From positions 261,243 through 325,242 of the forward strand of contig CAZCME010000001.1 of assembly GCA_964499705.1 (NCBI GenBank): a stretch of 64,000 nt of DNA. Reading direction: 5' to 3'. This DNA is from an uncultured bacterium (GTDB taxonomy: Bacteria > UBA8481). Of the stretch, positions 1 through 64,000 are shown one piece after another. The notes beneath the pieces were generated by a model that was not told the DNA's origin, did not search any database, and saw only the letters and a program-made list of their open reading frames with translations. The number at the start of each line of letters is the position of its first letter. Within the stretch, counting starts at the first letter, position 1. Position numbers and translations under genes: made by a program.

Positions 1-78
1 GCGCGGGCCCGGGCATCCGGGGTTGTGCATCGTGAATCCCGCAGTATACTTTTCCCGCCAATGAAGGAACTTGATGAA

Positions 79-1266
79 ATGACATGGGCATCGGCCGTCT
101 CGGATCTCGAGGATCTCACCGCGGCCTCCCTGGAATGCGCGCGCGATATTCTCGGCGACCTGGGCGGCCGCAAGCCCGATCTCGCCGTCCTCTTCATTTC
201 CAGCCATCACGCTCCCCATTTTCACGATGTCGCCGAAATGATCATGGACCGGATCTCCCCGCACGTTCTTCTGGGATGTTCCGCCGGAGGAGTCATCGGA
301 GGCGGGCATGAAGTCGAGCACCGGCCCGGACTCTCCATCACCGCGGCTCTTCTTCCGGGAGTCCAGCTTCATCCGTTTCATGTGGAGACTCCCCAGCTTC
401 CCGACCTCGATTCCAGCCCCCGCGCATGGGAAGAGCTTCTGGGCGTGGATGCGAAGGACGACCCGCAGTTTCTTGTCATGCCTGATCCGTTCACGTTCGA
501 TGCCGAAAGCTTTCTTACGGGGCTTGATTATGCTTTTTCAAGGAGCGCCAAAGTCGGAGGCCTGGCCAGTGCCGCGAGCCAGCCGGGTGAAAACGCTCTT
601 TTTCTGAACGATGAGATGTTCCACGAGGGGTGCGTGGGTCTGGCGATGACCGGCAATATCCGTGTCGACACCATTGTGGCGCAGGGCTGCCGTCCGGTGG
701 GCAGTCCCATGCGGATCACGAAATGTCACCGCAACCTGCTCATCCAGCTCGAGGGCAGGCCCCCGCTCGAAATTCTTCAGGACATGCATCAGACGCTTTC
801 GCCGCGCGACCGAGAGCTTTTCAATCATTCCCTTTTTCTCGGTATCGTCACCGACGAATTCAAGGACGACTACGAGGCCGGCGATTTTCTCGTCCGCAAC
901 ATCATCGGACTCGACAGGTCGGTGGGAACTCTCGCCGTCGGAGCGATGCTCCGGGAACGCCAGGTCGTACAGTTTCATCTGCGGGATGCGCTGACGTCGA
1001 CGGAAGATCTCCAGAGGCTCCTGGCGCGTCACGCGGAAGAATCCGCATCGGACCGTCCCCGCGGCGGTCTTCTCTTCTCGTGCCTCGGCAGGGGAATGTA
1101 TCTCTATGGCCAGGCCGATCACGACACGAATCTTTTTCGCGATTACCTCGGTGACGTGCCGCTGGGCGGTTTCTTCTGCAACGGCGAGATCGGACCGGTC
1201 GCGGGAGCAACATACCTGCACGGATATACAAGTTCGTTCGGACTGTTCAGGAGCAAAGAGGATTAG
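79..1266 (+). CDS. FIST domain (FIST_N + FIST_C) sensory protein
   Basis: Motifs LLGCSAGGVIG, VAQGCRPVG, DFLVRNIIG, FSCLGRG, GFFCNGEIGPV..TYLHGYTS. Start uncertain (25/61/79); 79 gives MTWASA after AAGGAA. Confidence 0.88.
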   Translation: MTWASAVSDLEDLTAASLECARDILGDLGGRKPDLAVLFISSHHAPHFHDVAEMIMDRISPHVLLGCSAGGVIGGGHEVEHRPGLSITAALLPGVQLHPFHVETPQLPDLDSSPRAWEELLGVDAKDDPQFLVMPDPFTFDAESFLTGLDYAFSRSAKVGGLASAASQPGENALFLNDEMFHEGCVGLAMTGNIRVDTIVAQGCRPVGSPMRITKCHRNLLIQLEGRPPLEILQDMHQTLSPRDRELFNHSLFLGIVTDEFKDDYEAGDFLVRNIIGLDRSVGTLAVGAMLRERQVVQFHLRDALTSTEDLQRLLARHAEESASDRPRGGLLFSCLGRGMYLYGQADHDTNLFRDYLGDVPLGGFFCNGEIGPVAGATYLHGYTSSFGLFRSKED

Positions 1267-1305
1267 AGAAAGACCTCATCCTTTTTCATGCATCCTTGAT
1301 CCTTC

Positions 1306-2307
1306 TCAATGTCCAAACGTATCGATCATCAGCCGGACATCGTCCGCCATCGGATAGAGGATCGGGCATGTGCATCCACGCCTGATGTACTCGTTCACCT
1401 TCGCGCGAGCCTGCTCCGGTGTTCCCGACGCTGAAATCCTGTCGACGAGATCGTCCGGGACATACTGCATCGCCTTCGAAACCTGTTCCTTCGTGCACGG
1501 CCAGCCCATGATCGACTGGACCTTGTCCAGAACGTCCTTCGGGCAGTTGGAGGCTTTCGCGATATGGGGTTGCTGCGCAAGATACTGTGTCAGCAGCCAC
1601 TTGGCGGCATGGCGGGCCTTGTTCTCGTCCTTGTCCACGGAGCAGACGATGAGCTGCGGCCGGTCGAGGTCCTGAAGGGTCCGCCCCGCCTTCTTCGCGC
1701 CTTTTTCCAGGAGCTCCATGGCCTTGTCGTTGTACTCGGGCGGCACGCAATAGTTGAGGACGGCTCCGTCGGAAATCTCGCCCGTCAGCTCCATCATCTT
1801 GTCTCCCGTCGCCCCGATCATGATCGGCACATGGCGCGGCTCGCGGCGGCCGTGGACGACGTCCAGCTCCACTTCGTTCAACTTGTGCCATCGTCCCTGG
1901 TGGGAGACGCGTTCCAGCTTCAGGAGCCTTTTCATCAGCATGACGGTTTCACGCATCGCTTCCACGGGGTGCGAGCGGTCGACGCCCACGTTTCTGGCGA
2001 GCGGATCCCACCAGGCTCCGATGCCGCAGATGACGCGATTCGGAGCGAGGTCGTCGAGCGTCAGGAACGTGGAGGCGAGAAGGCCGATGTTCCGGGTCCA
2101 GTTGTTGATGACGCCGGAACCTACTTTCATTGTCTTCGTCACCGCTCCGAACGCGGCCATCGGCACGATGGCGTCGCGGACAAGCCGTGACTCCGCCTGC
2201 CATACCGCTTCAAAGCCCTTCGATTCGGCATACTTCACATATTCGATTCCATCCTGCAAGGAATGCTTGTCCTGAAGATAAAGAGCCACGCGCTTGAGAT
2301 CTGACAT
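1306..2307 (-). CDS. LLM-class (luciferase-like/Mer-like) flavin- or F420-dependent oxidoreductase
   Basis: [55 protein letters not shown] upstream of ATG 2307. Confidence 0.85.
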
Positions 2308-2382
2308 TGTTTCCTCCTGATGGAACCATTCTAGATGCAATTTCCGCATGGTCAACCACGGGAGGAATGATAATAATCACGC

Positions 2383-2832
2383 ATGCAGACGATTCTCATC
2401 GCGCTCGCCCTGCTGCTCCTGGATTCTTCGCCGGTCGCGACCGGGAAGGCTTCCTACTATGCCCATGCCTTTGCCGGCCGCCGAACGGCGTCCGGCGAAC
2501 GATACCGGCCGGCGGACTTCACCGCGGCGCATCGAAGCTTTCCCTTCGGCACCCTGCTCCTCGTGACGAGGCTCGACACAAACGATTCCGTGATCGTCCG
2601 GGTGAACGATCGCGGACCGTTCGTCCGGGGCCGCATCGTCGATCTCTCCCGCGCCGCGGCGGACAGGCTGGATATGGTCCGGGCGGGCACGTGCCGGGTC
2701 TCCGTCAGGCGAATTCAGGAATCGTCCGTTTTGACCGACTCCGCGACGGAAGCGATCTTCCCGGAAGTCTTCACTTCCGATACTCCGGCGATCGCGGTTG
2801 TGTCCTGGCCGTCGGGAGAATCCCTTCGATAA
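2383..2832 (+). CDS. rlpA: Septal ring lytic transglycosylase RlpA family (DPBB domain)
   Basis: GKASYY..GRRTASGE, TAAHRSFPFGT, VRVNDRGPF, RIVDLSRAAA; N-terminal signal peptide. Confidence 0.9.
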   Translation: MQTILIALALLLLDSSPVATGKASYYAHAFAGRRTASGERYRPADFTAAHRSFPFGTLLLVTRLDTNDSVIVRVNDRGPFVRGRIVDLSRAAADRLDMVRAGTCRVSVRRIQESSVLTDSATEAIFPEVFTSDTPAIAVVSWPSGESLR

Positions 2833-2839
2833 TCGCGGC

Positions 2840-5005
2840 TCAGCCGACGGTGGGAGCCAGCCTGTGAGGGATGAAGCGGGTGTTGACGTAATGGATCCTG
2901 TCGGTCGCGAGAATCCCATCCATCAGGATCTTCATCGTGTAATAGGGATTGAGGTCGATGACATCGCCGTCCTTGCCGCCGATCCGGAGCACCGTGTAGA
3001 TGCCCGCGGTTTCCGTCATGAATTCCACTTCCGCCAGCCTTGAGATGTACGTGTCTCTCTGGAGAATGGGATCGACGACGAGATAATATTCCTCCCCCTT
3101 CATGCGGCCCCACATCCGCCGCTGGCTCTCGATGATGTCGACGAAGAATCCGTCCGTCTTCCGGTCCCGCGTCCACGACGCCAGAGATCCGAACCAGGAC
3201 GGCTTTTCGATGAAGGGGCCGCCGTACTCCGGGCAGAAGGTATCGCAGTTCGCGCACTCGTTGCAGAAGTCGACGAAGTTGGCGAGCTGGTGATCTTTCT
3301 TCACCTCCAGGATGGAAGCCGCGTCGACGAGCTTCCATCCGCCCGCGATGAGAACCGGGTTGCGGTATTCGATGCGTTGCGGCGTGAGTGAATAGACGAA
3401 GTTCGCGTCGTTCGGACAGACGGGAACGCATTTATCGCAGTTGATGCAGTCGAAAATCCGGAGCGTGCTTTCGATCCTGTTGGGCGATTTCGCGTTCTTC
3501 GCCTGGGAGTAATACGGATCCTCCATCGCGCCCGCCACGAGTTCGGGCGTGTTCAGCACCCCGGCCCAGGCCGCGAGCAGTTCCGGCAGCCGGCGGATGA
3601 ACTTGGCGCCGTCCTCCGCCATGCCGACGGTCATTTCCTCCGCGCGTTCCCGCAAGGGCGCGGATTTGTCCAACGCGCCGGACAGGAACGCATCGATCTC
3701 GTCGCGGAACGCGGAGTACAGCGCCTCGCGCGCGAGGTCGCTCTTGACACGGGATACGGCCTCCGCGGCATGCCCTCGCGCATGGAGGATGAAGTCCGGG
3801 AGCTCGGCGACGTCCAGCGCCTTCATTTTCTTGCCGAGCTCGTCGAAATACGGCTTCATGCGGGCGTAGCCCTGGGGCCGCAGGAGGTCCGTGCAGACCG
3901 TGATGGGCACGAAGTTCATCGCGACCGCGTCGGCGAAGTTTTTCCTGTCGATGCCCGCCGAAAAGCTCATCGGAAATTCGATCCCGACTTTCTCCCTTAG
4001 CCTTTCCGCGAGCCGGATGGCGATGACATAGAGCGGTTGGCCGGACGTGTAGACCGTTTCGCCGGGAAGGCGCTTCTTCGAGTTGATGGTCTCCAGCGTG
4101 TTGGTCAGCTTGACGCCGACCGAAAGCCCGCGCGCACGGCCGGTGGACTGGAGCCGCCGCACCATGTCGACGGCCTCGTCCATCGCCAGCCCCGACGTGA
4201 AGGCTCCCGGATTGACGATGAGGTCGTAGCCGAGCTTCCTGTTGAAGATGTCCTCGAGCTCTTCCTTCGCGAGCTGGGTCGGGTTCAGCTTGATGATGCA
4301 GTCGAGCCCGATATCCGCCAGAAGATGATGCACGATCTTCTCGATCTCGTCGGCAGGGCAGCCGTGAAAGGTCGAGAGAGTGAGCGTCCGCGAAATCCGG
4401 GAAGGGAAGGGATAGTCGCGGTACTTCGCGAACTCGTCGGGGATGTCCTTCCGGAGCGTGTCGATCGTCCTCGTGGCGTCCATCATGGAGCGGATGAAGT
4501 TCGTGACCGGAGGCTGGCGGATGCCGTCGAGATTGTACCCGACCGACATGTCGAAAATGGTTTTCGTGAAGATATCCGGAACTTCGCCGAGAATCTTCTC
4601 CGCCTTCAGAATCTCGATGATCATCCACGCCTTCACATACTCCCGCAGCGAATGCTCGATCCGCAGCTCCTGGGAGAATTCCACGTTGAATCCGATGTTC
4701 TCCACGTCGATGCAGGGGCGGGGAATGGAGAGCCGATCGTCGATCTGGATGGTCTTCAATTCCATGATCCGCGAACCGACGAGCCAGGAGAGCACGATGT
4801 TCTGGGCGAGCTGGGTGTGGGGGCCGGCAGCGGGACCGGCCGGAGTGCCCGCGCGGCGGTCATGGAACCGGACCCACGTCTGTTTTCCCGCCAGCCCCCT
4901 GTAGAAACTCTTCTCCGGAAGATCGAAGATGCTCCGCGACGTCATCCACTCATAGTGAATCCGACGAAGCAGATACGTAAGAGAAACAGGATGCAGTTCG
5001 GCCAT
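2840..5005 (-). CDS. YgfK-like oxidoreductase (DHODH-like N-domain + 2x[4Fe-4S]), lacking the central FAD/NAD(P) domain
   Basis: GPAAGPHTQLAQN, ELKTIQ, RPCID, TLSTFHGCP, KLNPT, KLTNT, TVCTDLL; C-terminal CINCDKCVPVCP and CNECANCDTFCP. Confidence 0.8.
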   Translation of the reverse strand: MAELHPVSLTYLLRRIHYEWMTSRSIFDLPEKSFYRGLAGKQTWVRFHDRRAGTPAGPAAGPHTQLAQNIVLSWLVGSRIMELKTIQIDDRLSIPRPCIDVENIGFNVEFSQELRIEHSLREYVKAWMIIEILKAEKILGEVPDIFTKTIFDMSVGYNLDGIRQPPVTNFIRSMMDATRTIDTLRKDIPDEFAKYRDYPFPSRISRTLTLSTFHGCPADEIEKIVHHLLADIGLDCIIKLNPTQLAKEELEDIFNRKLGYDLIVNPGAFTSGLAMDEAVDMVRRLQSTGRARGLSVGVKLTNTLETINSKKRLPGETVYTSGQPLYVIAIRLAERLREKVGIEFPMSFSAGIDRKNFADAVAMNFVPITVCTDLLRPQGYARMKPYFDELGKKMKALDVAELPDFILHARGHAAEAVSRVKSDLAREALYSAFRDEIDAFLSGALDKSAPLRERAEEMTVGMAEDGAKFIRRLPELLAAWAGVLNTPELVAGAMEDPYYSQAKNAKSPNRIESTLRIFDCINCDKCVPVCPNDANFVYSLTPQRIEYRNPVLIAGGWKLVDAASILEVKKDHQLANFVDFCNECANCDTFCPEYGGPFIEKPSWFGSLASWTRDRKTDGFFVDIIESQRRMWGRMKGEEYYLVVDPILQRDTYISRLAEVEFMTETAGIYTVLRIGGKDGDVIDLNPYYTMKILMDGILATDRIHYVNTRFIPHRLAPTVG

Positions 5006-5108
5006 GGCGGGATGTTAAAGGATGCAGGATGAAATTTGAAGGCTGATGTACCGGGTAATTCATCCTTCCACTCTTGACACCTTTCGCGTCCTCTTTATCA
5101 TGAATTCC

Positions 5109-5666
5109 ATGGTAACCATGAATGAGTTCAGGCGCGGCATGTGCCTGAAAATAAGCGGCAAGCTGTTGAGAATCGTGGAATTTCAACACGTCAATCCGGG
5201 CAACTGGCGTTCCTTCACGCGCACGAAGATGAAGGATCTGTCCTCCGGCAAGATCTTCGAGGAGTCGTTCCGGGAGAATGAGCAGTTCGAAGAGGCGCGC
5301 ATCGACGGCGCGGAGATGCAGCTCCTCTATTCCGATGTGAACGGGTATCACTTCATGAATCAGGAGACGTTCGACCAGGTGACGCTTTCCAAGGACGATC
5401 TCGGCGACGCCGTCAAGTATCTGAAGGATAACGACATCATCAAGGTGGATTTCTATAATTCCAAGCCGATCGGCATCGATCTGCCCGCGTCGGTGACGTT
5501 GAAGGTCACGGAGACGGAACCGGGAGTCAAGGGCAATACCGCGCAAGGCGCGACGAAGCTCGCGAAGCTGGAAACCGGGCTTGTCGTGAACGTCCCGCTT
5601 TTTATCAACGAGGGCGAAAATCTGAAGGTCGATACCCGCACCGGCGAATTTCTCAGCCGAGCCTGA
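5109..5666 (+). CDS. efp: Translation elongation factor P
   Basis: 185 aa; TEPGVKGNTA, KLAKLETG, VNVPLFINEGE, KVDTRTGEF. Loop reads HVNPGNWR. Confidence 0.95.
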   Translation: MVTMNEFRRGMCLKISGKLLRIVEFQHVNPGNWRSFTRTKMKDLSSGKIFEESFRENEQFEEARIDGAEMQLLYSDVNGYHFMNQETFDQVTLSKDDLGDAVKYLKDNDIIKVDFYNSKPIGIDLPASVTLKVTETEPGVKGNTAQGATKLAKLETGLVVNVPLFINEGENLKVDTRTGEFLSRA

Positions 5667-5684
5667 TCCTGGATCCCGGGCCAC

Positions 5685-6914
5685 ATGACCGTTAAGAAAT
5701 TCTCGCTCCGTTGCATCGCCTGCGGCGGCGCGGCTCCCGCCGAGCCCCGAACCTATGTCTGCCCGTCGTGCGGGGGCAACTGCGAAGTCGTCATGCCCGA
5801 CCCTGGTTGGACTCGCGCGGACCTCGGGAAGGACCAGGGAGGGTGCCGGCGAGGCGGGATCGCGCGCTATGTCTCGATGCTGCCGCTCCAATCCGCCGAT
5901 TCGCTTCCCCCTCTCCAGGTCGGCCCGACGCCGTTCATACCTTCGCCGAAGCTGGCTCAGGAACTCGGCATAGGCAGGCTTTTTATCAAGGATGACGGTC
6001 GCCTTCCCTCGGGTTCCTTCAAGGATCGCGCCTCGGCCGTCGCCCTGGCGCGGGCGAAGGAGATCGGAGCGATGGAAATCTGCGGCGCCTCGACCGGGAA
6101 CGCCGCGGCGGCGACCGCCTGCCTGGGCGCTTCCATGGGAATCTATCCCAGCATTTTCGTCCCGAAGACCGCGCCCCGCGCCAAGATCGCGCAGCTGGTG
6201 ACTTTCGGAGCGCGCGTCTTTCTCGTCGACGGCAATTATGACGCCGCATGCGATCTCGCTCTTGAGGCGACCCATGCCTTCGGCTGGTACAACCGCAATA
6301 CAGGGTTCAATCCGTACACGCGGGAAGGGAAGAAGACCGTCAGCTACGAGATCCTGGAGGACATGTCATGGTCCGTACCCGACTGGGTCATCGTCTCCGT
6401 CGGCGACGGCAACATCATCTCGGGCGTCTGGAAAGGTTTCAGGGAGATGCGCGAATGGGGATTCGTCGATCGCGCGCCGAAGCTGATCGCCGCGCAATCG
6501 GAGAATTCCCGCTCCGTGTCGGATGCGATTCTGGGCGACGGTGTCATCCGCCCGGTGCGGGCGACCACCATCGCCGATTCCATCTCCGTCGATCTTCCCC
6601 GCGACGGCCTTGCCGCCGTCAAGGCGGTGCGCGAAAGCGCCGGCCGCCCCGTCGTCGTTTCCGACCGCGAAATTCTCGATGCGCAGAAATATCTCGCCCG
6701 CAACGCGGGAGTCTTCACCGAGCCCGCCGGCGCCTGCGCTGTCGCCGCGCTCTGCAAGGCCGCGAGCGAGGGGATTATCGGCGCGGGCGAAACGGTCGTG
6801 GTCATTACGACGGGCAACGGTTTGAAGGATGTTGATTCCGTACTCCGCGGTCTGCCGGAGCTGCCGCTCGTGAAGCCGGATATCGAATCGCTGAAAGCGG
6901 CATTGAAGCGATGA
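5685..6914 (+). CDS. thrC: Threonine synthase-like PLP enzyme (fold type II)
   Basis: N-terminal CxxC..CxxC, PSGSFKDR (PLP Lys), ASTGNA, EGKKT, SVGDGN, EPAGA, TGNGLKD. Confidence 0.8.
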   Translation: MTVKKFSLRCIACGGAAPAEPRTYVCPSCGGNCEVVMPDPGWTRADLGKDQGGCRRGGIARYVSMLPLQSADSLPPLQVGPTPFIPSPKLAQELGIGRLFIKDDGRLPSGSFKDRASAVALARAKEIGAMEICGASTGNAAAATACLGASMGIYPSIFVPKTAPRAKIAQLVTFGARVFLVDGNYDAACDLALEATHAFGWYNRNTGFNPYTREGKKTVSYEILEDMSWSVPDWVIVSVGDGNIISGVWKGFREMREWGFVDRAPKLIAAQSENSRSVSDAILGDGVIRPVRATTIADSISVDLPRDGLAAVKAVRESAGRPVVVSDREILDAQKYLARNAGVFTEPAGACAVAALCKAASEGIIGAGETVVVITTGNGLKDVDSVLRGLPELPLVKPDIESLKAALKR

Positions 6915-6976
6915 GGAACGATGTTTTTCCTCCATCCTGATTCCTTCTCGCGGAAACCCGTCCTCCTCCCCCCATC

Positions 6977-7834
6977 ATGAACGACGCCGAGCTCCTCGCG
7001 GAAGTGAACCGCCTTCTTTCCCTCGGCCAGCGCGTGGTCATGGCCACCGTCGTCCGCACGCAGGGCTCGACACCCCGCAAGGCCGGTGCCAAGATGATCG
7101 TCCGGGAAGACGGTTCCTGCGCGGGCACGATCTGCGGAGGATGTGTCGAGGCGGAGGTGTACGCGAAAGCGAAGGAATTATTCCGGAAGCCGCGACCGAT
7201 CGTCATGCCGTTCTCCCTGAACGACGATGCCGCCGCGGAATACGGGCTCCGCTGCGGCGGCGTCATGGAGGTTTACGTGGAGAGGATTCTGCCGAAGTTT
7301 CAGCTCTGGATCTGCGGCGCGGGGCACATCGGCCAGGCCCTGGCTTCGATCGTCTCGAAGCTGAACTTCGACGTGCATGTCATCGATGACCATCCGGGAT
7401 TCGCCAACGAGGATCATTTTCCGTCGTGCGGAATTCACGTCGCGGAATTCGATCGCGCGGCGACGCTGGTGCCGCAGGGAAGCCATGTCTGCGTCGTCAT
7501 CGCGACGCGCGGGCACAAGCAGGATGCGGATGTCTTCCATGCGCTCGTGAATCACAACCTCGGCTATTTCGGGCTCGTCGCGTCGTGGAAACGCCTCGTG
7601 GATTTCTATAAGCCGCTCCTCTCCGCCGGAATACCCGTGGATCGTCTCCGGAAGATCGCGGCTCCCGTCGGACTCGACATCGGATCCGAATCCCCCGAGG
7701 AGATTGCCGTCGCGATCGCGGCGGAGATCCTGGCCGCGATGAAGGGCGGAAAAGGCGAATCCCTGGCGAAACAATTCTGGGATTCACCCGCGGCGAAAAA
7801 GCTGCCCGAGCTCGCGGCCGGCCTGCAGGAGTGA
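6977..7834 (+). CDS. XdhC/CoxI family molybdenum hydroxylase accessory protein
   Basis: GSTPRKAGAKM, GTICGGCVEAEV, CGG, GAGHIG, TRGHKQD, APVGLDIGSESPEEIAVAIAAEI. Confidence 0.92.
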   Translation: MNDAELLAEVNRLLSLGQRVVMATVVRTQGSTPRKAGAKMIVREDGSCAGTICGGCVEAEVYAKAKELFRKPRPIVMPFSLNDDAAAEYGLRCGGVMEVYVERILPKFQLWICGAGHIGQALASIVSKLNFDVHVIDDHPGFANEDHFPSCGIHVAEFDRAATLVPQGSHVCVVIATRGHKQDADVFHALVNHNLGYFGLVASWKRLVDFYKPLLSAGIPVDRLRKIAAPVGLDIGSESPEEIAVAIAAEILAAMKGGKGESLAKQFWDSPAAKKLPELAAGLQE

Positions 7835-8109
7835 TGGGCGAAATCCGGAAACGCATCATCGTAAAGGGCATCGTCCAGGGCGTGGGCTTTAGATTCTTCG
7901 CGCGCCGCCAAGCGGAACGGCTCGGGATCCGGGGTTTCGTCGCGAACCAGAGCGACGGGTCGGTTCTTGTGGAGGCGGAGGGTTCCGCCGCGCAGGTTCG
8001 CGACTTTATCGGGCGTCTCAAGGAAGGGCCGTCCGCCGGGCTCGTGGAAGACATTCAAACCGAAGCCCTGACCGTGCGGGGCGAAACATCGTTCTCCATT
8101 CAGGCATGA
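7834..8109 (+). CDS. acyP: Acylphosphatase
   Basis: VKGIVQGVGFRFF, GFVANQSDGSV, GP; start overlaps the XdhC stop. Confidence 0.93.
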   Translation: MGEIRKRIIVKGIVQGVGFRFFARRQAERLGIRGFVANQSDGSVLVEAEGSAAQVRDFIGRLKEGPSAGLVEDIQTEALTVRGETSFSIQA

Positions 8110-8258
8110 ACTCTTCGCTCGTCAATCGCCCCGCACCTTGGTTTTCACTCAAAATCGATCCTGCCCATCCTGTTACTATTTCTTGATGGGGAATTTCTGT
8201 CCTTCATACTTCATACTTCATCCTTCCCGCTCTTTCCCCTATACTGCCACGTAGACTG

Positions 8259-9518
8259 ATGGCGAAGGCGAAAAAAGCTTCATCGGGCGCGACGCCCCTG
8301 AACGGAGTTCACTCCGACATCCGGAAGAAGGTACTCGCGGTGGCTCGCGACGGCCGCATCGACGCCGAGAAGCTCTTCGACATATCGAGCGGCCTCGAGA
8401 CGGATCCCGCCGACATGGCCACGCTGGCGACCGCGCTGGAGGAATCCGGGGTCGCGGTCGTCGACGAGGCGGTCGTCGAAGCCGTCGCGATCGAGGATGC
8501 CCCGGAACCCAAGCACGCGGAACTCGATCCGCTCCAGATCTACATCATGGAGATCTCCCGGACGCCCCTGATCGACGGCAAGACGGAGTTGAAGCTGGGG
8601 AAGGAGATCACGGACAGTCTCTTGAAGATCGGCGCCCTCGTTAAAAAGTCGGGGCTCCCGGCCGCAGAGATCGAAAAATACCTGCCGGTTCCGGGTTCGC
8701 CGCCGCCGCCGCCGCTGAAGGGCCACGACCGCAGGACGCTGGCGAAGCAGGCGAAGGAAATGGCGGAGGCGAAGAACAAGTTCGCGGAAGCCCAGCGCAC
8801 GCTCATCGAGGCCAATCTGCGCCTCGTCGTCTCGATCGCGAAGCGCTACGTCTATCACGGGCTCCACCTGCTCGATCTCATCAACGAAGGCAACCTCGGG
8901 CTCATCCGCGCCGTGGAGCGATTCGACTACAAGCGCGGCTTCAAGTTTTCCACGTACGCATCGTGGTGGATACGCCAGTCGATCCGCCGCGCGATCGCGG
9001 ACCAGGGCCGGATCATCCGCGTTCCCGTCCACATGTCGGACTCCATCAATCGCTGGATCAAATCGTCGAGAAGCCTCTCGCAGAAACTGGGCCGGGAGCC
9101 GTCGATCAGCGAGACGGCGCACGACATGGGGATCCCCGAGCCCAAGCTCCTGGAGATCATGAAGGTCTCGCAGGAACCGTCCTCTCTGGAAGCGCCAATC
9201 ATGACCGCCCAGGATTCCTCCCTTGTCGAGCTCGTCGAGGACACCTTCGCCCCTTCGCCCTACAAGACCGTCCTTTCGCTCGCCTTCTCCGAGCATCTTC
9301 AGAAAATGCTCTCGACGCTCCAGGACAAGGAACGCCGCATCCTGGAGCTCCGCTTCGGGCTCCATGGAAACAACGAGCACACTCTGGAGGAAGTCGGCAA
9401 TCTTCTCGGCATCACCCGGGAGCGCGTGCGCCAGCTCGAACTGCGCGCCCTCAAGAAACTGCGGCATCTCCGCTTGGCTGAAGAACTCTTCAGCATGATG
9501 ACGGAGATGCGCGGGTAA
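8259..9518 (+). CDS. Sigma-70 family RNA polymerase sigma factor (RpoD/RpoS-like, probably non-primary)
   Basis: DPLQIYIMEI (1.2), LIEANLRLVVSIAKRY, DLINEGNLGLIRAVERFD, KFSTYASWWIRQ, TLEEVG..ITRERVRQLE (4.2). Confidence 0.93.
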   Translation: MAKAKKASSGATPLNGVHSDIRKKVLAVARDGRIDAEKLFDISSGLETDPADMATLATALEESGVAVVDEAVVEAVAIEDAPEPKHAELDPLQIYIMEISRTPLIDGKTELKLGKEITDSLLKIGALVKKSGLPAAEIEKYLPVPGSPPPPPLKGHDRRTLAKQAKEMAEAKNKFAEAQRTLIEANLRLVVSIAKRYVYHGLHLLDLINEGNLGLIRAVERFDYKRGFKFSTYASWWIRQSIRRAIADQGRIIRVPVHMSDSINRWIKSSRSLSQKLGREPSISETAHDMGIPEPKLLEIMKVSQEPSSLEAPIMTAQDSSLVELVEDTFAPSPYKTVLSLAFSEHLQKMLSTLQDKERRILELRFGLHGNNEHTLEEVGNLLGITRERVRQLELRALKKLRHLRLAEELFSMMTEMRG

Positions 9519-10171
9519 TGGCCGACGACCTGCTCTTTCAGGAAAACGCCGTCATCTATTTCGAACGCGATCCTTCCGGATCGATTTTTCTCATCCGCGC
9601 GGGCAAGGTGGAGCTGACTTACGAGATTCCCGGCAGCGCTCCGCGCGTCCTCGGGCCGGGCGAAATCCTGGGGCTCGCGGATTCCCTCGGCGAGCACGCC
9701 CGGATCGAGACCGCGCGCGCGATGACCGATGTGACCGCCAGCAAGATCTCCGTGGAAGAACTCCGCTTCATGCTGACGAACAACGTGCAGATCGGATTGA
9801 AGGTCGTGACGTCGCTCTGCGGGGAGCTCCGCATGCTCGACGAGATGATCGTCACGCGAATGCGCGGCGGAGACACCGACGCCTACGGCAAGGGAGTCGG
9901 GCTGAAGATGATCGCGGAGCACTTCAAGCAGAAGGGCATGAATCGCGCGGCGCGTTACGCCTACGGGAAATACCTCGACACGGATCCGGACCCGATGGAC
10001 GCTCTCGACGGCGCGCTTCAGCTCGGATCCCTGTGCGAGCGCGACGCGGAGATCCAGCTCGCGATGGAGATCTACGAGATGCTCGCGCGCGAATTCGCAT
10101 CCGATCCGCGCCCGAAGCTGGCCCTGACACGCGTCCGGCAGGTGCTCGATACGTTCGGCGACCGGATATGA
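9518..10171 (+). CDS. Cyclic-nucleotide-binding-like domain protein with C-terminal TPR-like helices
   Basis: IYFERDPSGSIFLIRAGKVEL, LGPGEILG, RIETARA; TAATG overlap with the sigma gene. Confidence 0.75.
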   Translation: MADDLLFQENAVIYFERDPSGSIFLIRAGKVELTYEIPGSAPRVLGPGEILGLADSLGEHARIETARAMTDVTASKISVEELRFMLTNNVQIGLKVVTSLCGELRMLDEMIVTRMRGGDTDAYGKGVGLKMIAEHFKQKGMNRAARYAYGKYLDTDPDPMDALDGALQLGSLCERDAEIQLAMEIYEMLAREFASDPRPKLALTRVRQVLDTFGDRI

Positions 10172-10782
10172 TCCCGACGCCGCTGCTGGAAAAGTTCGGT
10201 CGCGTCTACGCCGCGGGCGATCTCGTCTTCTGCGAATTCGAGGACGGCAGCGAATGCTTCGTTGTTCATTCCGGAGAAGTCTCCATCATCAAGATCTCCG
10301 GCGGTTCCGAGAAGATCCTCGCGATCCTGAAGGAAGGGGACATCTTCGGGGAGATGGGGGTCCTGGAGAAGAAACCGCGCACCGCGACGGCGATGGCCCT
10401 GACGGAACTGACCGTCCTGGCGCTCGACCTGCGCGGGCTCCAGGCGATGGTGCAGGCGCAGCCCTTCTTCGCCTTCACGCTCGGCAAGACGCTAGGCCGC
10501 CGCATCATCCAGTCCTTCCGGCATGTCTCGAACCTCTCGATCGAGAACCCGAGAGTCCGCGTCGTCGACATGCTGCTCTGGAAGATGGAGGAACCGAAGG
10601 AAGAGGGCGGGCTGCACGTGACGCCGCACAGCCTGGCGGAGATTGCCGATTTCGTCGGCCTGCCGTTTCAGGAAGTGGAGCGCGTGATGAAGGAATACTC
10701 CGATCTCGGGCGCGTCAAGATTCTTGCGGACAAGATCGTGATCTCCGACGTGCGGAGCATGAAGCGACTGCTGAAGCTGTAG
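10168..10782 (+). CDS. Crp/Fnr family transcriptional regulator
   Basis: GDIFGEMGVLEKKPRTATA cNMP motif; C-terminal HTH SLAEIADFVGLPFQEVERVM; ATGA overlap with the upstream gene. Confidence 0.85.
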   Translation: MIPTPLLEKFGRVYAAGDLVFCEFEDGSECFVVHSGEVSIIKISGGSEKILAILKEGDIFGEMGVLEKKPRTATAMALTELTVLALDLRGLQAMVQAQPFFAFTLGKTLGRRIIQSFRHVSNLSIENPRVRVVDMLLWKMEEPKEEGGLHVTPHSLAEIADFVGLPFQEVERVMKEYSDLGRVKILADKIVISDVRSMKRLLKL

Positions 10783-10786
10783 AGAG

Positions 10787-11401
10787 TCACGGCTCGGCGA
10801 TCAGGTTGAGCCAGCGGCCTTTCCGGTCCTGGTTGACGACGCCCCGCAGGGACCGGGTCGTGAATCCGGCATCGGTGACGAGACCGGCGAGATCCGTTTT
10901 CAGATAGCTGGCGAAGAACCGCCCCGGAATCCAGGTCCCCGGATGAATGCCTTCGCGCCGGCCGTTATGCAGGGTCGCCGCGAGAATGCCTCCCGGTTTC
11001 AAGGACGACCGTATCCTCCGTAGAAGTCCCGGAAGTTTCGCCTTGGGCACGTGAATGAGAGACGCGTTGGCCCAGACGAGGTCGAATTTCCCGCGCGGAA
11101 AATCGAAGGCGAGCATGTCGGAACAGAGACAGCGTACGGACTGATGGCGGCAGCGCGCGCGCGCGCCCCGCACGAAGACATCCGTCGCGTCCACCGCGGT
11201 GACGCGGCAACCGTGGCGAGCCAGATAAGCGGAATCGTGTCCCGTGCCGCAGCCCAGATCGAGAACGGCGGAGCGCGGGGCGAGGAGCCTCGCGACTTCG
11301 AAAAGAAAAGGGGGGATGCGGCGCGAGGAAGTCAGGCGTTTTTCGAAGAGCGTTGCGTGAGATCGATAGGCCTGGATCGTGGATTGAAGGATGCGGTTCA
11401 T
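10787..11401 (-). CDS. Class I SAM-dependent methyltransferase
   Basis: VLDLGCGTG, VTAVD, FDLVWANASLIHVP, LKPGG. Confidence 0.9.
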   Translation of the reverse strand: MNRILQSTIQAYRSHATLFEKRLTSSRRIPPFLFEVARLLAPRSAVLDLGCGTGHDSAYLARHGCRVTAVDATDVFVRGARARCRHQSVRCLCSDMLAFDFPRGKFDLVWANASLIHVPKAKLPGLLRRIRSSLKPGGILAATLHNGRREGIHPGTWIPGRFFASYLKTDLAGLVTDAGFTTRSLRGVVNQDRKGRWLNLIAEP

Positions 11402-11407
11402 GTCCGA

Positions 11408-12310
11408 CTATGCGGCGCGGTAGACCTGTTCCTTCTGTCCCGAGGGGAGGCACGACCCCCGCAGGATCAATTCTTCCGGGAGCGTGATATTTTCGAGCGC
11501 ATCCTTTTCGCCCTTCAAGGCTTTCAGGATCATCTGCACTCCGAGCGCGCCCATCTGGTCGAACGGCTGACGGACGGACCCGAGAGCGGGAGCGGTTCGG
11601 CGCGCGCTGTCGGAATCGTCGAAGCCGATGATGGCCATCTGATCCGGGACAACGATTCCCTGGCTACGCAGCGTTCGGATTCCGCCGAAGGCCTGGATGT
11701 CGCTGGAGAATATGATGGCGTCGAGATTCGGCACGCGTTCGAGGAGCTGCTTCGTCTTCAGGGCGGCGTTCTGCATGTCATAGTTCCCCTCGTCCTCCGC
11801 TTCCAGCGTCAGACCGCGCTCGGCCAGTACCGATTTGATCTCATTGTGGCGCGTCGACCCGGCCCAACCGGCGTCGAGACAGGGTCCGATGAAGCCGATC
11901 TTTTTCCGGCCGAGATCGAGCATGGCCTGAGCCGCAAGCCGCGCGCCCATCTTGTGGTCCAGGAATATGGTGCCTTTTCCCCGCACGGGCAGCGGCCGCT
12001 CGATGAAGACCGTGGGCTTGCCTTTCTTCGCGAGAGCATCAACGAGCGACTGGTCGAAATCCATGAAGACCGCCAGCAATCCGATGATGGAGGGCTCGTT
12101 CAGAACTTCGTCCAGGAATTCCTGTTTCTTTTTTCCCGCGTCGGGGCTCTGAACGTCCAGGCGCAGCCGGTATTCGTGATAGTCGCATTCCAGGAGGCCC
12201 CGACTGACGCCCTGCTCGATTTCGTGGTCGACATAGGAAGCACGATAGGCCCAGAGGATCGCGATGTGCTGCGCGCCCTCGACGAGTTTCATGGAGATCA
12301 CATCGCTCAT
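11408..12310 (-). CDS. LacI-family ligand-binding domain protein without a recognisable HTH
   Basis: DHKMGARLAAQAMLDLGRKKIGFIG, DAIIFSSDIQAFG, VPDQMAIIGFDD, PALGSVRQP, ELILRGS. Confidence 0.8.
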   Translation of the reverse strand: MSDVISMKLVEGAQHIAILWAYRASYVDHEIEQGVSRGLLECDYHEYRLRLDVQSPDAGKKKQEFLDEVLNEPSIIGLLAVFMDFDQSLVDALAKKGKPTVFIERPLPVRGKGTIFLDHKMGARLAAQAMLDLGRKKIGFIGPCLDAGWAGSTRHNEIKSVLAERGLTLEAEDEGNYDMQNAALKTKQLLERVPNLDAIIFSSDIQAFGGIRTLRSQGIVVPDQMAIIGFDDSDSARRTAPALGSVRQPFDQMGALGVQMILKALKGEKDALENITLPEELILRGSCLPSGQKEQVYRAA

Positions 12311-12449
12311 TATCCCGTCCGTCCAATCCGGCGAATTCTCCCGTTCAACCCGGGGCCACGAGAGTGAGGAAGATTCTACAGAAGCCCGGGATGAAATCAA
12401 CGCAAGAAAAATACTTCATACTTCATGCCACTTACTTCATACTTCTCAA

Positions 12450-13223
12450 GTGTCCTGGTACGTTTATATAGAAGATGAGTCGCATGGTCCCTACGACAAG
12501 GAGGAACTGAAGAACTTCCTGAAGCCGACGGATTTCGTCGCCAAGGTCGGAACGGCGGCCTGGATGGAAGCCACGAAAGATCCGGAGCTGGCCGCGCTCT
12601 TTATCGCTCCGCCTGTTCCAGCGGACGTCGACCCGATGTGGTATGTCACGCCGAAGGGGAAGCCGCAGCGGGGGAGATTCACGCCCGGGGCGCTGGCCAA
12701 CATGCTGAAAAAGAATACCTTGCAGCCGGACGATCTGGTCCGCCATGAATCCTGGGATCGGGGCGTGCTGCTCCGGGAGTCGAGCGCGTACAGGAAAATA
12801 ACGTCGGGCGGAGTCAAGCCTGAGGAGTTGACGGAGGCGGATTGGCTGGCTTCCGAGCCCGCGAAGCAACAGCCTGCCCCGTCTGTCGCCACCCCCGCCG
12901 CTTCCGGGGCCGCCCGGAGCTTGCGCAACAGGTTCAGGATGGATTTCGAGTGGACTCCGGTCACAATGGGGATGGTCGCCCTGGTCTTCCTGCTCCCGCT
13001 GCTCGGCTTTCTCGGTTACGAATACGGATATCGCGGCTCCGATATGGAATTTCGCGCGCAATACGGGGAAGCTCAGGATGAATGCGCCAAGGACGACATA
13101 TCCAGGACGATCTGCGCGGAGAGCCCCGGCCGGTGCGGATGCTCGGAAAAAGGTTCGTGCGCCATGAGGGAATGCATCAAGTTCGCGTCCTACAACCGGG
13201 TGCGAAAATCCCCTGGCAAATAG
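12450..13223 (+). CDS. Tandem GYF_2 (DUF4339)-like / single TM / 6-Cys domain protein, paralog 1
   Basis: WYVY..HGPYDKEELK and WYVTPKG..RGRFT..AL repeats, TM helix, C-x9-C-x6-CxC-x5-C-x4-C. GTG start at 12450 chosen by alignment to the paralogs. Confidence 0.75.
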   Translation: MSWYVYIEDESHGPYDKEELKNFLKPTDFVAKVGTAAWMEATKDPELAALFIAPPVPADVDPMWYVTPKGKPQRGRFTPGALANMLKKNTLQPDDLVRHESWDRGVLLRESSAYRKITSGGVKPEELTEADWLASEPAKQQPAPSVATPAASGAARSLRNRFRMDFEWTPVTMGMVALVFLLPLLGFLGYEYGYRGSDMEFRAQYGEAQDECAKDDISRTICAESPGRCGCSEKGSCAMRECIKFASYNRVRKSPGK

Positions 13224-13278
13224 ACCGTCCTGATTAACAATGGTTTTCTCTCCATGAAAATTGGCATATAAATCGCGT

Positions 13279-14040
13279 ATGCGCTGGTATCTCTTCAGGA
13301 ACGAAACGGTTCACGGCCCCTACGAAAAGGAGGATCTGAAGTCGTTCCTGACCGCGACGGATCAGGTGGCCAGGGAGGGTTCCGACGCATGGGGCGAAGC
13401 GCAGAAAGATGGCGCGCTGGAAGATATCTTCACGACGTTCATTCAGCCGGATCTGGAATGGTATGTCACTTTGAAAGGAAAACCGACACGCGGACCGTTC
13501 GCCCAGTCGGCGCTTTTAAATCTCCTTAAGAAAAATGAAATTGGCCCGAATGACTCCATTCGCCACACCTCGTGGCCGAAGGCCGTGCCACTTCGGGAGA
13601 CGCGCATCCACAAATACATGTCCGATGCGGCGGTCCGGCTGGAGGATGTTCCTCCCGATGAGTGGAAGGAGGCTCCGAAGGTCGCCGGTTCAACAGCGCC
13701 CGTCAGGCCATCCGGATCGGCGAGTTCAGCCGCCGGAAAGAAGAACAAGTTCAAGCTGGATATCGAATGGAACGCGATGTCCATCTCCATCGTGATCGCG
13801 GCCCTTCTTTTGCCCCTGGTCGGATACATGAGCTACGATTCCGCCTACAAGGGCTCCGATCTCGAACTGAGGATCCAATACGGCAAGCCCGCGGGCGACT
13901 GCCGGACGGACGAGACCTCCAAGAATATCTGCGGCGATCGTCCCCTGAAATGCGCGTGCAAGACAAAAGGGGATTGCGGCATGCCCGAATGCGCCAGGCT
14001 GGGCCAGATTCTGGACGCGAAAGCGGGGCGCCATCCGTGA
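13279..14040 (+). CDS. Tandem GYF_2-like / TM / 6-Cys domain protein, paralog 2
   Basis: MRWYLFRNETVHGPYEKEDLK, WYVTLKGKPTRGPFAQSAL, TM, same Cys spacing. Confidence 0.75.
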   Translation: MRWYLFRNETVHGPYEKEDLKSFLTATDQVAREGSDAWGEAQKDGALEDIFTTFIQPDLEWYVTLKGKPTRGPFAQSALLNLLKKNEIGPNDSIRHTSWPKAVPLRETRIHKYMSDAAVRLEDVPPDEWKEAPKVAGSTAPVRPSGSASSAAGKKNKFKLDIEWNAMSISIVIAALLLPLVGYMSYDSAYKGSDLELRIQYGKPAGDCRTDETSKNICGDRPLKCACKTKGDCGMPECARLGQILDAKAGRHP

Positions 14041-14063
14041 TTCGCGGCAGGGACGCGTAGGCG

Positions 14064-14798
14064 GTGCGCTGGTATCTCTACCGGAACGATACCGTTCACG
14101 GCCCTTATGAGAAGGAGGAACTGAAGACGTTCCTCGCGCCCGCGGACAAGATCGCACGGGAGAACACGGACGCGTGGACGGATGCGTCCGGCGATGAGCT
14201 TCTCGAGGATATTTTCACGACGTTTCTGCAGCCCGTCCTGGAATGGCACGTCACGCCGAAAGGCAGGCCGCAGCGCGGGCCCTTCGCCCAGTCCGCTCTG
14301 CTGAACCTTCTCAAGAAAAAGGAAATCGCGCCGGATGATCTCCTGAAACACGAGTCCTGGCCGAAGGCCGTTCCGCTGAGAGATACTCGGATCTATCGGT
14401 ATCTGAAGGATGATCTGGTCAAATTGGAGGACGTGCCGCCGGACGAGTGGAAAGAAGCGCCCCGGCAGAAAAATACGACGGCGCCCGTGCCGCCGTCAGG
14501 TCGGAAGAGGCGCATCAAGCTGGACTTTGAACTGACGACGGGCCGGAAGATCATGATCGGCCTCGTCGTCATGACTCCGTTGATCGGCTTTATCGGTTAT
14601 GACAATTTCTATCGCGGTTCCGACATCGCGTTCCGGATCGAGCATGGAACGGCGACCGGCAATTGCACGACGGACGAGATATCAAAAACCATCTGTCCCA
14701 AAAATCCCGGCAAATGCGGATGCAATCCCAAGGGCGATTGCTCCATGCCGGCCTGCGAGATGTACCGGAAAATGCAGCAGCAGGGGCAGGCGAAGTAG
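14064..14798 (+). CDS. Tandem GYF_2-like / TM / 6-Cys domain protein, paralog 3
   Basis: MRWYLYRNDTVHGPYEKEELK, WHVTPKGRPQRGPFAQSAL, TM, same Cys spacing. Confidence 0.75.
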   Translation: MRWYLYRNDTVHGPYEKEELKTFLAPADKIARENTDAWTDASGDELLEDIFTTFLQPVLEWHVTPKGRPQRGPFAQSALLNLLKKKEIAPDDLLKHESWPKAVPLRDTRIYRYLKDDLVKLEDVPPDEWKEAPRQKNTTAPVPPSGRKRRIKLDFELTTGRKIMIGLVVMTPLIGFIGYDNFYRGSDIAFRIEHGTATGNCTTDEISKTICPKNPGKCGCNPKGDCSMPACEMYRKMQQQGQAK

Positions 14799-14805
14799 GG
14801 AAGAC

Positions 14806-15447
14806 TCAGTACGAGTCGTAGGTTCTTCCCTCGGTGGACATCATCGTGTTGTTGACGCGGACTCTTCCTTCCACATTCACGTAATGCCATCCCCGCCAGT
14901 TGCCGTTGGGATTGACGCCGGCGATGTTGCACTGCCAGACACCGTTGGACCAGTTGGTCTGGCCTCCCCAGAAGCTGACCGTGCCGTCATCGGAGACTTC
15001 GCTCATCGGGATGTGGTCGATGTAATTAATGAGAAAGACGCCGAACGCGCCCTTCTCGATCGTGGTGCCGTTCGAATCGTCACCCGACCATTGCTCGCCG
15101 TTGTTGGGGATGCCGACGCCGGGGCCCTCCCGGAGCGACCACGGGAATCCGCCGGTCGAATTCGCGCCGGCCTGGTTATAGGAATAGTTGACGCCTTTCA
15201 TCGTGAAGAAGACATTGATGGCGGTGCGGAGAGACGCGAGATGGGACCAGGTCCGGCCTTCGCGGGCTTTGCGGAGCGCATGCTTGATGTTGGAGAGGCT
15301 GACGGCGGCGAGAACGCCGATGATGGCGCAGACCACGAGGAGCTCGATCAGGGTGAAACCGTCGCGTTTCGCGGAAGAAAGGCGGGACACGCGGGGCCGT
15401 TGCCGACGGCCGGAGCGTCCGCGCGGGATTTCACGGAGCTGCTGCAT
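14806..15447 (-). CDS. Type IV pilin-like protein, paralog A
   Basis: Basic leader, KRDG|FTLIELLVV prepilin site with Glu5; KAREGRT..HL..LRT; C-terminal GWHY..G.VR.NN..STEG..Y..Y. Confidence 0.88.
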   Translation of the reverse strand: MQQLREIPRGRSGRRQRPRVSRLSSAKRDGFTLIELLVVCAIIGVLAAVSLSNIKHALRKAREGRTWSHLASLRTAINVFFTMKGVNYSYNQAGANSTGGFPWSLREGPGVGIPNNGEQWSGDDSNGTTIEKGAFGVFLINYIDHIPMSEVSDDGTVSFWGGQTNWSNGVWQCNIAGVNPNGNWRGWHYVNVEGRVRVNNTMMSTEGRTYDSY

Positions 15448-15455
15448 GGGACTCT

Positions 15456-16133
15456 TCAGTATTTATAATACTCTTGTCCGTCGGTGGACAAGGAGTTGTT
15501 GTTGATGCGGACATTGCCGGTGGTGTTTTTGTAATACCACCCTCTCCAGTTGCCGTTGATGTTCGGCACCGCGGTTGTCACGAAGTTGTCGCACCATCCG
15601 GCCGTGCCGCCCTTGCCCTCGTTGTAATAGCCGTCACCGCAGAGCGGATCGCCGTTCTTTCCTATAAGTGCGGAGGGCATCTGAGCGAGAAATCTGTTCA
15701 CACCGGCACCATAGCCCCAATCACCGACTTCGCCGCCGCCTGTTTCAATCCTCCATCCATCCTGACCGTCCTCCATCAGGTACCCTTCGCCGCCTACGGG
15801 GGGCGAAGGTCCCCAGCTTCCCTCCTTCAGGTTCCACGGAAATCCGTTCGTCGAATTCGGTGTGACCATATAGTTTCCATTATATTTCGGCTTGTATTGT
15901 CCCCCGCCTCCGGCGCCGGGCCCTCCCATGGCGGAGAACGCCTGGACGGCCGTTCGCAGGGTATTGAGATGCACGTAGGTTTTTCCTTCGCGGGCCTTCC
16001 AGATCGCGCGCTTCAGGTTCGCGAACATGAGGACCCCGAGAATGCCGAGGATGACGCAGATGACGAGGAGCTCCAGGAGCGTAAACCCCTTTTCGTTTCT
16101 ACGGGCTTGTGAGAAGCGCGCGCTGAGATTCAT
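15456..16133 (-). CDS. Type IV pilin-like protein, paralog B
   Basis: NEKG|FTLLELLVI; same conserved N- and C-terminal blocks as paralogs A and C. Confidence 0.88.
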   Translation of the reverse strand: MNLSARFSQARRNEKGFTLLELLVICVILGILGVLMFANLKRAIWKAREGKTYVHLNTLRTAVQAFSAMGGPGAGGGGQYKPKYNGNYMVTPNSTNGFPWNLKEGSWGPSPPVGGEGYLMEDGQDGWRIETGGGEVGDWGYGAGVNRFLAQMPSALIGKNGDPLCGDGYYNEGKGGTAGWCDNFVTTAVPNINGNWRGWYYKNTTGNVRINNNSLSTDGQEYYKY

Positions 16134-16192
16134 ACGATCGATTCGGCCTTTCGGATCCGGAGTTGAGGCGCCGGCGGAACAAAAATCAAGCC

Positions 16193-16204
16193 GCAAGCGA
16201 TTGC
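16193..16204. promoter_or_regulatory. Palindromic GCAA-N4-TTGC candidate operator upstream of pilin B
   Basis: GCAAGCGATTGC, identical to 16972-16983. Confidence 0.5.
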
Positions 16205-16211
16205 ACGGCCT

Positions 16212-16242
16212 ATTATAGGCATACCAGGAGAGTGACTGTCAA
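16212..16242 (-). promoter_or_regulatory. Candidate sigma70 promoter of pilin B (TTGACA-N19-TATAAT)
   Basis: Plus strand has ATTATA at 16212-16217 and TGTCAA at 16237-16242. Confidence 0.5.
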
Positions 16243-16267
16243 CCCCGGAAATGAGAAAAAGTGAGAA

Positions 16268-16924
16268 TCAGTAAAGGTCGTATTGCTTGCCGTCGGTGGA
16301 GACGCACGTGTTGTTGATCCGTACTTTTCCGTCCACGTTGCGGTAGTGAAAACCGCGGTCGTTACTGTTCGCGATGCCATCCCCCGGGTTGGATTGCGCG
16401 TCGGTCGTGGGCCGGTTCGTCTCCCAGACTCCCCCCAGGAAATAAAAGCCGTCGTCGAAGGCGATGTGGAATTTCCCGTCCTTGGCGACTTCCGCCGAGG
16501 GAAAGTCCGTGAGGTAAGTGGTCAGATACGCGCTGAATTGCCCCTTTTCCACGACGCACGGCCAGTTCGGATCACGTTCATCGCCATGCCAGTCGGATCC
16601 GCCGGCGGGAGGAGCGACCACCGCGCCTGTGGGATCCTGCATCAGAGCGTAGGGATAGCCGTTGGTGTGATGAGCGGCGATGGAGTCGATCTCGTAGTTG
16701 TATTCCATGCCCTTCTGCGCATGGAAAAGCTCCACCACCGTGCGCACCGTCTGCAGGTGCTCATAGGTTCTGCCTTCACGGGCTTTCCAGAGAGCCCTCT
16801 TCAGGTTGGCAAACATGACAACCGCCAGAATTCCCAGGATCGCCACGATGACGAGCAGCTCGATCAGCGTAAAACCTCGACCGTTCGTTGATGATAGGGA
16901 TATCCGTTTCCTGAGTGTGCTCAC
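16268..16924 (-). CDS. Type IV pilin-like protein, paralog C
   Basis: NGRG|FTLIELLVI; GTG start at 16924 preceded by AAGGAG; same conserved blocks. Confidence 0.88.
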   Translation of the reverse strand: MSTLRKRISLSSTNGRGFTLIELLVIVAILGILAVVMFANLKRALWKAREGRTYEHLQTVRTVVELFHAQKGMEYNYEIDSIAAHHTNGYPYALMQDPTGAVVAPPAGGSDWHGDERDPNWPCVVEKGQFSAYLTTYLTDFPSAEVAKDGKFHIAFDDGFYFLGGVWETNRPTTDAQSNPGDGIANSNDRGFHYRNVDGKVRINNTCVSTDGKQYDLY

Positions 16925-16971
16925 GCCCGCTCCTTCCGGAGCCATCCGCTGATTCCCCACTACCTGCTTAT

Positions 16972-16983
16972 GCAAGCGATTGC
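16972..16983. promoter_or_regulatory. Palindromic GCAA-N4-TTGC candidate operator upstream of pilin C
   Basis: GCAAGCGATTGC; a minus-strand TTGACA-N17-TAACAT lies just upstream (17036-17008). Confidence 0.5.
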
Positions 16984-17143
16984 GAATAGCTTTCTATATA
17001 AGTCGAGATGTTACAGAACTCCGCGGCGCGTGTCAAACTATTTCGGAGCGCGAAGCGAAAAGTGTGGATGCGGAGCGCTCCCCGACCGGAACAAATCATT
17101 AATCCCTTCCCCTGAGCGATTCCTTCGGCTTAAATACGGCGCG

Positions 17144-19858
17144 ATGACAACTGACGCGGAAATTCCGACCCGATTCGATCATAAAGCCGCTTCGACGAAA
17201 TGGTATGCGCAATGGGAGGAAGCGGGCGCCTTCCGGGCGGATGTGGATTCGCCGAAAGCGCCCTTCGTCATGGTGATTCCTCCGCCTAATGTCACCGGCG
17301 CTCTCCACATGGGTCACGCTCTCAACAACACGATCCAGGATATCTACGCCCGCTACCGCCGCATGCTCGGCTTCGACGTGCTCTGGCTCCCCGGCACCGA
17401 CCATGCCGGGATCGCCACCCAGAACGTTGTGGAGAAGATGCTGGCGAAGGAGGGCGTCCGTCGCGATGATCTCGGTCGCGAGGAGTTCGTCCGGCGCGTC
17501 TGGAAATGGAAGGAGGAATCCGGCGGAACGATCGTCGGGCAGCTTCGACGGCTCGGCGCTTCCTGCGACTGGTCCCGCGAGCGCTTCACGATGGATGAGG
17601 GGCTTTCGCGCGCGGTCGTGGAGGTTTTCGTCCGTCTTCACGCGGACGGACTCATCTATCGGGCCGACCGGCTCGTCAACTGGTGCACCCGTTGCCGCAC
17701 GGCGCTCTCGGATATCGAGGTGGAACACGAGGACAGGAACGGCGCCTTCTGGCATGTGAAGTATCCGTTTGCGGATGGAGCGGGATTCCTGGAGATCGCG
17801 ACCACGAGGCCCGAGACGATGCTCGGCGACACCGCAGTCGCGGTTCATCCGGAGGATGAACGATATCGGTCTCTCGTGGGGAGAGACCTGATCCTGCCGC
17901 TCCTCGGGCGCCGGATACCCGTCATAGCCGACGCGTACGTCGACCGTGAATTCGGCACGGGCGCCGTCAAGATTACGCCCGGTCATGATCCGAACGACTA
18001 TGAAGTCGGTCTCCGGCATAAGCTTCCTGTCATTAAAGCGTTCACCGATGACGGACGGATCGCCGCCGGGATCATGGAAGGTGCATCGAGCGATCTGCGG
18101 GCGCGAACGTACGTCGGGAAGAAGGTCCTGGCCTGCCGCGATGCCGTTGTGGACGACCTGCAGGCGGAAGGGCTTTTGATCCGCGTGGAGGAGATCCGCC
18201 ACTCGGTCGGTCATTGCTATCGATGCAAGACCGTGATCGAACCGCATCTGACTCCGCAGTGGTTCGTCAAAACCGGTCCGCTCGCCGGGCCGGCGATGAA
18301 GGCCGTCGAGGAGGGCCGGACCCGGATCGTGCCGGAGCAGTGGTCGAAGACTTACTTCGAATGGATGCGCAACATTCGCGACTGGTGCATCTCCCGCCAG
18401 ATCTGGTGGGGCCACCGGATCCCCGCGTGGTATTGCCGCGCCTGCGACGGAGCCAACATGACGAGCGTATCAACCGGCACGAACGTGGAGAGCCGGGATG
18501 AGGCGGAGCCCATGTACATTCTCTCCAGTCACGCGACACCCATCGTTTCCGCGGCGCGTCCGGATCGGTGTCCCCGATGCGGGAGTATCGATCTGATCCG
18601 CGATCCCGATGTCCTCGACACGTGGTTCTCATCCGCTCTCTGGCCCTTCTCCACGCTCGGCTGGCCCGACCGCGCTCCCGAGGTCTCGCGCTACTACCCG
18701 ACGAGCCTTCTCGTGACCGGCTTCGATATTCTCTTCTTCTGGGTGGCGCGCATGATGATGATGGGAGTCCGATTCATGGGCGACGTCCCGTTCCGCGACG
18801 TCTATATCCACGCGCTCGTCCGCGACGCGGAGGGCAAGAAGATGTCCAAATCCAAGGGCAACGTGATCGATCCCCTGCACGTGATTGACGATCATGGCGC
18901 CGACGCCTTTCGGTTCACGCTCGCGGCCTTCTGCGTCCAGGGGCGCGATATCAAGCTGGATGAAAAACGAATCGAAGGGTACCGCAACTTCGTCACCAAG
19001 ATCTGGAACGCCGCAAGACTGGTGCTGACAGAGCCCCGGCCTGCATCCTCCACAATTCATCCTTCAACCTTTTCCCCCGAGGACAACTGGATCCGGTCGC
19101 GGTTCGCCCGCTGCGTAACGGAGGTCCGGCGGAGCCTCGACGCATACGAGCTGGACAAGGCTTCGCACTCTATCTATCACTTCTTCTGGCATGAGTTCTG
19201 CGACTGGTATCTCGAGATAGCGAAGCCTCGGCTGCGGGAAGGTGATCCCGCGGCGGGCGGAGTGGCGCGGGAGATCCTGGAATCGAGCCTGCGGATTCTC
19301 CATCCCTTCATGCCGTTCGTGACGGATGAGCTTGCGGAGCGGATGGGCGGGACTTCCATACTCGATCGCGCGGATTTCCCGGTTGCCGGGCGGATATTCG
19401 AATCCGATGAAGCGCTGATCGAAAAGGCGATTTCGCTCGTGACCGAGATTCGACGCCTCCGTGCCGAATTCCGCATCGCTCCCGCCGAGAAGATCCCCGT
19501 CTTCCTCGTGACATCCGATCTGCCCGAAGCGTCGCGGGTCATCATCGCCCAGCTGGCCGGCGTAATTCCGGAAGTTGTGGCTCACAAGGCGGAGTGGCAT
19601 CACTTCGCTTCCTCCGTCGCCTCCGGAGTGGAGATCGTCATTCCGCTGGAAGGGAGAATCGACCTCGAAAAGGAACGCGCCCGCCTGCAGGAAGAAATTC
19701 GGAAATGCGAAGAGCAGATCGCGTCATCGCGCGCGAGGCTCGGAGATGACAACTTCGCGACGAATGCTCCGGCCGATGTCGTCTCCGCCACTCGATCGAC
19801 TCTCCTGGAACGGGAGGATCGCCTGCGGAAATTGCGGGAGCTCTTCGCGAATCTCTAA
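17144..19858 (+). CDS. valS: Valine--tRNA ligase
   Basis: PPPNVTGALHMGH (HIGH), GTDHAGIATQ, ATTRPETMLGD, DWCISRQIWWGH, KMSKS, C-terminal coiled arm. Confidence 0.98.
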   Translation: MTTDAEIPTRFDHKAASTKWYAQWEEAGAFRADVDSPKAPFVMVIPPPNVTGALHMGHALNNTIQDIYARYRRMLGFDVLWLPGTDHAGIATQNVVEKMLAKEGVRRDDLGREEFVRRVWKWKEESGGTIVGQLRRLGASCDWSRERFTMDEGLSRAVVEVFVRLHADGLIYRADRLVNWCTRCRTALSDIEVEHEDRNGAFWHVKYPFADGAGFLEIATTRPETMLGDTAVAVHPEDERYRSLVGRDLILPLLGRRIPVIADAYVDREFGTGAVKITPGHDPNDYEVGLRHKLPVIKAFTDDGRIAAGIMEGASSDLRARTYVGKKVLACRDAVVDDLQAEGLLIRVEEIRHSVGHCYRCKTVIEPHLTPQWFVKTGPLAGPAMKAVEEGRTRIVPEQWSKTYFEWMRNIRDWCISRQIWWGHRIPAWYCRACDGANMTSVSTGTNVESRDEAEPMYILSSHATPIVSAARPDRCPRCGSIDLIRDPDVLDTWFSSALWPFSTLGWPDRAPEVSRYYPTSLLVTGFDILFFWVARMMMMGVRFMGDVPFRDVYIHALVRDAEGKKMSKSKGNVIDPLHVIDDHGADAFRFTLAAFCVQGRDIKLDEKRIEGYRNFVTKIWNAARLVLTEPRPASSTIHPSTFSPEDNWIRSRFARCVTEVRRSLDAYELDKASHSIYHFFWHEFCDWYLEIAKPRLREGDPAAGGVAREILESSLRILHPFMPFVTDELAERMGGTSILDRADFPVAGRIFESDEALIEKAISLVTEIRRLRAEFRIAPAEKIPVFLVTSDLPEASRVIIAQLAGVIPEVVAHKAEWHHFASSVASGVEIVIPLEGRIDLEKERARLQEEIRKCEEQIASSRARLGDDNFATNAPADVVSATRSTLLEREDRLRKLRELFANL

Positions 19859-19978
19859 TATTTCTCGCGATCGCGTCACGAGAATCATGGGTTGGGCGAG
19901 GCTGCAATATTTTTTGCCGCCTCTCGCTTTGACATAGGATTAATTAGACTAAGTGAATATTTATCAAGCATCTCTTGA

Positions 19979-19994
19979 CGGCACGCGCCTTGCT
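19979..19994 (+). promoter_or_regulatory. Sigma54 (-24/-12) promoter of the minor-pilin operon
   Basis: CGGCACGCGCCTTGCT matches YGGCACG-N4-TTGCW, 15 bp before the first ATG, after an AT-rich tract. Confidence 0.65.
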
Positions 19995-20009
19995 CTGGGA
20001 TAGTGCATT

Positions 20010-20633
20010 ATGGCGATGCGCACGATGGCTTCTGAGTTCCGCGGGAAAGGTCGCGGCTTCACGCTTGTGGAACTCATGGCGGTCGTCATCATCATCATCA
20101 TCCTGCTGGCCCTGTCGTTGATGGTTCCCCAGTATTCCGATTTTCGCGACCGGATCACGATCAAGGGTTTCTCCACATCGATCCTGACCAAGTTGCGCGA
20201 GGCGAAGAACCTCAGCAAGGCGCTCGGCAAGAACGTCAACGTGGTGGTGGACCTCGACAATGAAAAAGTATGGATCTCCGTCGATAAAGTTCAGTATGGC
20301 AGCGCTCTCTCCGCGCCGTCGTCCAAGTGCGACATCAAGGGTTTCCAGGAATGGAATGACGCCGGGGTGACGAAGACGACGGGAAGCTGCACTATCACGT
20401 ACTATAATCGGGGCACGTCCATTACAGAGAACATGGATGGGCCGGATGGTATTTTCCACATCGGTTCAACGTCCGATGTGTACGCCTCCGGCGGTAATAA
20501 TGCTCTGAACATGAAAACGATCGCCGTGCTGAACGCTCCGGGCCGGGCCGAGTGGTTCAACTCCGGGTGCGTGGGAACGGCGAATTGGGCGACTTCGTGG
20601 GGGTGGCCCAAGTGCAAGGAGCTGACAAATTGA
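20010..20633 (+). CDS. Minor pilin, FimT/GspH-like
   Basis: KGRG|FTLVELMAV; first of four overlapping prepilin-like genes. Confidence 0.8.
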   Translation: MAMRTMASEFRGKGRGFTLVELMAVVIIIIILLALSLMVPQYSDFRDRITIKGFSTSILTKLREAKNLSKALGKNVNVVVDLDNEKVWISVDKVQYGSALSAPSSKCDIKGFQEWNDAGVTKTTGSCTITYYNRGTSITENMDGPDGIFHIGSTSDVYASGGNNALNMKTIAVLNAPGRAEWFNSGCVGTANWATSWGWPKCKELTN

Positions 20634-21061
20634 CGATCCGGCCGGCTGCTTATCGTCGTCGCCGCACGAGCGCGGGTATGACCTTCATGGAAGTCATGGT
20701 CGCGGCCACGATCATGTTCACGGGCGCGGTTGTCATGATCACGGTCCTCCCGAAGCTGATCGAGGCGGGATACTCCCGTTCCTCCCGCGACATGTCCTAC
20801 ATCTTCGGGATGTCGAAGATGGACGAGATCATGGCGTCTCCCTATTCCACTATTACATCGGGTTCTGGAAGTTTCACCGAGCTCATGCCCGATGTGCCCG
20901 AGGCCTACAATTTTGAATATCAATACACCGCGACCGAGGTCACGACGGATAATCTACCCACGGATCTCCTGAAGCGCGTCACGCTTGTCATCACATGGGG
21001 CGATGACAGCGATAAATCGGACACGTATGTTTTCTACATGGCGGACAAGGGAGATGACTAG
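20630..21061 (+). CDS. Minor pilin, PilV/GspI-like
   Basis: TTG start after AAGGAG; TSAG|MTFMEVMVA; C-terminal LKRVTLVITW. Confidence 0.78.
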   Translation: MTIRPAAYRRRRTSAGMTFMEVMVAATIMFTGAVVMITVLPKLIEAGYSRSSRDMSYIFGMSKMDEIMASPYSTITSGSGSFTELMPDVPEAYNFEYQYTATEVTTDNLPTDLLKRVTLVITWGDDSDKSDTYVFYMADKGDD

Positions 21062-21062
21062 A

Positions 21063-21803
21063 ATGACAGGGATATCTCGCAGGGCGCTCCGCCGGCATCG
21101 AGGCATCTCCGGCCTCTCCCTTCTCGAAATGCTCGTGGCCACCCTCATCTTCTCGATCCTTATGCTCGGCTTCACATCACTCTTCCGCTTTTCGATCACG
21201 GCGTGGTTCAACGCCGTCGGCCGGTTCGGCAACATCCAGAACCTGGCCGGTGCCTTCGACATCATCGCCAGCGACCTGAGAAGCGCCCTGCCGCCCTACG
21301 ATACCTGCAGCGATATATATCTCCTGGGGCAGGATGAGGGTTCGACCGTGGATCCTGACCTGACGAATTCGATCCAGGACGAACTTGTGTTCCATTGCCC
21401 CACGTATACCAGTAAGGAAGGGCAGTTCAACAGCCCGAACGGCCAGCAGTGGAGCGCCGCTGCCCGCATCGGAAATGAATTGGCAAAGCGCGGATATTGG
21501 ATGCGCCGCGACAGTACTAATGACACAATTCTCATGCAGGGCCGAGACGTCGCGGACACGAGCGATTACTGTCCCGAGATCACCTATGGATTTTCGATCT
21601 TTGACGAGTTCGCCTATTCCGTATCCAAGTTCAACGTGGAATATTACGACGGCGCGACCTGGTTGGACGATTGGAGCACCAACACGCAGGGCAAATTGCC
21701 GAAACTCGTGCGCGTCACGCTTCAATCCACCAAGAGCGGCGCCGCGATGACGATGGCGTATGTGGTGCATCCGAGAGCCCAGGGGACGTATATCACGCAA
21801 TGA
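21063..21803 (+). CDS. Minor pilin, PilW/GspJ-like
   Basis: ISG|LSLLEMLVA, IASDLRSA, C-terminal FNVEYYDG..W.DDW..KLPKLVRVTL. Confidence 0.82.
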   Translation: MTGISRRALRRHRGISGLSLLEMLVATLIFSILMLGFTSLFRFSITAWFNAVGRFGNIQNLAGAFDIIASDLRSALPPYDTCSDIYLLGQDEGSTVDPDLTNSIQDELVFHCPTYTSKEGQFNSPNGQQWSAAARIGNELAKRGYWMRRDSTNDTILMQGRDVADTSDYCPEITYGFSIFDEFAYSVSKFNVEYYDGATWLDDWSTNTQGKLPKLVRVTLQSTKSGAAMTMAYVVHPRAQGTYITQ

Positions 21804-24451
21804 TGAATAACAGGAAGCGGAGCGCCCGGCGATCCGTGCAGGAAGACGGCGTGGCGCTCATCACCGCCATCTGGATGACCGTCATCGGCATCATGCTCGT
21901 GACCACCCTCGCGACGCTCATCACCGGCAACATCGGCCTTGCCGCCAGCATCGGCGCGGACGCGAAAGCCCGGATCGCCGCGCACTCCGGAGTAGAAAAG
22001 GCGATCGCGTATCTGATCGCCGACCGCCCCAGCGGACTACTGGATACGCCGGGAGTCATCATCACGGAAGTGCAGAACAGGCCACAGGATTACATTCGGG
22101 ATCTGCTGCCGCTTCATAGCACCTCTATTGGAGCGGGAGGCAATACATTCGATACCTCGTTTGAGTTTTGCGGAAACGACACATTATGGATCAAGGGCGG
22201 TGGCACCCTGTTGGATGCGAGTCTGGAAACCTATGTCGCGTCAACCGGCGGGATAGATGCGGTTACAGGAGCCAAGGTCTTTAATTTCAAGGCGATGACA
22301 GCTACGTTTGCCACGGATGGATCGGGATCCAACAGGTGGCTTCGTTCCTGCACTGTGGCCGTCAGCCCGAACGATACGGTTAATTTCGGTTGCTGGTACT
22401 ATACTGCGGGAATCAGCGATCATCAGATGCGGCTTATTCTTCAGTGGAGAGACGCTCAGGGGACGGTGATCGGTTCAGTAACAAAAGATTTTGATCTCGA
22501 CACTCACGGCGCATGGCGGAAGCTGGAGCAGCGAGTTTCGCTGGCTCCTGCCAACACTGTGGGAGCCACGCTGTTTATCACGCCCCGCTATGTCACCGCC
22601 GGTTTTTCCGCCGTGGATATCATGATCGATGATGCCTATATCTCCTACGGAGACACGAATCCCGCCACGGTCCGCAGGTATGAGTATATCGAGATCCAGA
22701 ATTGCGACACGGTCGATCACACCTTCGGCGTGGATACCAACCAATGTCCCGATACCGCGTATTGGATCGCGGTCCGGAATGGTCCGGGCAGCATCGGCAG
22801 TCCGAATACGGGGGGCAATGACACGCTCTTCATCTATCCGATGAGCTATGACAATTGCAAGAACCCGGGGAACTCTGACGGCACCGACGATCCCTGGGGC
22901 ACGGATTCGAACTTCTTCGCCAGCGATTCCACGTTGAAAGTCGGAGCTGTCGGAGTGATCGTCGTCGACGATGCCGACACGGTCTCCATTGCGGCGCTCA
23001 TGGGGAAGAAACCTTCATCCATCCAATGGTTCGGTCTCCGTCGAAAGAACGGCGACAGCTTTGTTCATACCTTGGGCGAGGCTTACACGACCTATTCGGG
23101 GGGTATTACATTCGACAGTTACAATAACAGCATGCTGAACGATACCGGCTGCACCGTGATCATCGGTTTCGGCGGAAAACCGAAAACAACCGCGCCTTAT
23201 TGGTTTGGTGTGCCGCTACCGGATTCGGCGCGTCAGCAGAATACGGGCTTCACATCCTGGCCGAGCTGGCAGAAGTCCGGTTACAAGAACAACGATCTTG
23301 ATGATACGATCGATAATTCCGCCACGCCGCCGCTCTGGTTCGGCGACCTGAACGAGTCGACCTGGAATCGGGCGGCTCCCACTCCGGGTGAAGGCATCAT
23401 ATCGACATCCCGGCAGGGGGTCGATGGCGCGACCGACACGTGGTATAAATTCGCGTTCGATTCCTTCGTGAAGCATGACACGTCGACATATGATATCTAT
23501 TATCGCGTGCGCATCTTCGACGAAGGCGCCAAGGTGAACATCAATTACCTGCATCACAGGCCGACGTCGGCATCCTGGGAATCGCACGTCTTCATTAATC
23601 TCCTCTGTGAGACTTCGGGGACGGCTTTCAAGACGACCTCTTCGTACTGGGATAATTCCGCCGCATCGCAGAAAGCGGCCGCGAGGAATGCGGACAGCAT
23701 GGCGCACAATCTCATGCGCGGGGGCATATTCCCCAACGGGTCCACGAACGATTCGTTGATCACGCCCTTGTCCGCATACATGATCCATTCGGACTCGGGA
23801 GGGACATCCGCCACGAGCCGGGGGCGCAGGTTCGATTCCACATACATACCCTTCGTCTCGATTTACGGCTACAACGAGGCCCTGGTCTTTCCCGTCAACA
23901 TCAACATGGCGGATCTGCCCGTCGTCCGCGCCGCGCTCATCTGGGCGTTGATCGGCAATTTCAACCTGACCGATTCGGTGGGCTCGACCTTCGCGATCTC
24001 CAACTGGAACACCGCGCGTGACAGCGCGCGCGTCCTCGCGGACAGCGTGCTCCGTTATCTCACCGGCCTCGATACGACCCGGTCCAACGACACGGTCCTT
24101 TATCGCGAATCGGACATCCTGAAGGTAGCAGCCACCGCCGGAGACCGAGCTCAGCTCCAGTGGGCCATCAACAACAACCGGATCACCCGCGCCTTCAGCT
24201 GCGCTTCGACGAACTACTTCACGATCCACTGCACCGGATTCGCCTTCCAGAAAGGCGCCAATCCGTACACGGACACCCCCGTGGCCCAGAACCGGATCAT
24301 CGCGGTGGTGCGGAGGTACACGGACGCCGACAAGGCGGATATCCTGTACTGGCGCGAGACCATGGAGGTCGCCGACGCGAGTATCTTCGCGCATACGACC
24401 CCGATCGGTTCCTACAGGACACCCTCCTACAGGTGGGATCCGACGCAGTGA
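21800..24451 (+). CDS. Large PilX/GspK-like minor pilin (883 aa) with inserted domains
   Basis: EDG|VALITAIW without Glu5, A..AAHSGVEKAIAYL, RIFDEGAKVNIN, VNINMADLPVV, STNYFTIHCTG; ATGA overlap with the upstream gene. Confidence 0.78.
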   Translation: MMNNRKRSARRSVQEDGVALITAIWMTVIGIMLVTTLATLITGNIGLAASIGADAKARIAAHSGVEKAIAYLIADRPSGLLDTPGVIITEVQNRPQDYIRDLLPLHSTSIGAGGNTFDTSFEFCGNDTLWIKGGGTLLDASLETYVASTGGIDAVTGAKVFNFKAMTATFATDGSGSNRWLRSCTVAVSPNDTVNFGCWYYTAGISDHQMRLILQWRDAQGTVIGSVTKDFDLDTHGAWRKLEQRVSLAPANTVGATLFITPRYVTAGFSAVDIMIDDAYISYGDTNPATVRRYEYIEIQNCDTVDHTFGVDTNQCPDTAYWIAVRNGPGSIGSPNTGGNDTLFIYPMSYDNCKNPGNSDGTDDPWGTDSNFFASDSTLKVGAVGVIVVDDADTVSIAALMGKKPSSIQWFGLRRKNGDSFVHTLGEAYTTYSGGITFDSYNNSMLNDTGCTVIIGFGGKPKTTAPYWFGVPLPDSARQQNTGFTSWPSWQKSGYKNNDLDDTIDNSATPPLWFGDLNESTWNRAAPTPGEGIISTSRQGVDGATDTWYKFAFDSFVKHDTSTYDIYYRVRIFDEGAKVNINYLHHRPTSASWESHVFINLLCETSGTAFKTTSSYWDNSAASQKAAARNADSMAHNLMRGGIFPNGSTNDSLITPLSAYMIHSDSGGTSATSRGRRFDSTYIPFVSIYGYNEALVFPVNINMADLPVVRAALIWALIGNFNLTDSVGSTFAISNWNTARDSARVLADSVLRYLTGLDTTRSNDTVLYRESDILKVAATAGDRAQLQWAINNNRITRAFSCASTNYFTIHCTGFAFQKGANPYTDTPVAQNRIIAVVRRYTDADKADILYWRETMEVADASIFAHTTPIGSYRTPSYRWDPTQ

Positions 24452-24533
24452 GGGATCCCCTGGCGGGGGAGAATACGAAGCATCGAGTTCGTCGCCCGGA
24501 CCGGGAAAAGCCGCGTTTTCATAACATGCTAAT

Positions 24534-24545
24534 GCAACCGCTTGC
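24534..24545. promoter_or_regulatory. GCAA-N4-TTGC candidate operator upstream of the PorV-like gene
   Basis: GCAACCGCTTGC, one mismatch to the pilin copies in gene orientation. Confidence 0.45.
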
Positions 24546-24590
24546 GCAAGGTCAAAAAAGTGTTTTCATTCTTCCGACGCGTGTGCTAAG

Positions 24591-26477
24591 ATGAGGTTCA
24601 TGCCGAGGCTTCGCCACGCGTTCTCCTGCCTGTTCCTCCTGCTCTCCGCCTCGGAAAGCGCCTTCGCCGCCACCGCTTCCGGCGCCGGCACGACGGGCGC
24701 GACATTTCTCGAGATCGGAATCGGAGCCCGTTCCGCGGCGATGGGGGAGGCCAACACGTCGTGGGCGGACGATGTCTACGGCATGTACTTCAACCCGGCC
24801 GGCATCGCGACCGTCCGGAGGCAGGAAGTCGGCTTCGCGCATAACACGCTTTTTTTGGATCTCGACTACAATTATCTCGGCTACGTCCATCCGCTCGGCG
24901 ATGCCTCCTCCATCGGCGTCAGCGGCACCTATGTCGATCTCGGCGACGTCGAGCGGCGCGAGATCATCGCCGGTGGCGGCCCTTCCGGCGCCCTCGGCAA
25001 CGCCTCCGCCTATGATCTCTCCTTCTCGCTCACCTACGCACGAACGCTTTCGGAAGTGATCGATCTCGGCGGGACCCTTAAAGTCATACACGAGACGCTG
25101 GACAATTACAGCGCCAGCGCCGTTGCGGTGGATCTCGGAGCCAAGTGGCGGCCTCCTGTCGAGGGCCTGACAGTCGGCCTGTCGGTCCTCAATCTCGGCT
25201 CGAACCTGAAGTTCGTCGCCTCGGGCGACGAGCTTCCGATCAGCATCCGCTTCGGAGCCGGATACCGCCCGCCGAGCCGCCGTTGGGGTCTGCAGGGCGA
25301 CCTCGTCTATGTCAAGAACCAGGATGTGGAAGGGAAGATCGGCGGCGAATGGTGGGTCTGGGAAGACCATATCGCGATCCGTGCCGGAGCTAATTCCGCC
25401 AACGACGCGGGGAGCGGATTCACGGTGGGCGCGGGATTCAAGTGGAACGATATTCTCCTGGATTATGCCTACGTGCCCTTCGGCGATCTCGGCGACCAGA
25501 ATCTCATCTCGCTCGCCTACCAGTTCGGAGCCCCCCGCGGAGTTCCGCCGGAACGCACCATGACGCGCTATGAACCCTCTCCGACTCAACCCGCATCCGT
25601 CTCCGCGCCGCCGCCGTCCACACCCTACGCGACGGGCGAGGCGGCCGGTTCCACTGTCACGATGTACACAACGGCGCCGGCCGCTCAACCCTGGGGCGTT
25701 TCCGTCACGCCTTTCGCCTACCGTTCCGGCCCTCCGGAGTACGATTGGATGAGCCGCGCGACGGCGGACGTGCTTGCCAAAGACTGGAAGAAGCGCGGGC
25801 TCCTGAACACCGCCATGAGCTCGGCGCGATTCCAGGTCGAGGGTGAATTCTGGATCGTCGGGCGCAACCTTATTCTCTCCGCCAGATTGTCGGGCGACGG
25901 ATTCCGGTACGCGGCCGATGCGAACGGAGACGCTGACAAGCCCTTCGAAGTCTGGACCGCTCTTCTTCAGAAATTGAACGATGCTCTGCGCGAGCGCGGC
26001 GTCCTCTCCGCACCCGCGCCGGTTCCCGCGCCCGCGCCGCAGTCCTCCGAATGGTCGCCCGCTCCATCCTGGGCCTCCCGACCACCCGCTCCCGCGGCTC
26101 CGTCCCAACCTGCCTACACGGCGTCTACACCGCTCCCGCCGAGCCCCGCTTCGACCGCGCCCCGGAAGGGCGTGGCGGTCGCGACGATCATGGAGCACGG
26201 CAATGCGGTTTCCTCGGCTCGATCCTCGATGCTCACGACCGCCGTCCGCGACGCGCTCGTCGGTCTCGGATTCTCCACGGACGCCTCCACGGCCCAGTAC
26301 AGATTCGACGCGACCTATGCCGATCTCGATGACGGCTCGACGGTCGTCTACGGCAAGATCGTGGACCGGGCCACCGGCATTCCGATCGCCAACGTCGAAG
26401 TCTACGGATCCGCATCGAATCCGGCGTCCTTCGCATCCCGCATCGCCGACGCCGTGATGTTCAAACTTCCCAAATAA
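24591..26477 (+). CDS. PorV/PorQ-like (UPF0164) outer-membrane beta-barrel with C-terminal extensions
   Basis: Signal peptide; GTTGATFLEIGIGARSAAMGEA, YFNPAGI, LDYAYVPFGDLG..ISLAYQF; then Pro-rich linkers and two small alpha/beta domains. Confidence 0.8.
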   Translation: MRFMPRLRHAFSCLFLLLSASESAFAATASGAGTTGATFLEIGIGARSAAMGEANTSWADDVYGMYFNPAGIATVRRQEVGFAHNTLFLDLDYNYLGYVHPLGDASSIGVSGTYVDLGDVERREIIAGGGPSGALGNASAYDLSFSLTYARTLSEVIDLGGTLKVIHETLDNYSASAVAVDLGAKWRPPVEGLTVGLSVLNLGSNLKFVASGDELPISIRFGAGYRPPSRRWGLQGDLVYVKNQDVEGKIGGEWWVWEDHIAIRAGANSANDAGSGFTVGAGFKWNDILLDYAYVPFGDLGDQNLISLAYQFGAPRGVPPERTMTRYEPSPTQPASVSAPPPSTPYATGEAAGSTVTMYTTAPAAQPWGVSVTPFAYRSGPPEYDWMSRATADVLAKDWKKRGLLNTAMSSARFQVEGEFWIVGRNLILSARLSGDGFRYAADANGDADKPFEVWTALLQKLNDALRERGVLSAPAPVPAPAPQSSEWSPAPSWASRPPAPAAPSQPAYTASTPLPPSPASTAPRKGVAVATIMEHGNAVSSARSSMLTTAVRDALVGLGFSTDASTAQYRFDATYADLDDGSTVVYGKIVDRATGIPIANVEVYGSASNPASFASRIADAVMFKLPK

Positions 26478-26730
26478 ATCCGCATGCGGTTGCACTGTCG
26501 ATATTGCAGATAAAAGCGCCCGCTGATACCATGGACGGGTTGCAGAGCCACATCTGAAAAAATACAGAAATCCGGGGTCTCTAACGGACAGGAGCGCATA
26601 CTTTGTCGATGCGCTCGTCAAGCGGCCCGGATACATTGCCGAAAACAAAATGAGGCACTTGCGCCGCGGGCGATCGAGCCGCGGTCGCCTGGGCCGCGGG
26701 CCTTCGTGCCGGATGGAGCAGACACGCTAA

Positions 26731-28437
26731 ATGTACGGTGTTGAGACACCCAGGATCGGTCAGATCCTCATCGATTCCGGATTCCTGGACGATGAGAAGC
26801 TCAACGAGCTCCTCGAGCTCCAGAAGGAACGCGGGATCCGGATCGGCGACCTGGCGCTCGAGCTGGGTCTTGTCACCGAGGACGACATCCTGAACGCGCT
26901 CTCGGCGCAGCTGAACATCCCGATCATCAGCCTCGACGACATCATCATCGACCCGAAAGTTCCGCTCCTTCTGCCCGCCCGTCTCGCCAAGCGCCACGGC
27001 ATCCTCCCGATCGAGGTCGCCGACGAGCGGGTCGTTCTCGCGGTCAACGACCCCATCAATCTCCAGGGCATCGACGACGCCCGCATGATGCTCCAGAAGG
27101 AAATCGATCTCGTCCTCGTCCAGAAGGCTCCGCTTCTCCGGCACCTCGACGAAATCTTCGGCGGCGCCGAATCGGTGCAGGACATTCTGACGAACATCAC
27201 GGAGCACGACCTGGAGCTTGTCAAGGACGAGGCGGATCTGACGAGGACGGGCGGCGGTGAAGACGTCGAGGAGAACAAGGTCGTCAAGTATGTCAACCTG
27301 ATCATCCTGGAAGCGATCAAGAACCGCGCGTCCGACGTTCACCTGGAACCCTTCGAGAACGAATTCGTCATCCGCCAGCGCATCGACGGCGTTCTGCACA
27401 AGATGCCCGCTCCGCCGAAGGCCGTTCAAAACGCGGTCACGTCCCGCATCAAGGTCATGGCGGAGCTGAACATCGCGGAGTCGCGCCTCCCGCAGGACGG
27501 CCGCATCAAGCTGAAGATCGCGGGCAAGGAGATCGATCTCCGCGTGGCCACGCTGCCGACCGTCTTCGGCGAATCCGTCGTCTTGCGGCTTCTCGACCGC
27601 ACCGCGCAGATCCTGACCCTCGAACAGCTCGGCATGGAATTGGAAGTGCGCGAGAAGACGGAAGGAATCATCAACAATCCGAACGGCGTCGTCATCGTCA
27701 CCGGTCCGACGGGTTGCGGCAAGACATCCACGCTGTACGCCTTCGTCGACAAGCTGAACGATCCCGAGGACAAGATGATCACGGTCGAGGATCCCGTGGA
27801 GTATGAAGTCGAAGGACTCGTGCAGGTCCAGGTTCGCGAAAAAGTGGGCCTGACATTCGCCGCCTCGCTCCGTTCCATTCTCCGCCAGGACCCCGACATC
27901 GTCCTGATCGGTGAAATCCGCGACGTGGAAACGGCGGAGATCGCCATCCAGGCCTCCTTGACGGGCCATCTCGTCCTGACTACCCTGCACACGAACGAGG
28001 CCGCCGGAGCCATCACGCGACTCATCGACATGGGCATCGAGCCCTTCCTGCTGACGTCGACGATCCTCGGCGTCTGCGGGCAGCGGCTCATCCGGACCAT
28101 CTGTCCGATGTGCAAGGAGATCGTGGAGATGCCCGTGGAGCGGATCAAGGCCGTGGCTCCCAAGGGCTTCGACCCCGCCAAGGCCACGCTCTACCGGGGC
28201 CGCGGCTGCGAGCAGTGCGCGGGAACGGGATACAAGGGAAGAACGGGAATATTCGAGTTGTTCATCATGTCCGAGGAGATCCAGGAGATGGTTCTGCAGA
28301 AATCGCCCGCGAACATGCTCCACGCCAAGGCGCGCGAGTACGGCATGCAGACGATGGCGGAAGACGGATGGAAAAAAGTTCTGATGGGATCGACGACGCT
28401 GGAAGAAGTGCAGCGCGTCGCGCCGATGGATAAATAG
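26731..28437 (+). CDS. pilB: Type IV pilus assembly ATPase PilB/GspE with MshEN domain
   Basis: RIGQILIDSGFL..L..Q MshEN, ASDVHLEP, PQDGRI, GPTGCGKT, LRQDPD, two CxxC pairs. Confidence 0.93.
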   Translation: MYGVETPRIGQILIDSGFLDDEKLNELLELQKERGIRIGDLALELGLVTEDDILNALSAQLNIPIISLDDIIIDPKVPLLLPARLAKRHGILPIEVADERVVLAVNDPINLQGIDDARMMLQKEIDLVLVQKAPLLRHLDEIFGGAESVQDILTNITEHDLELVKDEADLTRTGGGEDVEENKVVKYVNLIILEAIKNRASDVHLEPFENEFVIRQRIDGVLHKMPAPPKAVQNAVTSRIKVMAELNIAESRLPQDGRIKLKIAGKEIDLRVATLPTVFGESVVLRLLDRTAQILTLEQLGMELEVREKTEGIINNPNGVVIVTGPTGCGKTSTLYAFVDKLNDPEDKMITVEDPVEYEVEGLVQVQVREKVGLTFAASLRSILRQDPDIVLIGEIRDVETAEIAIQASLTGHLVLTTLHTNEAAGAITRLIDMGIEPFLLTSTILGVCGQRLIRTICPMCKEIVEMPVERIKAVAPKGFDPAKATLYRGRGCEQCAGTGYKGRTGIFELFIMSEEIQEMVLQKSPANMLHAKAREYGMQTMAEDGWKKVLMGSTTLEEVQRVAPMDK

Positions 28438-28440
28438 CGG

Positions 28441-30225
28441 ATGATCGACGTCGAGCAGCCCGAAACATTCATCGAAGCCCTGCAGAATTACCAGCTGGTC
28501 AACGAGGACCATCTGGCGCAGGCGCGGCGCGAGGTCGCCATCACCGGGGAACCGCTCCGCGAGGTCATCCAGCGCATCACCGGCTGCCACGATTACGACA
28601 TCCTCAACGCGATCGCGTTCCACTTCGGCATGGAGACGGTGAGCCTTGCGGAGGCCGTCATTCCCGCCGAATTATCCGCCCTGATCGACGACGAATTCGC
28701 GACGAAGAACCGGGTCGTTCCGGTCTGGAAGGACGGGAGGAGCCTGAAGGTCGCGGTGGACGACCCGACCAACTTCCGCGCGCTCGACGAGCTCCGCGTG
28801 CTGACCGGCCTCGATATCGAATCGATGCTGGCGACGCCGAACGAGATCACGGTCTCCCTGGAGCGATACTACGGGGCGGGCATGGATGCCGCGGGCATGG
28901 ACGCGATGAATCTCGACGACGCGCTGACGGAATTCGCGGTCGAGGGAGAGAGCGACGTCGGCCAGGAGCTCGGCGCGGAAGACGCGCCCATCATCAAGCT
29001 CGTCAACCAGATCATTCTCCAGGCGATCAACGAGCGGGCGTCCGACATCCACATCGAATGCCGTGAACGGAAGATGGTGATCCGGTATCGCGTCGACGGC
29101 GTCCTGCACGACCGCCTCGTGCCCCCCAAGAGGCTCCAGGGCGCCATTCTCTCGCGCTTGAAGCTGATGGCCAGCTGCGACATCTCGGAGCGGCGCATAC
29201 CGCAGGACGGTCGCATCAAGATGAAGGTTCCCACGGGCATGGGCAAGCAGACGAAGAATATCGATCTCCGCTTCTCGACGCTGCCGTCCCTCTACGGAGA
29301 ATCGGTCGTCATGCGAATTCTCGACAAGTCCGGCGTTTCGCTGGGGCTCGAACAGGTCGGCTTTCTTCCGCACACGATCGAGGAATTCAACGCCCTGATC
29401 GCCAAACCCAACGGCGTCATCCTCGTGACCGGCCCGACCGGATCCGGCAAGACGACGACGCTCTACGCCGCCCTTAATAAGCTCAACACGCCCGATCGCA
29501 AGCTCATCACCGTGGAGGATCCCGTCGAGTATCAGCTGGACGGCATCAACCAGGTCCAGATCCGCTCCGACATCGGCCTCGACTTCGCCAAAGGGCTCCG
29601 CTCGCTTCTCCGGCAGTCCCCCGACGTCATCCTCGTCGGAGAAATCCGCGACCTGGAGACGGCGGAGATCGCGATCCGCGCCGCGCTGACGGGCCATCTC
29701 GTCTTCTCCACGCTCCACACGAACGACGCTCCGGGCGCCATCACGCGGCTCATCGACATGGGCATCAATCCTTTTCTCGTCGCCTCGTCCGTGAACGCGA
29801 TCATGGCGCAGCGGCTTGTGAGGCGCATTTGCAAGGAATGCGTCCAGGAGATGAAACCGGACGAACTGACGATGGCGGAATTCGAACTGACGCCGGAAAT
29901 GATGGCGGGGAAGACGTATCTGCAGGGCGCGGGATGCAAGGAATGCAACATGACAGGATATCGGGGACGGACTACTATCTTCGAGCTGATGACCGTGGAC
30001 GACGAGATCAAGGACCTGATCCTCATGAACGCCTCGGCCGGCGAAATCAGGAAAGTCGCGAGGAAAAAGGGCATGAGAACGCTCCGTGAATACGGGCTCC
30101 TGAAGATCGAGCTCGGCATGACGACGTTCGTCGAAGTGATGAAGGTGACTCCGAGCGAGCTCTCCATGAAGACCGAGAAACGGGATGACGCCGGCGAGGC
30201 GGAACCGGAGGAGAAGGCGGCGTGA
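28441..30225 (+). CDS. pilB: Second PilB/GspE ATPase
   Basis: [32 protein letters not shown], two CxxC pairs. Confidence 0.93.
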   Translation: MIDVEQPETFIEALQNYQLVNEDHLAQARREVAITGEPLREVIQRITGCHDYDILNAIAFHFGMETVSLAEAVIPAELSALIDDEFATKNRVVPVWKDGRSLKVAVDDPTNFRALDELRVLTGLDIESMLATPNEITVSLERYYGAGMDAAGMDAMNLDDALTEFAVEGESDVGQELGAEDAPIIKLVNQIILQAINERASDIHIECRERKMVIRYRVDGVLHDRLVPPKRLQGAILSRLKLMASCDISERRIPQDGRIKMKVPTGMGKQTKNIDLRFSTLPSLYGESVVMRILDKSGVSLGLEQVGFLPHTIEEFNALIAKPNGVILVTGPTGSGKTTTLYAALNKLNTPDRKLITVEDPVEYQLDGINQVQIRSDIGLDFAKGLRSLLRQSPDVILVGEIRDLETAEIAIRAALTGHLVFSTLHTNDAPGAITRLIDMGINPFLVASSVNAIMAQRLVRRICKECVQEMKPDELTMAEFELTPEMMAGKTYLQGAGCKECNMTGYRGRTTIFELMTVDDEIKDLILMNASAGEIRKVARKKGMRTLREYGLLKIELGMTTFVEVMKVTPSELSMKTEKRDDAGEAEPEEKAA

Positions 30226-31343
30226 GTTACGGGGAGACATACGCGGAACCGGCGGCGGTCGAGACGGGCGGCGGCCGCAAGCTCGATATCCAGGAACTGA
30301 TGATGATGGCGTATGAGCGGGGCGCGTCGGACATCCATCTCACCGTCGGACGTCCTCCTGTCTTCCGTGTCGACGGTGACATGCAGAATGTCGATGCGCC
30401 GGTCTTGGAGGCCCGGGACACGGAAGGCTATGTCCGGACGATCACGGCCGATGTCTATCTCCAGCGGATCGCGGAAGTGGGCGGCGCCGACTTCGCGTAT
30501 CCCTTCGGCGACTATTGCCGGTTCCGCGTCTCCGCCTTCAAGCAGAAAGGCATGTACCAGCTCTGCCTCCGCATCATCCCCTCCAAGCTTTTAACCTTCG
30601 AGCAGCTGGGCCTGACGCATCCCAGGATCACGGAGCTGATGTACACGCCCCGCGGGCTTGTCCTTGTCACCGGACCGACCGGTTCGGGCAAGTCCACCAC
30701 GCTGGCGTCGATGATCAATTACATCAACGTGGAGCGGGACGCGCACATCATCACGATCGAGGATCCGATCGAGTTCTATCATCCGCACCGGACAAGCGTC
30801 GTGACGCAGCGGGAGATCGGAGTCGACACGCCGTCGTTCGCGATGGCCATCCGCGGAGCGCTCCGCCAGGACCCCGATGTGATTCTGGTCGGAGAGATGC
30901 GAGACCTGGAGACGATCGCGACGGCGATCACGGCGGCGGAGACGGGACACCTGGTCTTCGCCACGCTGCACACGAACACCGCCAAGGGAACGGTCAACAG
31001 GATCATCGACGCTTTTCCGACCGATCAGCAGGAGATGGTGCGTACCCAGCTCGCGGTTTCGCTCGTGGCCGTCATCTGCCAGACGCTCCTGCCCAAGGCG
31101 CGCGGCACGGGCCGCGTCGCCGCTTTTGAAATTATGTTCGCCAGTGACGCCGTTCGTGCTAATATCAAGGATAACAAGATCATGAACATCGACTCAGCCA
31201 TCCAGACCGGCGGCAAGATGGGGATGCAGACGCTCGAACAGGGCCTGCTGACGCTCTATCAGCGCGGACTCGTCACATACGAAGCGGCGCTCCAGAAATG
31301 CGCCCGCAAGGACGAGTTCGAGAAGATGGCGAGCGGCGGATGA
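30222..31343 (+). CDS. pilT: Twitching motility retraction ATPase
   Basis: GASDIHL, RFRVSAF, GPTGSGKSTT, ALRQDPDVILVGEMRD, AAETGHLVFATLHT, GMQT. Confidence 0.93.
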   Translation: MSYGETYAEPAAVETGGGRKLDIQELMMMAYERGASDIHLTVGRPPVFRVDGDMQNVDAPVLEARDTEGYVRTITADVYLQRIAEVGGADFAYPFGDYCRFRVSAFKQKGMYQLCLRIIPSKLLTFEQLGLTHPRITELMYTPRGLVLVTGPTGSGKSTTLASMINYINVERDAHIITIEDPIEFYHPHRTSVVTQREIGVDTPSFAMAIRGALRQDPDVILVGEMRDLETIATAITAAETGHLVFATLHTNTAKGTVNRIIDAFPTDQQEMVRTQLAVSLVAVICQTLLPKARGTGRVAAFEIMFASDAVRANIKDNKIMNIDSAIQTGGKMGMQTLEQGLLTLYQRGLVTYEAALQKCARKDEFEKMASGG

Positions 31344-31368
31344 GAGTCAGATCCTTGAGGTCCCGCTG

Positions 31369-32586
31369 ATGCCCGCTTTCGCCTATAAGGCGATGGACAC
31401 CGCCAACAAGGAGGTGTCCGGGCGGATCGACGCCGCCAACGAGAAACTGGTCTCGCAGCAGCTCCGTGACCGGGGCTTGCGCCCGCTGGAAATCAGCGCT
31501 GTCGCCGAGGGCGGCATGGGCGAATTCATGCAGAAATTCAGGAAGAAGAAGGTCAAGGCTTCCGACCGGATGACCTTCACCCGCCAACTCGCGACGCTCA
31601 TCGAGGCCGGTCTTCCGCTTCTTCGGGCGCTCACGATTTTGACGGAGCAATCCGAGAACCCGACCTTGAAGCAGATGATCGAGGAGATCAAGAATTCGGT
31701 CCAGGGAGGTTCCTCCTTTTCGGAAGCGATCGCCAAATATCCGGACGTCTTCAACAAGCTGTATGTCTCGATGGTGAAAGCCGGCGAGGTCGGAGGCGTC
31801 CTGGAAGTCGTGCTGGACCGCCTTGCGGAATTCGCCGAGAAAGACGCGCAGCTCATGACGAAGGTCAAGGGCGCGATGGTCTATCCGGCCATCATGGTTC
31901 TCGTCGCCGTTATCGTCATCACGATTCTCATGGCTTTCGTCATTCCGCAGTTCACGGAGCTCTTCGGCTCCATGGGAGCCACGCTTCCACTACCCACGCG
32001 CGTCCTCATCAGCATTTCGAACGTCATCAAGACCTTCTGGTGGGCCATTTTCGCCGCTATCGGCGGGATGCATTTCGGCTCGCAGGCCTGGTTCAAGACT
32101 CCGGCCGGGGAGCGATGGCGCGACGGCATGATGCTGAAGCTGCCGATCTTCGGCGAGCTCACGAGGAAGATGATCACGGCCCGGTTCACCCGCACGCTCG
32201 GCACGCTCATTCAATCCGGCGTTCCCATTCTCCAGGCCCTGGCCATCGTGAAGGATACGACCGGAAACGTGGTGGTGGGCAACCAGATGGATTCCGTCAT
32301 CGCCGCCGTTACCGAAGGCGAGCCGATCGCGAGCCCGCTCCACAAGCTAGGCGTCTTCGCTCCGATGGTCACCAACATGATCGCAGTGGGCGAGGAAACG
32401 GGCGCCTTGGACCAGATGCTGATGCGCATCGCGGACAATTATGACATGGTCGTGGAGGAAGCCGTCAAGGGCCTGACTTCGCTCATGGAACCCGCGCTCA
32501 TCGTCTTCATGGGCGTCACGGTCGGCTTTATAGTGCTCGCGCTCTTCATGCCGCTTTTCGACATGGGCAGCCACGTCAAGGCTTGA
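31369..32586 (+). CDS. pilC: Type IV pilus platform protein PilC/GspF
   Basis: FTRQLATLIEAGLPL, MVKAGEVGG, AMVYP, GEETGAL, EPALIV. Confidence 0.95.
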   Translation: MPAFAYKAMDTANKEVSGRIDAANEKLVSQQLRDRGLRPLEISAVAEGGMGEFMQKFRKKKVKASDRMTFTRQLATLIEAGLPLLRALTILTEQSENPTLKQMIEEIKNSVQGGSSFSEAIAKYPDVFNKLYVSMVKAGEVGGVLEVVLDRLAEFAEKDAQLMTKVKGAMVYPAIMVLVAVIVITILMAFVIPQFTELFGSMGATLPLPTRVLISISNVIKTFWWAIFAAIGGMHFGSQAWFKTPAGERWRDGMMLKLPIFGELTRKMITARFTRTLGTLIQSGVPILQALAIVKDTTGNVVVGNQMDSVIAAVTEGEPIASPLHKLGVFAPMVTNMIAVGEETGALDQMLMRIADNYDMVVEEAVKGLTSLMEPALIVFMGVTVGFIVLALFMPLFDMGSHVKA

Positions 32587-32594
32587 AAAAAGAC

Positions 32595-32626
32595 AAGGAT
32601 GAAGGATGAATTATGAAGGATGAAGG
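32595..32626. repeat. Dispersed ~32-bp heptamer (GGATGAA/TTCATCC) repeat element
   Basis: AAGGATGAAGGATGAATTATGAAGGATGAAGG; related copies near 1275-1306, 5018-5074, 8200-8226, 12411-12445 and 19040-19071. Confidence 0.75.
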
Positions 32627-32639
32627 TCGACGCACGGGT

Positions 32640-33551
32640 ATGAAATTGTTCTCTTCGTTCGCATTCGCCCTCTGTTTTCTCGTGATGGGATGTTTCGGCT
32701 GCGGCGGCGACGAGGAGCAGAAGCAACAGCAGGTCACGACGACGATCCAGCGCCAGCGAATCGTCATAGGACGGATTCCCTCCGGCAACGTGATCGACAT
32801 CGCCGAGAAGATGGACCCTCTGAAGCAACTGCTCGAGCAGAAGCTCGACGTCGAAGTCGCGGTCCGCTTCACGACGGATTACAAGGAATTCACGGGGAAG
32901 ATGGAACGCCAGGAGTATGACATGGCGTTCTGCGCGCCGTTTCAGTATATCGCCGCTCATGAGAAGGCCGGCTATGAAGCGGTTCTACGCCCGATCCGGC
33001 ACGGCGCCGACACCTACGTGGGGCTCCTCATCACGGCCAAATCGGAAATCACGTCCATCGAACAGCTCCGGGGCAAGCGCATCGCCTTTGTCGACCAGGG
33101 TTCGTCCTCCGGATATCTCTTCCCGCTGGGACTCCTGGCCGCCAACGGAATCTCCCTCACCGACATTCAACCCTTCTTCCTGAAAGGGCACGATAACGTG
33201 GTCTTGAACGTCCTGTCCCGTTCCTACGACGCGGGCGCCTGCTACGAGGGCGCGGAAAAGACTTACGGCAAGGCCCGGGCCGGGGAGATTAAAATCATTG
33301 CGGAGACGGATCCGATCTACAACGAACCGATCGCGATCAGCCCGAAATTCAGGAAGGACAATCCGGAGCTTGCGGAGAAGATCGTGCGCGTCATGACGGA
33401 GCTGCACCAGACTCCCGAAGGAGCCGCGGCGATCGCCAAGTATGGAGAAGGCGTCAGCCGATTCGTCGCCGCGACGGACGCCGATTACAACTCCGTGCGC
33501 CTGTACAGGGAAAAACTTCCGGACGAGGTCATCGCGTCCAGCGGCTTGTGA
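32640..33551 (+). CDS. PhnD/PtxB-like (phosphate/phosphite/phosphonate-type) substrate-binding lipoprotein
   Basis: Lipobox-like MGCFGC; LRGKRIAFVDQGSSSGYLFP, GHDNVVLNV, DAGA, ATDADY. Confidence 0.85.
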   Translation: MKLFSSFAFALCFLVMGCFGCGGDEEQKQQQVTTTIQRQRIVIGRIPSGNVIDIAEKMDPLKQLLEQKLDVEVAVRFTTDYKEFTGKMERQEYDMAFCAPFQYIAAHEKAGYEAVLRPIRHGADTYVGLLITAKSEITSIEQLRGKRIAFVDQGSSSGYLFPLGLLAANGISLTDIQPFFLKGHDNVVLNVLSRSYDAGACYEGAEKTYGKARAGEIKIIAETDPIYNEPIAISPKFRKDNPELAEKIVRVMTELHQTPEGAAAIAKYGEGVSRFVAATDADYNSVRLYREKLPDEVIASSGL

Positions 33552-33605
33552 TCCCGGAGCATCACGCCTTGATTCTTTCGGTTCCGGGACGCGTTCGACT
33601 TCACC

Positions 33606-35582
33606 ATGTCTGAGTCCATGGAAAACCTGAAGGCGCGCCTCCCGGCCTCTCTCCGCGGGCAGAAATACTTCTCCAGCGAACTCTGGGGCCTTCCGCTCTT
33701 TCTCTCGCTCTTCGCCGTCACCCTGACGCTTTTCGTCTTTCTCATCACAATCTATGAATCGATCGGGTATGACATCCTGCCGTTCGCGGGCGTCTTCATT
33801 TTTCTTTCGGCCATCTTCTGGCTGCTCGATCCCTTCCTTAAGGAACGTCTCTCGATCGCCGTCGCCAACATCACCCTGATCGCCGTCTACCTCATCGCGG
33901 CGCAGATCCTTTTGCTCGTCAGCGGAGGCCTGACCAGCCGTTTCTTCCTCGTGTACTATTTCGTCGTCTTCACGGGCGCCATGTCGTACGGCCTTTCCGG
34001 ATCCATCGCCGTGACGGGGCTGATCGCGCTCGCGTATTCCACCTTCATCGAGACGGCCTACGATTTTCCGGCCTATCTCGTGAACATGATGATCCTGTCC
34101 ATCATCTCCCTGATGGTCGGATTCCTCGCGGAAACCAAGCGGCGCGTGGAGCGGCGCGAAACGCTCCAGGGCATCCGGCTCGCCTCACTCGGCGAGATCG
34201 CGCGTTTCATGCGGGAGCTTTCGCAGCCGACGGATGTCATCGAGGCAGGGCTTGACGCGGCGGTGCGGCTGCTGGATGCCGACGGAGCCGCGCTGATGGA
34301 CGGCCCCGTGATCGTCAACCGGTGCGGTCGCGCTTCCGACGGCGACTTCCTTACCGGAGAATCGCGCCTCAAGGTGGAACTGGCTCATGAGGTGCGCGAT
34401 CTCGTCATCGTCCGCAAGCACGAACCGCTCACGCAGGATGAAATGCGCATCGTCAGGATTCTCGCGGACAAGATGCAGCTCATCTGGATGCACCTCCTGG
34501 ACAAGGTCGCCATCGCCGAGGCGCGCGCTGAGAAAGAGAAAGTGCTCGATTCCATAGGCTCCGCGGTCCTGACGATCACGGATGACGGCATCGTGACGAC
34601 GGCGAATCGACGGGCGGGGGAGATCCTGGAACTTCCGACGGAGGGCCTGGTCGGAACGACTGTCTTCGGTCAGCCCTACCTGGTGCCGCATCCTGCGGAG
34701 TTCGGTGCGGAGCCGAGGGAGACGCAGGTCGGCACTTCGAAGGGCGACACGATTCCCGTGGAGATGAGGATCATGCCTCGGCGCGACGCATCCGACCGCA
34801 TCGCGGGATTCATCGTGGTCTTCGACGACCTGAAGGAATTGAGGCGCCTCCGGGCGCTCATCCGCCGTTCCGAGGCGCTCGCCGCGGTCGGGGAGATGGC
34901 GGCGCGCGTCGCGCATGAAATCCGGAATCCGCTGGGAGGAATTCTCGGATTCCTCGGGCTTGCGGAACGAAAGGCGTCGCCTGAAATCGCCGGCTATATC
35001 GCGGAATCGAAGAAAGCCGTGCGAAGGCTAGAGGAAATCGTGAAGAATCTTCTCGCGTTCGCCCGCCCTGTTCCCGGCACGGCGGCGGATTTCTCGCTGG
35101 CGGAGACCTGGGCGGAAATCGAGCGCGCGGAGATCGCGCGCGACGCGGAGAATATATCCCCGCCGCGCGCGAAAGTGGAACCGCTCCAGGCCGGCCTCGT
35201 GACCGTGCGCTTGAAGGGCGATCCGGCATTGTTCGACCGCGTCGTCGGTAATATTCTTCGGAACGCGCGCGAAGCCGCCGGCCGGGCGGGCGCTGTCGCG
35301 CTCCGCGTTCGGCTCGGAGATCCCTGCGTCTGGATCGAGATCGACGATAACGGGCCGGGATGGCCGCAGCAATTGTCCGACAAGCTCTTCGAACCGTTCG
35401 TATCGACGAAGGAAGAAGGAAGCGGGTTGGGACTTGCCATCTCCCGTAGAATCGTCGAGGAACTCGGCGGCGCCATCAAGTGCCATCGAACGCGCGATGA
35501 CGAAGGGCGAACCATCACGCGCTTCCGCATATCCTGGCCGCGAGCCGGTGAGGCGAAAGACAGGTCTATTTCGTCTCCATGA
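33606..35582 (+). CDS. Multi-TM PAS sensor histidine kinase, PilS-like
   Basis: About 6 TM with SGGLTSRFFLVY, PAS (ANRRAGEIL), AHEIRNPLGGI, N box, DNGPG, FVSTK..GSGLGL. Confidence 0.88.
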   Translation: MSESMENLKARLPASLRGQKYFSSELWGLPLFLSLFAVTLTLFVFLITIYESIGYDILPFAGVFIFLSAIFWLLDPFLKERLSIAVANITLIAVYLIAAQILLLVSGGLTSRFFLVYYFVVFTGAMSYGLSGSIAVTGLIALAYSTFIETAYDFPAYLVNMMILSIISLMVGFLAETKRRVERRETLQGIRLASLGEIARFMRELSQPTDVIEAGLDAAVRLLDADGAALMDGPVIVNRCGRASDGDFLTGESRLKVELAHEVRDLVIVRKHEPLTQDEMRIVRILADKMQLIWMHLLDKVAIAEARAEKEKVLDSIGSAVLTITDDGIVTTANRRAGEILELPTEGLVGTTVFGQPYLVPHPAEFGAEPRETQVGTSKGDTIPVEMRIMPRRDASDRIAGFIVVFDDLKELRRLRALIRRSEALAAVGEMAARVAHEIRNPLGGILGFLGLAERKASPEIAGYIAESKKAVRRLEEIVKNLLAFARPVPGTAADFSLAETWAEIERAEIARDAENISPPRAKVEPLQAGLVTVRLKGDPALFDRVVGNILRNAREAAGRAGAVALRVRLGDPCVWIEIDDNGPGWPQQLSDKLFEPFVSTKEEGSGLGLAISRRIVEELGGAIKCHRTRDDEGRTITRFRISWPRAGEAKDRSISSP

Positions 35583-37326
35583 CGCCGGCGTCGCCGGCAT
35601 CCGAATTCATTTCTTCCCGCGCCGGACCGACGGATGCGCAGGGGATTCGGATCACGAATCTCGCTCCGCCGGCTTCTCGGTTTTCTCCGTGGAGCGTGCC
35701 TCCGTGCTCTTCGCAGATCCTCCTCGATAAAGTAAGTCCCAGCCCGGTTCCGGTCGTCTTCGTCGTGTAGAACGGCCGGAACACGATCTCGGGATTATCT
35801 CCGAGACCGGGGCCGTCATTCTCTATGACGATCCTGACTCCCGGCCGCTTATTCCCTTCCAGCATGACCTCCGCCGCGCTCAGGCGCACCATTCCCCCGG
35901 GCGCGACGGCGGCCCGCGCGTTCTCCAGGAGATTGATGATGACCTCCTGTATCTGGTCCGCGTCACAGGAAAGAGGAGGCAGGTTCTCGGGAACGTCCGT
36001 CAGGAAATGAACGCCGGCGCCGCGGAAGGATGCGTGAAAGAGGGAGGCGATCACATCCAGGAGACTTGAAATCGGAACCTTCTCGTGGCGCATCTGCCGC
36101 TGACGGGAGAAGTTCAGGAGCGACTTGACCGTGCGGGCGATCCGGTTGATCTGATCGTCGAGCCGGGACACGACAATTCGCTCGTCCGCCGGCAGGAGTT
36201 TCCGGAGGTGGCTGATCCAGGTCTTGATCGCGGCGAGCGGATTGTTCACTTCGTGAGCGACCTGGGAAGCCAGGCGCCCGACGACGGCCTCGCCTTCCAG
36301 CCGGATCTGCGATTCGTGAGTCCGGCGAATGTCCTCCGCCATCCGGTTGAACGCCCGGGCGAGATCTCCGATCTCGTCGTCGTTCGCGCATCGTGATCGG
36401 ACTGTCCAGTCGCCGTCACCCAGGGCGCGCGTCGTCCTTGCGAGATCCGATATCGGACCCTGGATGTTCCGGGCCACGCGAAGCGCCAGGAGCGTGAGAA
36501 CGGCCAAGGCGAGGAGGAATAGAAGAAGCAGACTTTTCAGGAGCCGTGTTTCGAATTCCCGGGCGGCGTCGGCCTTCCTGGTGATCAGCACTCCCCAGCG
36601 TTCCTGCTCCGGGAAAAGAGGCGATCGAATCTCCTGGAAGACCCAGATGATCGAGTTGAGGCCTTCGAGAGGACCGGTGCCGGAGCGGCGCGGCTCCTGG
36701 GGAAGCTGCCATTCGCCTTCGAGCCCCGGCGGCACGCCGAGCGGGACGTGGGAGAGGGAGGATGCGAGGACACGCTTACGGAGATCCATGACGCGAAAGA
36801 CGTCCGACGGTCCATACAACGTGCCCCGCGTGATTTCCCAGAACCGATAGGGATCGAGTTCGCCTTCGATATAGTCGCCGTTTTTCAGCGGGACGATCAC
36901 GGTGGCGGTGGTTGTGTTCTCGATGAGATACGCCGGAGTCAGCACCGGTCGTCCCTGCAGAAGCTGTCGCTTTCGCTCGTCGTCGAGAACGCGGAAGCCG
37001 AACGGAGGCGCGCCGTCCCTGGGCTGAAAATTCCTGTCCAAAAGCGCGATGCGGCGGAAAGGATCGACAATTCCTCCGGGATCGACGGGGCGCGCGGAAG
37101 CCTCTCTCAGCCTCGCTTCCGCCAATTCGAGCGTGCGCACGATATGATCCGCGGCGAGTTGAGCCTGACCCTCCAGGGATGAGCGCGCTTCCTCGGTGAA
37201 GATGTCCTTCGTCTCGAAGTGAATCGGCAGGGCGAAGAGCAGGAGCGGCAGGAGACCCGCCAGCATGATGAGGAGGACGATACGGCGGCCGAGCCGGGAC
37301 TTAAGGACGTCGTCGGACAGAAGCAT
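35566..37326 (-). CDS. HAMP sensor histidine kinase (NtrB-like core)
   Basis: Two TM flanking a periplasmic domain, DEIGDLARAFNRM, AHEVNNPL, NLLENA, FYTTK..GTGLGL. Confidence 0.9.
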   Translation of the reverse strand: MLLSDDVLKSRLGRRIVLLIMLAGLLPLLLFALPIHFETKDIFTEEARSSLEGQAQLAADHIVRTLELAEARLREASARPVDPGGIVDPFRRIALLDRNFQPRDGAPPFGFRVLDDERKRQLLQGRPVLTPAYLIENTTTATVIVPLKNGDYIEGELDPYRFWEITRGTLYGPSDVFRVMDLRKRVLASSLSHVPLGVPPGLEGEWQLPQEPRRSGTGPLEGLNSIIWVFQEIRSPLFPEQERWGVLITRKADAAREFETRLLKSLLLLFLLALAVLTLLALRVARNIQGPISDLARTTRALGDGDWTVRSRCANDDEIGDLARAFNRMAEDIRRTHESQIRLEGEAVVGRLASQVAHEVNNPLAAIKTWISHLRKLLPADERIVVSRLDDQINRIARTVKSLLNFSRQRQMRHEKVPISSLLDVIASLFHASFRGAGVHFLTDVPENLPPLSCDADQIQEVIINLLENARAAVAPGGMVRLSAAEVMLEGNKRPGVRIVIENDGPGLGDNPEIVFRPFYTTKTTGTGLGLTLSRRICEEHGGTLHGENREAGGARFVIRIPCASVGPAREEMNSDAGDAGVMETK

Positions 37327-37775
37327 CAGTAATCCTCCACGAGCCCGATGAATTCGCCTTCATCGGCGCGGACGATGTCGTCCTGCGAGAGCAGGAGCAG
37401 GATATTGGGGACGGAATTTCCATCAGGTCCTTTGCTGTACAGATCATAATCGGTGTTGATGGGAATCAGAATGCCGTTGGTACGGAAGAGAAGCGAAAGA
37501 ACGAAGCCATGCGAATTGTAGACGTAAGGATTTCCCCAGGGGTCCCTGGGCATGGGGCCGGCCTTCAGGGAGTCCCAAGTGTCCGGAATTTTCCCGTTCA
37601 CGGATTTATGGATGTCGATCTGTTTCTGGAGCGTTTTCAAGTCGGCGATGGCTCGCGACTGCCGCGTCGTGTCGAGCGCATCGAAAAGCTTCGGCAGAGC
37701 GATACCGGCGAGGATGCTCAGGATGAGAAGGACCATGAGGAGCTCAAGCAGCGTGAAACCCGACCGGGAATGCAT
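37326..37775 (-). CDS. GspG-like pseudopilin
   Basis: RSG|FTLLELLMV..IALP, DPWGNPYVY, YDLYSKGPDG, DDI; stop overlaps the kinase start (TGATG). Confidence 0.88.
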   Translation of the reverse strand: MHSRSGFTLLELLMVLLILSILAGIALPKLFDALDTTRQSRAIADLKTLQKQIDIHKSVNGKIPDTWDSLKAGPMPRDPWGNPYVYNSHGFVLSLLFRTNGILIPINTDYDLYSKGPDGNSVPNILLLLSQDDIVRADEGEFIGLVEDY

Positions 37776-37799
37776 CGCGTCAGCGCCGTCGTATCGACA

Positions 37800-38693
37800 T
37801 CAGGCCACTTCCCGGTTGCGGCGGTGATGGTCTTCCTTGCTTCGGTAAAGATCGCGGTCGGCGGCTTTCAGCAGTCCTTCCGCTTCCTCCGAATCGACCG
37901 GCAGCACGGCGATGCCGCAGGACGCTTCGGGCGCGATGACCTTGTCACCCTTGCTGAAGCGCTCTTCTGCAAGCGTCTCTCTCAGGCGCCCTAGAAAACA
38001 ATCCGCCATGGCGCGATCCGTTTCCGGAAGAAGGAGTATGAACTCGTCGCCTCCGATGCGGAACGGCATGTCCGTCGACCTGCATGCCGCGCGCATGGCG
38101 CGCGCGATGGCCTTGAGGAATTCATCGCCGGCGCCATGTCCGAACGAGTCGTTCACGGATTTCAGCCCGTCCGCGTCGATGCTGATGAGCGCGATGGGGT
38201 GACCGTACCTCCTCCAGCGCGCGATTTCCCTGTCCAGCATCGCTTCGAAACTCCTGCGGTTCCCGATTCCCGTGAGGGGATCGACGGAGGATTCCGTCTG
38301 CGCCTGCACCAGGAGGCGGCGAAATTGGATGGCGCCGGAGACCCGGGCCAGGAGTTCGTCGGGATCGCACGGTTTCGTCAGATAATCCTGCGCGCCTCCA
38401 TAGAGCCCCTTCAGCTTCTGATCCGAGGAACCGAGCGCGGTGAGGAAGATGACGGCGGGCGGCGTATCCGCCCGATCTCGCATTTGCCGCAGGACGTCAT
38501 GTCCGGAAAGGCCGGGCATCATGATATCGAGAAGCAGGAGGTCGAAGTCGCGTCTTGAGGCGGCCGCGAGCGCCGATTCGCCGCAGTCGGCCTCCATGAC
38601 CCTGAAACCCCCTCCGCGAAGCCGCGTCGCGATCGTGGAGCGCAGATCCGGATCGTCGTCCACGACGAGAATGTCGCCTGACTCCGTGTTCAC
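37800..38693 (-). CDS. Response-regulator diguanylate cyclase (REC-GGDEF)
   Basis: VVDDD, LLDIMMP, KP; DPLTG, NDSFGH..GD, RSTD I-site five residues before an intact GGDEF. Confidence 0.93.
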   Translation of the reverse strand: MNTESGDILVVDDDPDLRSTIATRLRGGGFRVMEADCGESALAAASRRDFDLLLLDIMMPGLSGHDVLRQMRDRADTPPAVIFLTALGSSDQKLKGLYGGAQDYLTKPCDPDELLARVSGAIQFRRLLVQAQTESSVDPLTGIGNRRSFEAMLDREIARWRRYGHPIALISIDADGLKSVNDSFGHGAGDEFLKAIARAMRAACRSTDMPFRIGGDEFILLLPETDRAMADCFLGRLRETLAEERFSKGDKVIAPEASCGIAVLPVDSEEAEGLLKAADRDLYRSKEDHHRRNREVA

Positions 38694-40588
38694 GATTCCA
38701 TGACCGCCGTGTCGCGAACGGAAACGGAAACGACCGGTCCGGCGAGCGGCAGAATGACTTCGAACCGCGCGCCGCCTCCGTCCTCCGAGCTCCTGTTGGT
38801 TGCCTGGACTCGCCCCCCATGTTCTTCGACGATGCCTTTGACTATGGAGAGGCCGAGACCTGTCTGGGAGCGTCCTGTATCGGATCGGACCTGCGAGAAA
38901 CGATCGAAGAGGTTTGGCAGGTCCGTTTCGTGAATTCCGGTTCCGTTATCCTCGACCCTGATGACGGCAGCGTGCCCCTGGGTTGCCAGGGAGATCCTGA
39001 CATGACCGCGGCAGAACCGCAGCGCATTGTCCAGGAGATTGATGATGATCTGTCCCATGCGATCCGGATCCACATCCAGGAGCACCGGATCGCCGGGCAG
39101 GTCGAGCTCCACGACGGCGCCCAGTTTTTCCGTGATCGGTTGAACTTCCTCCACAGCGCTTTGAAGGGATTCGCGGAGATCCGTCATTTTTTTCCGGAGA
39201 ACGAGCGTGCTGGTTTCGAGCCGTGAGAGATCGAGAAGGTTCTCGATAAGCCGGGCGAGGCGGCGGGAGTTGCGGAGCGCGATCTCGATGGCGCGGCGCT
39301 GGCGCGGAGCCACCTCGCCGAGGTAACCGTCCAGAATATTCTCGATCGACCCCTTGATGGCCGCGATCGGCGTCCTGAGCTCATGAGATACCGTGGATAT
39401 GAAATCGCCCTTCAACCGGTCCAGTCCCATCAACCGGATGTTCGCGTTGGAAAGCTCCGTTCTCGCCGCGTCGAGATCTTCCAGCAGCGAAAGCATCGCG
39501 TTCCACATCCTCGGGTCGCCCGGCCTGTCCGGCGATTCCCATGCGCCTCCGAGGCTCGCGTCCGCCACCGCGACAATAATGTGGGGATCCGGGGAACCCG
39601 ATTCGACGCTGGCAAAACGGAATCGCATTGCGTTCAACCGGCATGCTCCATCGACGGCTTTCACAAAGAGATCGGCGTCCTCATCGCCCTGCCCCATGCT
39701 CATGATCTTCTTCAGAAGCGCCTGCATGTGAGGATATTCCGGCGGCAACGCGTGGCGGAGATCCGAGTCGCGCGCGGCGACAGGCGTCACGTGGAATAGA
39801 TCGGACCAGGCAGTGTTGAAGCGCTGGAGATTCCCCTGGGAGGAGACGATGCAGATCGGGGTCGGAAGGGAGTCGAACACGGACTGATAATATTGATGCA
39901 AGGGGAGCTCCATCGCGCGAACGAGTTGTCCGAGGAGAGCTCCCGGGATGAAAGGCTTGGCCAGAACGAACGCGGCGCCGAGGACGGACTCCGGAGGGTC
40001 CGCGGTCAGAACGCCGACGGGCGCCGCGAACTCGAGCCGGAGCCGGCGCACGAGATCGGGCACGGTTTCGGCGCCGAAGCGGAGCTCCGTCAGGATGATA
40101 TCGAAATCGCCGAGCTGATCGCGGTCCGACAGGGAGTCCGGGTGCGCGCATCGCGTCACCTCGAAACCGTTCGCTTCCAGGAGGATCTCGACGACATTCG
40201 CCAGGTCGTCCGCCGGTTCGATGTGCAGAGCCCGCCGCTGGGGCAATGTGGCCAGCGCTTCGCTCAGGGATCGATATGTCGCGAGGATATGTTCCATGTG
40301 CATGGACTCCACCATGACGCGATGCCTTCCGCGCGGCACGACGATCTTGAAGAGGTGCATATGAGCGCCCCATCGTTCCCGATGCGCTTTCCTGAGAGCG
40401 ACCAGGACGCCCAGGTCTTCCCAGTCGAAGGATTCGAGCGAGGAAATATCGATCACGATGAACTTGGAGTTCTGGATGGCCTGCATGAGACGGCCGCGCA
40501 ATTCCGGGTCGCCGGCGATCGGAGCGCGGCCCGACAGCGTCAGGACGACCGCTCGGCCTTCCTGGCGCATATCGAGCGGGCCGGTCAT
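38690..40588 (-). CDS. Hybrid kinase: STAS-like / atypical REC / PAS / HisKA / HATPase
   Basis: VVLTLSG..IVIDISSL (STAS), DIILTELRF..LAKPF, PAS FNTAW, SHELRTP, DNGTG, TGLGL. Confidence 0.85.
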   Translation of the reverse strand: MTGPLDMRQEGRAVVLTLSGRAPIAGDPELRGRLMQAIQNSKFIVIDISSLESFDWEDLGVLVALRKAHRERWGAHMHLFKIVVPRGRHRVMVESMHMEHILATYRSLSEALATLPQRRALHIEPADDLANVVEILLEANGFEVTRCAHPDSLSDRDQLGDFDIILTELRFGAETVPDLVRRLRLEFAAPVGVLTADPPESVLGAAFVLAKPFIPGALLGQLVRAMELPLHQYYQSVFDSLPTPICIVSSQGNLQRFNTAWSDLFHVTPVAARDSDLRHALPPEYPHMQALLKKIMSMGQGDEDADLFVKAVDGACRLNAMRFRFASVESGSPDPHIIVAVADASLGGAWESPDRPGDPRMWNAMLSLLEDLDAARTELSNANIRLMGLDRLKGDFISTVSHELRTPIAAIKGSIENILDGYLGEVAPRQRRAIEIALRNSRRLARLIENLLDLSRLETSTLVLRKKMTDLRESLQSAVEEVQPITEKLGAVVELDLPGDPVLLDVDPDRMGQIIINLLDNALRFCRGHVRISLATQGHAAVIRVEDNGTGIHETDLPNLFDRFSQVRSDTGRSQTGLGLSIVKGIVEEHGGRVQATNRSSEDGGGARFEVILPLAGPVVSVSVRDTAVMES

Positions 40589-41565
40589 GGCGGGCCGGGT
40601 TGCGAGTGGAATCGCTCTTCCAGCTTCCGGAGCGTCTCGTCGGAAAGCGAGGCGCGTTCGATCCCCAGCATCTTCTCGTATTCGCGGATCTTGATCTTGA
40701 GATTGATGATCGTGGTTTCGCGGTCGAGGAAGAATCGCTGGAAGCGTTCCATTTCCGCCAGCCTTTGCTGCAGGCGGTGGCGTGTCTGGATGAGTTCGGA
40801 GATGTCCGTGAGCGTGACAAGGCAGGCCTCGCTTCGGCCCAGCTCGTCGGTGACAGAACGGCCCGTGATGAGCACAGGCATCTGATCCATGCCGCTCACC
40901 AATCCGGCGCGCCGAAGCCGCCCTTCCCAGGGCGCGGATTCCGTGACGTTACCGGCCCGGAAGGAAAGAAGCCATTGCTTGAAGCGGATTTGAGAAGGCG
41001 AGTCGAAGAGGAGGGAGGCATCCCGGCCGAAGTGAACCGCGGTAGGCTCGCCTGTCATCCGGCCCAGGCAATCGTTGGCGAAGATGATGGCTCCCCCGGT
41101 GTCCACGAGGATGACGCCTTCCGTCATGATGGAGAGCAGCGTCTGATACAGGCGTTCCGAGCGCTTCAGGAGAATCGAGGGCTTCTGTTCGTTCCCATGG
41201 GTTGTTTCCAGGACGGAGGTGATGAGAGGAAGGAGCTCGCGCGACATGCGCGCCTTGTGCAGAAAATGGGCGGCACCTCGTTCGAGCGAAGAGACAGCCA
41301 GCGCCTCGTCGTCCCGGCCGGTCAGGATGATGACGGGCAGGTCGGCATGGAGGCGCTTGATCTCGTCGAGAAACAGGAGGCAGTTCGTGTCGGGCAGTCC
41401 GTGATCGAGGAGCACCAGGTCGAATTTTGTCGTGGCGAGTTGCTTGCGAGCTTCTTCTCCGGTGGCCGCCCAGGTGACGGGAAACCGCGCGCGGGGCAGG
41501 ATATCGCGCGCGAGGATCAGGTCATCCTCGTTGTCCTCGATGTAGAGGATCCAGTGCCTGTTCAT
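40585..41565 (-). CDS. REC-PAS protein with C-terminal coiled coil and no catalytic output
   Basis: YIEDNEDD, LLDHGLP, LTG, FLHK; EGVILVD..IIFAN PAS; ATGA overlaps at both ends. Confidence 0.85.
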   Translation of the reverse strand: MNRHWILYIEDNEDDLILARDILPRARFPVTWAATGEEARKQLATTKFDLVLLDHGLPDTNCLLFLDEIKRLHADLPVIILTGRDDEALAVSSLERGAAHFLHKARMSRELLPLITSVLETTHGNEQKPSILLKRSERLYQTLLSIMTEGVILVDTGGAIIFANDCLGRMTGEPTAVHFGRDASLLFDSPSQIRFKQWLLSFRAGNVTESAPWEGRLRRAGLVSGMDQMPVLITGRSVTDELGRSEACLVTLTDISELIQTRHRLQQRLAEMERFQRFFLDRETTIINLKIKIREYEKMLGIERASLSDETLRKLEERFHSQPGPP

Positions 41566-42407
41566 TCTTTCTCCGTGCCCAGCAGGGATGTGATGGTCTC
41601 GTGCAGGGCGAAGGCGGAGACCGGCTTGTTCAGGAATGCGTCCGCGCAGCAGACCCATTCCTTTTCGATCCAGCCGCGAGGTGTATTGCCGCTCACGATG
41701 ATGCTGCGAATCTTCTTCAGGACGGGATCCTGGTGGAGGGCGCGGATCACTTCGATGCCGTCGCGTCGCGGCATCCGCAGGTCCAGGATCGCGATGTCGG
41801 GCCGCGGCGCATCACGAAAGCGGCCGTGATGCTTCAGGAAGGCTATGGCCTCTTCGCCGTCGCGGACCGCGTAAGTGACGTGAGGAAGCTGTGATGCGTC
41901 GAGCGCCTCCTTCATCAGAATCCCGTCGTCTTCGCTGTCTTCAGCCATGAGAATGACGATCGGCCGGCTCTCGCTGAAGCCGTTCGTCGGCGTATCGGAG
42001 CGAAGTTCCGAACGCACGGTCAGGATGGCCTCCATGAGCGGCGCGGAGGAGACAGGTTTGGTGAGATAGCCGTTCGTTCCCAGCAGAAAACCTTCCTCGA
42101 TCCAGGCGGCATCGGAGAGGGAAGTCAGCATGAGAACGGGAATCGTCCGCAGCACGGGATCCGCGCGGAGCTCCTGGAGAACTTCCAATCCGTCTTTTCT
42201 CGGCATGCGCACATCGAGCAGGATGATATCGGGCAGCGCGGTCGCGTAGCCGTTGCCGGGAATGCGGAGCAGGTCCATGGCCTCTATTCCGTCTCGTGCC
42301 GTCATCATCTCGAAGGGTTCCTGGCTGCTGGAAATCGCTTCCTGAACGAGAATGCGATCGTCATCGTTATCGTCGACCACCAGGATCTTCATCATCCGGC
42401 TCTTCAT
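41562..42407 (-). CDS. Tandem REC-REC response regulator (Rcp1/CheY-like)
   Basis: VVDDNDDD..LLDVRMP..TKP and AEDSEDD..ILDLRMP..NKP. Confidence 0.88.
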   Translation of the reverse strand: MKSRMMKILVVDDNDDDRILVQEAISSSQEPFEMMTARDGIEAMDLLRIPGNGYATALPDIILLDVRMPRKDGLEVLQELRADPVLRTIPVLMLTSLSDAAWIEEGFLLGTNGYLTKPVSSAPLMEAILTVRSELRSDTPTNGFSESRPIVILMAEDSEDDGILMKEALDASQLPHVTYAVRDGEEAIAFLKHHGRFRDAPRPDIAILDLRMPRRDGIEVIRALHQDPVLKKIRSIIVSGNTPRGWIEKEWVCCADAFLNKPVSAFALHETITSLLGTEKE

Positions 42408-43024
42408 GATGCTGCCGCTTCCGGGCGATCCCGATGAACGTCACTCGGGTGCAGAAGCGCGAGCGGGATCGTGCGAGCCAGCACGTTCTTGAGGTCGTCC
42501 GTCTCGATGGGTTTCAGGAGAACGGAGGATGCGCCTGCCCGCAGCAGCGCCTCGATCTCGTGAGGATCGCGGGAGGCGGTGATTCCCACGACGATGATGT
42601 CGCGCGTGGATGGATCGGTCTTGATGAGCTTGCAGACGTGTACGCCGTTGATACCCGGCATGCGGATATCGAGAAAGACGAGTGTGGGCCGATATTGATG
42701 CACGGCGAATCCCGCCTTGAAGCCCTGGTCGGCTGTCAGGACGTCTATGTCGGGGCGGAATCCGGCGATGCGCACGCGCAGCGTTTCCAGGACGTCCGGC
42801 TCATCGTCCACTATGAGAATCCGAGGGCGGTCCGGCGCGATATCGATCGGGACATGTCGCGCGGCCGCGAATTTCTGCAGGTCATCCAAGGATATGCGAC
42901 GGTGTCCTCCGGCAGTCCGATGGGATGGGATCAGTTGCGAATCAATCCATCTCTGGATCGTGCTAGGATCGACATGGAGAATTTTGGATGCTTCCAGTGT
43001 TCCAATATACTTCTTCGGCGGCAT
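42404..43024 (-). CDS. Excisionase/MerR-like HTH (HTH_17) fused to REC
   Basis: GTLEASKILHVDPSTIQRWID..RTAGGHRRI; IVDDE, FLDIRMP, LKP. Confidence 0.88.
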   Translation of the reverse strand: MPPKKYIGTLEASKILHVDPSTIQRWIDSQLIPSHRTAGGHRRISLDDLQKFAAARHVPIDIAPDRPRILIVDDEPDVLETLRVRIAGFRPDIDVLTADQGFKAGFAVHQYRPTLVFLDIRMPGINGVHVCKLIKTDPSTRDIIVVGITASRDPHEIEALLRAGASSVLLKPIETDDLKNVLARTIPLALLHPSDVHRDRPEAAAS

Positions 43025-43122
43025 GATTTACATTATATGCACAGTATGCATGGTTTATAGGTTGGAAAAATCTGGAATGTGAAAAAAAATACAGATCGAT
43101 AAGGATGCTGAATTACGGGAGG

Positions 43123-43545
43123 TTAAGTCTCTCCGCTGACGTATTTGCGCAATGCTTCCGCTTCTGCCTGGCAAAGTTCCGAGAGTGCGCGGATCAGGTC
43201 CTGCATCGAGACGACGCCGTCGGTCCTGCCATCCGGATTCGTTACGAAGATGTAGCGCGATCCGCTCCTGCGCATCGTCTCCACCGCGTCCTGAACCGAC
43301 GTCGCCGGACTCATCCGGGGAACCTGTTCCACGAGATCATCGATGACGGTATCCGCCGACATCTTCATCCCCACGATCTGACGGCAGATGCAACGCTCCG
43401 TGATCATGCCGATGATCTCCCCGTCGCGCGTCACGATCACGGCGCCGATGTTATGCCCGTTCATGGTGGCCGCCACGTCGCAAACGCTTGTTCCCGTGGA
43501 TGCCGTGACGAGTTTGCGAATGGCGTAATGACCTATCGTGCTCAT
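43123..43545 (-). CDS. CBS-pair domain protein
   Basis: IGAVIV..GMITER and SVQDAVETM..GVVSMQDL; GGAGG RBS. Confidence 0.85.
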   Translation of the reverse strand: MSTIGHYAIRKLVTASTGTSVCDVAATMNGHNIGAVIVTRDGEIIGMITERCICRQIVGMKMSADTVIDDLVEQVPRMSPATSVQDAVETMRRSGSRYIFVTNPDGRTDGVVSMQDLIRALSELCQAEAEALRKYVSGET

Positions 43546-43692
43546 GATGCCTCCCTGCGAGCCGCGTCCCTGATTTCCGGCGGGAACGTGGCTCCTTTCA
43601 CGCGACGGTAATGGAAAATCGCCATTAATCAATGACAAATAGAAACCGCTTTTCGCCGTTCCCGTGTATACTCTCTCCCCTCAGGAGGCAGC

Positions 43693-45054
43693 ATGAATCT
43701 CAATAATCTCTCGACCGATCGGACGGAAGGCGCCGTCATGGCCCTGAAGTTCGAGATCCCGGCCGAGGAAACGGCCAAGGGTTACAAGAAAGCCGTCAAC
43801 AGCTACGCGGGCAACGCATCGATCCCCGGATTCCGGAAAGGGAAGGCGCCCGCGAAGATGGTGGAGGAACGTTTTCGCGCCCAGATCCTCGATCTCGCCG
43901 AGGAGCGCGTGCTGTCCGAAGCGATCTGGGAAGCGATCCGTCAGGCCGGTCTCAAGGACGAGGACCTTCTCACGCGCCCCAGCGTTTCGAACAAGTCGGA
44001 TTTCTCTCCGGACGCCGCCATGAAAATCGAGGCGCGCATCGACTTCATTCCCGCCCTGGATGCCCAGGGCTACAAGGCGGTCAAGCTGGCGTTGAAACCC
44101 TCCGAGGTGACTCCCGAGGAGATCGAAGGCGAGCTGAAGCGGATCGCCCAGGAACATTCCTTCTTCGCTCCGGTCGATCGCGCCGCCGCGACCGGCGACA
44201 GCGTGATCATGGATTTCGAGGGGAAACTGGAGGATGGAACGCCCATCACCGAAACTCCGACACAGAACTACCAGGCGGTGCTGGGCTCCAATCGCCTCAT
44301 CCCCGGCTTTGAAGACGGTCTCGTCGGAGTCAAGCCCGGCGAAAAGCGCACGCTCAATCTTCGCTTTCCCGACGACTATCCCAAGGAAAATTTTCGTGGC
44401 AAGAACTCGACGATCGATATCACCGTCACCGCGGTGAAGGAACGGCGGATGCCGGAGATCGACGATGAACTGGCCAAGGACGTCGAATCGGAAAATCTCG
44501 ACGAGCTGAAGAAGAGGATCTCTCAGTTCTTCAACGAGCAGAAATCCCACGAGAACAGGGAAGAGCTCGAAGCCGACCTCCTGGACCAGCTCCGGAAGGC
44601 CAATCCCCTGGAAGAGCTGCCCGCCGTGATGGTGGAAGCGGAGATGCAGCGCCGGCGCGAGGGTTTCGATCGGATGGTGAAGAACATGCGCCTGACGCCT
44701 GAGAAATACTTCGAGCTTTCCAAGCAGACTCCCGATCAGCTCGAAGCCAACATGCTCCAGGCCGCCCGGGACACGGTCCACAGCTCCCTCGTGCTCCGCG
44801 CCGTCGCGAGGGCCGAAAAGATCGGGGTTTCGAATGACGAATTGAGCTATAGCATCGCATACATGGCCGCCCAGAGAGAAATGTCGCCCGAGGTCCTGGC
44901 GAGGCAGATTGCGGAGGAGGGGAGGATCGACCTCGTTAAATTTGATATTCTCAAGCGAAAGGCGCTACAATTTATCATTGAACATGCCGAAATTGAGGGA
45001 AGCGCGGACGAGGTGGCCCAGATCAAGGGGAAATCTCCCGCTCAACAGTCTTAA
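43693..45054 (+). CDS. tig: Trigger factor
   Basis: IPGFRKGKAP, FKBP domain LIPGFEDGL, FPDDY; directly before clpP-clpX. Confidence 0.96.
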   Translation: MNLNNLSTDRTEGAVMALKFEIPAEETAKGYKKAVNSYAGNASIPGFRKGKAPAKMVEERFRAQILDLAEERVLSEAIWEAIRQAGLKDEDLLTRPSVSNKSDFSPDAAMKIEARIDFIPALDAQGYKAVKLALKPSEVTPEEIEGELKRIAQEHSFFAPVDRAAATGDSVIMDFEGKLEDGTPITETPTQNYQAVLGSNRLIPGFEDGLVGVKPGEKRTLNLRFPDDYPKENFRGKNSTIDITVTAVKERRMPEIDDELAKDVESENLDELKKRISQFFNEQKSHENREELEADLLDQLRKANPLEELPAVMVEAEMQRRREGFDRMVKNMRLTPEKYFELSKQTPDQLEANMLQAARDTVHSSLVLRAVARAEKIGVSNDELSYSIAYMAAQREMSPEVLARQIAEEGRIDLVKFDILKRKALQFIIEHAEIEGSADEVAQIKGKSPAQQS

Positions 45055-45121
45055 AGTCAGGTGGTCTTGACCGGAAGGTCTCGACTTGCAGAAGAGCTAG
45101 AACTGGAAAACCGGAGGCCGC

Positions 45122-45757
45122 ATGTCACTGATACCCATGGTCATCGAACACTCGGCGCGGGGCGAGCGGGCCTATGATATCTACTCCCGGCTCCTTCGGG
45201 ACCGCATCATCTTCATTGGCGAGGCGATCGACGATCATCTCTCCAATCTTGTCATCGCCCAGCTCCTCTTCCTCGAATCCGACGATCCGGATAAGGACAT
45301 CTATCTCTACATCAATTCTCCCGGAGGCCTCGTGACGGCCGGGATCGCCATCTTCGACACGATGCAGTACATCAAGTGCGATGTCTCCACGATCTGCCTC
45401 GGCCAGGCGGCCTCCATGGGAGCCCTCCTGCTGGCGGCCGGCGCCAACGGCAAGCGATATGCCCTCCCGCATGCCCGGATCATGATCCACCAGCCGCTCG
45501 GCGGCGCGCAGGGCCAGGCGTCCGACGTCGCGATCCAGGCGAGGGAGATTCTCCGGATGAAGGAAATGCTGAACCAGATCCTCGTGAAGCACACGAAGCA
45601 GACGATCGAGCAGATCGAGAAGGATACCGACCGCGACAAGTTCATGTCCGCGGAAGAGGCGCAGGCCTATGGACTCATCGATGAAGTGATTTTCGAGCGG
45701 AAGGGATCTGCGAAGGTCCGTGGCGACAAGACCGAGAAGACGGAGAAGATGAAGTAA
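45122..45757 (+). CDS. clpP: ATP-dependent Clp protease proteolytic subunit
   Basis: [28 protein letters not shown]. Confidence 0.98.
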
Positions 45758-47016
45758 TGTTCAAATTCGGGAGCGACAAGGAGCGGCTCAACTGCTCCTT
45801 CTGCGGCAAAAGCCAGGAAGAGGTCAAGAAACTCGTCGCGGGTCCCAGCGTCTACATCTGCGACGAATGCATCGACCTCTGCAACGAGATCATCCATGAA
45901 GAAGCCGACGACGCCGCGAAGAACGCGCCGAAGGGGCTGCCGAAACCCGTCGAGATCAAGATGGCGCTCGATGACTATGTAATCGGGCAGGAGAACGCGA
46001 AGAAGAGCCTCGCGGTCGCCGTGTACAACCACTACAAGAGAATCAGGGCTCCGAAGAATCCCGGCGACGAAGTCGACCTGGAGAAGTCCAACATTCTCCT
46101 CATCGGCCCGACCGGCAGCGGCAAGACCCTGTTGGCCCGCACGCTCGCCAAGATCATCGATGTCCCCTTCGCGATCGCGGACGCGACGACGCTGACGGAG
46201 GCCGGATATGTCGGCGAGGACGTCGAGAACATCCTCCTCCGGCTGATACAGAACTCCGAATACGACGTGAAGAAAGCCGAGTCGGGCATCGTCTACATCG
46301 ACGAGATCGACAAGATCACTCGGAAGACCGATTCGCCGTCCCTGACGCGCGACGTCTCGGGCGAAGGCGTCCAGCAGGCGCTTCTCAAGATCCTCGAGGG
46401 CACCATCGCGAACGTTCCTCCCCAGGGCGGCCGGAAGCATCCGCACCAGGATTACGTCCAGCTTGATACATCGAACATCCTCTTCATCTGCGGCGGAGCC
46501 TTCGAAGGGCTCGACCGGATCATCGAGGAGCGGATGGGCAAGAACCAGATGGGATTCTCCGCCGATATCCGCACCAAGGACGAGAAGAAGCTGCTGGATA
46601 TCCTGACGCAGGTGATGCCGACGGATCTGCTCCGCTACGGCCTCATCCCCGAGTTCGTCGGGCGGCTCCCGGTCATCGGCTGCCTCGGCAAGCTCGACGT
46701 GCCCCAGCTCGTCGAGATCCTCACCAAGCCCAAGAACGCGCTGGTGAAGCAGTATCTGAAGCTCTTCAACATGGAGAGCGTCCGCCTCATCTTCACCGAC
46801 GACGCGGTGAATTCCATTGCGGAAGCGGCGATCAAGAGGGCCACCGGCGCGCGAGGATTAAGGTCGATCATCGAGGATGTCATGCTGGAGCTGATGTTCG
46901 AGATCCCGTCGCGCGAAGGCGTCAGCGAAGTCGTGATCACGAAGGATGTGATCGAGAAGAAGGGCCAGCCGATCATCACGTTCTCGAACGAGCGGCAGAT
47001 GAAGTCGAGCGCCTGA
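45757..47016 (+). CDS. clpX: ATP-dependent Clp protease ATP-binding subunit
   Basis: CSFCGK..CDEC zinc domain, [34 protein letters not shown] loop. Confidence 0.98.
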
Positions 47017-47040
47017 GACAGGCTTAAGAAGGGAGGGCAT

Positions 47041-47226
47041 ATGGCTGGACGAATCGATCAACTGCCTCCACCGCCGCTCCCGGCCGTGGAAGCCGCGCCG
47101 CCGCCGCCCGCCGCACCCCCGCCCACGCAGAGCGTTCCTCCCCGCGAGCCCACGCCGGCGGAACAGCAGTCCGCCGAGGCGGCAGCACGGTTTGGCGTAG
47201 GAGCGCTCGTCAATACTACGGCGTAG
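47041..47226 (+). CDS. Small proline-rich hypothetical protein (61 aa)
   Basis: GGAGG RBS; fills the gap after clpX; ends GVGALVNTTA. Confidence 0.6.
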   Translation: MAGRIDQLPPPPLPAVEAAPPPPAAPPPTQSVPPREPTPAEQQSAEAAARFGVGALVNTTA

Positions 47227-47309
47227 GAGAAGCGGGAAGCACCGACATTTCGAATTTCACCGAATATTGCATTTTTCCGTAAACTCTTTTACAATTCTCC
47301 CGTCTAAGC

Positions 47310-48626
47310 ATGCAGAGTCATCTCATGATCAAGCGATCCGCTTTTCTCACCATCGTTCTTCTGCTTTCATGCTTGGTTCCCGGCCATGCGGAACGTGATC
47401 TCTCGATCGACGGGATCTACCTGAACGGTTTTTCATCGCGCGACATCAGGGTTCAACCCGGTGAACGGATCAGCGGCAGCGTTTCCGTCACGACCTCTTC
47501 TTCATCGATTTTCCGCACCCACACAGGAGTCTGGATTCCATCTTGGGACAAGTCCCGAGGAGCCATGCGCGTCTTCATGACGTCCGCGGGCGGAGCGGAA
47601 GGCGCGCAGGTCTCTCTCGACCTCTATGCCCCCACGACGCCCGGCACGCACTACATCCTCTTCTGCTTCGACCGCAAGAACGCGAATGAAATGCATACGG
47701 AAATCCTCTCCCGCTCCGACGAACAGATCTACGCGAACGGCCGGGCGATCAGAATCTTCGTGGAATATTCCGCTTACAATCCCTTCACGAACTCCGCCTC
47801 GGGCCTTTCCACCTCCAACGTCAACTTCGCCGGCGCTGTTCCGCTCGATCTCGACGGCCGGCAGATCGCCGGTTCCGCGGGCTACGGCGCGGTTCGCGAA
47901 TCCCTGTGGCGGCTCATGACGTCTTCCTCGCTCTCGTCCGATCGGGATGACGCTGTTCGCGTTCGGCTGCTCGGCGATCGACCGCAGATCGACCTGGATA
48001 TGGAGATCGTGGATCAATATGGCAGGCGACGCGGCTTGTCTGAAAAGGACGGGAGTTTCGCGGAACAGGCCGTGGTCCGGGTCCAGCCGGGGGACATCCT
48101 TTACGCGCGAGTCTACGGATTCAAGCGCGGCGAGGAGGCTCCTTTCCGCATCTTCGCCGACCGCGTCTCCGTCTTCACGTCTCGCGCCGATCCTTCCAAC
48201 GGGCGAGCCGTTCCCGTGTCGGACGGATTTTCCACGACGGACCGCGCAGGGGAGGACAACTTCAATCCGCGCTGGTATTCCATCAGCGTGATCCGCGAGG
48301 GTGTCATCGACGTGGAGCTCATGGGATCGAGTCCGGGAAGCGACATCGACCTCTGGGTCTACGATGACCTCGGTAATCTTCGCGCCACAAGCCGCGAACC
48401 AGGCTCGCGCCTGGAACGGGCTCGCGTCGAGTACGCGGAACCGGGAACCTACTATGTCAAGGCCGCAGCGCTCCGGCGATCCGACGAGAGCGACTACCGC
48501 ATCTCCTTCAGCGTGACCGGTTCGGCGATTTCGAATCCGAGCGACAAGTATTATCGCAAGGGAGTCGATCCGGAAAGGCCAGGCGTGGAGTTCGACCTGG
48601 GCGGAGTCCGAATTCGGATTCCATAG
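47310..48626 (+). CDS. Secreted protein with two PPC (pre-peptidase C-terminal)-like domains
   Basis: Signal peptide ending GHA; DLDMEIVD..G..S..E..PG..YARVYG and DIDLWVYD..G..S..E..PGTYYVK. Start may be 47325. Confidence 0.7.
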   Translation: MQSHLMIKRSAFLTIVLLLSCLVPGHAERDLSIDGIYLNGFSSRDIRVQPGERISGSVSVTTSSSSIFRTHTGVWIPSWDKSRGAMRVFMTSAGGAEGAQVSLDLYAPTTPGTHYILFCFDRKNANEMHTEILSRSDEQIYANGRAIRIFVEYSAYNPFTNSASGLSTSNVNFAGAVPLDLDGRQIAGSAGYGAVRESLWRLMTSSSLSSDRDDAVRVRLLGDRPQIDLDMEIVDQYGRRRGLSEKDGSFAEQAVVRVQPGDILYARVYGFKRGEEAPFRIFADRVSVFTSRADPSNGRAVPVSDGFSTTDRAGEDNFNPRWYSISVIREGVIDVELMGSSPGSDIDLWVYDDLGNLRATSREPGSRLERARVEYAEPGTYYVKAAALRRSDESDYRISFSVTGSAISNPSDKYYRKGVDPERPGVEFDLGGVRIRIP

Positions 48627-48665
48627 GGGACATTCTCCAACATTGCAACATTGGGGATGAAGGAG

Positions 48666-50216
48666 TTATGATTTTAATGGGCTCAAATTTCCGGACAGGA
48701 GAGGAAGTCTGGGTTCGTGCAGGAGCGGCGCGGCGTATCTTCTTCTGAGTGTGACCTGGGACAGTTTCGCGAAATGGTCCACCACATCCTGGCCGAATTT
48801 CTCGCGCACAAGGTTAAGCCAGGCTGGATTCGTGAAGTAGACCTGCCAGGCCTTGTCTCGGAACGCGAGTACTTCTCCCGCGGTGAGATGCTCCGTCGGC
48901 AGCGGAAGTTGCTCATAGGAATGCTGTGAGAAATCCTGCCACTTTCCAGGCAGCGCCCAGCCGTTCTGTTTCGCGGTCTGGAAGAGACCTGATCCCGGAT
49001 AAGCCATGCCGGAATAGAAATTCGCCATCTCGCAGTTCAGCTCCACCGCGAGATCGAGCGTATCCTGCATGGACTCGTAGGTATCGTCGGGCAGACCGAA
49101 GATGTAATTGCCGAGAACGTTGATGCCCGCGTCCTTCACATGCCGGACGGTGGTCCTGATGTCGTCCTCCTTGTAGCGGCCCTTGAGGACGCCGTCGCGG
49201 ACGTGCTTCGAACCGGACTCGATTCCGAGGCAGAGCCATCGGAATCCGGCTCGATTCAACTTGTCCAGGAATTTATCCTTCACGGTGTCGACGCGCGCAT
49301 AGGCCCAGAAGTTGAAATCGTATCCGCGCTCGATGATGAGGTCGCACAGCGTCATCACGTGCTCTTCGTTCAGGACGAACATTTCGTCGGCGATCTTGAT
49401 GTTTCGCACGCCGTACTTCGTCGCCAGAGTGTCGAGCTCCGTGATGACGAAATGCGGATCCCAGTAACGGATGGAAGGCTTGCTGAAGGGCGCGTTGATG
49501 CAGCAGAACGTGCAGCGGAAGGGACATCCGAGGCTTGTGTACAGCGACGCGTACGGCTGGCGGTCATGAATGTTCTCGAAGCAGTGCCAGTTGTGAGCCC
49601 GGTAGGCTTTCATCGGCAGGAGATCCCACGCCATGCCTGGCAGGACGGACGGCAGATCTTTTTCCGGAATAACAGCGCATTCGCCCGCGAACGCGGGGCG
49701 CCCCTGGGACCGATACCAGAGACCGGGAACCCGGGCGAGGCCTGTTTCATCCGAGAGGTCCTTCAGCTGCAAAAGCGCTTCCAGCGTCAGGGGGCCTTCG
49801 CCCTGGCAGACAAAGTCGGCTTCGCTTTCCAGAAGCGACTCCCGGGGCAGGGCGGAGACATGACCTCCGATCAGGATCGTCCTGACGGAAGGGAGATTCT
49901 TACGGAACGCCTTTGCGATCTCGATGGACATGGTCATGTTCTGCGTCGATGCGGATGGCTGCTGGCCATACACCACGATCGCGGCGACCTTGCATTTCAG
50001 TTCCTCGGCGCGAGACAGGAGCTGATCGAGCGACAGACCTTCCGCTTCCTGATCGGCGATGGCGACCTCGATGGAGCGCCGGCGGAGGAAGTTGGCCATA
50101 AGCGCGGCCCAGATCGGGGGTTCGATCGCCGCGTAATCCGTCGCCAGATCCTGGTAGATCACGCGATTATTACCCGGACTCACGATGAGCACATCGGCGC
50201 GGGAATCGTTGTTCAT
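48666..50216 (-). CDS. Cobalamin-binding radical SAM protein
   Basis: IGGHVSALP, GEG, GCPFRCTFC (CxxxCxxC), ADEMF, LGIESG, YIFGLP. Confidence 0.92.
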   Translation of the reverse strand: MNNDSRADVLIVSPGNNRVIYQDLATDYAAIEPPIWAALMANFLRRRSIEVAIADQEAEGLSLDQLLSRAEELKCKVAAIVVYGQQPSASTQNMTMSIEIAKAFRKNLPSVRTILIGGHVSALPRESLLESEADFVCQGEGPLTLEALLQLKDLSDETGLARVPGLWYRSQGRPAFAGECAVIPEKDLPSVLPGMAWDLLPMKAYRAHNWHCFENIHDRQPYASLYTSLGCPFRCTFCCINAPFSKPSIRYWDPHFVITELDTLATKYGVRNIKIADEMFVLNEEHVMTLCDLIIERGYDFNFWAYARVDTVKDKFLDKLNRAGFRWLCLGIESGSKHVRDGVLKGRYKEDDIRTTVRHVKDAGINVLGNYIFGLPDDTYESMQDTLDLAVELNCEMANFYSGMAYPGSGLFQTAKQNGWALPGKWQDFSQHSYEQLPLPTEHLTAGEVLAFRDKAWQVYFTNPAWLNLVREKFGQDVVDHFAKLSQVTLRRRYAAPLLHEPRLPLLSGNLSPLKS

Positions 50217-50298
50217 GGGGACAGTCTCTTTTCGGGCACGTTGCCGTGCGATGATCTCATGATCGACCTCTTAATGATCCGCAGCGGCGGGCCAATTG

Positions 50299-51978
50299 TC
50301 AATTTCGTTCTGAAACAGAAGTGAGCGGCGGCTCGCGATAGATGCGGACAGGGCCTGATTCCCAGAGAAGTCGTTCCGGAGCCTCCACGAGATTCTCCAG
50401 CAGGCGGGAGACACTGTGTTTTCCCATGAGGAGAACGATTCCTTCGCCCGAGCGTTTCGAATGGTAATAGGGAAGCAGCTTGTCCAGGTGAGCCCTGTCA
50501 TCGGTCCAGGCCGTTTCCAGTCCCGGTCGGACGGCCTGGCAGAGATAGGGACCGGGGTCATAGGCGACGAGGATTCGCTCGCCCGGCCGCGCGAGTGTCC
50601 GCATCACGCTCGTCAGTTCTTCCGTGTGCGCCGCCTTGGACGGGGTCGTGTATAGCCCCAGGTAAGGTCCGACGGCGACCTGGCGGGTCTGCCGGAACGT
50701 GGAGCCGTCGAAGCTGAACGTCGCCCAGTAATTCATCTTCGTGAGGGCCAGGGGTATGAGGGCCAGCGCCAGGAACGCGGGAAACCGGTCGCGGACCGTG
50801 CCGCCCACGCACGCGACAAGAAGCGGAAGGATTGTGGCGGCTGAAAAAAGGCCGAGCGCCGAATTGGTCCAGCCAGCGTCGCTGGCCATGGCGATGAGCG
50901 CGCCGGCCAGCAGCGACGGCAGGAGCGCACAGGCGAACAGGGTCCTGCGCGATTCGGCAGGCTGAAAGAGGAGCAACGCGCCGGAGAGGAACGCCAGGCC
51001 GATGATCACGTTGGAAGAAAGATCGTGAGGCATGGTGAAGAGGAAATGTCCCGCGCGCGGAAACCAGAACCACCACAGGGTGGAGACGATCATGACGGCG
51101 ATGAGGGCGTGCTTTCGACCGGGCGTTGATCGCCACCCCGCGAGAGTCGAGGCGGCGATGACGATAAGCACAGGCCATGACTGACGCCACCCGCCGATTG
51201 CGACATCGAGAACCTTGTGCAGATCGCGCGGCCGCGTGAACATGCGCTCGTAGGCGAAGGCCCGGGGAATTCCGGTGACGAGGCCGGAACCGGCGTGGAG
51301 AAGAAAGGGAATTCCGACCATGAAGAGACCCGCGAAGGACGCCTTCAGCGATGTGACCCGCGCACGCGCGTCGCCGTCGCCCCTTTGCCATGCCACGGCT
51401 CCGTGAAAAACGAGAACGGGAAGGATCATGGGAGGGTAAGCGATGATGCCCAGGCCGTGCGCGCATCCCGAGAACGTCATGACGCGCGGAGAAACGTCCG
51501 ACAGCACCCGCTGGAGACCGATGAGAGAACCGAGCGCGAAAAAGAACGCGCCCAGATTATTGTAGCCGCAGGCGGGAATGGAGAAGGGGATATAGGTCAA
51601 CGGCAGGGCGGCCGCGAGGAATGCCGCTGATTTCGAACCGTCCGGCTTTGCCAGGCGAACCAACCGGAATGCCGCCAGGGCCACGAGGCATTGCAGGAGG
51701 AAAAACAGGTGGCGGAGGAAATACACGACACCATCCGTCGAACCCCGGATGGAGAGATACAGCGCGTAGAACGGCGCGGTCAGGAGCGCGGCGGATTGCC
51801 GGAGATTGACCTCGTCGATGTAGGGCTGATCGCCCAGGGCGAATCGCTGCGCCAGCACGGCATAATACGCTTCGTCGGTGAAATTGACTCCGTAGCGCAG
51901 CCGCTCATACGCCAGCCCCGCCACCAGTCCCAGCAATACGGTGGCGCCGATCTCGCCGGCCCGAAATCGCCCCTTCAC
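50299..51978 (-). CDS. Polytopic membrane protein, GT-C-like
   Basis: NFTDEAYY after TM1, more than 10 hydrophobic segments, soluble C-domain; GTG start overlaps the GT2 stop. Confidence 0.6.
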   Translation of the reverse strand: MKGRFRAGEIGATVLLGLVAGLAYERLRYGVNFTDEAYYAVLAQRFALGDQPYIDEVNLRQSAALLTAPFYALYLSIRGSTDGVVYFLRHLFFLLQCLVALAAFRLVRLAKPDGSKSAAFLAAALPLTYIPFSIPACGYNNLGAFFFALGSLIGLQRVLSDVSPRVMTFSGCAHGLGIIAYPPMILPVLVFHGAVAWQRGDGDARARVTSLKASFAGLFMVGIPFLLHAGSGLVTGIPRAFAYERMFTRPRDLHKVLDVAIGGWRQSWPVLIVIAASTLAGWRSTPGRKHALIAVMIVSTLWWFWFPRAGHFLFTMPHDLSSNVIIGLAFLSGALLLFQPAESRRTLFACALLPSLLAGALIAMASDAGWTNSALGLFSAATILPLLVACVGGTVRDRFPAFLALALIPLALTKMNYWATFSFDGSTFRQTRQVAVGPYLGLYTTPSKAAHTEELTSVMRTLARPGERILVAYDPGPYLCQAVRPGLETAWTDDRAHLDKLLPYYHSKRSGEGIVLLMGKHSVSRLLENLVEAPERLLWESGPVRIYREPPLTSVSERN

Positions 51979-52685
51979 TTCCAATAGTAAAGCTCGCGAA
52001 AGAACTGGGTCATGTAAGCGCCACCCCAGCGGATCACCTGCAGCTTCGCCACGCCGCCGATGCGCCTGGGTTCGTCGGCGGGAATTTCGCCGATCTTCAC
52101 CTTCCGCTTGGCCGCCCGCACGGAAAGCAGCGGCTCGATTCCCATGACCGTGAACCATAACTTCTCCGGCGCGTAACTTTCGTCCTTATGAAGATCGAGC
52201 TCGTAGAAGAGATTCGTGCGGTAGGCCCGGAGCATGACCATGGCATCCGTATAATTCGCTCCGTGCAGGAGGTTGACCGTTCCCGTGAAGATGTGATTAC
52301 CGAATCCCGTAATGACTCCGTCGTCCTCGCTCCGGGCTCCGTGCAGATACCGCGATCCGATCACCATGTCATAGCCTTCCTTCATCTTCTCGATCAGCTG
52401 CGGGATCGCGCCGGGGACGGAATTGCCGTCGGGGCTGAAGGTGATGACGATATCGCTCCTGATCAACGGCCAGGCTTCGATGAAGGCGAAACGAATGCCC
52501 TTCTTCTTCTGGATATAGACTTCGTATCCCTGTTCGCGCGCGTATTCGGCCGTGCCGTCGGTCGAATTGCCGTCGACCACGAGTATCTGGTCCACCCACT
52601 CGCGCTTGATCTGGGGCATCAGGATCTTCATGCCGATGAGCTCGTTCAGAGTCGGGACGAAGAGAGTGACGGTCGGCTGCGGCAT
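51975..52685 (-). CDS. Glycosyltransferase family 2 (DPM-synthase-like)
   Basis: VPTLNE, VVDGNSTDGT, FSPDG, DMVIGSRY, R..G..K. Confidence 0.9.
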   Translation of the reverse strand: MPQPTVTLFVPTLNELIGMKILMPQIKREWVDQILVVDGNSTDGTAEYAREQGYEVYIQKKKGIRFAFIEAWPLIRSDIVITFSPDGNSVPGAIPQLIEKMKEGYDMVIGSRYLHGARSEDDGVITGFGNHIFTGTVNLLHGANYTDAMVMLRAYRTNLFYELDLHKDESYAPEKLWFTVMGIEPLLSVRAAKRKVKIGEIPADEPRRIGGVAKLQVIRWGGAYMTQFFRELYYWK

Positions 52686-52743
52686 GCGGCCACTATAAAG
52701 GATGAGTGATGAAACTGTCGCGACTTTTTGAGATAATGCAAAC

Positions 52744-53343
52744 ATGTTGCCACGCTACGTGCTCCTCGATCGCGACGGAGTCATCAACACATACCAGCCG
52801 GGACGATATGTGAACAGTCCCGGCGATCTGAAGTTCATCCGCGGTTCGCTCGCGGCGATACGGAGCCTGACCGAAAAGGGGATCGGGATCGTCGTGATAT
52901 CCAACCAGGCCGGCGTGGGCAAGGGGCTCATGCGCCGGGAAACACTGGATGATGTGACGCGCAAAATGCTGAAGACCATCGAGGAAAAGGGGGGGCGGAT
53001 CAGGGAGGTCAAGTATTGCTGTCATGAGCCGGATGCGGGATGTCGCTGTCGGAAGCCCGCACCCGGCATGATCCTCGAGGCCGCGAGAAGGCACAAGTTC
53101 AGGCCGGCGGACGTTGTCTTCATCGGGGACAGCCGGACGGATATCGAGGCCGCGGGAGCGGCGGGGTGCCCGTCGATTCTCGTGTTGTCGGGTCAGCAGA
53201 AAAATCCCGATTTCGCCGATTGGCTGGTGAAACCCGATGCGATCGAGCGAAATCTTCAGGCGGCGGTGCGGATGATTTTCGCGGGGAACTGGCGACCGCG
53301 CCGCGCCCGTTCCGGCCGCGTGCGCGCGAAACGGACGAGATGA
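52744..53343 (+). CDS. gmhB: D,D-heptose 1,7-bisphosphate phosphatase (HAD)
   Basis: LDRDGVIN, SNQAG, CCH..CRCRKPAPGM, IGDSRTD. Confidence 0.92.
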   Translation: MLPRYVLLDRDGVINTYQPGRYVNSPGDLKFIRGSLAAIRSLTEKGIGIVVISNQAGVGKGLMRRETLDDVTRKMLKTIEEKGGRIREVKYCCHEPDAGCRCRKPAPGMILEAARRHKFRPADVVFIGDSRTDIEAAGAAGCPSILVLSGQQKNPDFADWLVKPDAIERNLQAAVRMIFAGNWRPRRARSGRVRAKRTR

Positions 53344-54398
53344 CGATCGAGCTGCTCGGCGAGTACACTTCGGGTCGCATCGCCGATTGGCTCGATGCCT
53401 GCCAGGGCATGCGCGCCCGGCTCGATTCGATGCGGGGTACCGTTCTCGTGGCTCATCATGGCGATTGCGACGGCATCGTCGGCGGCGGCCTGCTCGGCCG
53501 GTATCTCGGCGACCGCGGACTAGCCGTGCGATACGCCTCCGCGGCGGAATTCCGATCCGGCGACTACCCTTATTTTCACGAGGAGTCCGGCGCCTGCGAG
53601 ACCGGCGTCTTTGTCGAGGCCCAGGGGATGCCTCCGGAATATCGCCGGTTCGACGCGAAGTTCCTGAACATCGATCATCATCCTCATCCTCCCGAGCCGA
53701 TCATTTCGAGAATGCTCAATCCACGGACCTTCGAGATCGAGCCGAATCCCGCGATCGGTTTCGTGATTTATGAGCTTCTGTCGGACGCGCTTCCTCACGG
53801 CGCGGCATGGCTTGCGGCGCTCGCGTCCATCGTCGACTATTGTCCACTTCCCGCCCGCCCGCTCGAAAGTCGCGAGGCGGCGCATCTTCTAAAAATAGAC
53901 GAGCTCCGCGACACCTTTCTCGCATCCCAGTACGTATTGCCGTTCACGACGGAACTTGCCGCGCTCATCGCGACGATGCCTTCCCCGGATCAGCTCCTGG
54001 CGGCGGAGCCTTTCCGTTCGCGGCGGATCCTGTTTGCCGGGAAGATCTCTGACGCGATGGCGAACGCGACGAATGAAGCGGGCCTGGTCGTGGCGCGGAC
54101 GCGGGCGGGTGAATTCCGGATCGCTTCACCTCTGGCGAATCGCCTGTCCGACCGGCATCCTTCAAAATGTGTTGTCGTCATTGAGGAATCCGACGATACT
54201 TCAAGGCTGTCCGTCAGACAGCGACGCGCAGGCGTCAACGTGGGACGAATCCTGGGGGAAATCGTCACACGTCTCGGCTCGGGAGACGGAACGGGACACG
54301 AAAAGGCGGGATCGGCCCGGATATCCTCCTCGCAGGTCGATGAATTCCTGCGGATTTTGGAGGAGAAGATTGAACAACACGACACTCCGGGTTCTTAG
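53340..54398 (+). CDS. DHH family phosphoesterase (with DHHA1)
   Basis: HHGDCDG, NIDHH, SIVD, LSVR, GTGHEKAG; ATGA overlap with gmhB. Confidence 0.82.
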   Translation: MTIELLGEYTSGRIADWLDACQGMRARLDSMRGTVLVAHHGDCDGIVGGGLLGRYLGDRGLAVRYASAAEFRSGDYPYFHEESGACETGVFVEAQGMPPEYRRFDAKFLNIDHHPHPPEPIISRMLNPRTFEIEPNPAIGFVIYELLSDALPHGAAWLAALASIVDYCPLPARPLESREAAHLLKIDELRDTFLASQYVLPFTTELAALIATMPSPDQLLAAEPFRSRRILFAGKISDAMANATNEAGLVVARTRAGEFRIASPLANRLSDRHPSKCVVVIEESDDTSRLSVRQRRAGVNVGRILGEIVTRLGSGDGTGHEKAGSARISSSQVDEFLRILEEKIEQHDTPGS

Positions 54399-55017
54399 AA
54401 GAGATCTCGCCGGCAAGAAAATCCACGGAAGCGAATTGAAGCGCATCGTCATCGACGGCTGCCAGCAGCTCGCCGCGGTCGACATTCACGAGGCCGTCGG
54501 CGATGAGCTCGCCATGATTCAGAACCAGGGGCTCCGCGATTTCATGTACCGGCTCCTGGAACGAATGCCCCGCTATTTCTGGCATGTCCCCGCGTCCATC
54601 ATGGGCTTTCACGACATCGGCAGCGACAACATGATGGGAGGACTGATCCGCCATTCCAAGAAAGTCGCCCGCGTCGCTCAGAGAATCGGGGAACCCTACG
54701 GACTGGATGGATATGCGGACGACTTCATCGTTACGGGACTCCTGCACGATTCCTTCAAATACGGCATCGACGGCAATATCCCCAAGGGGGAGGACCATGC
54801 GACCTTCGCCGCGCAATGGTACGAAAAGAACAATATATTCAACGATCGGCCTCACATCCGCGGAATGATCCGGACTCATCTCGGTCGATGGGGACTCGTT
54901 CCGCCGCAGAATAATCTCGATTGGGCATTTCATATCGCCGATTTCGTCGTGTCCCGCGGCGCGGCGCCCTCGTTGAAGCCCGCGAAATACAGCGTCGTTC
55001 TCCCCGCGCGAAAATAG
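54370..55017 (+). CDS. HD-domain hydrolase (YhaM/Cbf1-like HD core)
   Basis: PAS..H, GGLIRHS, LLHDSFK, H, THLG.WG, HIAD; TTG start after GGAGG. Confidence 0.75.
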   Translation: MNNTTLRVLRRDLAGKKIHGSELKRIVIDGCQQLAAVDIHEAVGDELAMIQNQGLRDFMYRLLERMPRYFWHVPASIMGFHDIGSDNMMGGLIRHSKKVARVAQRIGEPYGLDGYADDFIVTGLLHDSFKYGIDGNIPKGEDHATFAAQWYEKNNIFNDRPHIRGMIRTHLGRWGLVPPQNNLDWAFHIADFVVSRGAAPSLKPAKYSVVLPARK

Positions 55018-55041
55018 TCGCGCGGGTCGCCGCCCTGTTCT

Positions 55042-56727
55042 CTACGGCGCTCCGATCCTGACCCGGATCGTCATGCCCGCCGAGGGTACCTGCATTTCCA
55101 GGTAACCGTCCTCCGGCCGCGCCGGCGCGTTGTCGTAGCGGTACACGAGCAGGGACCGGTTCTCGAAGGATGCGATGTTGGTCTCGATGGGAAACCTCTT
55201 TTCCATCGTGAAGGGGCCGTTCCGAAGGAAGTCGCGCAACCATCTCGTGTGCGCCAGGCTGAGCCGCGGCTCCACCTCGTCCTCGATCACGATGCGCGCG
55301 ACGGCGTAACGATTCAACATCGAGGTCAGTTCCGTTTCGGTCGTGATGAGCGGGTAGGATGCGAGGGCGCCGCTTGCGGTGGTCGTCAGCATCTTGCTGC
55401 CGCGGAGCACGATGGCTTTCCGTTCTCCGGCGGCCCTTCGCATGTGAAACACGAAATTGGCGCTGTGGTAGCCGTCGAAGAGGAGTGGCCTTCCGTCGCC
55501 TTGCTCCGCGCAATAACGCGCGGCGTCATCATACCCATCGATGAACGCGATCGGTTCGCGGGCGCCTTGCACCAGGAGCATGACCAGGATGAGCGCCGCG
55601 GCGACGCGGACGACGACGCCATCCAGGCGCGCCGCCGCGATCCCGGCCAGCGCTGAGACCGCCGGCACGACGAAGGTGGCGAACCGGATCGTCTTGATGG
55701 GCAGGTAGGAAAAAGTGATGTACCAGGAGAGAACCCACAGCGCGAGAAAGACAAGAAACCGCCATTCCCGCGCGCGCTCATCTCGTCGTCGAACAAGGGA
55801 CATGATCGCGGCGAGGAGCGCGAGGGTGATGACGGCGGGATGAATCGCGACGGACAGGGAACGGGTCCATTCGAGCCAGTAATCGAGCGTGTTCATGGCA
55901 TAGCCGTAGGTTCCGGGAGTCAACTGAACGGTTCCGTAGTGACCGTGGCGGATGGTCAGGAACGCGAGCGGCGCCATGAGGACCGAGAAGAGCGCGGCGG
56001 AAAACCGGACAGACTTGTCCCGGACGAAAGCGCGCGGCCCCATGCTCAACAGGCCGTGGGCGACAAGAGGCAGCAGCAGGAAACCCGCGGGCTGCTTGGC
56101 GTGGATCGCTCCGGCCAGCGCGACCCCCCCGGCGGTCCCGCCCCCAAGGTGCGCGGCTGNNNNNNNNNNGACCGCGCCGCCCCGCGCCCCCGCCGGGGGG
56201 GGCGCGCACCAGCGGCGTCCTCGCCCGGTGAATTCCATCCAGGCCATCGCGGCCAGGCTCATGAACAGCAGCGATGGAATTTCCAGCATGGCTTCGCGCG
56301 ACCAGCGGATGACCTCGATGTTGGTCGCCAGAAACGCCGTCGCGAAGAACGCGACGCGTTCATCCATTTCCCGGCGGATGAGAGCATGGAACGCGAGGAG
56401 ATGGGCGATCGCGTAAAGAAGCACGAGGCCGCGCGCGACCGCGGCGGAATCGCCGAGAAGCAGGTGGAAGGGCACGAGCGACAGGGGGTAGAGCGGCGGA
56501 TAGATGACGAGTCCCAGGGAGGGATAACGCGCGAAATATTCGATGGCGTATTCCTTCCATCGCGAGGGGGCCGGATGGTCACGCAGAAGGTCCGTGAAGA
56601 AGATTCCGTCCATCGCGTGAACGGCGGCATCGGTGTCCGCGAAGCAATCCTCTGTCAGGCCCGGCGCGTTGAGACAGACCGAGACGGAAAGAATCAGGAG
56701 TAGCGATACGATTTCGCGCCGGCTCAT
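55042..56727 (-). CDS. ArnT/GT39-like (GT-C) membrane glycosyltransferase, spanning an assembly gap
   Basis: D after TM1, YPPLYP, WSREAMLE, KQ, many TM, RF..F.VP; N run inside. Confidence 0.72.
   Translation of the reverse strand: MSRREIVSLLLILSVSVCLNAPGLTEDCFADTDAAVHAMDGIFFTDLLRDHPAPSRWKEYAIEYFARYPSLGLVIYPPLYPLSLVPFHLLLGDSAAVARGLVLLYAIAHLLAFHALIRREMDERVAFFATAFLATNIEVIRWSREAMLEIPSLLFMSLAAMAWMEFTGRGRRWCAPPPAGARGGAVXXXXAAHLGGGTAGGVALAGAIHAKQPAGFLLLPLVAHGLLSMGPRAFVRDKSVRFSAALFSVLMAPLAFLTIRHGHYGTVQLTPGTYGYAMNTLDYWLEWTRSLSVAIHPAVITLALLAAIMSLVRRRDERAREWRFLVFLALWVLSWYITFSYLPIKTIRFATFVVPAVSALAGIAAARLDGVVVRVAAALILVMLLVQGAREPIAFIDGYDDAARYCAEQGDGRPLLFDGYHSANFVFHMRRAAGERKAIVLRGSKMLTTTASGALASYPLITTETELTSMLNRYAVARIVIEDEVEPRLSLAHTRWLRDFLRNGPFTMEKRFPIETNIASFENRSLLVYRYDNAPARPEDGYLEMQVPSAGMTIRVRIGAP
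56160..56169. other. Scaffold gap (10 N) with low-quality flanks
   Basis: N run with atypical poly-G/C stretches on both sides. Confidence 0.97.
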
Positions 56728-56728
56728 G

Positions 56729-58237
56729 TCAGAACATCCTGCGCAGCCGGCCCGCCGGCGTGTCGGCGGGCGGCAGGACGTAGATCAAGGCGTCCGGCAC
56801 GTGCATCGGCTCCAGCGTGAGGTCCTCTCTCCCCACCGTCTCCGCGAGCATCAGCCTGGAAGGGCGGTGGCTCCTGTTCGAAATGACATGCGTCGGCGAG
56901 TCGGGCAGGTAGAACGTGAAACCGAAATTGCGCGCGTAGCCGGGATCGAAGAGGATCACGGTCAATGTATCGGCGCGGGGAATGAAGGAGCGCGGCAATT
57001 TCTCTCCCCCGAGGAAGTAGCGGATATGAAGCGGTTCTTCCGAGAAATAATGAGGCGCGGGAAATCGGTCCACCGCGCGGGCCAGGATCTCCTGCTGATC
57101 GGAGTGCATCGTCCTCAATTCCATCAGCGTGCCTGACCGGATCAACAGGGTGATCGTCAGGAGTGCGCCGAGGAGGACGGATCCGCGGCGGAAGCGCCGG
57201 GCGCAATGATCCAGGAAAAAGGCCGCGAGGATCAGGACGAAGGGAAGCGCGGGAGCGACCGCGCGCCCCCAGCGAAAGCCGCTGTGATGGTCCTGGTCAT
57301 AGAGCGATGCGACCGCGAGGACGAAGCAGGCGTAGAGTCCCAGAAGCGAAGCATGGGGCGAACGACGCCTCAACGCGAGAAAGAGACCGGCCAGAAACGA
57401 GATCGTGATGATGAGCGATTCCGTGTGCACAAGGAAGCTCAGGCCGAACCAGGGGCGGTTGAACGCCATATGACCGATGTCGGTCTTGTGGCGGTGCAGA
57501 AATTGCTCGAAGTAGGTCATGAAACTTTCGCCCTGTCCCGCGATGTGAAGCAGGGCGCGGAGAACCTGGTAGAAGGTTTCCACCCCGGCGATGGGCAGCG
57601 AGAGGCCCGCGACCAGGAACGCGAGGCGCGGGATGGAGCGGTGCTTTGCCGCATCCCATGCCAGGAAGAACGGAACGGACATCGCCATGCGGGATTGCGC
57701 GATGATAGCCAGGCCGAACGAGAGACCGCAGAGGAAGAGTCGCGGGCGGGCGGAATCACCCAGGTAGATCCATACCGCCAGGAGGAGGAAGAAGACCGCG
57801 TCGACTTCCGCGAGGAGCGTCCTGGAGTGGAAGATGTGGGAGGGAGAAAACGCGAGAAGGAAGGCGGCAATCAGTCCGACGCGACCGGCGGATCCTTGCT
57901 CGTCGAAGACCGCGGCCCGCCGGGCGATTTCATGAACGAGGATCACGGAAGCAAGGCCGAAACCGGCCATGATCCAGAGCGCCATAGGCACGGACGATGC
58001 CGCAGCCAGAATCAGGACATGCAGGGGCCTGGCCATCCCTTCCACGACCGATGGGGACGTCGGCGTCGCGGCAGACGCGCGCGTGGAAACCTCGCGAATC
58101 TGCTCGCGGAGAGTTCCCGCTTCGAGGAGATATCGCGCCTCGTCGAACATGAAGAAGCCCTGGTCGTGGAGGCCATGCATGCGCAGATCGGCCGCGACCA
58201 CGAGCAGGGCGGCCAGTAGAAGAACGGTTCTATTCAT
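56729..58237 (-). CDS. ArnT/GT39-like (GT-C) membrane glycosyltransferase
   Basis: FMFDEARY, RPLH, AAFLLAFSPSHIFHSRTLLAE, many TM. Confidence 0.78.
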   Translation of the reverse strand: MNRTVLLLAALLVVAADLRMHGLHDQGFFMFDEARYLLEAGTLREQIREVSTRASAATPTSPSVVEGMARPLHVLILAAASSVPMALWIMAGFGLASVILVHEIARRAAVFDEQGSAGRVGLIAAFLLAFSPSHIFHSRTLLAEVDAVFFLLLAVWIYLGDSARPRLFLCGLSFGLAIIAQSRMAMSVPFFLAWDAAKHRSIPRLAFLVAGLSLPIAGVETFYQVLRALLHIAGQGESFMTYFEQFLHRHKTDIGHMAFNRPWFGLSFLVHTESLIITISFLAGLFLALRRRSPHASLLGLYACFVLAVASLYDQDHHSGFRWGRAVAPALPFVLILAAFFLDHCARRFRRGSVLLGALLTITLLIRSGTLMELRTMHSDQQEILARAVDRFPAPHYFSEEPLHIRYFLGGEKLPRSFIPRADTLTVILFDPGYARNFGFTFYLPDSPTHVISNRSHRPSRLMLAETVGREDLTLEPMHVPDALIYVLPPADTPAGRLRRMF

Positions 58238-59831
58238 AGAGCTCGAAAAATTCCGTTTCGCCCGTCTTTCGGCACGTTTTCCTGATGCGGTCGACAACGG
58301 CCGATTCTCCTTCGCGAATGAGCGCGCGCTGGAACGGCAGGAGCACAACCCAGTGCTTCTGGACAATGAAAGTCACGGAGCCCCTGATGGAATCGACATC
58401 ATCCAGCACGCGCTTCATCAGCGCTTCGCCGCGAAGCTCAGGATCGATCGGCCAGTCGGTGGAGAGCGGATTACGCTGCGGGCTCGTCACCCAGAACTGC
58501 GTGCACTCAGGGACGACAGCGTAACGACGACCGGAGACGCGGAGCGAATCGGTCAGTCGCGTGAGGTCGGAAAGAAACGCATGCGTGTTCGGATTTGTCC
58601 GGATGAGCCTTGCCCCCGGAAGGGCATCTCCGAGTTCATGCGTCAGGTATTCCGCGTTCAGGTCGCAGTTGATCTGGGCGACGCGCCCGCGATGAAAAGC
58701 GTAGAGGGAGACGAGAAGCGACAGGACGATCGCGCGACGGAAGACAGGCACGCCTGATCCCGTGCGCTTCCGCTCGAGTTCCATCATGCAGGCGGCGAGG
58801 GCTATGACAAGCGCGGATGCGATGAGCGACGGCTGCGGATGGCCTTCCGAGATGGCCGCTCCCCAGCCCATGATGAGGACCAGCGAGAGGAAGCGAAACA
58901 GGGACGTCGATAGCCGAAACAGGAACGGCAATGCCAGGATCAGCACGCCGAAGAGAAACCAGCCCATGCTGGATTCGGTGTCGGTGAATGGAAGAATGAA
59001 TGCGCTGTACAGAAGGGCGAGCGCATGGAGAAGATTTCCGAAAAGCCGGATCGTGGGGCGCTTCGAGTTGCCGGCGACGGCGGCCGCGCCGCCGATCAGG
59101 AGACCCTGCAGGAAGGGCATGGGAAATCCCAGGAAAGGAAGGAGCGCGGGGACGAGGCTGCCCTTGTGACTGGTCATCTGAACGACCATGTCATGAAGGC
59201 CTCCGGTCGCGGCCATGGCCGCGAGGTAGAAGGTTCCCGGAAGCGCCACGAGGATCCAGGATCGAAGACGAAATAATTCTCCCAGGGCCAGGAGAAGCAG
59301 CGGGATCGGAAAGACATAGTTCTGGCGAAAGATGGTGGACATGCCGATGAAGATCATCCCCAGCCAGGAGAGCCGGGGCTGAAACAGGTGGAGAACGATA
59401 CCCAGGGACAGGAAGAAGAGCGCGTCATAGGTGTTCCAGGGCATGATGGGGAAGGAATTTGTGGCGGCGAGAAAAGCGATGGCGGCGACGATGAGGCGTC
59501 GCCGGGCGCATTGAAATTCCGTGCTGAAATGGCGGGCTATGAGAATCCAGAGCCAGGTCGTCGCCGCGACCTCGAACCAGGTCAGCAGCCGTGACCACCA
59601 GATGAGATTCTCGCCGGCCCACAGGAGCAAATGCGCGTGAAGAATCTGCGTGCCGACCGGGCGGAGCGAAATATAGTCCCTGTGGGGGATTTCACCGTCC
59701 AGAATGCGACGGCTTCCCGAGAGCATGTAACCCTCGTCCGTGGGACAGAATCCGAGGTTGCCGTAGAGGACGTGCACGATGAGACCGGCGGCCAGGACAA
59801 AGAGCATTCCCTCCACCAGCATGCGCTTCAT
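58230..59831 (-). CDS. Polytopic membrane protein, GT-C-like
   Basis: PTDEGY..RILDGEIPHRDY after TM1, RQN, more than 10 TM; 8-bp overlap with the downstream gene and ATGA overlap with the upstream gene. Confidence 0.65.
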   Translation of the reverse strand: MKRMLVEGMLFVLAAGLIVHVLYGNLGFCPTDEGYMLSGSRRILDGEIPHRDYISLRPVGTQILHAHLLLWAGENLIWWSRLLTWFEVAATTWLWILIARHFSTEFQCARRRLIVAAIAFLAATNSFPIMPWNTYDALFFLSLGIVLHLFQPRLSWLGMIFIGMSTIFRQNYVFPIPLLLLALGELFRLRSWILVALPGTFYLAAMAATGGLHDMVVQMTSHKGSLVPALLPFLGFPMPFLQGLLIGGAAAVAGNSKRPTIRLFGNLLHALALLYSAFILPFTDTESSMGWFLFGVLILALPFLFRLSTSLFRFLSLVLIMGWGAAISEGHPQPSLIASALVIALAACMMELERKRTGSGVPVFRRAIVLSLLVSLYAFHRGRVAQINCDLNAEYLTHELGDALPGARLIRTNPNTHAFLSDLTRLTDSLRVSGRRYAVVPECTQFWVTSPQRNPLSTDWPIDPELRGEALMKRVLDDVDSIRGSVTFIVQKHWVVLLPFQRALIREGESAVVDRIRKTCRKTGETEFFELYE

Positions 59832-61177
59832 GAGTTCGAAACAATCCTCATCGTCGCTCGTCGGCTGGCGAGGCGCGCGAGGGCGGCGACCGTGACAGCC
59901 TGCAACGCAAGCGTGGATGGGTACATGTACCGGAAGTCCGGTGCTGGAGATGTGGCCAGGTAGGAAAAGTAATAGAGAAGCGGGAAGGTCAGAAGCGCCG
60001 CCTGGCGCCCGTATTCCGGTTTCCCTGTTTTCCTGTAAAGAATGAGAGCGCAGAGAACCCAGCCGGCATTGAGGCAGAACCATGGTCGATGAGTGGCGAG
60101 GAGGATGCGGATCCATCGATATTGCGAAAGCACGTGAGAATACTCGATGATCAGGTTCCTCACGGGCTCCATGGAGCCGTTCATTTCCAGCCCGAGACGA
60201 TTGTTGCCCAGACCCTCCAGATGCCACAGCGTCGTTTTTTCCCAGCTGAGAACATTGGAAAAAGAAGCCAGTTTGACGCCGAGGAAGGCCATCGGAGCGT
60301 GCATGATGAGCGTGCGATAATCCCTGTTGACCTTTTCCTGATCACACGGGAAGGAGAAGCCGTAGAAGAAAATGCGTTCGAAGAAATCGCCCGGTCCGGC
60401 GAATATGGGGGCGACCACATCCCGTGAATAGGGAATGAGATCGGCCACGTCCGGCCGCATATGGCAAACTGCCGCGAGATCGTATACCTGCAGGGTCGTG
60501 ATCTTGTTGAGGGGTTGGATATGAAATGCGGAGTAGATGCCGGCGCGTGCCGGCAGATACAGGAGAATCGGAATGAGCATGACGAGCGCGTGGCGCGCGC
60601 GAAGCCCGAAACATTTCCAGAGAAGGAAACCCGACCAGGGCAGGAGCATGGCGGCATTGTCGCGGACGAAACAGGCAAGAATCGAAGCCAGGGCTCCGAT
60701 GCCGGCCGCAAGCTTCGGCGCGCCCCCAGCCCGCAAGCCCAGAATGCCTCCCCAGAGAAAGGCGACCGCGATCCAGGAATCCTTCCAGAATGTCATCATG
60801 TAGAAGCCGAGCGGCGGCAGGGCGACCAGAAGAAGGTGAGAGACCAGGGCCGGGACGGGGTGACCGGTGATTTCCCGAAGGAGCAGGTACAATCCGAAAC
60901 CGAAAGCCATGCACTGGAGAAACATCAGGGTGTCGATGTCGCCTCCGACGTGCATCACGGCCGACAGCATGATCGACGGCAGGGGAGGATGCCAGTCCGA
61001 GAAGACGAGAGTGGCGGCTTCCTCATATTGGGTCAGCGAATCGGGCGACATGAGGGCGGGGCGGAACGTGGCCCAGAGGAACACATTAATCGTGAAAACG
61101 ACTGCGACGGCGGCGCCTTCGAGGATTCGATTCCTTCCTGGAAATGGGCCGGTTTCGATGCGGTGGGTGTCAGGCAC
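59828..61177 (-). CDS. Polytopic membrane protein, GT-C-like
   Basis: MSPDSLTQY..DWHPP, WKD, R.NA, C-terminal DFRYMYP. Confidence 0.65.
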   Translation of the reverse strand: MPDTHRIETGPFPGRNRILEGAAVAVVFTINVFLWATFRPALMSPDSLTQYEEAATLVFSDWHPPLPSIMLSAVMHVGGDIDTLMFLQCMAFGFGLYLLLREITGHPVPALVSHLLLVALPPLGFYMMTFWKDSWIAVAFLWGGILGLRAGGAPKLAAGIGALASILACFVRDNAAMLLPWSGFLLWKCFGLRARHALVMLIPILLYLPARAGIYSAFHIQPLNKITTLQVYDLAAVCHMRPDVADLIPYSRDVVAPIFAGPGDFFERIFFYGFSFPCDQEKVNRDYRTLIMHAPMAFLGVKLASFSNVLSWEKTTLWHLEGLGNNRLGLEMNGSMEPVRNLIIEYSHVLSQYRWIRILLATHRPWFCLNAGWVLCALILYRKTGKPEYGRQAALLTFPLLYYFSYLATSPAPDFRYMYPSTLALQAVTVAALARLASRRATMRIVSNS

Positions 61178-61336
61178 GGAAATTGTCCAGAGCGTACACC
61201 AAATCGGGAGGTGAGGAAATCTTTGCGTGGGCCATGTGGACGGACTCGTGGAAGGAGCCTGGTGTTGGAGTCGTTACGCTCTCGATTCGGCGCGCGCCCC
61301 TGAACTTGTCACGTCAGTCCGCGGCCTTTATCCTTG

Positions 61337-61951
61337 TCAGGTCACCTTCACGATGATGTCGCCGATGATGTCCGCCGCCTCGTCGCCGCGGTCGGCGCAG
61401 TTGGAGAGATGCCGGTAGATCTCGCGCATCTTGATGATCTCCACGACGTCGGTCGTGTCGAACATGTGCGCGAGCGCTTCGCGATACCGGTGCTCCACGA
61501 AATTCTCCGCCTTCTTCGCGCGGATGAGGTGTTCCGCCGCGTCTGCGGGCTTCTTTTCCAGCAGCGCGACCGCCAGGCTGATCTCCTTGGCGGCGTTCGC
61601 CAGCGCGCCCGTCATCTTCGTGATGAAATCGTTGGGCTTCACCTTGAAGAGAAGCATTTCCTCCACCGTCGACTTGGCGTAGTCGATCATGTCGTCGATG
61701 GCGCGGGAGAGCGCGAAGATGTCCTCGCGGTCGATGGGCGTGATGAAGGACTGGTTCAGCTCCACGATGAGCGTGCGCCTCAGCTCGTCCGCTTCGATCT
61801 CCAGGATCTCGACGCGTTTTTCCTTGTCGGGAATCGGATCGAGGATGTAATCGTGGAGAGCGATCAGGCCTTCCTCGGTCTTGGCCGCCTGGTCCCGGAG
61901 CATTCTGTAGAAATCGCGCTTCGGGGGGAAGAATAATTCTCTGAAGCCCAT
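61337..61951 (-). CDS. DUF47 (PhoU-like) phosphate transport regulator
   Basis: LEIEADELRR, FITPIDREDI..L...DD..D, ADRGDEAAD; directly downstream of pit. Confidence 0.92.
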   Translation of the reverse strand: MGFRELFFPPKRDFYRMLRDQAAKTEEGLIALHDYILDPIPDKEKRVEILEIEADELRRTLIVELNQSFITPIDREDIFALSRAIDDMIDYAKSTVEEMLLFKVKPNDFITKMTGALANAAKEISLAVALLEKKPADAAEHLIRAKKAENFVEHRYREALAHMFDTTDVVEIIKMREIYRHLSNCADRGDEAADIIGDIIVKVT

Positions 61952-61964
61952 CTTTGTGACTCCT

Positions 61965-62981
61965 TTAAAAAAATGATCGCGCGATATGAAGCGCGCCATA
62001 CGTCGCCGCGGCGACCGCCGCCGACGCCGGGATCGTGACGAACCATGTCGTCACGATCTCGATGGCCTTGAACCACCGGACCGCCTTCATCCGGTCCGCG
62101 GCGCCGACTCCCATGATGCTGGAGGAGACCACGTGCGTCGTGGAGACGGGACCGCCCATGAGGGCCGCGCCGAGGATGACCGTGGCGGAGGTCACCTGCG
62201 ATGAAAAGGCGTGGATCGGACGGAGCCGGTAGATTCCGGATCCCACCGTCTTGATGATGCTCCAGCCGCCAAACGCCGTTCCCAGGCCCATGGCGGTGGC
62301 GCAGCAGAAGATGACCCAGTAGGGAACGATGAATTCGGCGAGGTAACCGTAGGTCACAAGGACCATGGTGATGATGCCCATCGATTTCTGCGCGTCGTTG
62401 GCTCCGTGAGACAGCGCGAGTCCCGCCGCTGAAACAAGCTGCGCGCGCTTGAAGACGACGTTGATCCGGGGGCCCTGGCCGCGGCAGAGAAAGGCGATGA
62501 ACTTCTTGCAGACGTAGCCGATGGCGAGTCCGATGAGCGGGGAGGTGACGAGGACCGTGATGATCATGATCAATCCGTCAAGCTTCAGCTTGTCGAATCC
62601 TACCCCCGCCCAGACGGCTCCGACGATACCTCCCACGAGCGCGTGGCTGGACGAGGAGGGAAGGCCCCACTTCCAAGTGATGAGGTTCCAAGCGATGGCG
62701 CCGGAAAGCGCCGCAAAGGTGATCCAGACCGTGATGACGCTGGCATCCACGATTCCCTTGCCCATGGTTTTGGCGACGGCGGTGCCGAAGAGAAAAGGAC
62801 CGATGAATTCGCAGGAGGCGGCGATGAAAAGAGCGGCCTCCGGCGTCATCGATCGCGAGGCGATCATGGTCGCAACGACATTGGCCGCATCGTGGAATCC
62901 GTTGAGGAAATCGAAGACGATGGCGAGGATGACGACGATGATGACGACGACAAGTGCTGCGCTCATGGAGCCGATCAGCAT
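61965..62981 (-). CDS. pit: Inorganic phosphate transporter, PiT family
   Basis: NGFHDAAN, GLPSSSSHAL, HGANDAQK, PVSTTH. Confidence 0.95.
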   Translation of the reverse strand: MLIGSMSAALVVVIIVVILAIVFDFLNGFHDAANVVATMIASRSMTPEAALFIAASCEFIGPFLFGTAVAKTMGKGIVDASVITVWITFAALSGAIAWNLITWKWGLPSSSSHALVGGIVGAVWAGVGFDKLKLDGLIMIITVLVTSPLIGLAIGYVCKKFIAFLCRGQGPRINVVFKRAQLVSAAGLALSHGANDAQKSMGIITMVLVTYGYLAEFIVPYWVIFCCATAMGLGTAFGGWSIIKTVGSGIYRLRPIHAFSSQVTSATVILGAALMGGPVSTTHVVSSSIMGVGAADRMKAVRWFKAIEIVTTWFVTIPASAAVAAATYGALHIARSFF

Positions 62982-63045
62982 AAACCCGGAGGGCTTGGAA
63001 TGTCAAAGGATTCGAGAATTCAGAATTCCCTGATCGTCGAGGATT

Positions 63046-63243
63046 AAACCACGAAATACACGAAACACACGAAAGAAAAGTCGGGGTTTGCAGGGAGGTT
63101 TGCCTGGCCTGGATTGGCCACAAATGGCCATGAATACATAATATATCTGTTCGAATTCCGAGCTCTTTACGGCCGAAATCGATTTGAAGTAACGAGTTCA
63201 TGGGAATCACGTTTTTTCGTGTGTTTCGTGTGTTTCGTGGTTT
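63046..63243. repeat. 29-bp inverted repeat built from 9-bp units
   Basis: AAACCACGAAATACACGAAACACACGAAA (63046-63074) and its reverse complement (63215-63243), one mismatch. Confidence 0.85.
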
Positions 63244-63359
63244 TGAATTTTTCCATGACAACTCCCTTCCCAACATCGGGGACTCACCCCTCCCGCATTT
63301 CTACTTTTAGGAAATCCGCGGTGGAAAATCGGGAGATGAGGCGGTGAGAGTCCCGCTGA

Positions 63360-64000
<641 letters not shown>

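Follow-up and report, generated by a model that had tools for sequence, protein, structure and literature searches.

Three adjacent genes in a 64,000-nucleotide stretch of DNA from an uncultured bacterium (the whole stretch is called the window here) belong to a real, lineage-restricted protein family. Within the class of GYF membrane adaptors, this family is a variant whose Cys module is undescribed. We propose that these proteins are single-pass membrane adaptors that may couple a cytoplasmic, headless LacI-type sugar-sensing core to type IV pilin variants, a reading to which we assign a probability of about 0.45. It is based on two proteins in which core and GYF domains are fused, P0017 and P0023, on the headless cores adjoining family loci, and on the pilin neighbors at most related loci.

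Three adjacent genes share one architecture

The features of the three genes, in positions of the window, are as follows.

12450..13223, + strand: gene A, encoding a GYF_2-GYF_2-linker-TM-6Cys protein of 257 aa; GTG start; sister of paralog G000:C2:402550
12960..13016, + strand: predicted membrane helix of gene A, aa 171-189, from hydropathy
13083..13175, + strand: 6-Cys module of gene A, first to last Cys
13279..14040, + strand: gene B, encoding a GYF_2-GYF_2-linker-TM-6Cys protein of 253 aa
13774..13830, + strand: predicted membrane helix of gene B, aa 166-184, from hydropathy; helix 166-189 in the AF2 model
13900..13992, + strand: 6-Cys module of gene B, first to last Cys; within a 50-aa region modeled with AF2
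14064..14798, + strand: gene C, encoding a GYF_2-GYF_2-linker-TM-6Cys protein of 244 aa; GTG start
14550..14606, + strand: predicted membrane helix of gene C, aa 163-181, from hydropathy
14664..14756, + strand: 6-Cys module of gene C, first to last Cys

The genes are separated by 55 bp (A-B) and 23 bp (B-C). Each protein has one hydrophobic helix, with mean Kyte-Doolittle values of 2.27, 2.18, and 1.52 for A, B, and C, respectively, and contains no cysteine before this helix and six after it. All three carry the motif Y(R/K)GSD and the same Cys spacing, 9-6-1-5-4 (C-x9-C-x6-CxC-x5-C-x4-C). The first-pass annotation of this DNA had described three adjacent genes of this layout, and Pfam, hydropathy, and the Cys spacing confirmed them. 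Two of its details required amendment. The W-Y..GP(Y/F)..L repeat indeed occurs twice at the N-terminus of each protein, except that gene A has GRF in its second repeat; and the Cys spacing, described as invariant, is so in A, B, and C and not across the family, in which the module has 6, 7, 8, or 9 Cys.

The proteins of genes B and C are 56-58% identical. That of gene A is 55% identical to a paralog encoded on contig C2 and 40-44% identical to B and C; gene A and the C2 paralog are sisters on the tree, with support of 100/100. Because A is closer to the C2 paralog than to B and C, the array joins two older subfamilies and did not arise by a simple triple duplication. Among public proteins, the A-like P0031 is 53% identical to A and the B/C-like P0004 is 59% identical to B; each comes from a public contig of 9,186 bases, and the two probably come from one contig. 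A scan for promoters and terminators was not informative, yielding 3 and 7 sites where 1.7 and 5.7 were expected. The TACTTCA repeats upstream of gene A are part of a genome-wide heptamer family.

The family is restricted to one small phylum

The GYF-GYF-TM family has seven genes in the window's genome (G000) and 16 genes at 13 loci over four genomes. Thus, the tandem triplet described at first is indeed a set of adjacent paralogs, but one that belongs to a dispersed family and whose first member has its closest relative on another contig. The Cys module is present in 11 of the 16 genes, and the other five have a different domain or a short tail in its place. Four of the five genomes of the phylum contain the family; in the fifth, which is 86% complete, only a single-GYF match was found. 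A profile of the module retrieved 20 proteins from 1.84 billion representatives, ten with GYF domains and ten without. Run against genomes, it matched the same fraction of the phylum (4/5) and none of 396 others.

Locus L093, which is related and is labeled Candidatus Hydrogenedentota, is outside the 13-locus count. Scans of metagenomes returned 170 pattern matches, none of which was confirmed. Similarly, a DNA pattern for the Cys motif identified five metagenomic stretches, three of which were Cys-rich, low-complexity frames and two of which had no matching ORF of at least 30 aa. A word-index search for longer fused forms found none and was uninformative, since a full HMMER search found two fusions.

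GYF domains and predicted topology

The GYF_2 family of Pfam (PF14237), which we take to be the renamed DUF4339, matched two stretches in each of the three proteins, with scores of 48.6, 43.4, and 42.2 bits against a cut-off of 25.8. At E ≤ 1, Pfam identified no family besides GYF_2 in A, B, or C, and NCBIfam had no match for the three proteins. An AF2 model of the gene B protein, computed from a 12-row alignment, had a pLDDT of about 88-90 over both GYF domains. Searched with Foldseek, this model returned the GYF domain of GltJ (7z3c) as the best row, with an E value of 0.012 and a probability of 1.0; the top seven rows were all GYF domains, none at E ≤ 0.001. In a comparison of the family profile with PDB sequences, 7z3c was the sole match at E < 0.001. 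The GYF fold, assigned originally from the repeats, is therefore upheld by both the Pfam scores and the structural comparison. Overall, the genome contains 20 GYF_2 genes.

Lys and Arg were more abundant before the helix than after it in 17 of 24 proteins, equally abundant in six, and less abundant in one. The predicted topology is single-pass, with the GYF domains inside and the Cys module outside (N-in/C-out). The original description of the proteins as bitopic, with cytoplasmic GYF domains and a disulfide-bonded outer module, is supported as a prediction by this bias and by the secreted-looking proteins described below that also carry the module.

The six-cysteine module has no match among the families compared

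The strict 6-Cys pattern occurred 11 times in the six reading frames of the genome and was absent from each of 10 residue shuffles, and thus is not due to chance. Among 21 GYF-Cys proteins, the number of Cys was six in ten, eight in nine, seven in one, and nine in one, and so was even in 19 and odd in two. No His is conserved in the modules, and CxxC is absent from 20 of the 21 proteins. The ten carriers without GYF domains comprise lipoprotein-like proteins with 3-4 copies of the module, caspase-like C14 proteins with three copies, one TPR-CHAT protein, and large proteins with carboxypeptidase-regulatory repeats. Judged by eye, seven of these ten have a signal-like or lipoprotein-like N-terminus; the other three look cut at the start. 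In addition, the genome encodes a fusion of VKOR with a DsbA-type domain. Based on these secreted-looking carriers, the mostly even number of Cys, the VKOR-DsbA fusion, and the bias in Lys and Arg, we predict an outer, disulfide-bonded module with three (or four) disulfides.

The AF2 model of the 50-aa region of gene B contains three short helices and had a pLDDT of 90.9 and a pTM of 0.69. Foldseek found no match to this model at E ≤ 10, and VIA-align found none at Z ≥ 2 among 48,161 chains. Neither search thus related the 6-Cys domain, whose structural comparison the first-pass annotation had advised, to a characterized family. For a model of 50 residues, this lack of structural matches is weak evidence of a new fold and no proof. 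In Pfam, the best E values for the module were 0.11 with 18 members and 0.016 with 28 members, each in one member only. In the ESM Atlas, there was no usable feature match for the module, and all structure rows were below a TM score of 0.5. The Cys module therefore corresponds to no Pfam family or solved structure among those compared and is undescribed.

Two specific assignments were considered and rejected. The first was a resemblance to hevein, or Chitin_bind_1 (PF00187); no module copy in the genome matched this family at E ≤ 10, and no member of the alignments matched it. A SIAH-type zinc finger was indicated by the best match in a search of PDB sequences, to SIAH1, which had an E value of 0.6 and was partial, covering 18 of 38 positions; such a finger does not fit the lack of a conserved His or of CxxC noted above. 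Separately, the lipoprotein P0008 gave a best ESM Atlas score of 0.79, to small Myxococcota lipoprotein clusters, which we record as a lead only.

The outer module had initially been called diversifying. The substitution rates did not bear this out: pN was lower than pS in all seven pairs compared (0.26-0.39 versus 0.53-0.92), and no positive selection on the module was found in these pairs, in a test whose power is low because the synonymous sites are near saturation. Divergence of the module was similar to that of the linker and helix, and in most pairs the module was somewhat less conserved than the GYF domains.

Headless LacI-type cores adjoin or are fused to family proteins

The module profile and the gene neighborhoods, both of which the first-pass annotation had singled out for follow-up, revealed headless LacI-type cores and pilins as recurrent neighbors. 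The core gene of the window is the following.

11408..12310, - strand: LacI-type effector-binding core (Peripla_BP_3) of 300 aa, without the LacI helix-turn-helix and with no visible signal peptide

This gene is divergent from gene A across 139 bp. Its product matches Peripla_BP_3 with an E value of 4.5e-27, and its profile matches solved LacI-family cores at 1e-36. The LacI helix-turn-helix (PF00356) was found at ten places in the genome, none of them within 11408-12310; without this element, the protein cannot bind DNA in the manner of LacI. Of 15 Peripla_BP_3 matches in the genome, ten have a helix-turn-helix, four are complete and lack it, and one is truncated at the end of its contig. Two of the four complete headless cores abut family genes. 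Over the whole family, six of the 13 loci have a headless core immediately next to the GYF gene. G000, G002, and G004 all retain the divergent core-GYF pair although the flanking genes differ.

In P0017 and P0023, the architecture Peripla_BP_3-GYF_2-GYF_2-TM-Cys is contained in a single chain. The core of P0017 is 41% identical to the core at 11408-12310. Each fusion comes from a cluster with one member, assembled from public runs; for P0023, simple read-through of two overlapping genes, arranged like those at G000:C2:201727, could account for the chain. In a quick tree, the divergent cores of G000, G002, and G004 grouped together (SH-aLRT 98). A further clade (99) comprised four cores, each tied to a GYF protein, three by adjacency and one by fusion, and the P0017 core was on a third branch together with head-bearing proteins (support 88). 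The automatic labels for the DNA-binding head on this tree are not reliable, and the PF00356 matches take precedence over them. The cores linked to the family thus fall on two or three separate branches. Against the adaptor reading, the tree includes 12 free-standing headless cores, six of which have no family gene directly beside them; for one of the six, a family gene is the second neighbor. Moreover, a conserved proline-rich stretch, the type of sequence bound by the GYF domain of GltJ, was not evident in the three adjacent type-A cores.

Pilins and other neighbors

Downstream of the triplet are three pilin-like genes.

14806..15390, - strand: pilin-like p1, with an N_methyl motif; start possibly up to 15447; convergent on gene C across 7 bp
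15456..16133, - strand: pilin-like p2, of the same clade as p1
16268..16945, - strand: pilin-like p3, sister of the pilin that abuts the sister of gene A on contig C2

The pairing of gene A with p3 mirrors that of the GYF gene and pilin on C2, in that both the GYF genes (100/100) and the pilins (99/97) are sisters. At four of the 13 loci, the neighboring called gene is a pilin; at four more, an adjacent ABC-permease-X-pilin cassette has the pilin as its last gene, for a total of 8/13. A cassette of ABC ATPase, permease, third gene, and pilin is found beside five loci, and an ABC gene and permease beside a sixth. A core or a pilin neighbors 12 of the 13 loci, the 13th having an ABC gene and a permease followed by the contig end, and both are present at only two, of which the window's locus is one. 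These counts are inflated because all loci come from four related genomes with inherited gene order.

A pilin motif or headless core was found within 3 kb of all five G000 family loci, as compared with 120 of 3,460 called genes and none of the 13 other GYF_2 genes; in this control, genes were called with a simple dicodon model and the paralogs are not independent. Four of the five loci were even within 1.5 kb of such a feature. The clade containing p1-p3 has four members in G000, all of which abut family genes, but only six of its 14 members do so across the phylum. The eight clade pilins that have no adjoining family gene argue against the adaptor reading, although some of their contigs are short.

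Between 5 and 18 kb downstream, the window encodes minor-pilin-like genes, two PilB-like ATPases, PilT, and a PilC-like gene. Several other loci lie near GH3, GH94, glucoamylase-like, CBM9, or sugar-binding genes. No sugar-utilization genes were found in the neighborhood of the window's own locus, which counts against a sugar-linked reading.

Proposed role and alternative explanations

If the family proteins are adaptors, the tandem GYF pair would dock the LacI-type core, by analogy with the docking of AglZ by the GYF domain of GltJ. As its ligand, the core would take a sugar or a phosphorylated sugar, with glucan breakdown the probable source. The state of the core would be relayed through the inner membrane and would affect how the neighboring pilin type is assembled or deployed, with no direct control of transcription in this relay. 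The Cys module would act as a small, exchangeable contact surface and not as an essential sensor. A bolder proposal, which we regard as unlikely, is a sugar-to-pilus switch in which LacI-family sensors have repeatedly lost their DNA-binding head, the tandem GYF pair recruits them to pilin-selecting membrane adaptors, and the new three-disulfide module provides an outer contact. Were this the case, a repressor fold would control a surface filament directly instead of through transcription.

It is also conceivable, if somewhat unlikely, that the signal runs from outside to inside. A ligand in the envelope or outside the cell would occupy the outer module; the GYF pair would retain or free the headless core, which would in turn form mixed dimers with DNA-binding LacI paralogs and thereby switch glucan-use and pilin genes. 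The fusions and the adjacency fit such a receptor equally well. In addition, the clade of the type-A cores (100) includes three LacI proteins that retain the head: the gene for one of them forms a tandem with a headless core in G000:C16, and those for two are beside same-clade pilins in G002. Signaling between compartments has also been proposed for GYF membrane proteins (PMC11135422). However, the module is replaced or reduced to a short tail in five of the 16 family genes, which weakens the original term 'receptor' as far as an outer ligand-binding site is concerned. Further, the module has no excess of amino-acid change, and its presence on unrelated, secreted-looking proteins is more in keeping with a generic tag than with a dedicated sensor.

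The pilins could instead be the sole partners. In this case, each family protein would be a TfpY-like accessory for the assembly of one cognate pilin, and the LacI-type neighbors would be incidental, stemming from shared sugar-controlled regions. In the window, the three genes indeed lie opposite three pilins, and on C2 a single gene lies opposite a single pilin, mirroring the A-p3 pair; at three loci, 8-Cys genes of one subgroup occur together with an ABC cassette and pilins of a separate clade, recalling PilG/H/I (PMC3724824); TfpY-like proteins are described as membrane accessories with variable periplasmic domains (PMC11841053); and DUF4339 is the annotation given to a pilin-like protein of Xanthomonas (PMC10333488). 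We nevertheless consider this account unlikely: it leaves unexplained the two fusions with LacI cores and the four loci that have a core and no pilin, it does not fit G004:C10, with one family gene and two pilins, and the architecture differs from that of TfpY, which has three membrane helices. Finally, there may be no functional link at all, the family being a lineage-specific expansion of generic GYF membrane proteins carried along with variable envelope and sugar islands. The genomes are few and related, GYF_2 genes are numerous in G000, and many cores and pilins stand alone. This explanation appears improbable given that none of the 13 other GYF_2 genes has such neighbors, that the associated cores come from two or three different branches, that there are two fusions, and that the core-GYF pair is kept while its flanks change.

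GYF domains are common in bacteria, and the one partner identified in the literature covered is AglZ, for GltJ. Under the adaptor reading, headless LacI-type cores would be a concrete second class of partner for bacterial GYF domains, named by fusion and gene order and tied to pilin variants. In its own right, the Cys module is compact, at approximately 31 residues, and is reused on lipoproteins, caspase-like proteins, and TPR-CHAT proteins in one barely sampled phylum. The parts are all small and expressible. What limits the case is that this putative system is narrowly distributed and its host uncultured.

Comparison with known systems

GltJ/AgmX of Myxococcus xanthus carries a C-terminal TonB-C domain. 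The triplet proteins differ in that they have no TonB_C, the three TonB_C matches of the genome being in other genes. They further differ from GltJ/AgmX in having two GYF domains, a Cys mini-domain as the outer module, and LacI-type cores and pilins as neighbors, and in lacking the zinc ribbon that precedes the GYF domain of GltJ, consistent with the absence of Cys before the helix in A, B, and C. An MglB-type Roadblock gene (Robl_LC7) had no match in the genome, which is 96% complete. The shared features are an N-terminal GYF_2, a flexible Pro/Ala-rich linker, a membrane helix, and an outer module. In GltJ, the GYF domain recruits a cytoplasmic partner, AglZ, via a proline-rich sequence to a membrane machine (PMC11135422).

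The same study (Attia et al. 2024, PMC11135422) describes an N-terminal GYF domain, with a membrane-associated receptor module after it, in the majority of bacterial GYF proteins; it proposes trans-membrane signaling and expects further GYF partners elsewhere. The triplet proteins likewise have N-terminal GYF domains before a module that is membrane-associated in the predicted topology. The themes given in the legend of its Fig. S3 (TonB-C, ZnR, RDD, CD225, DUF805, DUF2628, Yip1, PrsW, DUF4359, and PilZ) include no Cys module, LacI core, or pilin; this comparison covers the legend only, and the S4 panels could hold one.

TfpX, TfpY, and TfpZ, the FimB-like proteins of Pseudomonas aeruginosa, are membrane accessories with a variable periplasmic part that are specific to a pilin type (PMC11841053), a description that may also apply to the triplet proteins, to judge from the adjacent pilins and the matching sister pairs. 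In TfpY-like proteins, the cytoplasmic N-terminus is short and is combined with three membrane helices and a beta-sheet domain (PMC11841053). In the triplet proteins, the cytoplasmic GYF pair spans 135 aa, and there is a single helix and a helical Cys module; we do not claim homology. The ABC-permease-third gene-pilin cassettes beside family loci resemble PilG/PilH/PilI of M. xanthus (PMC3724824) in gene order, and the window's own locus has no such cassette. Compared with LacI/GalR repressors, the effector-binding core of the proposed partner begins where the LacI core begins; it differs in lacking the helix-turn-helix, and in P0017 and P0023 such cores are fused to a membrane protein.

In the literature covered, which was mostly open-access, we found no paper joining GYF domains with type IV pili, LacI, or periplasmic Cys-rich domains and none on stand-alone or headless LacI cores; among the titles listed for prepilin, LacI, polysaccharide utilization, and DUF1559, none was of relevance. 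The initial remark that no family with this layout had been described thus applies to the unmatched Cys module and not to the layout as such: the general arrangement of a GYF domain before a membrane module is already described (PMC11135422), and it is for the combination of the Cys module and these partners that we found no description.

The 6-Cys module outside the GYF proteins

The 6-Cys module, the cysteine mini-domain C-terminal to the membrane helix in genes A, B and C, also occurs on proteins without GYF domains. Caspase-like (Peptidase_C14) proteins (L006:5862-7109, L034, L035, P0009 and P0011), which occur in the window's genome (G000) and two others of the same small phylum (G002 and G003), each carry three C-terminal 6-Cys modules. 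The N-terminus is signal-like in most copies, and the proteins also contain a segment with CxxC. In a TPR-CHAT protein (L058:2733-6110, P0024), a signal-like N-terminus is followed immediately by a single 6-Cys module. Thus, the module is present on two kinds of caspase-clan protease. Lipoprotein-like proteins (L005:5901-6506, L031:1120-2049 and P0006-P0008) consist almost entirely of three or four module copies and Pro/Ala linkers; they match no Pfam family.

Soluble GYF proteins of G000, G001, G003 and G004 (G000:C6:221547-221972, L012, L020 and L025) have a short, helical, conserved C-terminal domain.

Other elements of the window

8259-10782: sigma-70 factor gene, then genes for two cNMP-binding proteins in tight succession, one Crp-like and the other with a TPR-like tail
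12411-12445: repeats of the heptamer TACTTCA, lying upstream of gene A; they are members of an intergenic heptamer family that extends across the genome (60 loose matches)
20010-32586: type IV pilus locus comprising four minor-pilin-like genes, a PorV/PorQ-family gene, two PilB-like ATPase genes, PilT and a PilC-like gene; one minor-pilin-like product, an 871-aa PilX-like protein, had no Pfam match

Pilin and LacI neighborhoods

The pilin genes p1-p3 (14806-16945, minus strand), which converge on gene C, form one clade with those of L126:2390-4376, L128:62-1297, L097 and L098. In its members, a K/S-ARE-G/S motif follows the N-terminal helix and the C-terminus is aromatic and conserved; their genes are commonly in tandem arrays of two or three. 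The clade adjoins head-bearing LacI genes in two cases.

Within a cluster of glycoside hydrolase genes, a LacI gene that has its head and a paralog that lacks it form a tandem pair (G000:C16:46025-47961; L077, L081); the counterpart of the head-bearing gene in G002 (L098) is followed by a pilin gene. Finally, beside family genes, which encode double-GYF membrane proteins, or beside a headless LacI-type core, a pair of membrane-protein genes repeatedly precedes a gene for a sugar-type ABC ATPase (L064:3425-5781, L066:7094-10149 and L099:6952-9923). The pair matches Pfam GGDEF in L064 and L066, and that of L099 has similar N-termini.

Follow-up and report, generated by a model that had tools for sequence, protein, structure and literature searches.

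Genes at the convergent locus

The window, a 64,000-nucleotide stretch of DNA from an uncultured groundwater bacterium of a small, Hydrogenedentota-labelled lineage, carries three paralogous genes for membrane proteins with GYF domains, a transmembrane (TM) helix and six cysteines (A1-A3), which converge on three paralogous type IV pilin genes (P1-P3). The features of the two arrays and their surroundings are as follows.

11408..12400, minus strand: protein with a LacI-type ligand-binding domain and without a helix-turn-helix (HTH), divergent from the GYF array; likely start ATG 12310
12412..12445, plus strand: TACTTCATACTTC in two copies (heptamer repeats), shortly before the A1 start codon
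12450..13223, plus strand: A1, GYF-TM-Cys6 protein, 257 aa, GTG start
13279..14040, plus strand: A2, GYF-TM-Cys6 protein, 253 aa, ATG start; alternative TTG 13261
14064..14798, plus strand: A3, GYF-TM-Cys6 protein, 244 aa
14799..14805, no strand: 7-bp spacer between the convergent stop codons, without terminator
14806..15447, minus strand: P1, type IV pilin paralog, 213 aa, 8 bp downstream of P2
15456..16196, minus strand: P2, type IV pilin paralog; likelier start ATG 16133, with a 16-aa leader
16193-16204: second copy of the palindromic 12-mer GCAATCGCTTGC, in the P2 5' leader
16242-16237 (TTGACA) and 16217-16212 (TATAAT), minus strand: promoter-like site before P2 with a 19-nt spacer, read by eye
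16268..16975, minus strand: P3, type IV pilin paralog; likelier start GTG 16924 behind GGAAGGAG, or ATG 16945
16972..16983, minus strand: palindromic 12-mer GCAATCGCTTGC in the P3 5' leader
17008..17036, minus strand: sigma-70-like promoter TTGACA-17-TAACAT upstream of P3
20010..24451, plus strand: three minor-pilin-like genes with N_methyl and T2SSJ matches, and a gene for a 926-aa protein
26731..32586, plus strand: two PilB-like ATPases with MshEN, a PilT-like ATPase and a PilC-like platform protein

An earlier sequence-only reading of this DNA had placed the end of the membrane genes 7 bp from the stop of the pilin genes, and direct reading confirmed this: the stop codon TAG (14796-14798) is followed by GGAAGAC and then by the opposite-strand stop (14806-14808). 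Its claim that no terminator separates the arrays was also borne out, as the 7-bp gap contains no terminator-like site. The 6-kb region has seven such sites, compared to 5.8 ± 2.6 in shuffles, and the junction RNA folds no better than shuffled sequences (z 0.03). Contigs bridging the junction from three public DNA runs of two studies showed 0 differences in each case (X1, 13676-14841; X2, 13755-15220; X3, 14556-15020).

P1 is probably co-transcribed with P2. The promoter upstream of P3 has a matching site, TTGACA-17-TATACT, upstream of a further pilin gene of the same genome on contig C2. Two of the five exact genomic copies of GCAATCGCTTGC lie at the pilin array. The TACTTCATACTTC element is not locus-specific, because 63 matches were found genome-wide. 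The 926-aa protein encoded within 20010..24451 matched no family. One prepilin peptidase gene (Peptidase_A24) is present in the genome, and PilM/PilN and six secretins are encoded outside the window.

Domain structure of the encoded proteins

A1 shares 39% and 43% identity with the other two GYF proteins, and A2 and A3 are 57% identical. Each protein contains two GYF_2 domains (PF14237, E 1e-11 to 1e-12), scoring 42.2-47.8 bits over two stretches against the Pfam gathering cut-off of 25.8, as well as one hydrophobic helix and six invariant cysteines. In the AF2 model of A1, both GYF domains have pLDDT >90 and the linker after them (139-164) is disordered; the TM helix spans 170-194, and residues 198-252 form a small helical Cys domain. 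The top Foldseek match of the GYF model was the GYF domain of GltJ (7z3c; E 9.6e-3, probability 1.00), which was also matched by profile (E 2e-4), and VIA gave Z 5.8-7.1 to GYF domains, including eukaryotic ones, over residues 1-52 and 59-134. Pfam at E ≤ 0.1 gave GYF_2 alone for A1-A3, with no zinc ribbon and with no Cys in the cytoplasmic part, and revealed neither a HisKA/HATPase_c kinase core nor any other enzymatic domain.

The N-side flank of the helix has a net charge of 0 to +4 and the C-side flank one of -1 to +1; in 11 of 13 family members the cytoplasmic part is free of Cys, and the C-terminal part contains six to nine. Both the charge bias and the Cys distribution agree with a predicted topology in which the N-terminus is inside and the C-terminus outside. 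The Cys6 module comprises approximately 50 residues with the spacing C-x9-C-x6-C-x-C-x5-C-x4-C; a lipoprotein-like protein that has a signal peptide contains three copies of it, which supports its periplasmic location. The helix carries a family-wide P-x-x-G-[FY] motif, and the linker is proline-rich, which is only suggestive of binding of proline-rich sequence by the GYF domains. The GYF-TM-Cys6 family is restricted to one lineage and rare: a set of 1.84 billion representative proteins contains about a dozen of its full-length clusters.

P1 is 40% and 46% identical to the other two pilins. Alignment showed the prepilin N_methyl motif G|FTL[IL]ELL in all three, with PF07963 scores of 28.6-32.6 bits against a cut-off of 21.2; TIGR02532 exceeds its cut-off in P1 and P3. 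Among NCBIfam models, that of myxobacterial PilA matched the N-termini best, with a score far under its cut-off. In the structural model, a helix (37-91) has pLDDT 88-91 and model quality is poor in the head (mean pLDDT 63); Foldseek comparison with pilins gave weak matches that rest on the helix (best E 1.1). P1-P3 have no conserved Cys pair that could form a type IVa-style C-terminal disulfide loop (D-region): the cysteines of the mature proteins lie at differing positions, and three relatives have none. The C-terminus of the family instead has a conserved motif, RG[WF]xYxN..G.VRINN..ST[DE]G..Y..Y.

The sequence-only reading had described both arrays as conserved scaffolds with variable exposed parts. 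This holds for the pilins, in which identity is 51-75% in the alpha1 helix and 53-78% at the C-terminus and falls to 25-41% in the middle of the head. For the GYF proteins it applies only in part: the GYF domains (44-73%) and the Cys domain (43-55%) are conserved, and the most variable parts are the C-terminal tail and the cytoplasmic linker (13-34%; 67% between A2 and A3).

The divergent gene at 11408..12400 encodes a protein matching Peripla_BP_3 (E 4.5e-27). Pfam at E ≤ 0.1 gave only Peripla_BP_1/3/4 and no LacI HTH, and NCBIfam LacI-family models align to the protein only from about model position 76-171 onward. HTH-less LacI-type genes adjacent to GYF genes were found at five loci in four genomes. 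The ligand-binding and GYF genes are transcribed divergently in the window, at L025 of genome G004 and at L028 of G002; the L028 gene encodes the best match of the window's protein (50% identity). At L021 of G000 and L033 of G003, the stop of the ligand-binding gene overlaps the GYF start. In two metagenomic proteins, P0019 and P0022, the domain is fused to a GYF protein, their N-terminal half having the Peripla_BP_3 ligand-binding fold; P0022 opens directly with the ligand-binding domain, and the window's protein is 41% identical to its N-terminal half over 260 aa. This partner, adjacent or fused to the GYF protein, had not figured in the sequence-only reading.

Recurrence and descent of the GYF-pilin linkage

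For comparison we used five species-level genomes, all that exist for the lineage; because there are only five and all are kin, comparisons among them give small counts that are not independent of one another. In the genome of the window, four of the five GYF-family loci lie 8-2348 bp from one of its 19 pilin-like genes, at three of them within 8-95 bp. A single locus has a pilin within 2.5 kb with a chance of 0.018; the binomial P(≥4 of 5) is then about 6e-7, and none of 200,000 random placements reached four pilin-linked loci. These counts support a functional link between the two families. Together with the conserved order of GYF, ABC and pilin genes across genera described below, they make it very improbable that the two families are unrelated, lineage-specific ones that expanded in tandem separately and merely happen to abut. 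Such a coincidence would draw on the proneness of both families to tandem duplication (two GYF genes at L029, three pilins at L031, two at L024) and on the sample of only five related genomes.

At L024 of G004, one GYF gene lies upstream of two nearly identical pilins. L019 of G000, L026 of G004 and L030 of G002 share a divergent block in which the GYF gene is accompanied by genes for an ABC ATPase, one or more membrane proteins and a pilin, and the GYF/ABC transporter/pilin arrangement is present in at least three of the five genomes, across genera. The ABC ATPase and an ABC-2-type membrane protein are encoded directly upstream of the pilin at sister loci. A related block at L032 of G003 contains an intervening gene without a family match, and L020 is a co-directional operon, ABC-pilin-GYF-SBP-SBP. 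The window contains no ABC transporter, so the architecture of the sister loci differs; the transporter was likewise missing from the sequence-only reading. Convergent transcription is not the conserved feature, because orientation varies between convergent, co-directional and divergent. Linkage recurs at L024, L019, L026 and L030. It is absent at the five subfamily pilins of G002, which have no GYF gene within 9 kb (one contig ends exactly at the expected GYF position), at pilin L027 of G004 (none within 13 kb), and at the GYF loci L021, L025 and L028, which have a ligand-binding gene and no pilin nearby.

These last three loci bear on an alternative in which the GYF-TM and HTH-less LacI-type proteins form a carbohydrate-responsive membrane pair that signals without pilin contact, the pilin, ABC, SBP and glycoamylase genes being merely co-regulated in surface or polysaccharide-use islands. 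The link to the ligand-binding protein is indeed the strongest one (fusions, overlapping stop and start codons), and several GYF loci carry genes for glycoamylase+CBM9, GH3 or sugar-binding SBPs. Against this stand the pilin neighbours of four independent loci of a single genome, which occur in three orientations, and a GYF gene and a pilin gene that appear to have been copied together; on balance we consider this alternative rather unlikely.

The evidence for joint copying comes from contig C2, which carries a second convergent, 1:1 GYF/pilin pair. The C2 GYF gene groups with A1 (support 90/84) and the C2 pilin with P3 (97/94). A1 and P3 are the outer genes of the array, and the two relationships are similarly divergent (55% and 56%). 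This pattern fits a joint duplication of a GYF+pilin pair. In the best pilin tree, P2 joins P3 and the C2 pilin (89/86) rather than P1. Monophyly of P1, P2 and P3 to the exclusion of the C2 pilin, a group named after the tree had been seen, was rejected (p-AU 0.011), and the grouping of P1 with P2 was not (p-AU 0.087). Tree congruence, proposed earlier as a check, was found for A1/P3 and the C2 pair, but the trees do not separate the pairings of A2/A3 with P1/P2.

A stricter reading holds that each GYF-TM protein is the specific sensor, chaperone or gate of one pilin, with nested pairs A1-P3, A2-P2 and A3-P1 that co-duplicated. It accords with the match of the C2 pair to the outer genes, with the close subfamilies in this genome, which number four GYF and four pilin genes, and with P1+P2 not being rejected. 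It is at odds with the single GYF gene for two pilins at L024, with G002, where five pilins face two full-length GYF-TM-Cys6 genes and none are adjacent, with the placement of P2 in the best tree, and with the 57% identity of A2 and A3 against about 40% for P1 and P2; moreover, variability in the transmembrane and Cys regions does not exceed what paralogs would be expected to show. We regard strict pairing as quite unlikely. Of the matched 3:3 partnership suggested by the sequence-only reading, the linkage of the families is supported, through the four of five loci and the C2 pair, and the 3:3 pairing is not; copy numbers in relatives are unmatched.

A candidate pilus-control system and its relation to known systems

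Because the GYF, pilin and sugar-sensor-like families recur together, they probably belong to one pilus-control system. Drawing on gene context and trees from an uncultured lineage with five species-level genomes, we give an even chance to the proposal that A1-A3 belong to a lineage-restricted, GltJ-like family of membrane adaptors linking a cytoplasmic sugar-type sensor to pilins. A1-A3 would be bitopic inner-membrane adaptors or receptors, with two cytoplasmic GYF domains, a membrane-spanning helix and a periplasmic Cys6 module. On the cytoplasmic side the family may work with the LacI-type ligand-binding protein (11408-12400; fused in relatives), and on the membrane or periplasmic side with pilin-like proteins, namely the products of the three convergent pilin genes and, at sister loci, ABC-transporter-linked pilins. 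The likeliest mechanism would be an 'inside-out' switch resembling GltJ: the sensor's ligand state would reach the periplasmic module by way of the GYF domains and the helix; this module or the helix may contact membrane-stored pilins and control how stable they are or whether they enter the type IV pilus machine encoded nearby. The array would have grown by duplication, with at least one GYF+pilin pair (A1/P3 and C2) copied as a unit, and one-to-one specificity between copies is possible, not required. A bolder version, which we would call a long shot, is a choice of pilin by sugar state: the HTH-less LacI sensor would be either a docking partner or a fused part of the GYF protein, whose helix and disulfide-knotted module would hold or release a particular pilin, and matched pairs would co-duplicate.

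To our knowledge, GltJ is the only bacterial GYF protein with a known job. If the proposal is true, the present family would be a second, acting in type IV pili instead of gliding, with a LacI-type ligand-binding domain devoid of DNA binding, and fused in some relatives, as its candidate input. Should the pilin link prove physical, the family would illustrate how pilins are chosen or stored in a cell that encodes multiple paralogs, and an orphan six-cysteine periplasmic module would gain a function.

Like LacI/GalR regulators, the upstream gene product, P0019 and P0022 have the Peripla_BP_3 ligand-binding fold; unlike them, they lack the HTH DNA-binding domain, and the fold is tied to a membrane protein by fusion or gene adjacency. 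PilS of Pseudomonas aeruginosa, encoded beside the major pilin gene, is an inner-membrane protein thought to monitor membrane PilA via helix-helix contact. It is a multi-pass histidine kinase with PilR as partner, whereas A1-A3 are single-helix proteins devoid of a kinase or any other enzymatic domain. In Myxococcus xanthus pilA-pilGHI, an ABC transporter is encoded beside the pilin (PMC6060248). The sister loci are similar in having ABC genes directly upstream of the pilin, and the window's array differs in having none. We found no report of a GYF gene in the myxobacterial cluster, and a literature search gave no paper mentioning a GYF domain together with a pilin.

The closest comparison is with GltJ of the Agl-Glt gliding system. 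GltJ is an envelope motility apparatus protein and a switch recruiting cytoplasmic partners, and its GYF domain in M. xanthus binds a proline-rich segment of AglZ (PMC11135422). According to the same source, the GYF domain of most bacterial GYF proteins is N-terminal and precedes a membrane receptor module, and about 44% of bacterial GYF proteins have a zinc ribbon (ZnR) (PMC11135422). The ZnR is obligatory for the GltJ subtype only, not for the bacterial GYF receptor class. GltJ has a zinc ribbon, one GYF domain and a long periplasmic region, whereas A1-A3 have two GYF domains, no zinc ribbon and a tiny Cys6 module, and they are encoded beside pilins and an HTH-less LacI-type protein instead of Agl-Glt, MglA or AglZ. 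A1-A3 share with GltJ the order of cytoplasmic N-terminal GYF, single membrane helix and periplasmic part, and GltJ (7z3c) is the best structural and profile match of their GYF domains, at about 25% identity over 59 columns.

The convergent array and its leader regions

Three genes encoding GYF-domain membrane proteins with a C-terminal cysteine module (A1 to A3) converge on three type IV pilin genes (P1 to P3).

Genes of the array
12450-13223, plus strand: A1, GYF-TM-Cys6 paralog
13279-14040, plus strand: A2, GYF-TM-Cys6 paralog
14064-14798, plus strand: A3, GYF-TM-Cys6 paralog
14806-15447, minus strand: P1, pilin paralog, prepilin motif G/FTLIELL
15456-16196, minus strand: P2, pilin paralog, prepilin motif G/FTLIELL
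16268-16975, minus strand: P3, pilin paralog, prepilin motif G/FTLIELL

The stop codons of A3 and P1 are separated by 7 bp. A site scan found no terminator-like site within or around this gap, and RNA folding across the junction was no better than that of shuffled sequence (z 0.03). Contigs from three public DNA runs (two studies) span the junction with 0 differences, indicating that the array is not an assembly artefact. The tail-to-tail arrangement of the two triplicated families, with its short gap and no terminator, was thus confirmed by sequence, site scan, folding and bridging contigs, as the sequence-only reading had described it. Two apparent joints in the comparison with run contigs were set aside: they match over only 20 letters on one side and fall within conserved pilin helices.

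A sigma-70-like promoter (TTGACA-17-TAACAT, 17036-17008) precedes P3, whose likely start GTG at 16924, the end coordinate of the earlier reading, has a GGAAGGAG box 5 nt upstream. For P2, a promoter TTGACA-19-TATAAT was read by eye and the start is most likely the ATG at 16133; P1 starts 8 bp beyond the P2 stop. The pilin leaders are basic and span about 16-30 residues; the cysteine and charge counts were made with longer, ORF-derived leaders, which are upper bounds. P3 (16972-16983, minus strand) and P2 (16193-16204, minus strand) share, in their 5' leaders just after the -10 box, the palindromic 12-mer GCAATCGCTTGC, which has five exact copies in the genome including these two. The P2 copy belongs to a hairpin with a T-run behind it, and a related sequence, CAGTCGCTTC, occupies the same place before the pilin gene on contig C2 (L022, about 8185-8197). 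GCAATCGCTTGC could act as an operator or as an element of the leader RNA. Upstream of A1, the TACTTCATACTTC repeat was considered as a locus-specific operator; this was dropped, since a 13-mer of the repeat, at <=1 mismatch, has 63 matches across the genome. Tandem heptamers (ACTTCAT / CCTTCAT) of 2-5 units are found at many sites of the genome, including 12412-12445 in the window, and very often stop a few bases before an ATG ("...CATACTTCTCCCATG"); the repeat looks like a lineage-wide 5'-leader or promoter-proximal element.

Domains and predicted topology of the GYF proteins

Each of A1, A2 and A3 carries two GYF_2 domains above the Pfam cut-off, followed by a proline-rich linker, a hydrophobic helix with a conserved P-x-x-G-[FY] motif and a short C-terminal region whose six cysteines are invariant, in the spacing C-x9-C-x6-C-x-C-x5-C-x4-C. 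For A1, an AlphaFold2 model from a 13-row alignment (mean pLDDT 80.5) gives both GYF domains with confidence, predicts disorder for the linker (139-164) and a membrane-spanning helix at 170-194, and places a small helical cysteine domain (pLDDT about 80) after it. The closest solved structures are the GYF domain of Myxococcus xanthus GltJ and eukaryotic GYF domains. No specific structural match was found for the helix and cysteine part (over residues 165-257, VIA rows were non-specific and helical only, Z <= 2.9), and the Cys6 module gave no usable Atlas feature match. For the pilin head, Foldseek returned no match at E <= 0.001 from a poor model (pLDDT 63).

Ahead of the helix the flank carries a net positive charge, and 12 of 13 family members have an acidic GYF region, while 11 of 13 have no cysteine in the cytoplasmic part and the C-terminal part holds 6-9. 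Elsewhere in the genome, a lipoprotein-like protein with a signal peptide (contig C3, 213840-214505; L053 6841-7506) contains the Cys6 module three times in tandem, joined by Pro/Ala-rich linkers; a Pfam scan finds no family for it, and a large protein search returned five homologs. Charge bias, cysteine distribution and this signal-peptide-bearing protein together support cytoplasmic GYF domains and a predicted periplasmic, disulfide-bonded Cys6 module. The gene for the triple-module protein is surrounded by housekeeping genes. One sub-branch of the family (the L020 gene at 6618-7526 and the metagenomic relatives P0015 and P0018) keeps the GYF tandem and helix, with the Cys6 module replaced by a different, cysteine-free periplasmic domain of ~110 residues.

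The family is rare. Among 1.84 billion representative proteins, a GYF profile matched 886 at E <= 0.001, almost all of them through GYF domains only; about a dozen were covered over the whole protein, and 18 reached E <= 1e-30. A word-indexed search of 5.8 billion proteins found seven members, four of them from this genome. Equally rare is the pilin subfamily, with 12 full-length matches and a conserved C-terminal RINN..ST[DE]G..Y..Y motif. Metagenome scans with the GYF alignment and with the pilin alignment found no relative, and a genome-contig scan with a 7-row alignment found only L034. Metagenomic relatives P0004 and P0005 share a 9186-bp contig, P0158 and P0159 share one of 3095 bp, and P0161 lies on a contig of 9009 bp. 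The stretch itself is present in groundwater metagenome runs, and the lineage is small, with five species-level genomes in the collection.

Links to pilins and to a ligand-binding protein

The genome holds seven GYF-TM genes at five loci and 19 pilin-like genes, the latter counted by motif. The distance to the nearest pilin-like gene is 8, 82, 95 and 2348 bp at four loci and 200 kb at the fifth. For a locus placed at random, the chance of lying within 2.5 kb of such a gene is 0.018, giving a binomial estimate of about 6e-7, and none of 200,000 random placements reached four pilin-linked loci.

Pilin-linked GYF loci of the genome
Window array: three GYF genes and three pilin genes, convergent
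L022 (contig C2): GYF gene 6551-7363, plus strand, and pilin gene 7445-8224, minus strand; convergent 1:1 pair
L019 (contig C23): GYF gene, ABC ATPase, membrane protein(s), pilin; divergent block
L020 (contig C1): ABC ATPase, ABC-2 permease, pilin, GYF gene (of the sub-branch lacking Cys6), two sugar-type solute-binding proteins; co-directional operon

The related genomes G004 (L026) and G002 (L030) repeat the divergent block that joins a GYF gene to ABC genes and a pilin, and G003 has a related form whose intervening gene is without a family match (L032). At another G004 locus (L024), a GYF gene is followed by two pilins on the same strand. Convergent read-through as a conserved coupling was dropped, since orientation varies among loci; because the linkage persists across genera in three orientations, it points to a relation between the proteins rather than to convergent transcription. 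Both subfamilies are present in G000 (the genome of the window), G002 and G004, and G001 (86% complete) and G003 yielded neither of them in full, a comparison of five related genomes that cannot carry a statistical claim.

Carbohydrate genes repeatedly flank pilin and GYF loci (L019 4552-6471, L023 6679-8712, L031 4386-6755, L020 7523-11988). They encode glycoamylase+CBM9 or F5/8-type-C proteins, two sugar-type solute-binding proteins and a GH3+PA14 enzyme, and are compatible with, and no proof of, a carbohydrate signal. A GYF_2 + OB-fold protein is encoded near one GYF locus, and GGDEF diguanylate cyclase genes adjoin two GYF loci in relatives (side genes at L025 1699-3360, L029 3425-4534 and L033 7594-9024).

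A third partner lies on the other side of A1. The divergent gene at 11408-12400 (minus strand) encodes a LacI-type ligand-binding fold without a helix-turn-helix. In the metagenomic proteins P0022 and P0019, such a domain is fused ahead of the GYF-GYF-helix-Cys architecture, and the N-terminal half of P0022 shares 41% identity with the window protein over 260 residues. The divergent pair also occurs in G004 (L025) and G002 (L028), and the L028 copy is the best match of the window protein, ahead of the paralogs in the window's own genome. The end of a ligand-binding gene falls on the GYF start codon in G003 (L033) and at L021, the fifth G000 locus, which has no pilin nearby. Fusion together with repeated adjacency is a classical sign of two proteins acting together. 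On these grounds the GYF family is probably tied to the HTH-less LacI-type protein, a link that we rate above that with the pilins.

The sequence-only reading had taken the 3:3 array for cognate pilin/receptor pairs. The GYF tree joins the C2 gene to A1 (90/84), with the metagenomic P0005 alongside, and A2 and A3 to P0004 (91/87); in the pilin tree, the C2 pilin groups with P3 (97/94). Divergence is similar in the GYF and pilin families (55% and 56% identity). With groups named after the trees were seen, P1+P2+P3 without the C2 pilin was rejected (p-AU 0.011), as was A1+A2+A3 (p-AU 7e-6), a group that metagenomic rows also break in that test. Since the C2 genes group with A1 and P3, the outer genes of the array, one GYF and one pilin, have adjacent counterparts elsewhere. 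Two histories would fit: joint duplication of a pair, or duplication of the entire array followed by loss of the four inner genes.

The matching thus holds for the outer pair and fails beyond it, in the trees and in the copy numbers of relatives. P2 sits with P3 and not with P1 (a P1+P2 grouping was not rejected, p 0.087), and A2 and A3 share 57% identity, P1 and P2 about 40%. G004 has one GYF gene to two pilins at one locus, besides one lone pilin and one lone GYF gene. None of the five subfamily pilins of G002 has a GYF gene closer than 9 kb. As a caveat, the G002 contig with three pilins starts at the ABC ATPase, right at the point where other genomes carry the GYF gene, and on another of its contigs ABC genes face two GYF genes at the contig end. 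Strict one-to-one GYF-pilin pairs are therefore unlikely. A predicted complex of full-length A1 and full-length prepilin P3, with their own alignments, scored 0.01 (mark 0.32) as one pairing without controls, a result that weighs neither for nor against contact.

Comparison with known GYF and pilus systems

A pilus machine is encoded next to the array.

Pilus genes in the window
20010-32586: pilus machine with two PilB-like ATPases, PilT, PilC and minor pilins
26731-28437 and 28441-30225: two adjacent PilB-like ATPases, an MshEN domain in each, then PilT and PilC

Upstream of the ATPases, a 628-aa protein (24591-26477) has a weak PorV-like (outer-membrane barrel) match, and at 37326-38693 a response-regulator-GGDEF gene adjoins a GspG-like pseudopilin gene. 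No Pfam match to Secretin was found among the window ORFs scanned, and six secretins are encoded elsewhere in the genome. The GYF-TM proteins were considered as substitutes for PilN/PilO, a reading dropped because PilM, PilN and secretin genes are present elsewhere in the genome.

Type IV pilins and the class of proteins with an N-terminal GYF domain and a membrane module are already known. New are the tandem-GYF/Cys6 family, its association with a LacI-type domain that lacks DNA binding, and the recurrent linkage with pilins and an ABC transporter. We found none of these features in the literature, nor any published report joining a GYF domain and a pilin, and the gene neighbourhoods in supplementary figs. 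S3 and S4 of PMC11135422 may list related contexts; literature on DUF4339, and on Hydrogenedentes with type IV pili, yielded nothing relevant. The significance of the system is limited by the tiny uncultured lineage and the purely genomic evidence.

In the mechanism we propose, the cytoplasmic GYF tandem would take up the state of the HTH-less LacI-type sensor, and the helix and Cys6 module would face membrane-stored pilins, which have the same topology. Contact with this part could affect how stable the pilins are or how they reach the neighbouring pilus machine; signalling direction and a ligand for the sensor are likewise presumed, whereas the domains, fold, gene linkage, fusions and trees are observed. 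Whether the GYF proteins cooperate with pilins at all in a system of this kind we judge to be about evenly balanced. The comparison at hand is with GltJ, the only bacterial GYF protein known to have been studied. It is a membrane protein with one helix, and its GYF domain, on the cytoplasmic side, binds a stretch of AglZ rich in proline and contributes to activating a motility machine that spans the envelope (PMC11135422). In most bacterial GYF proteins, according to that paper, the GYF domain is N-terminal and a membrane receptor module comes after it. By analogy, A1, A2 and A3 may, like GltJ, be membrane adaptors.
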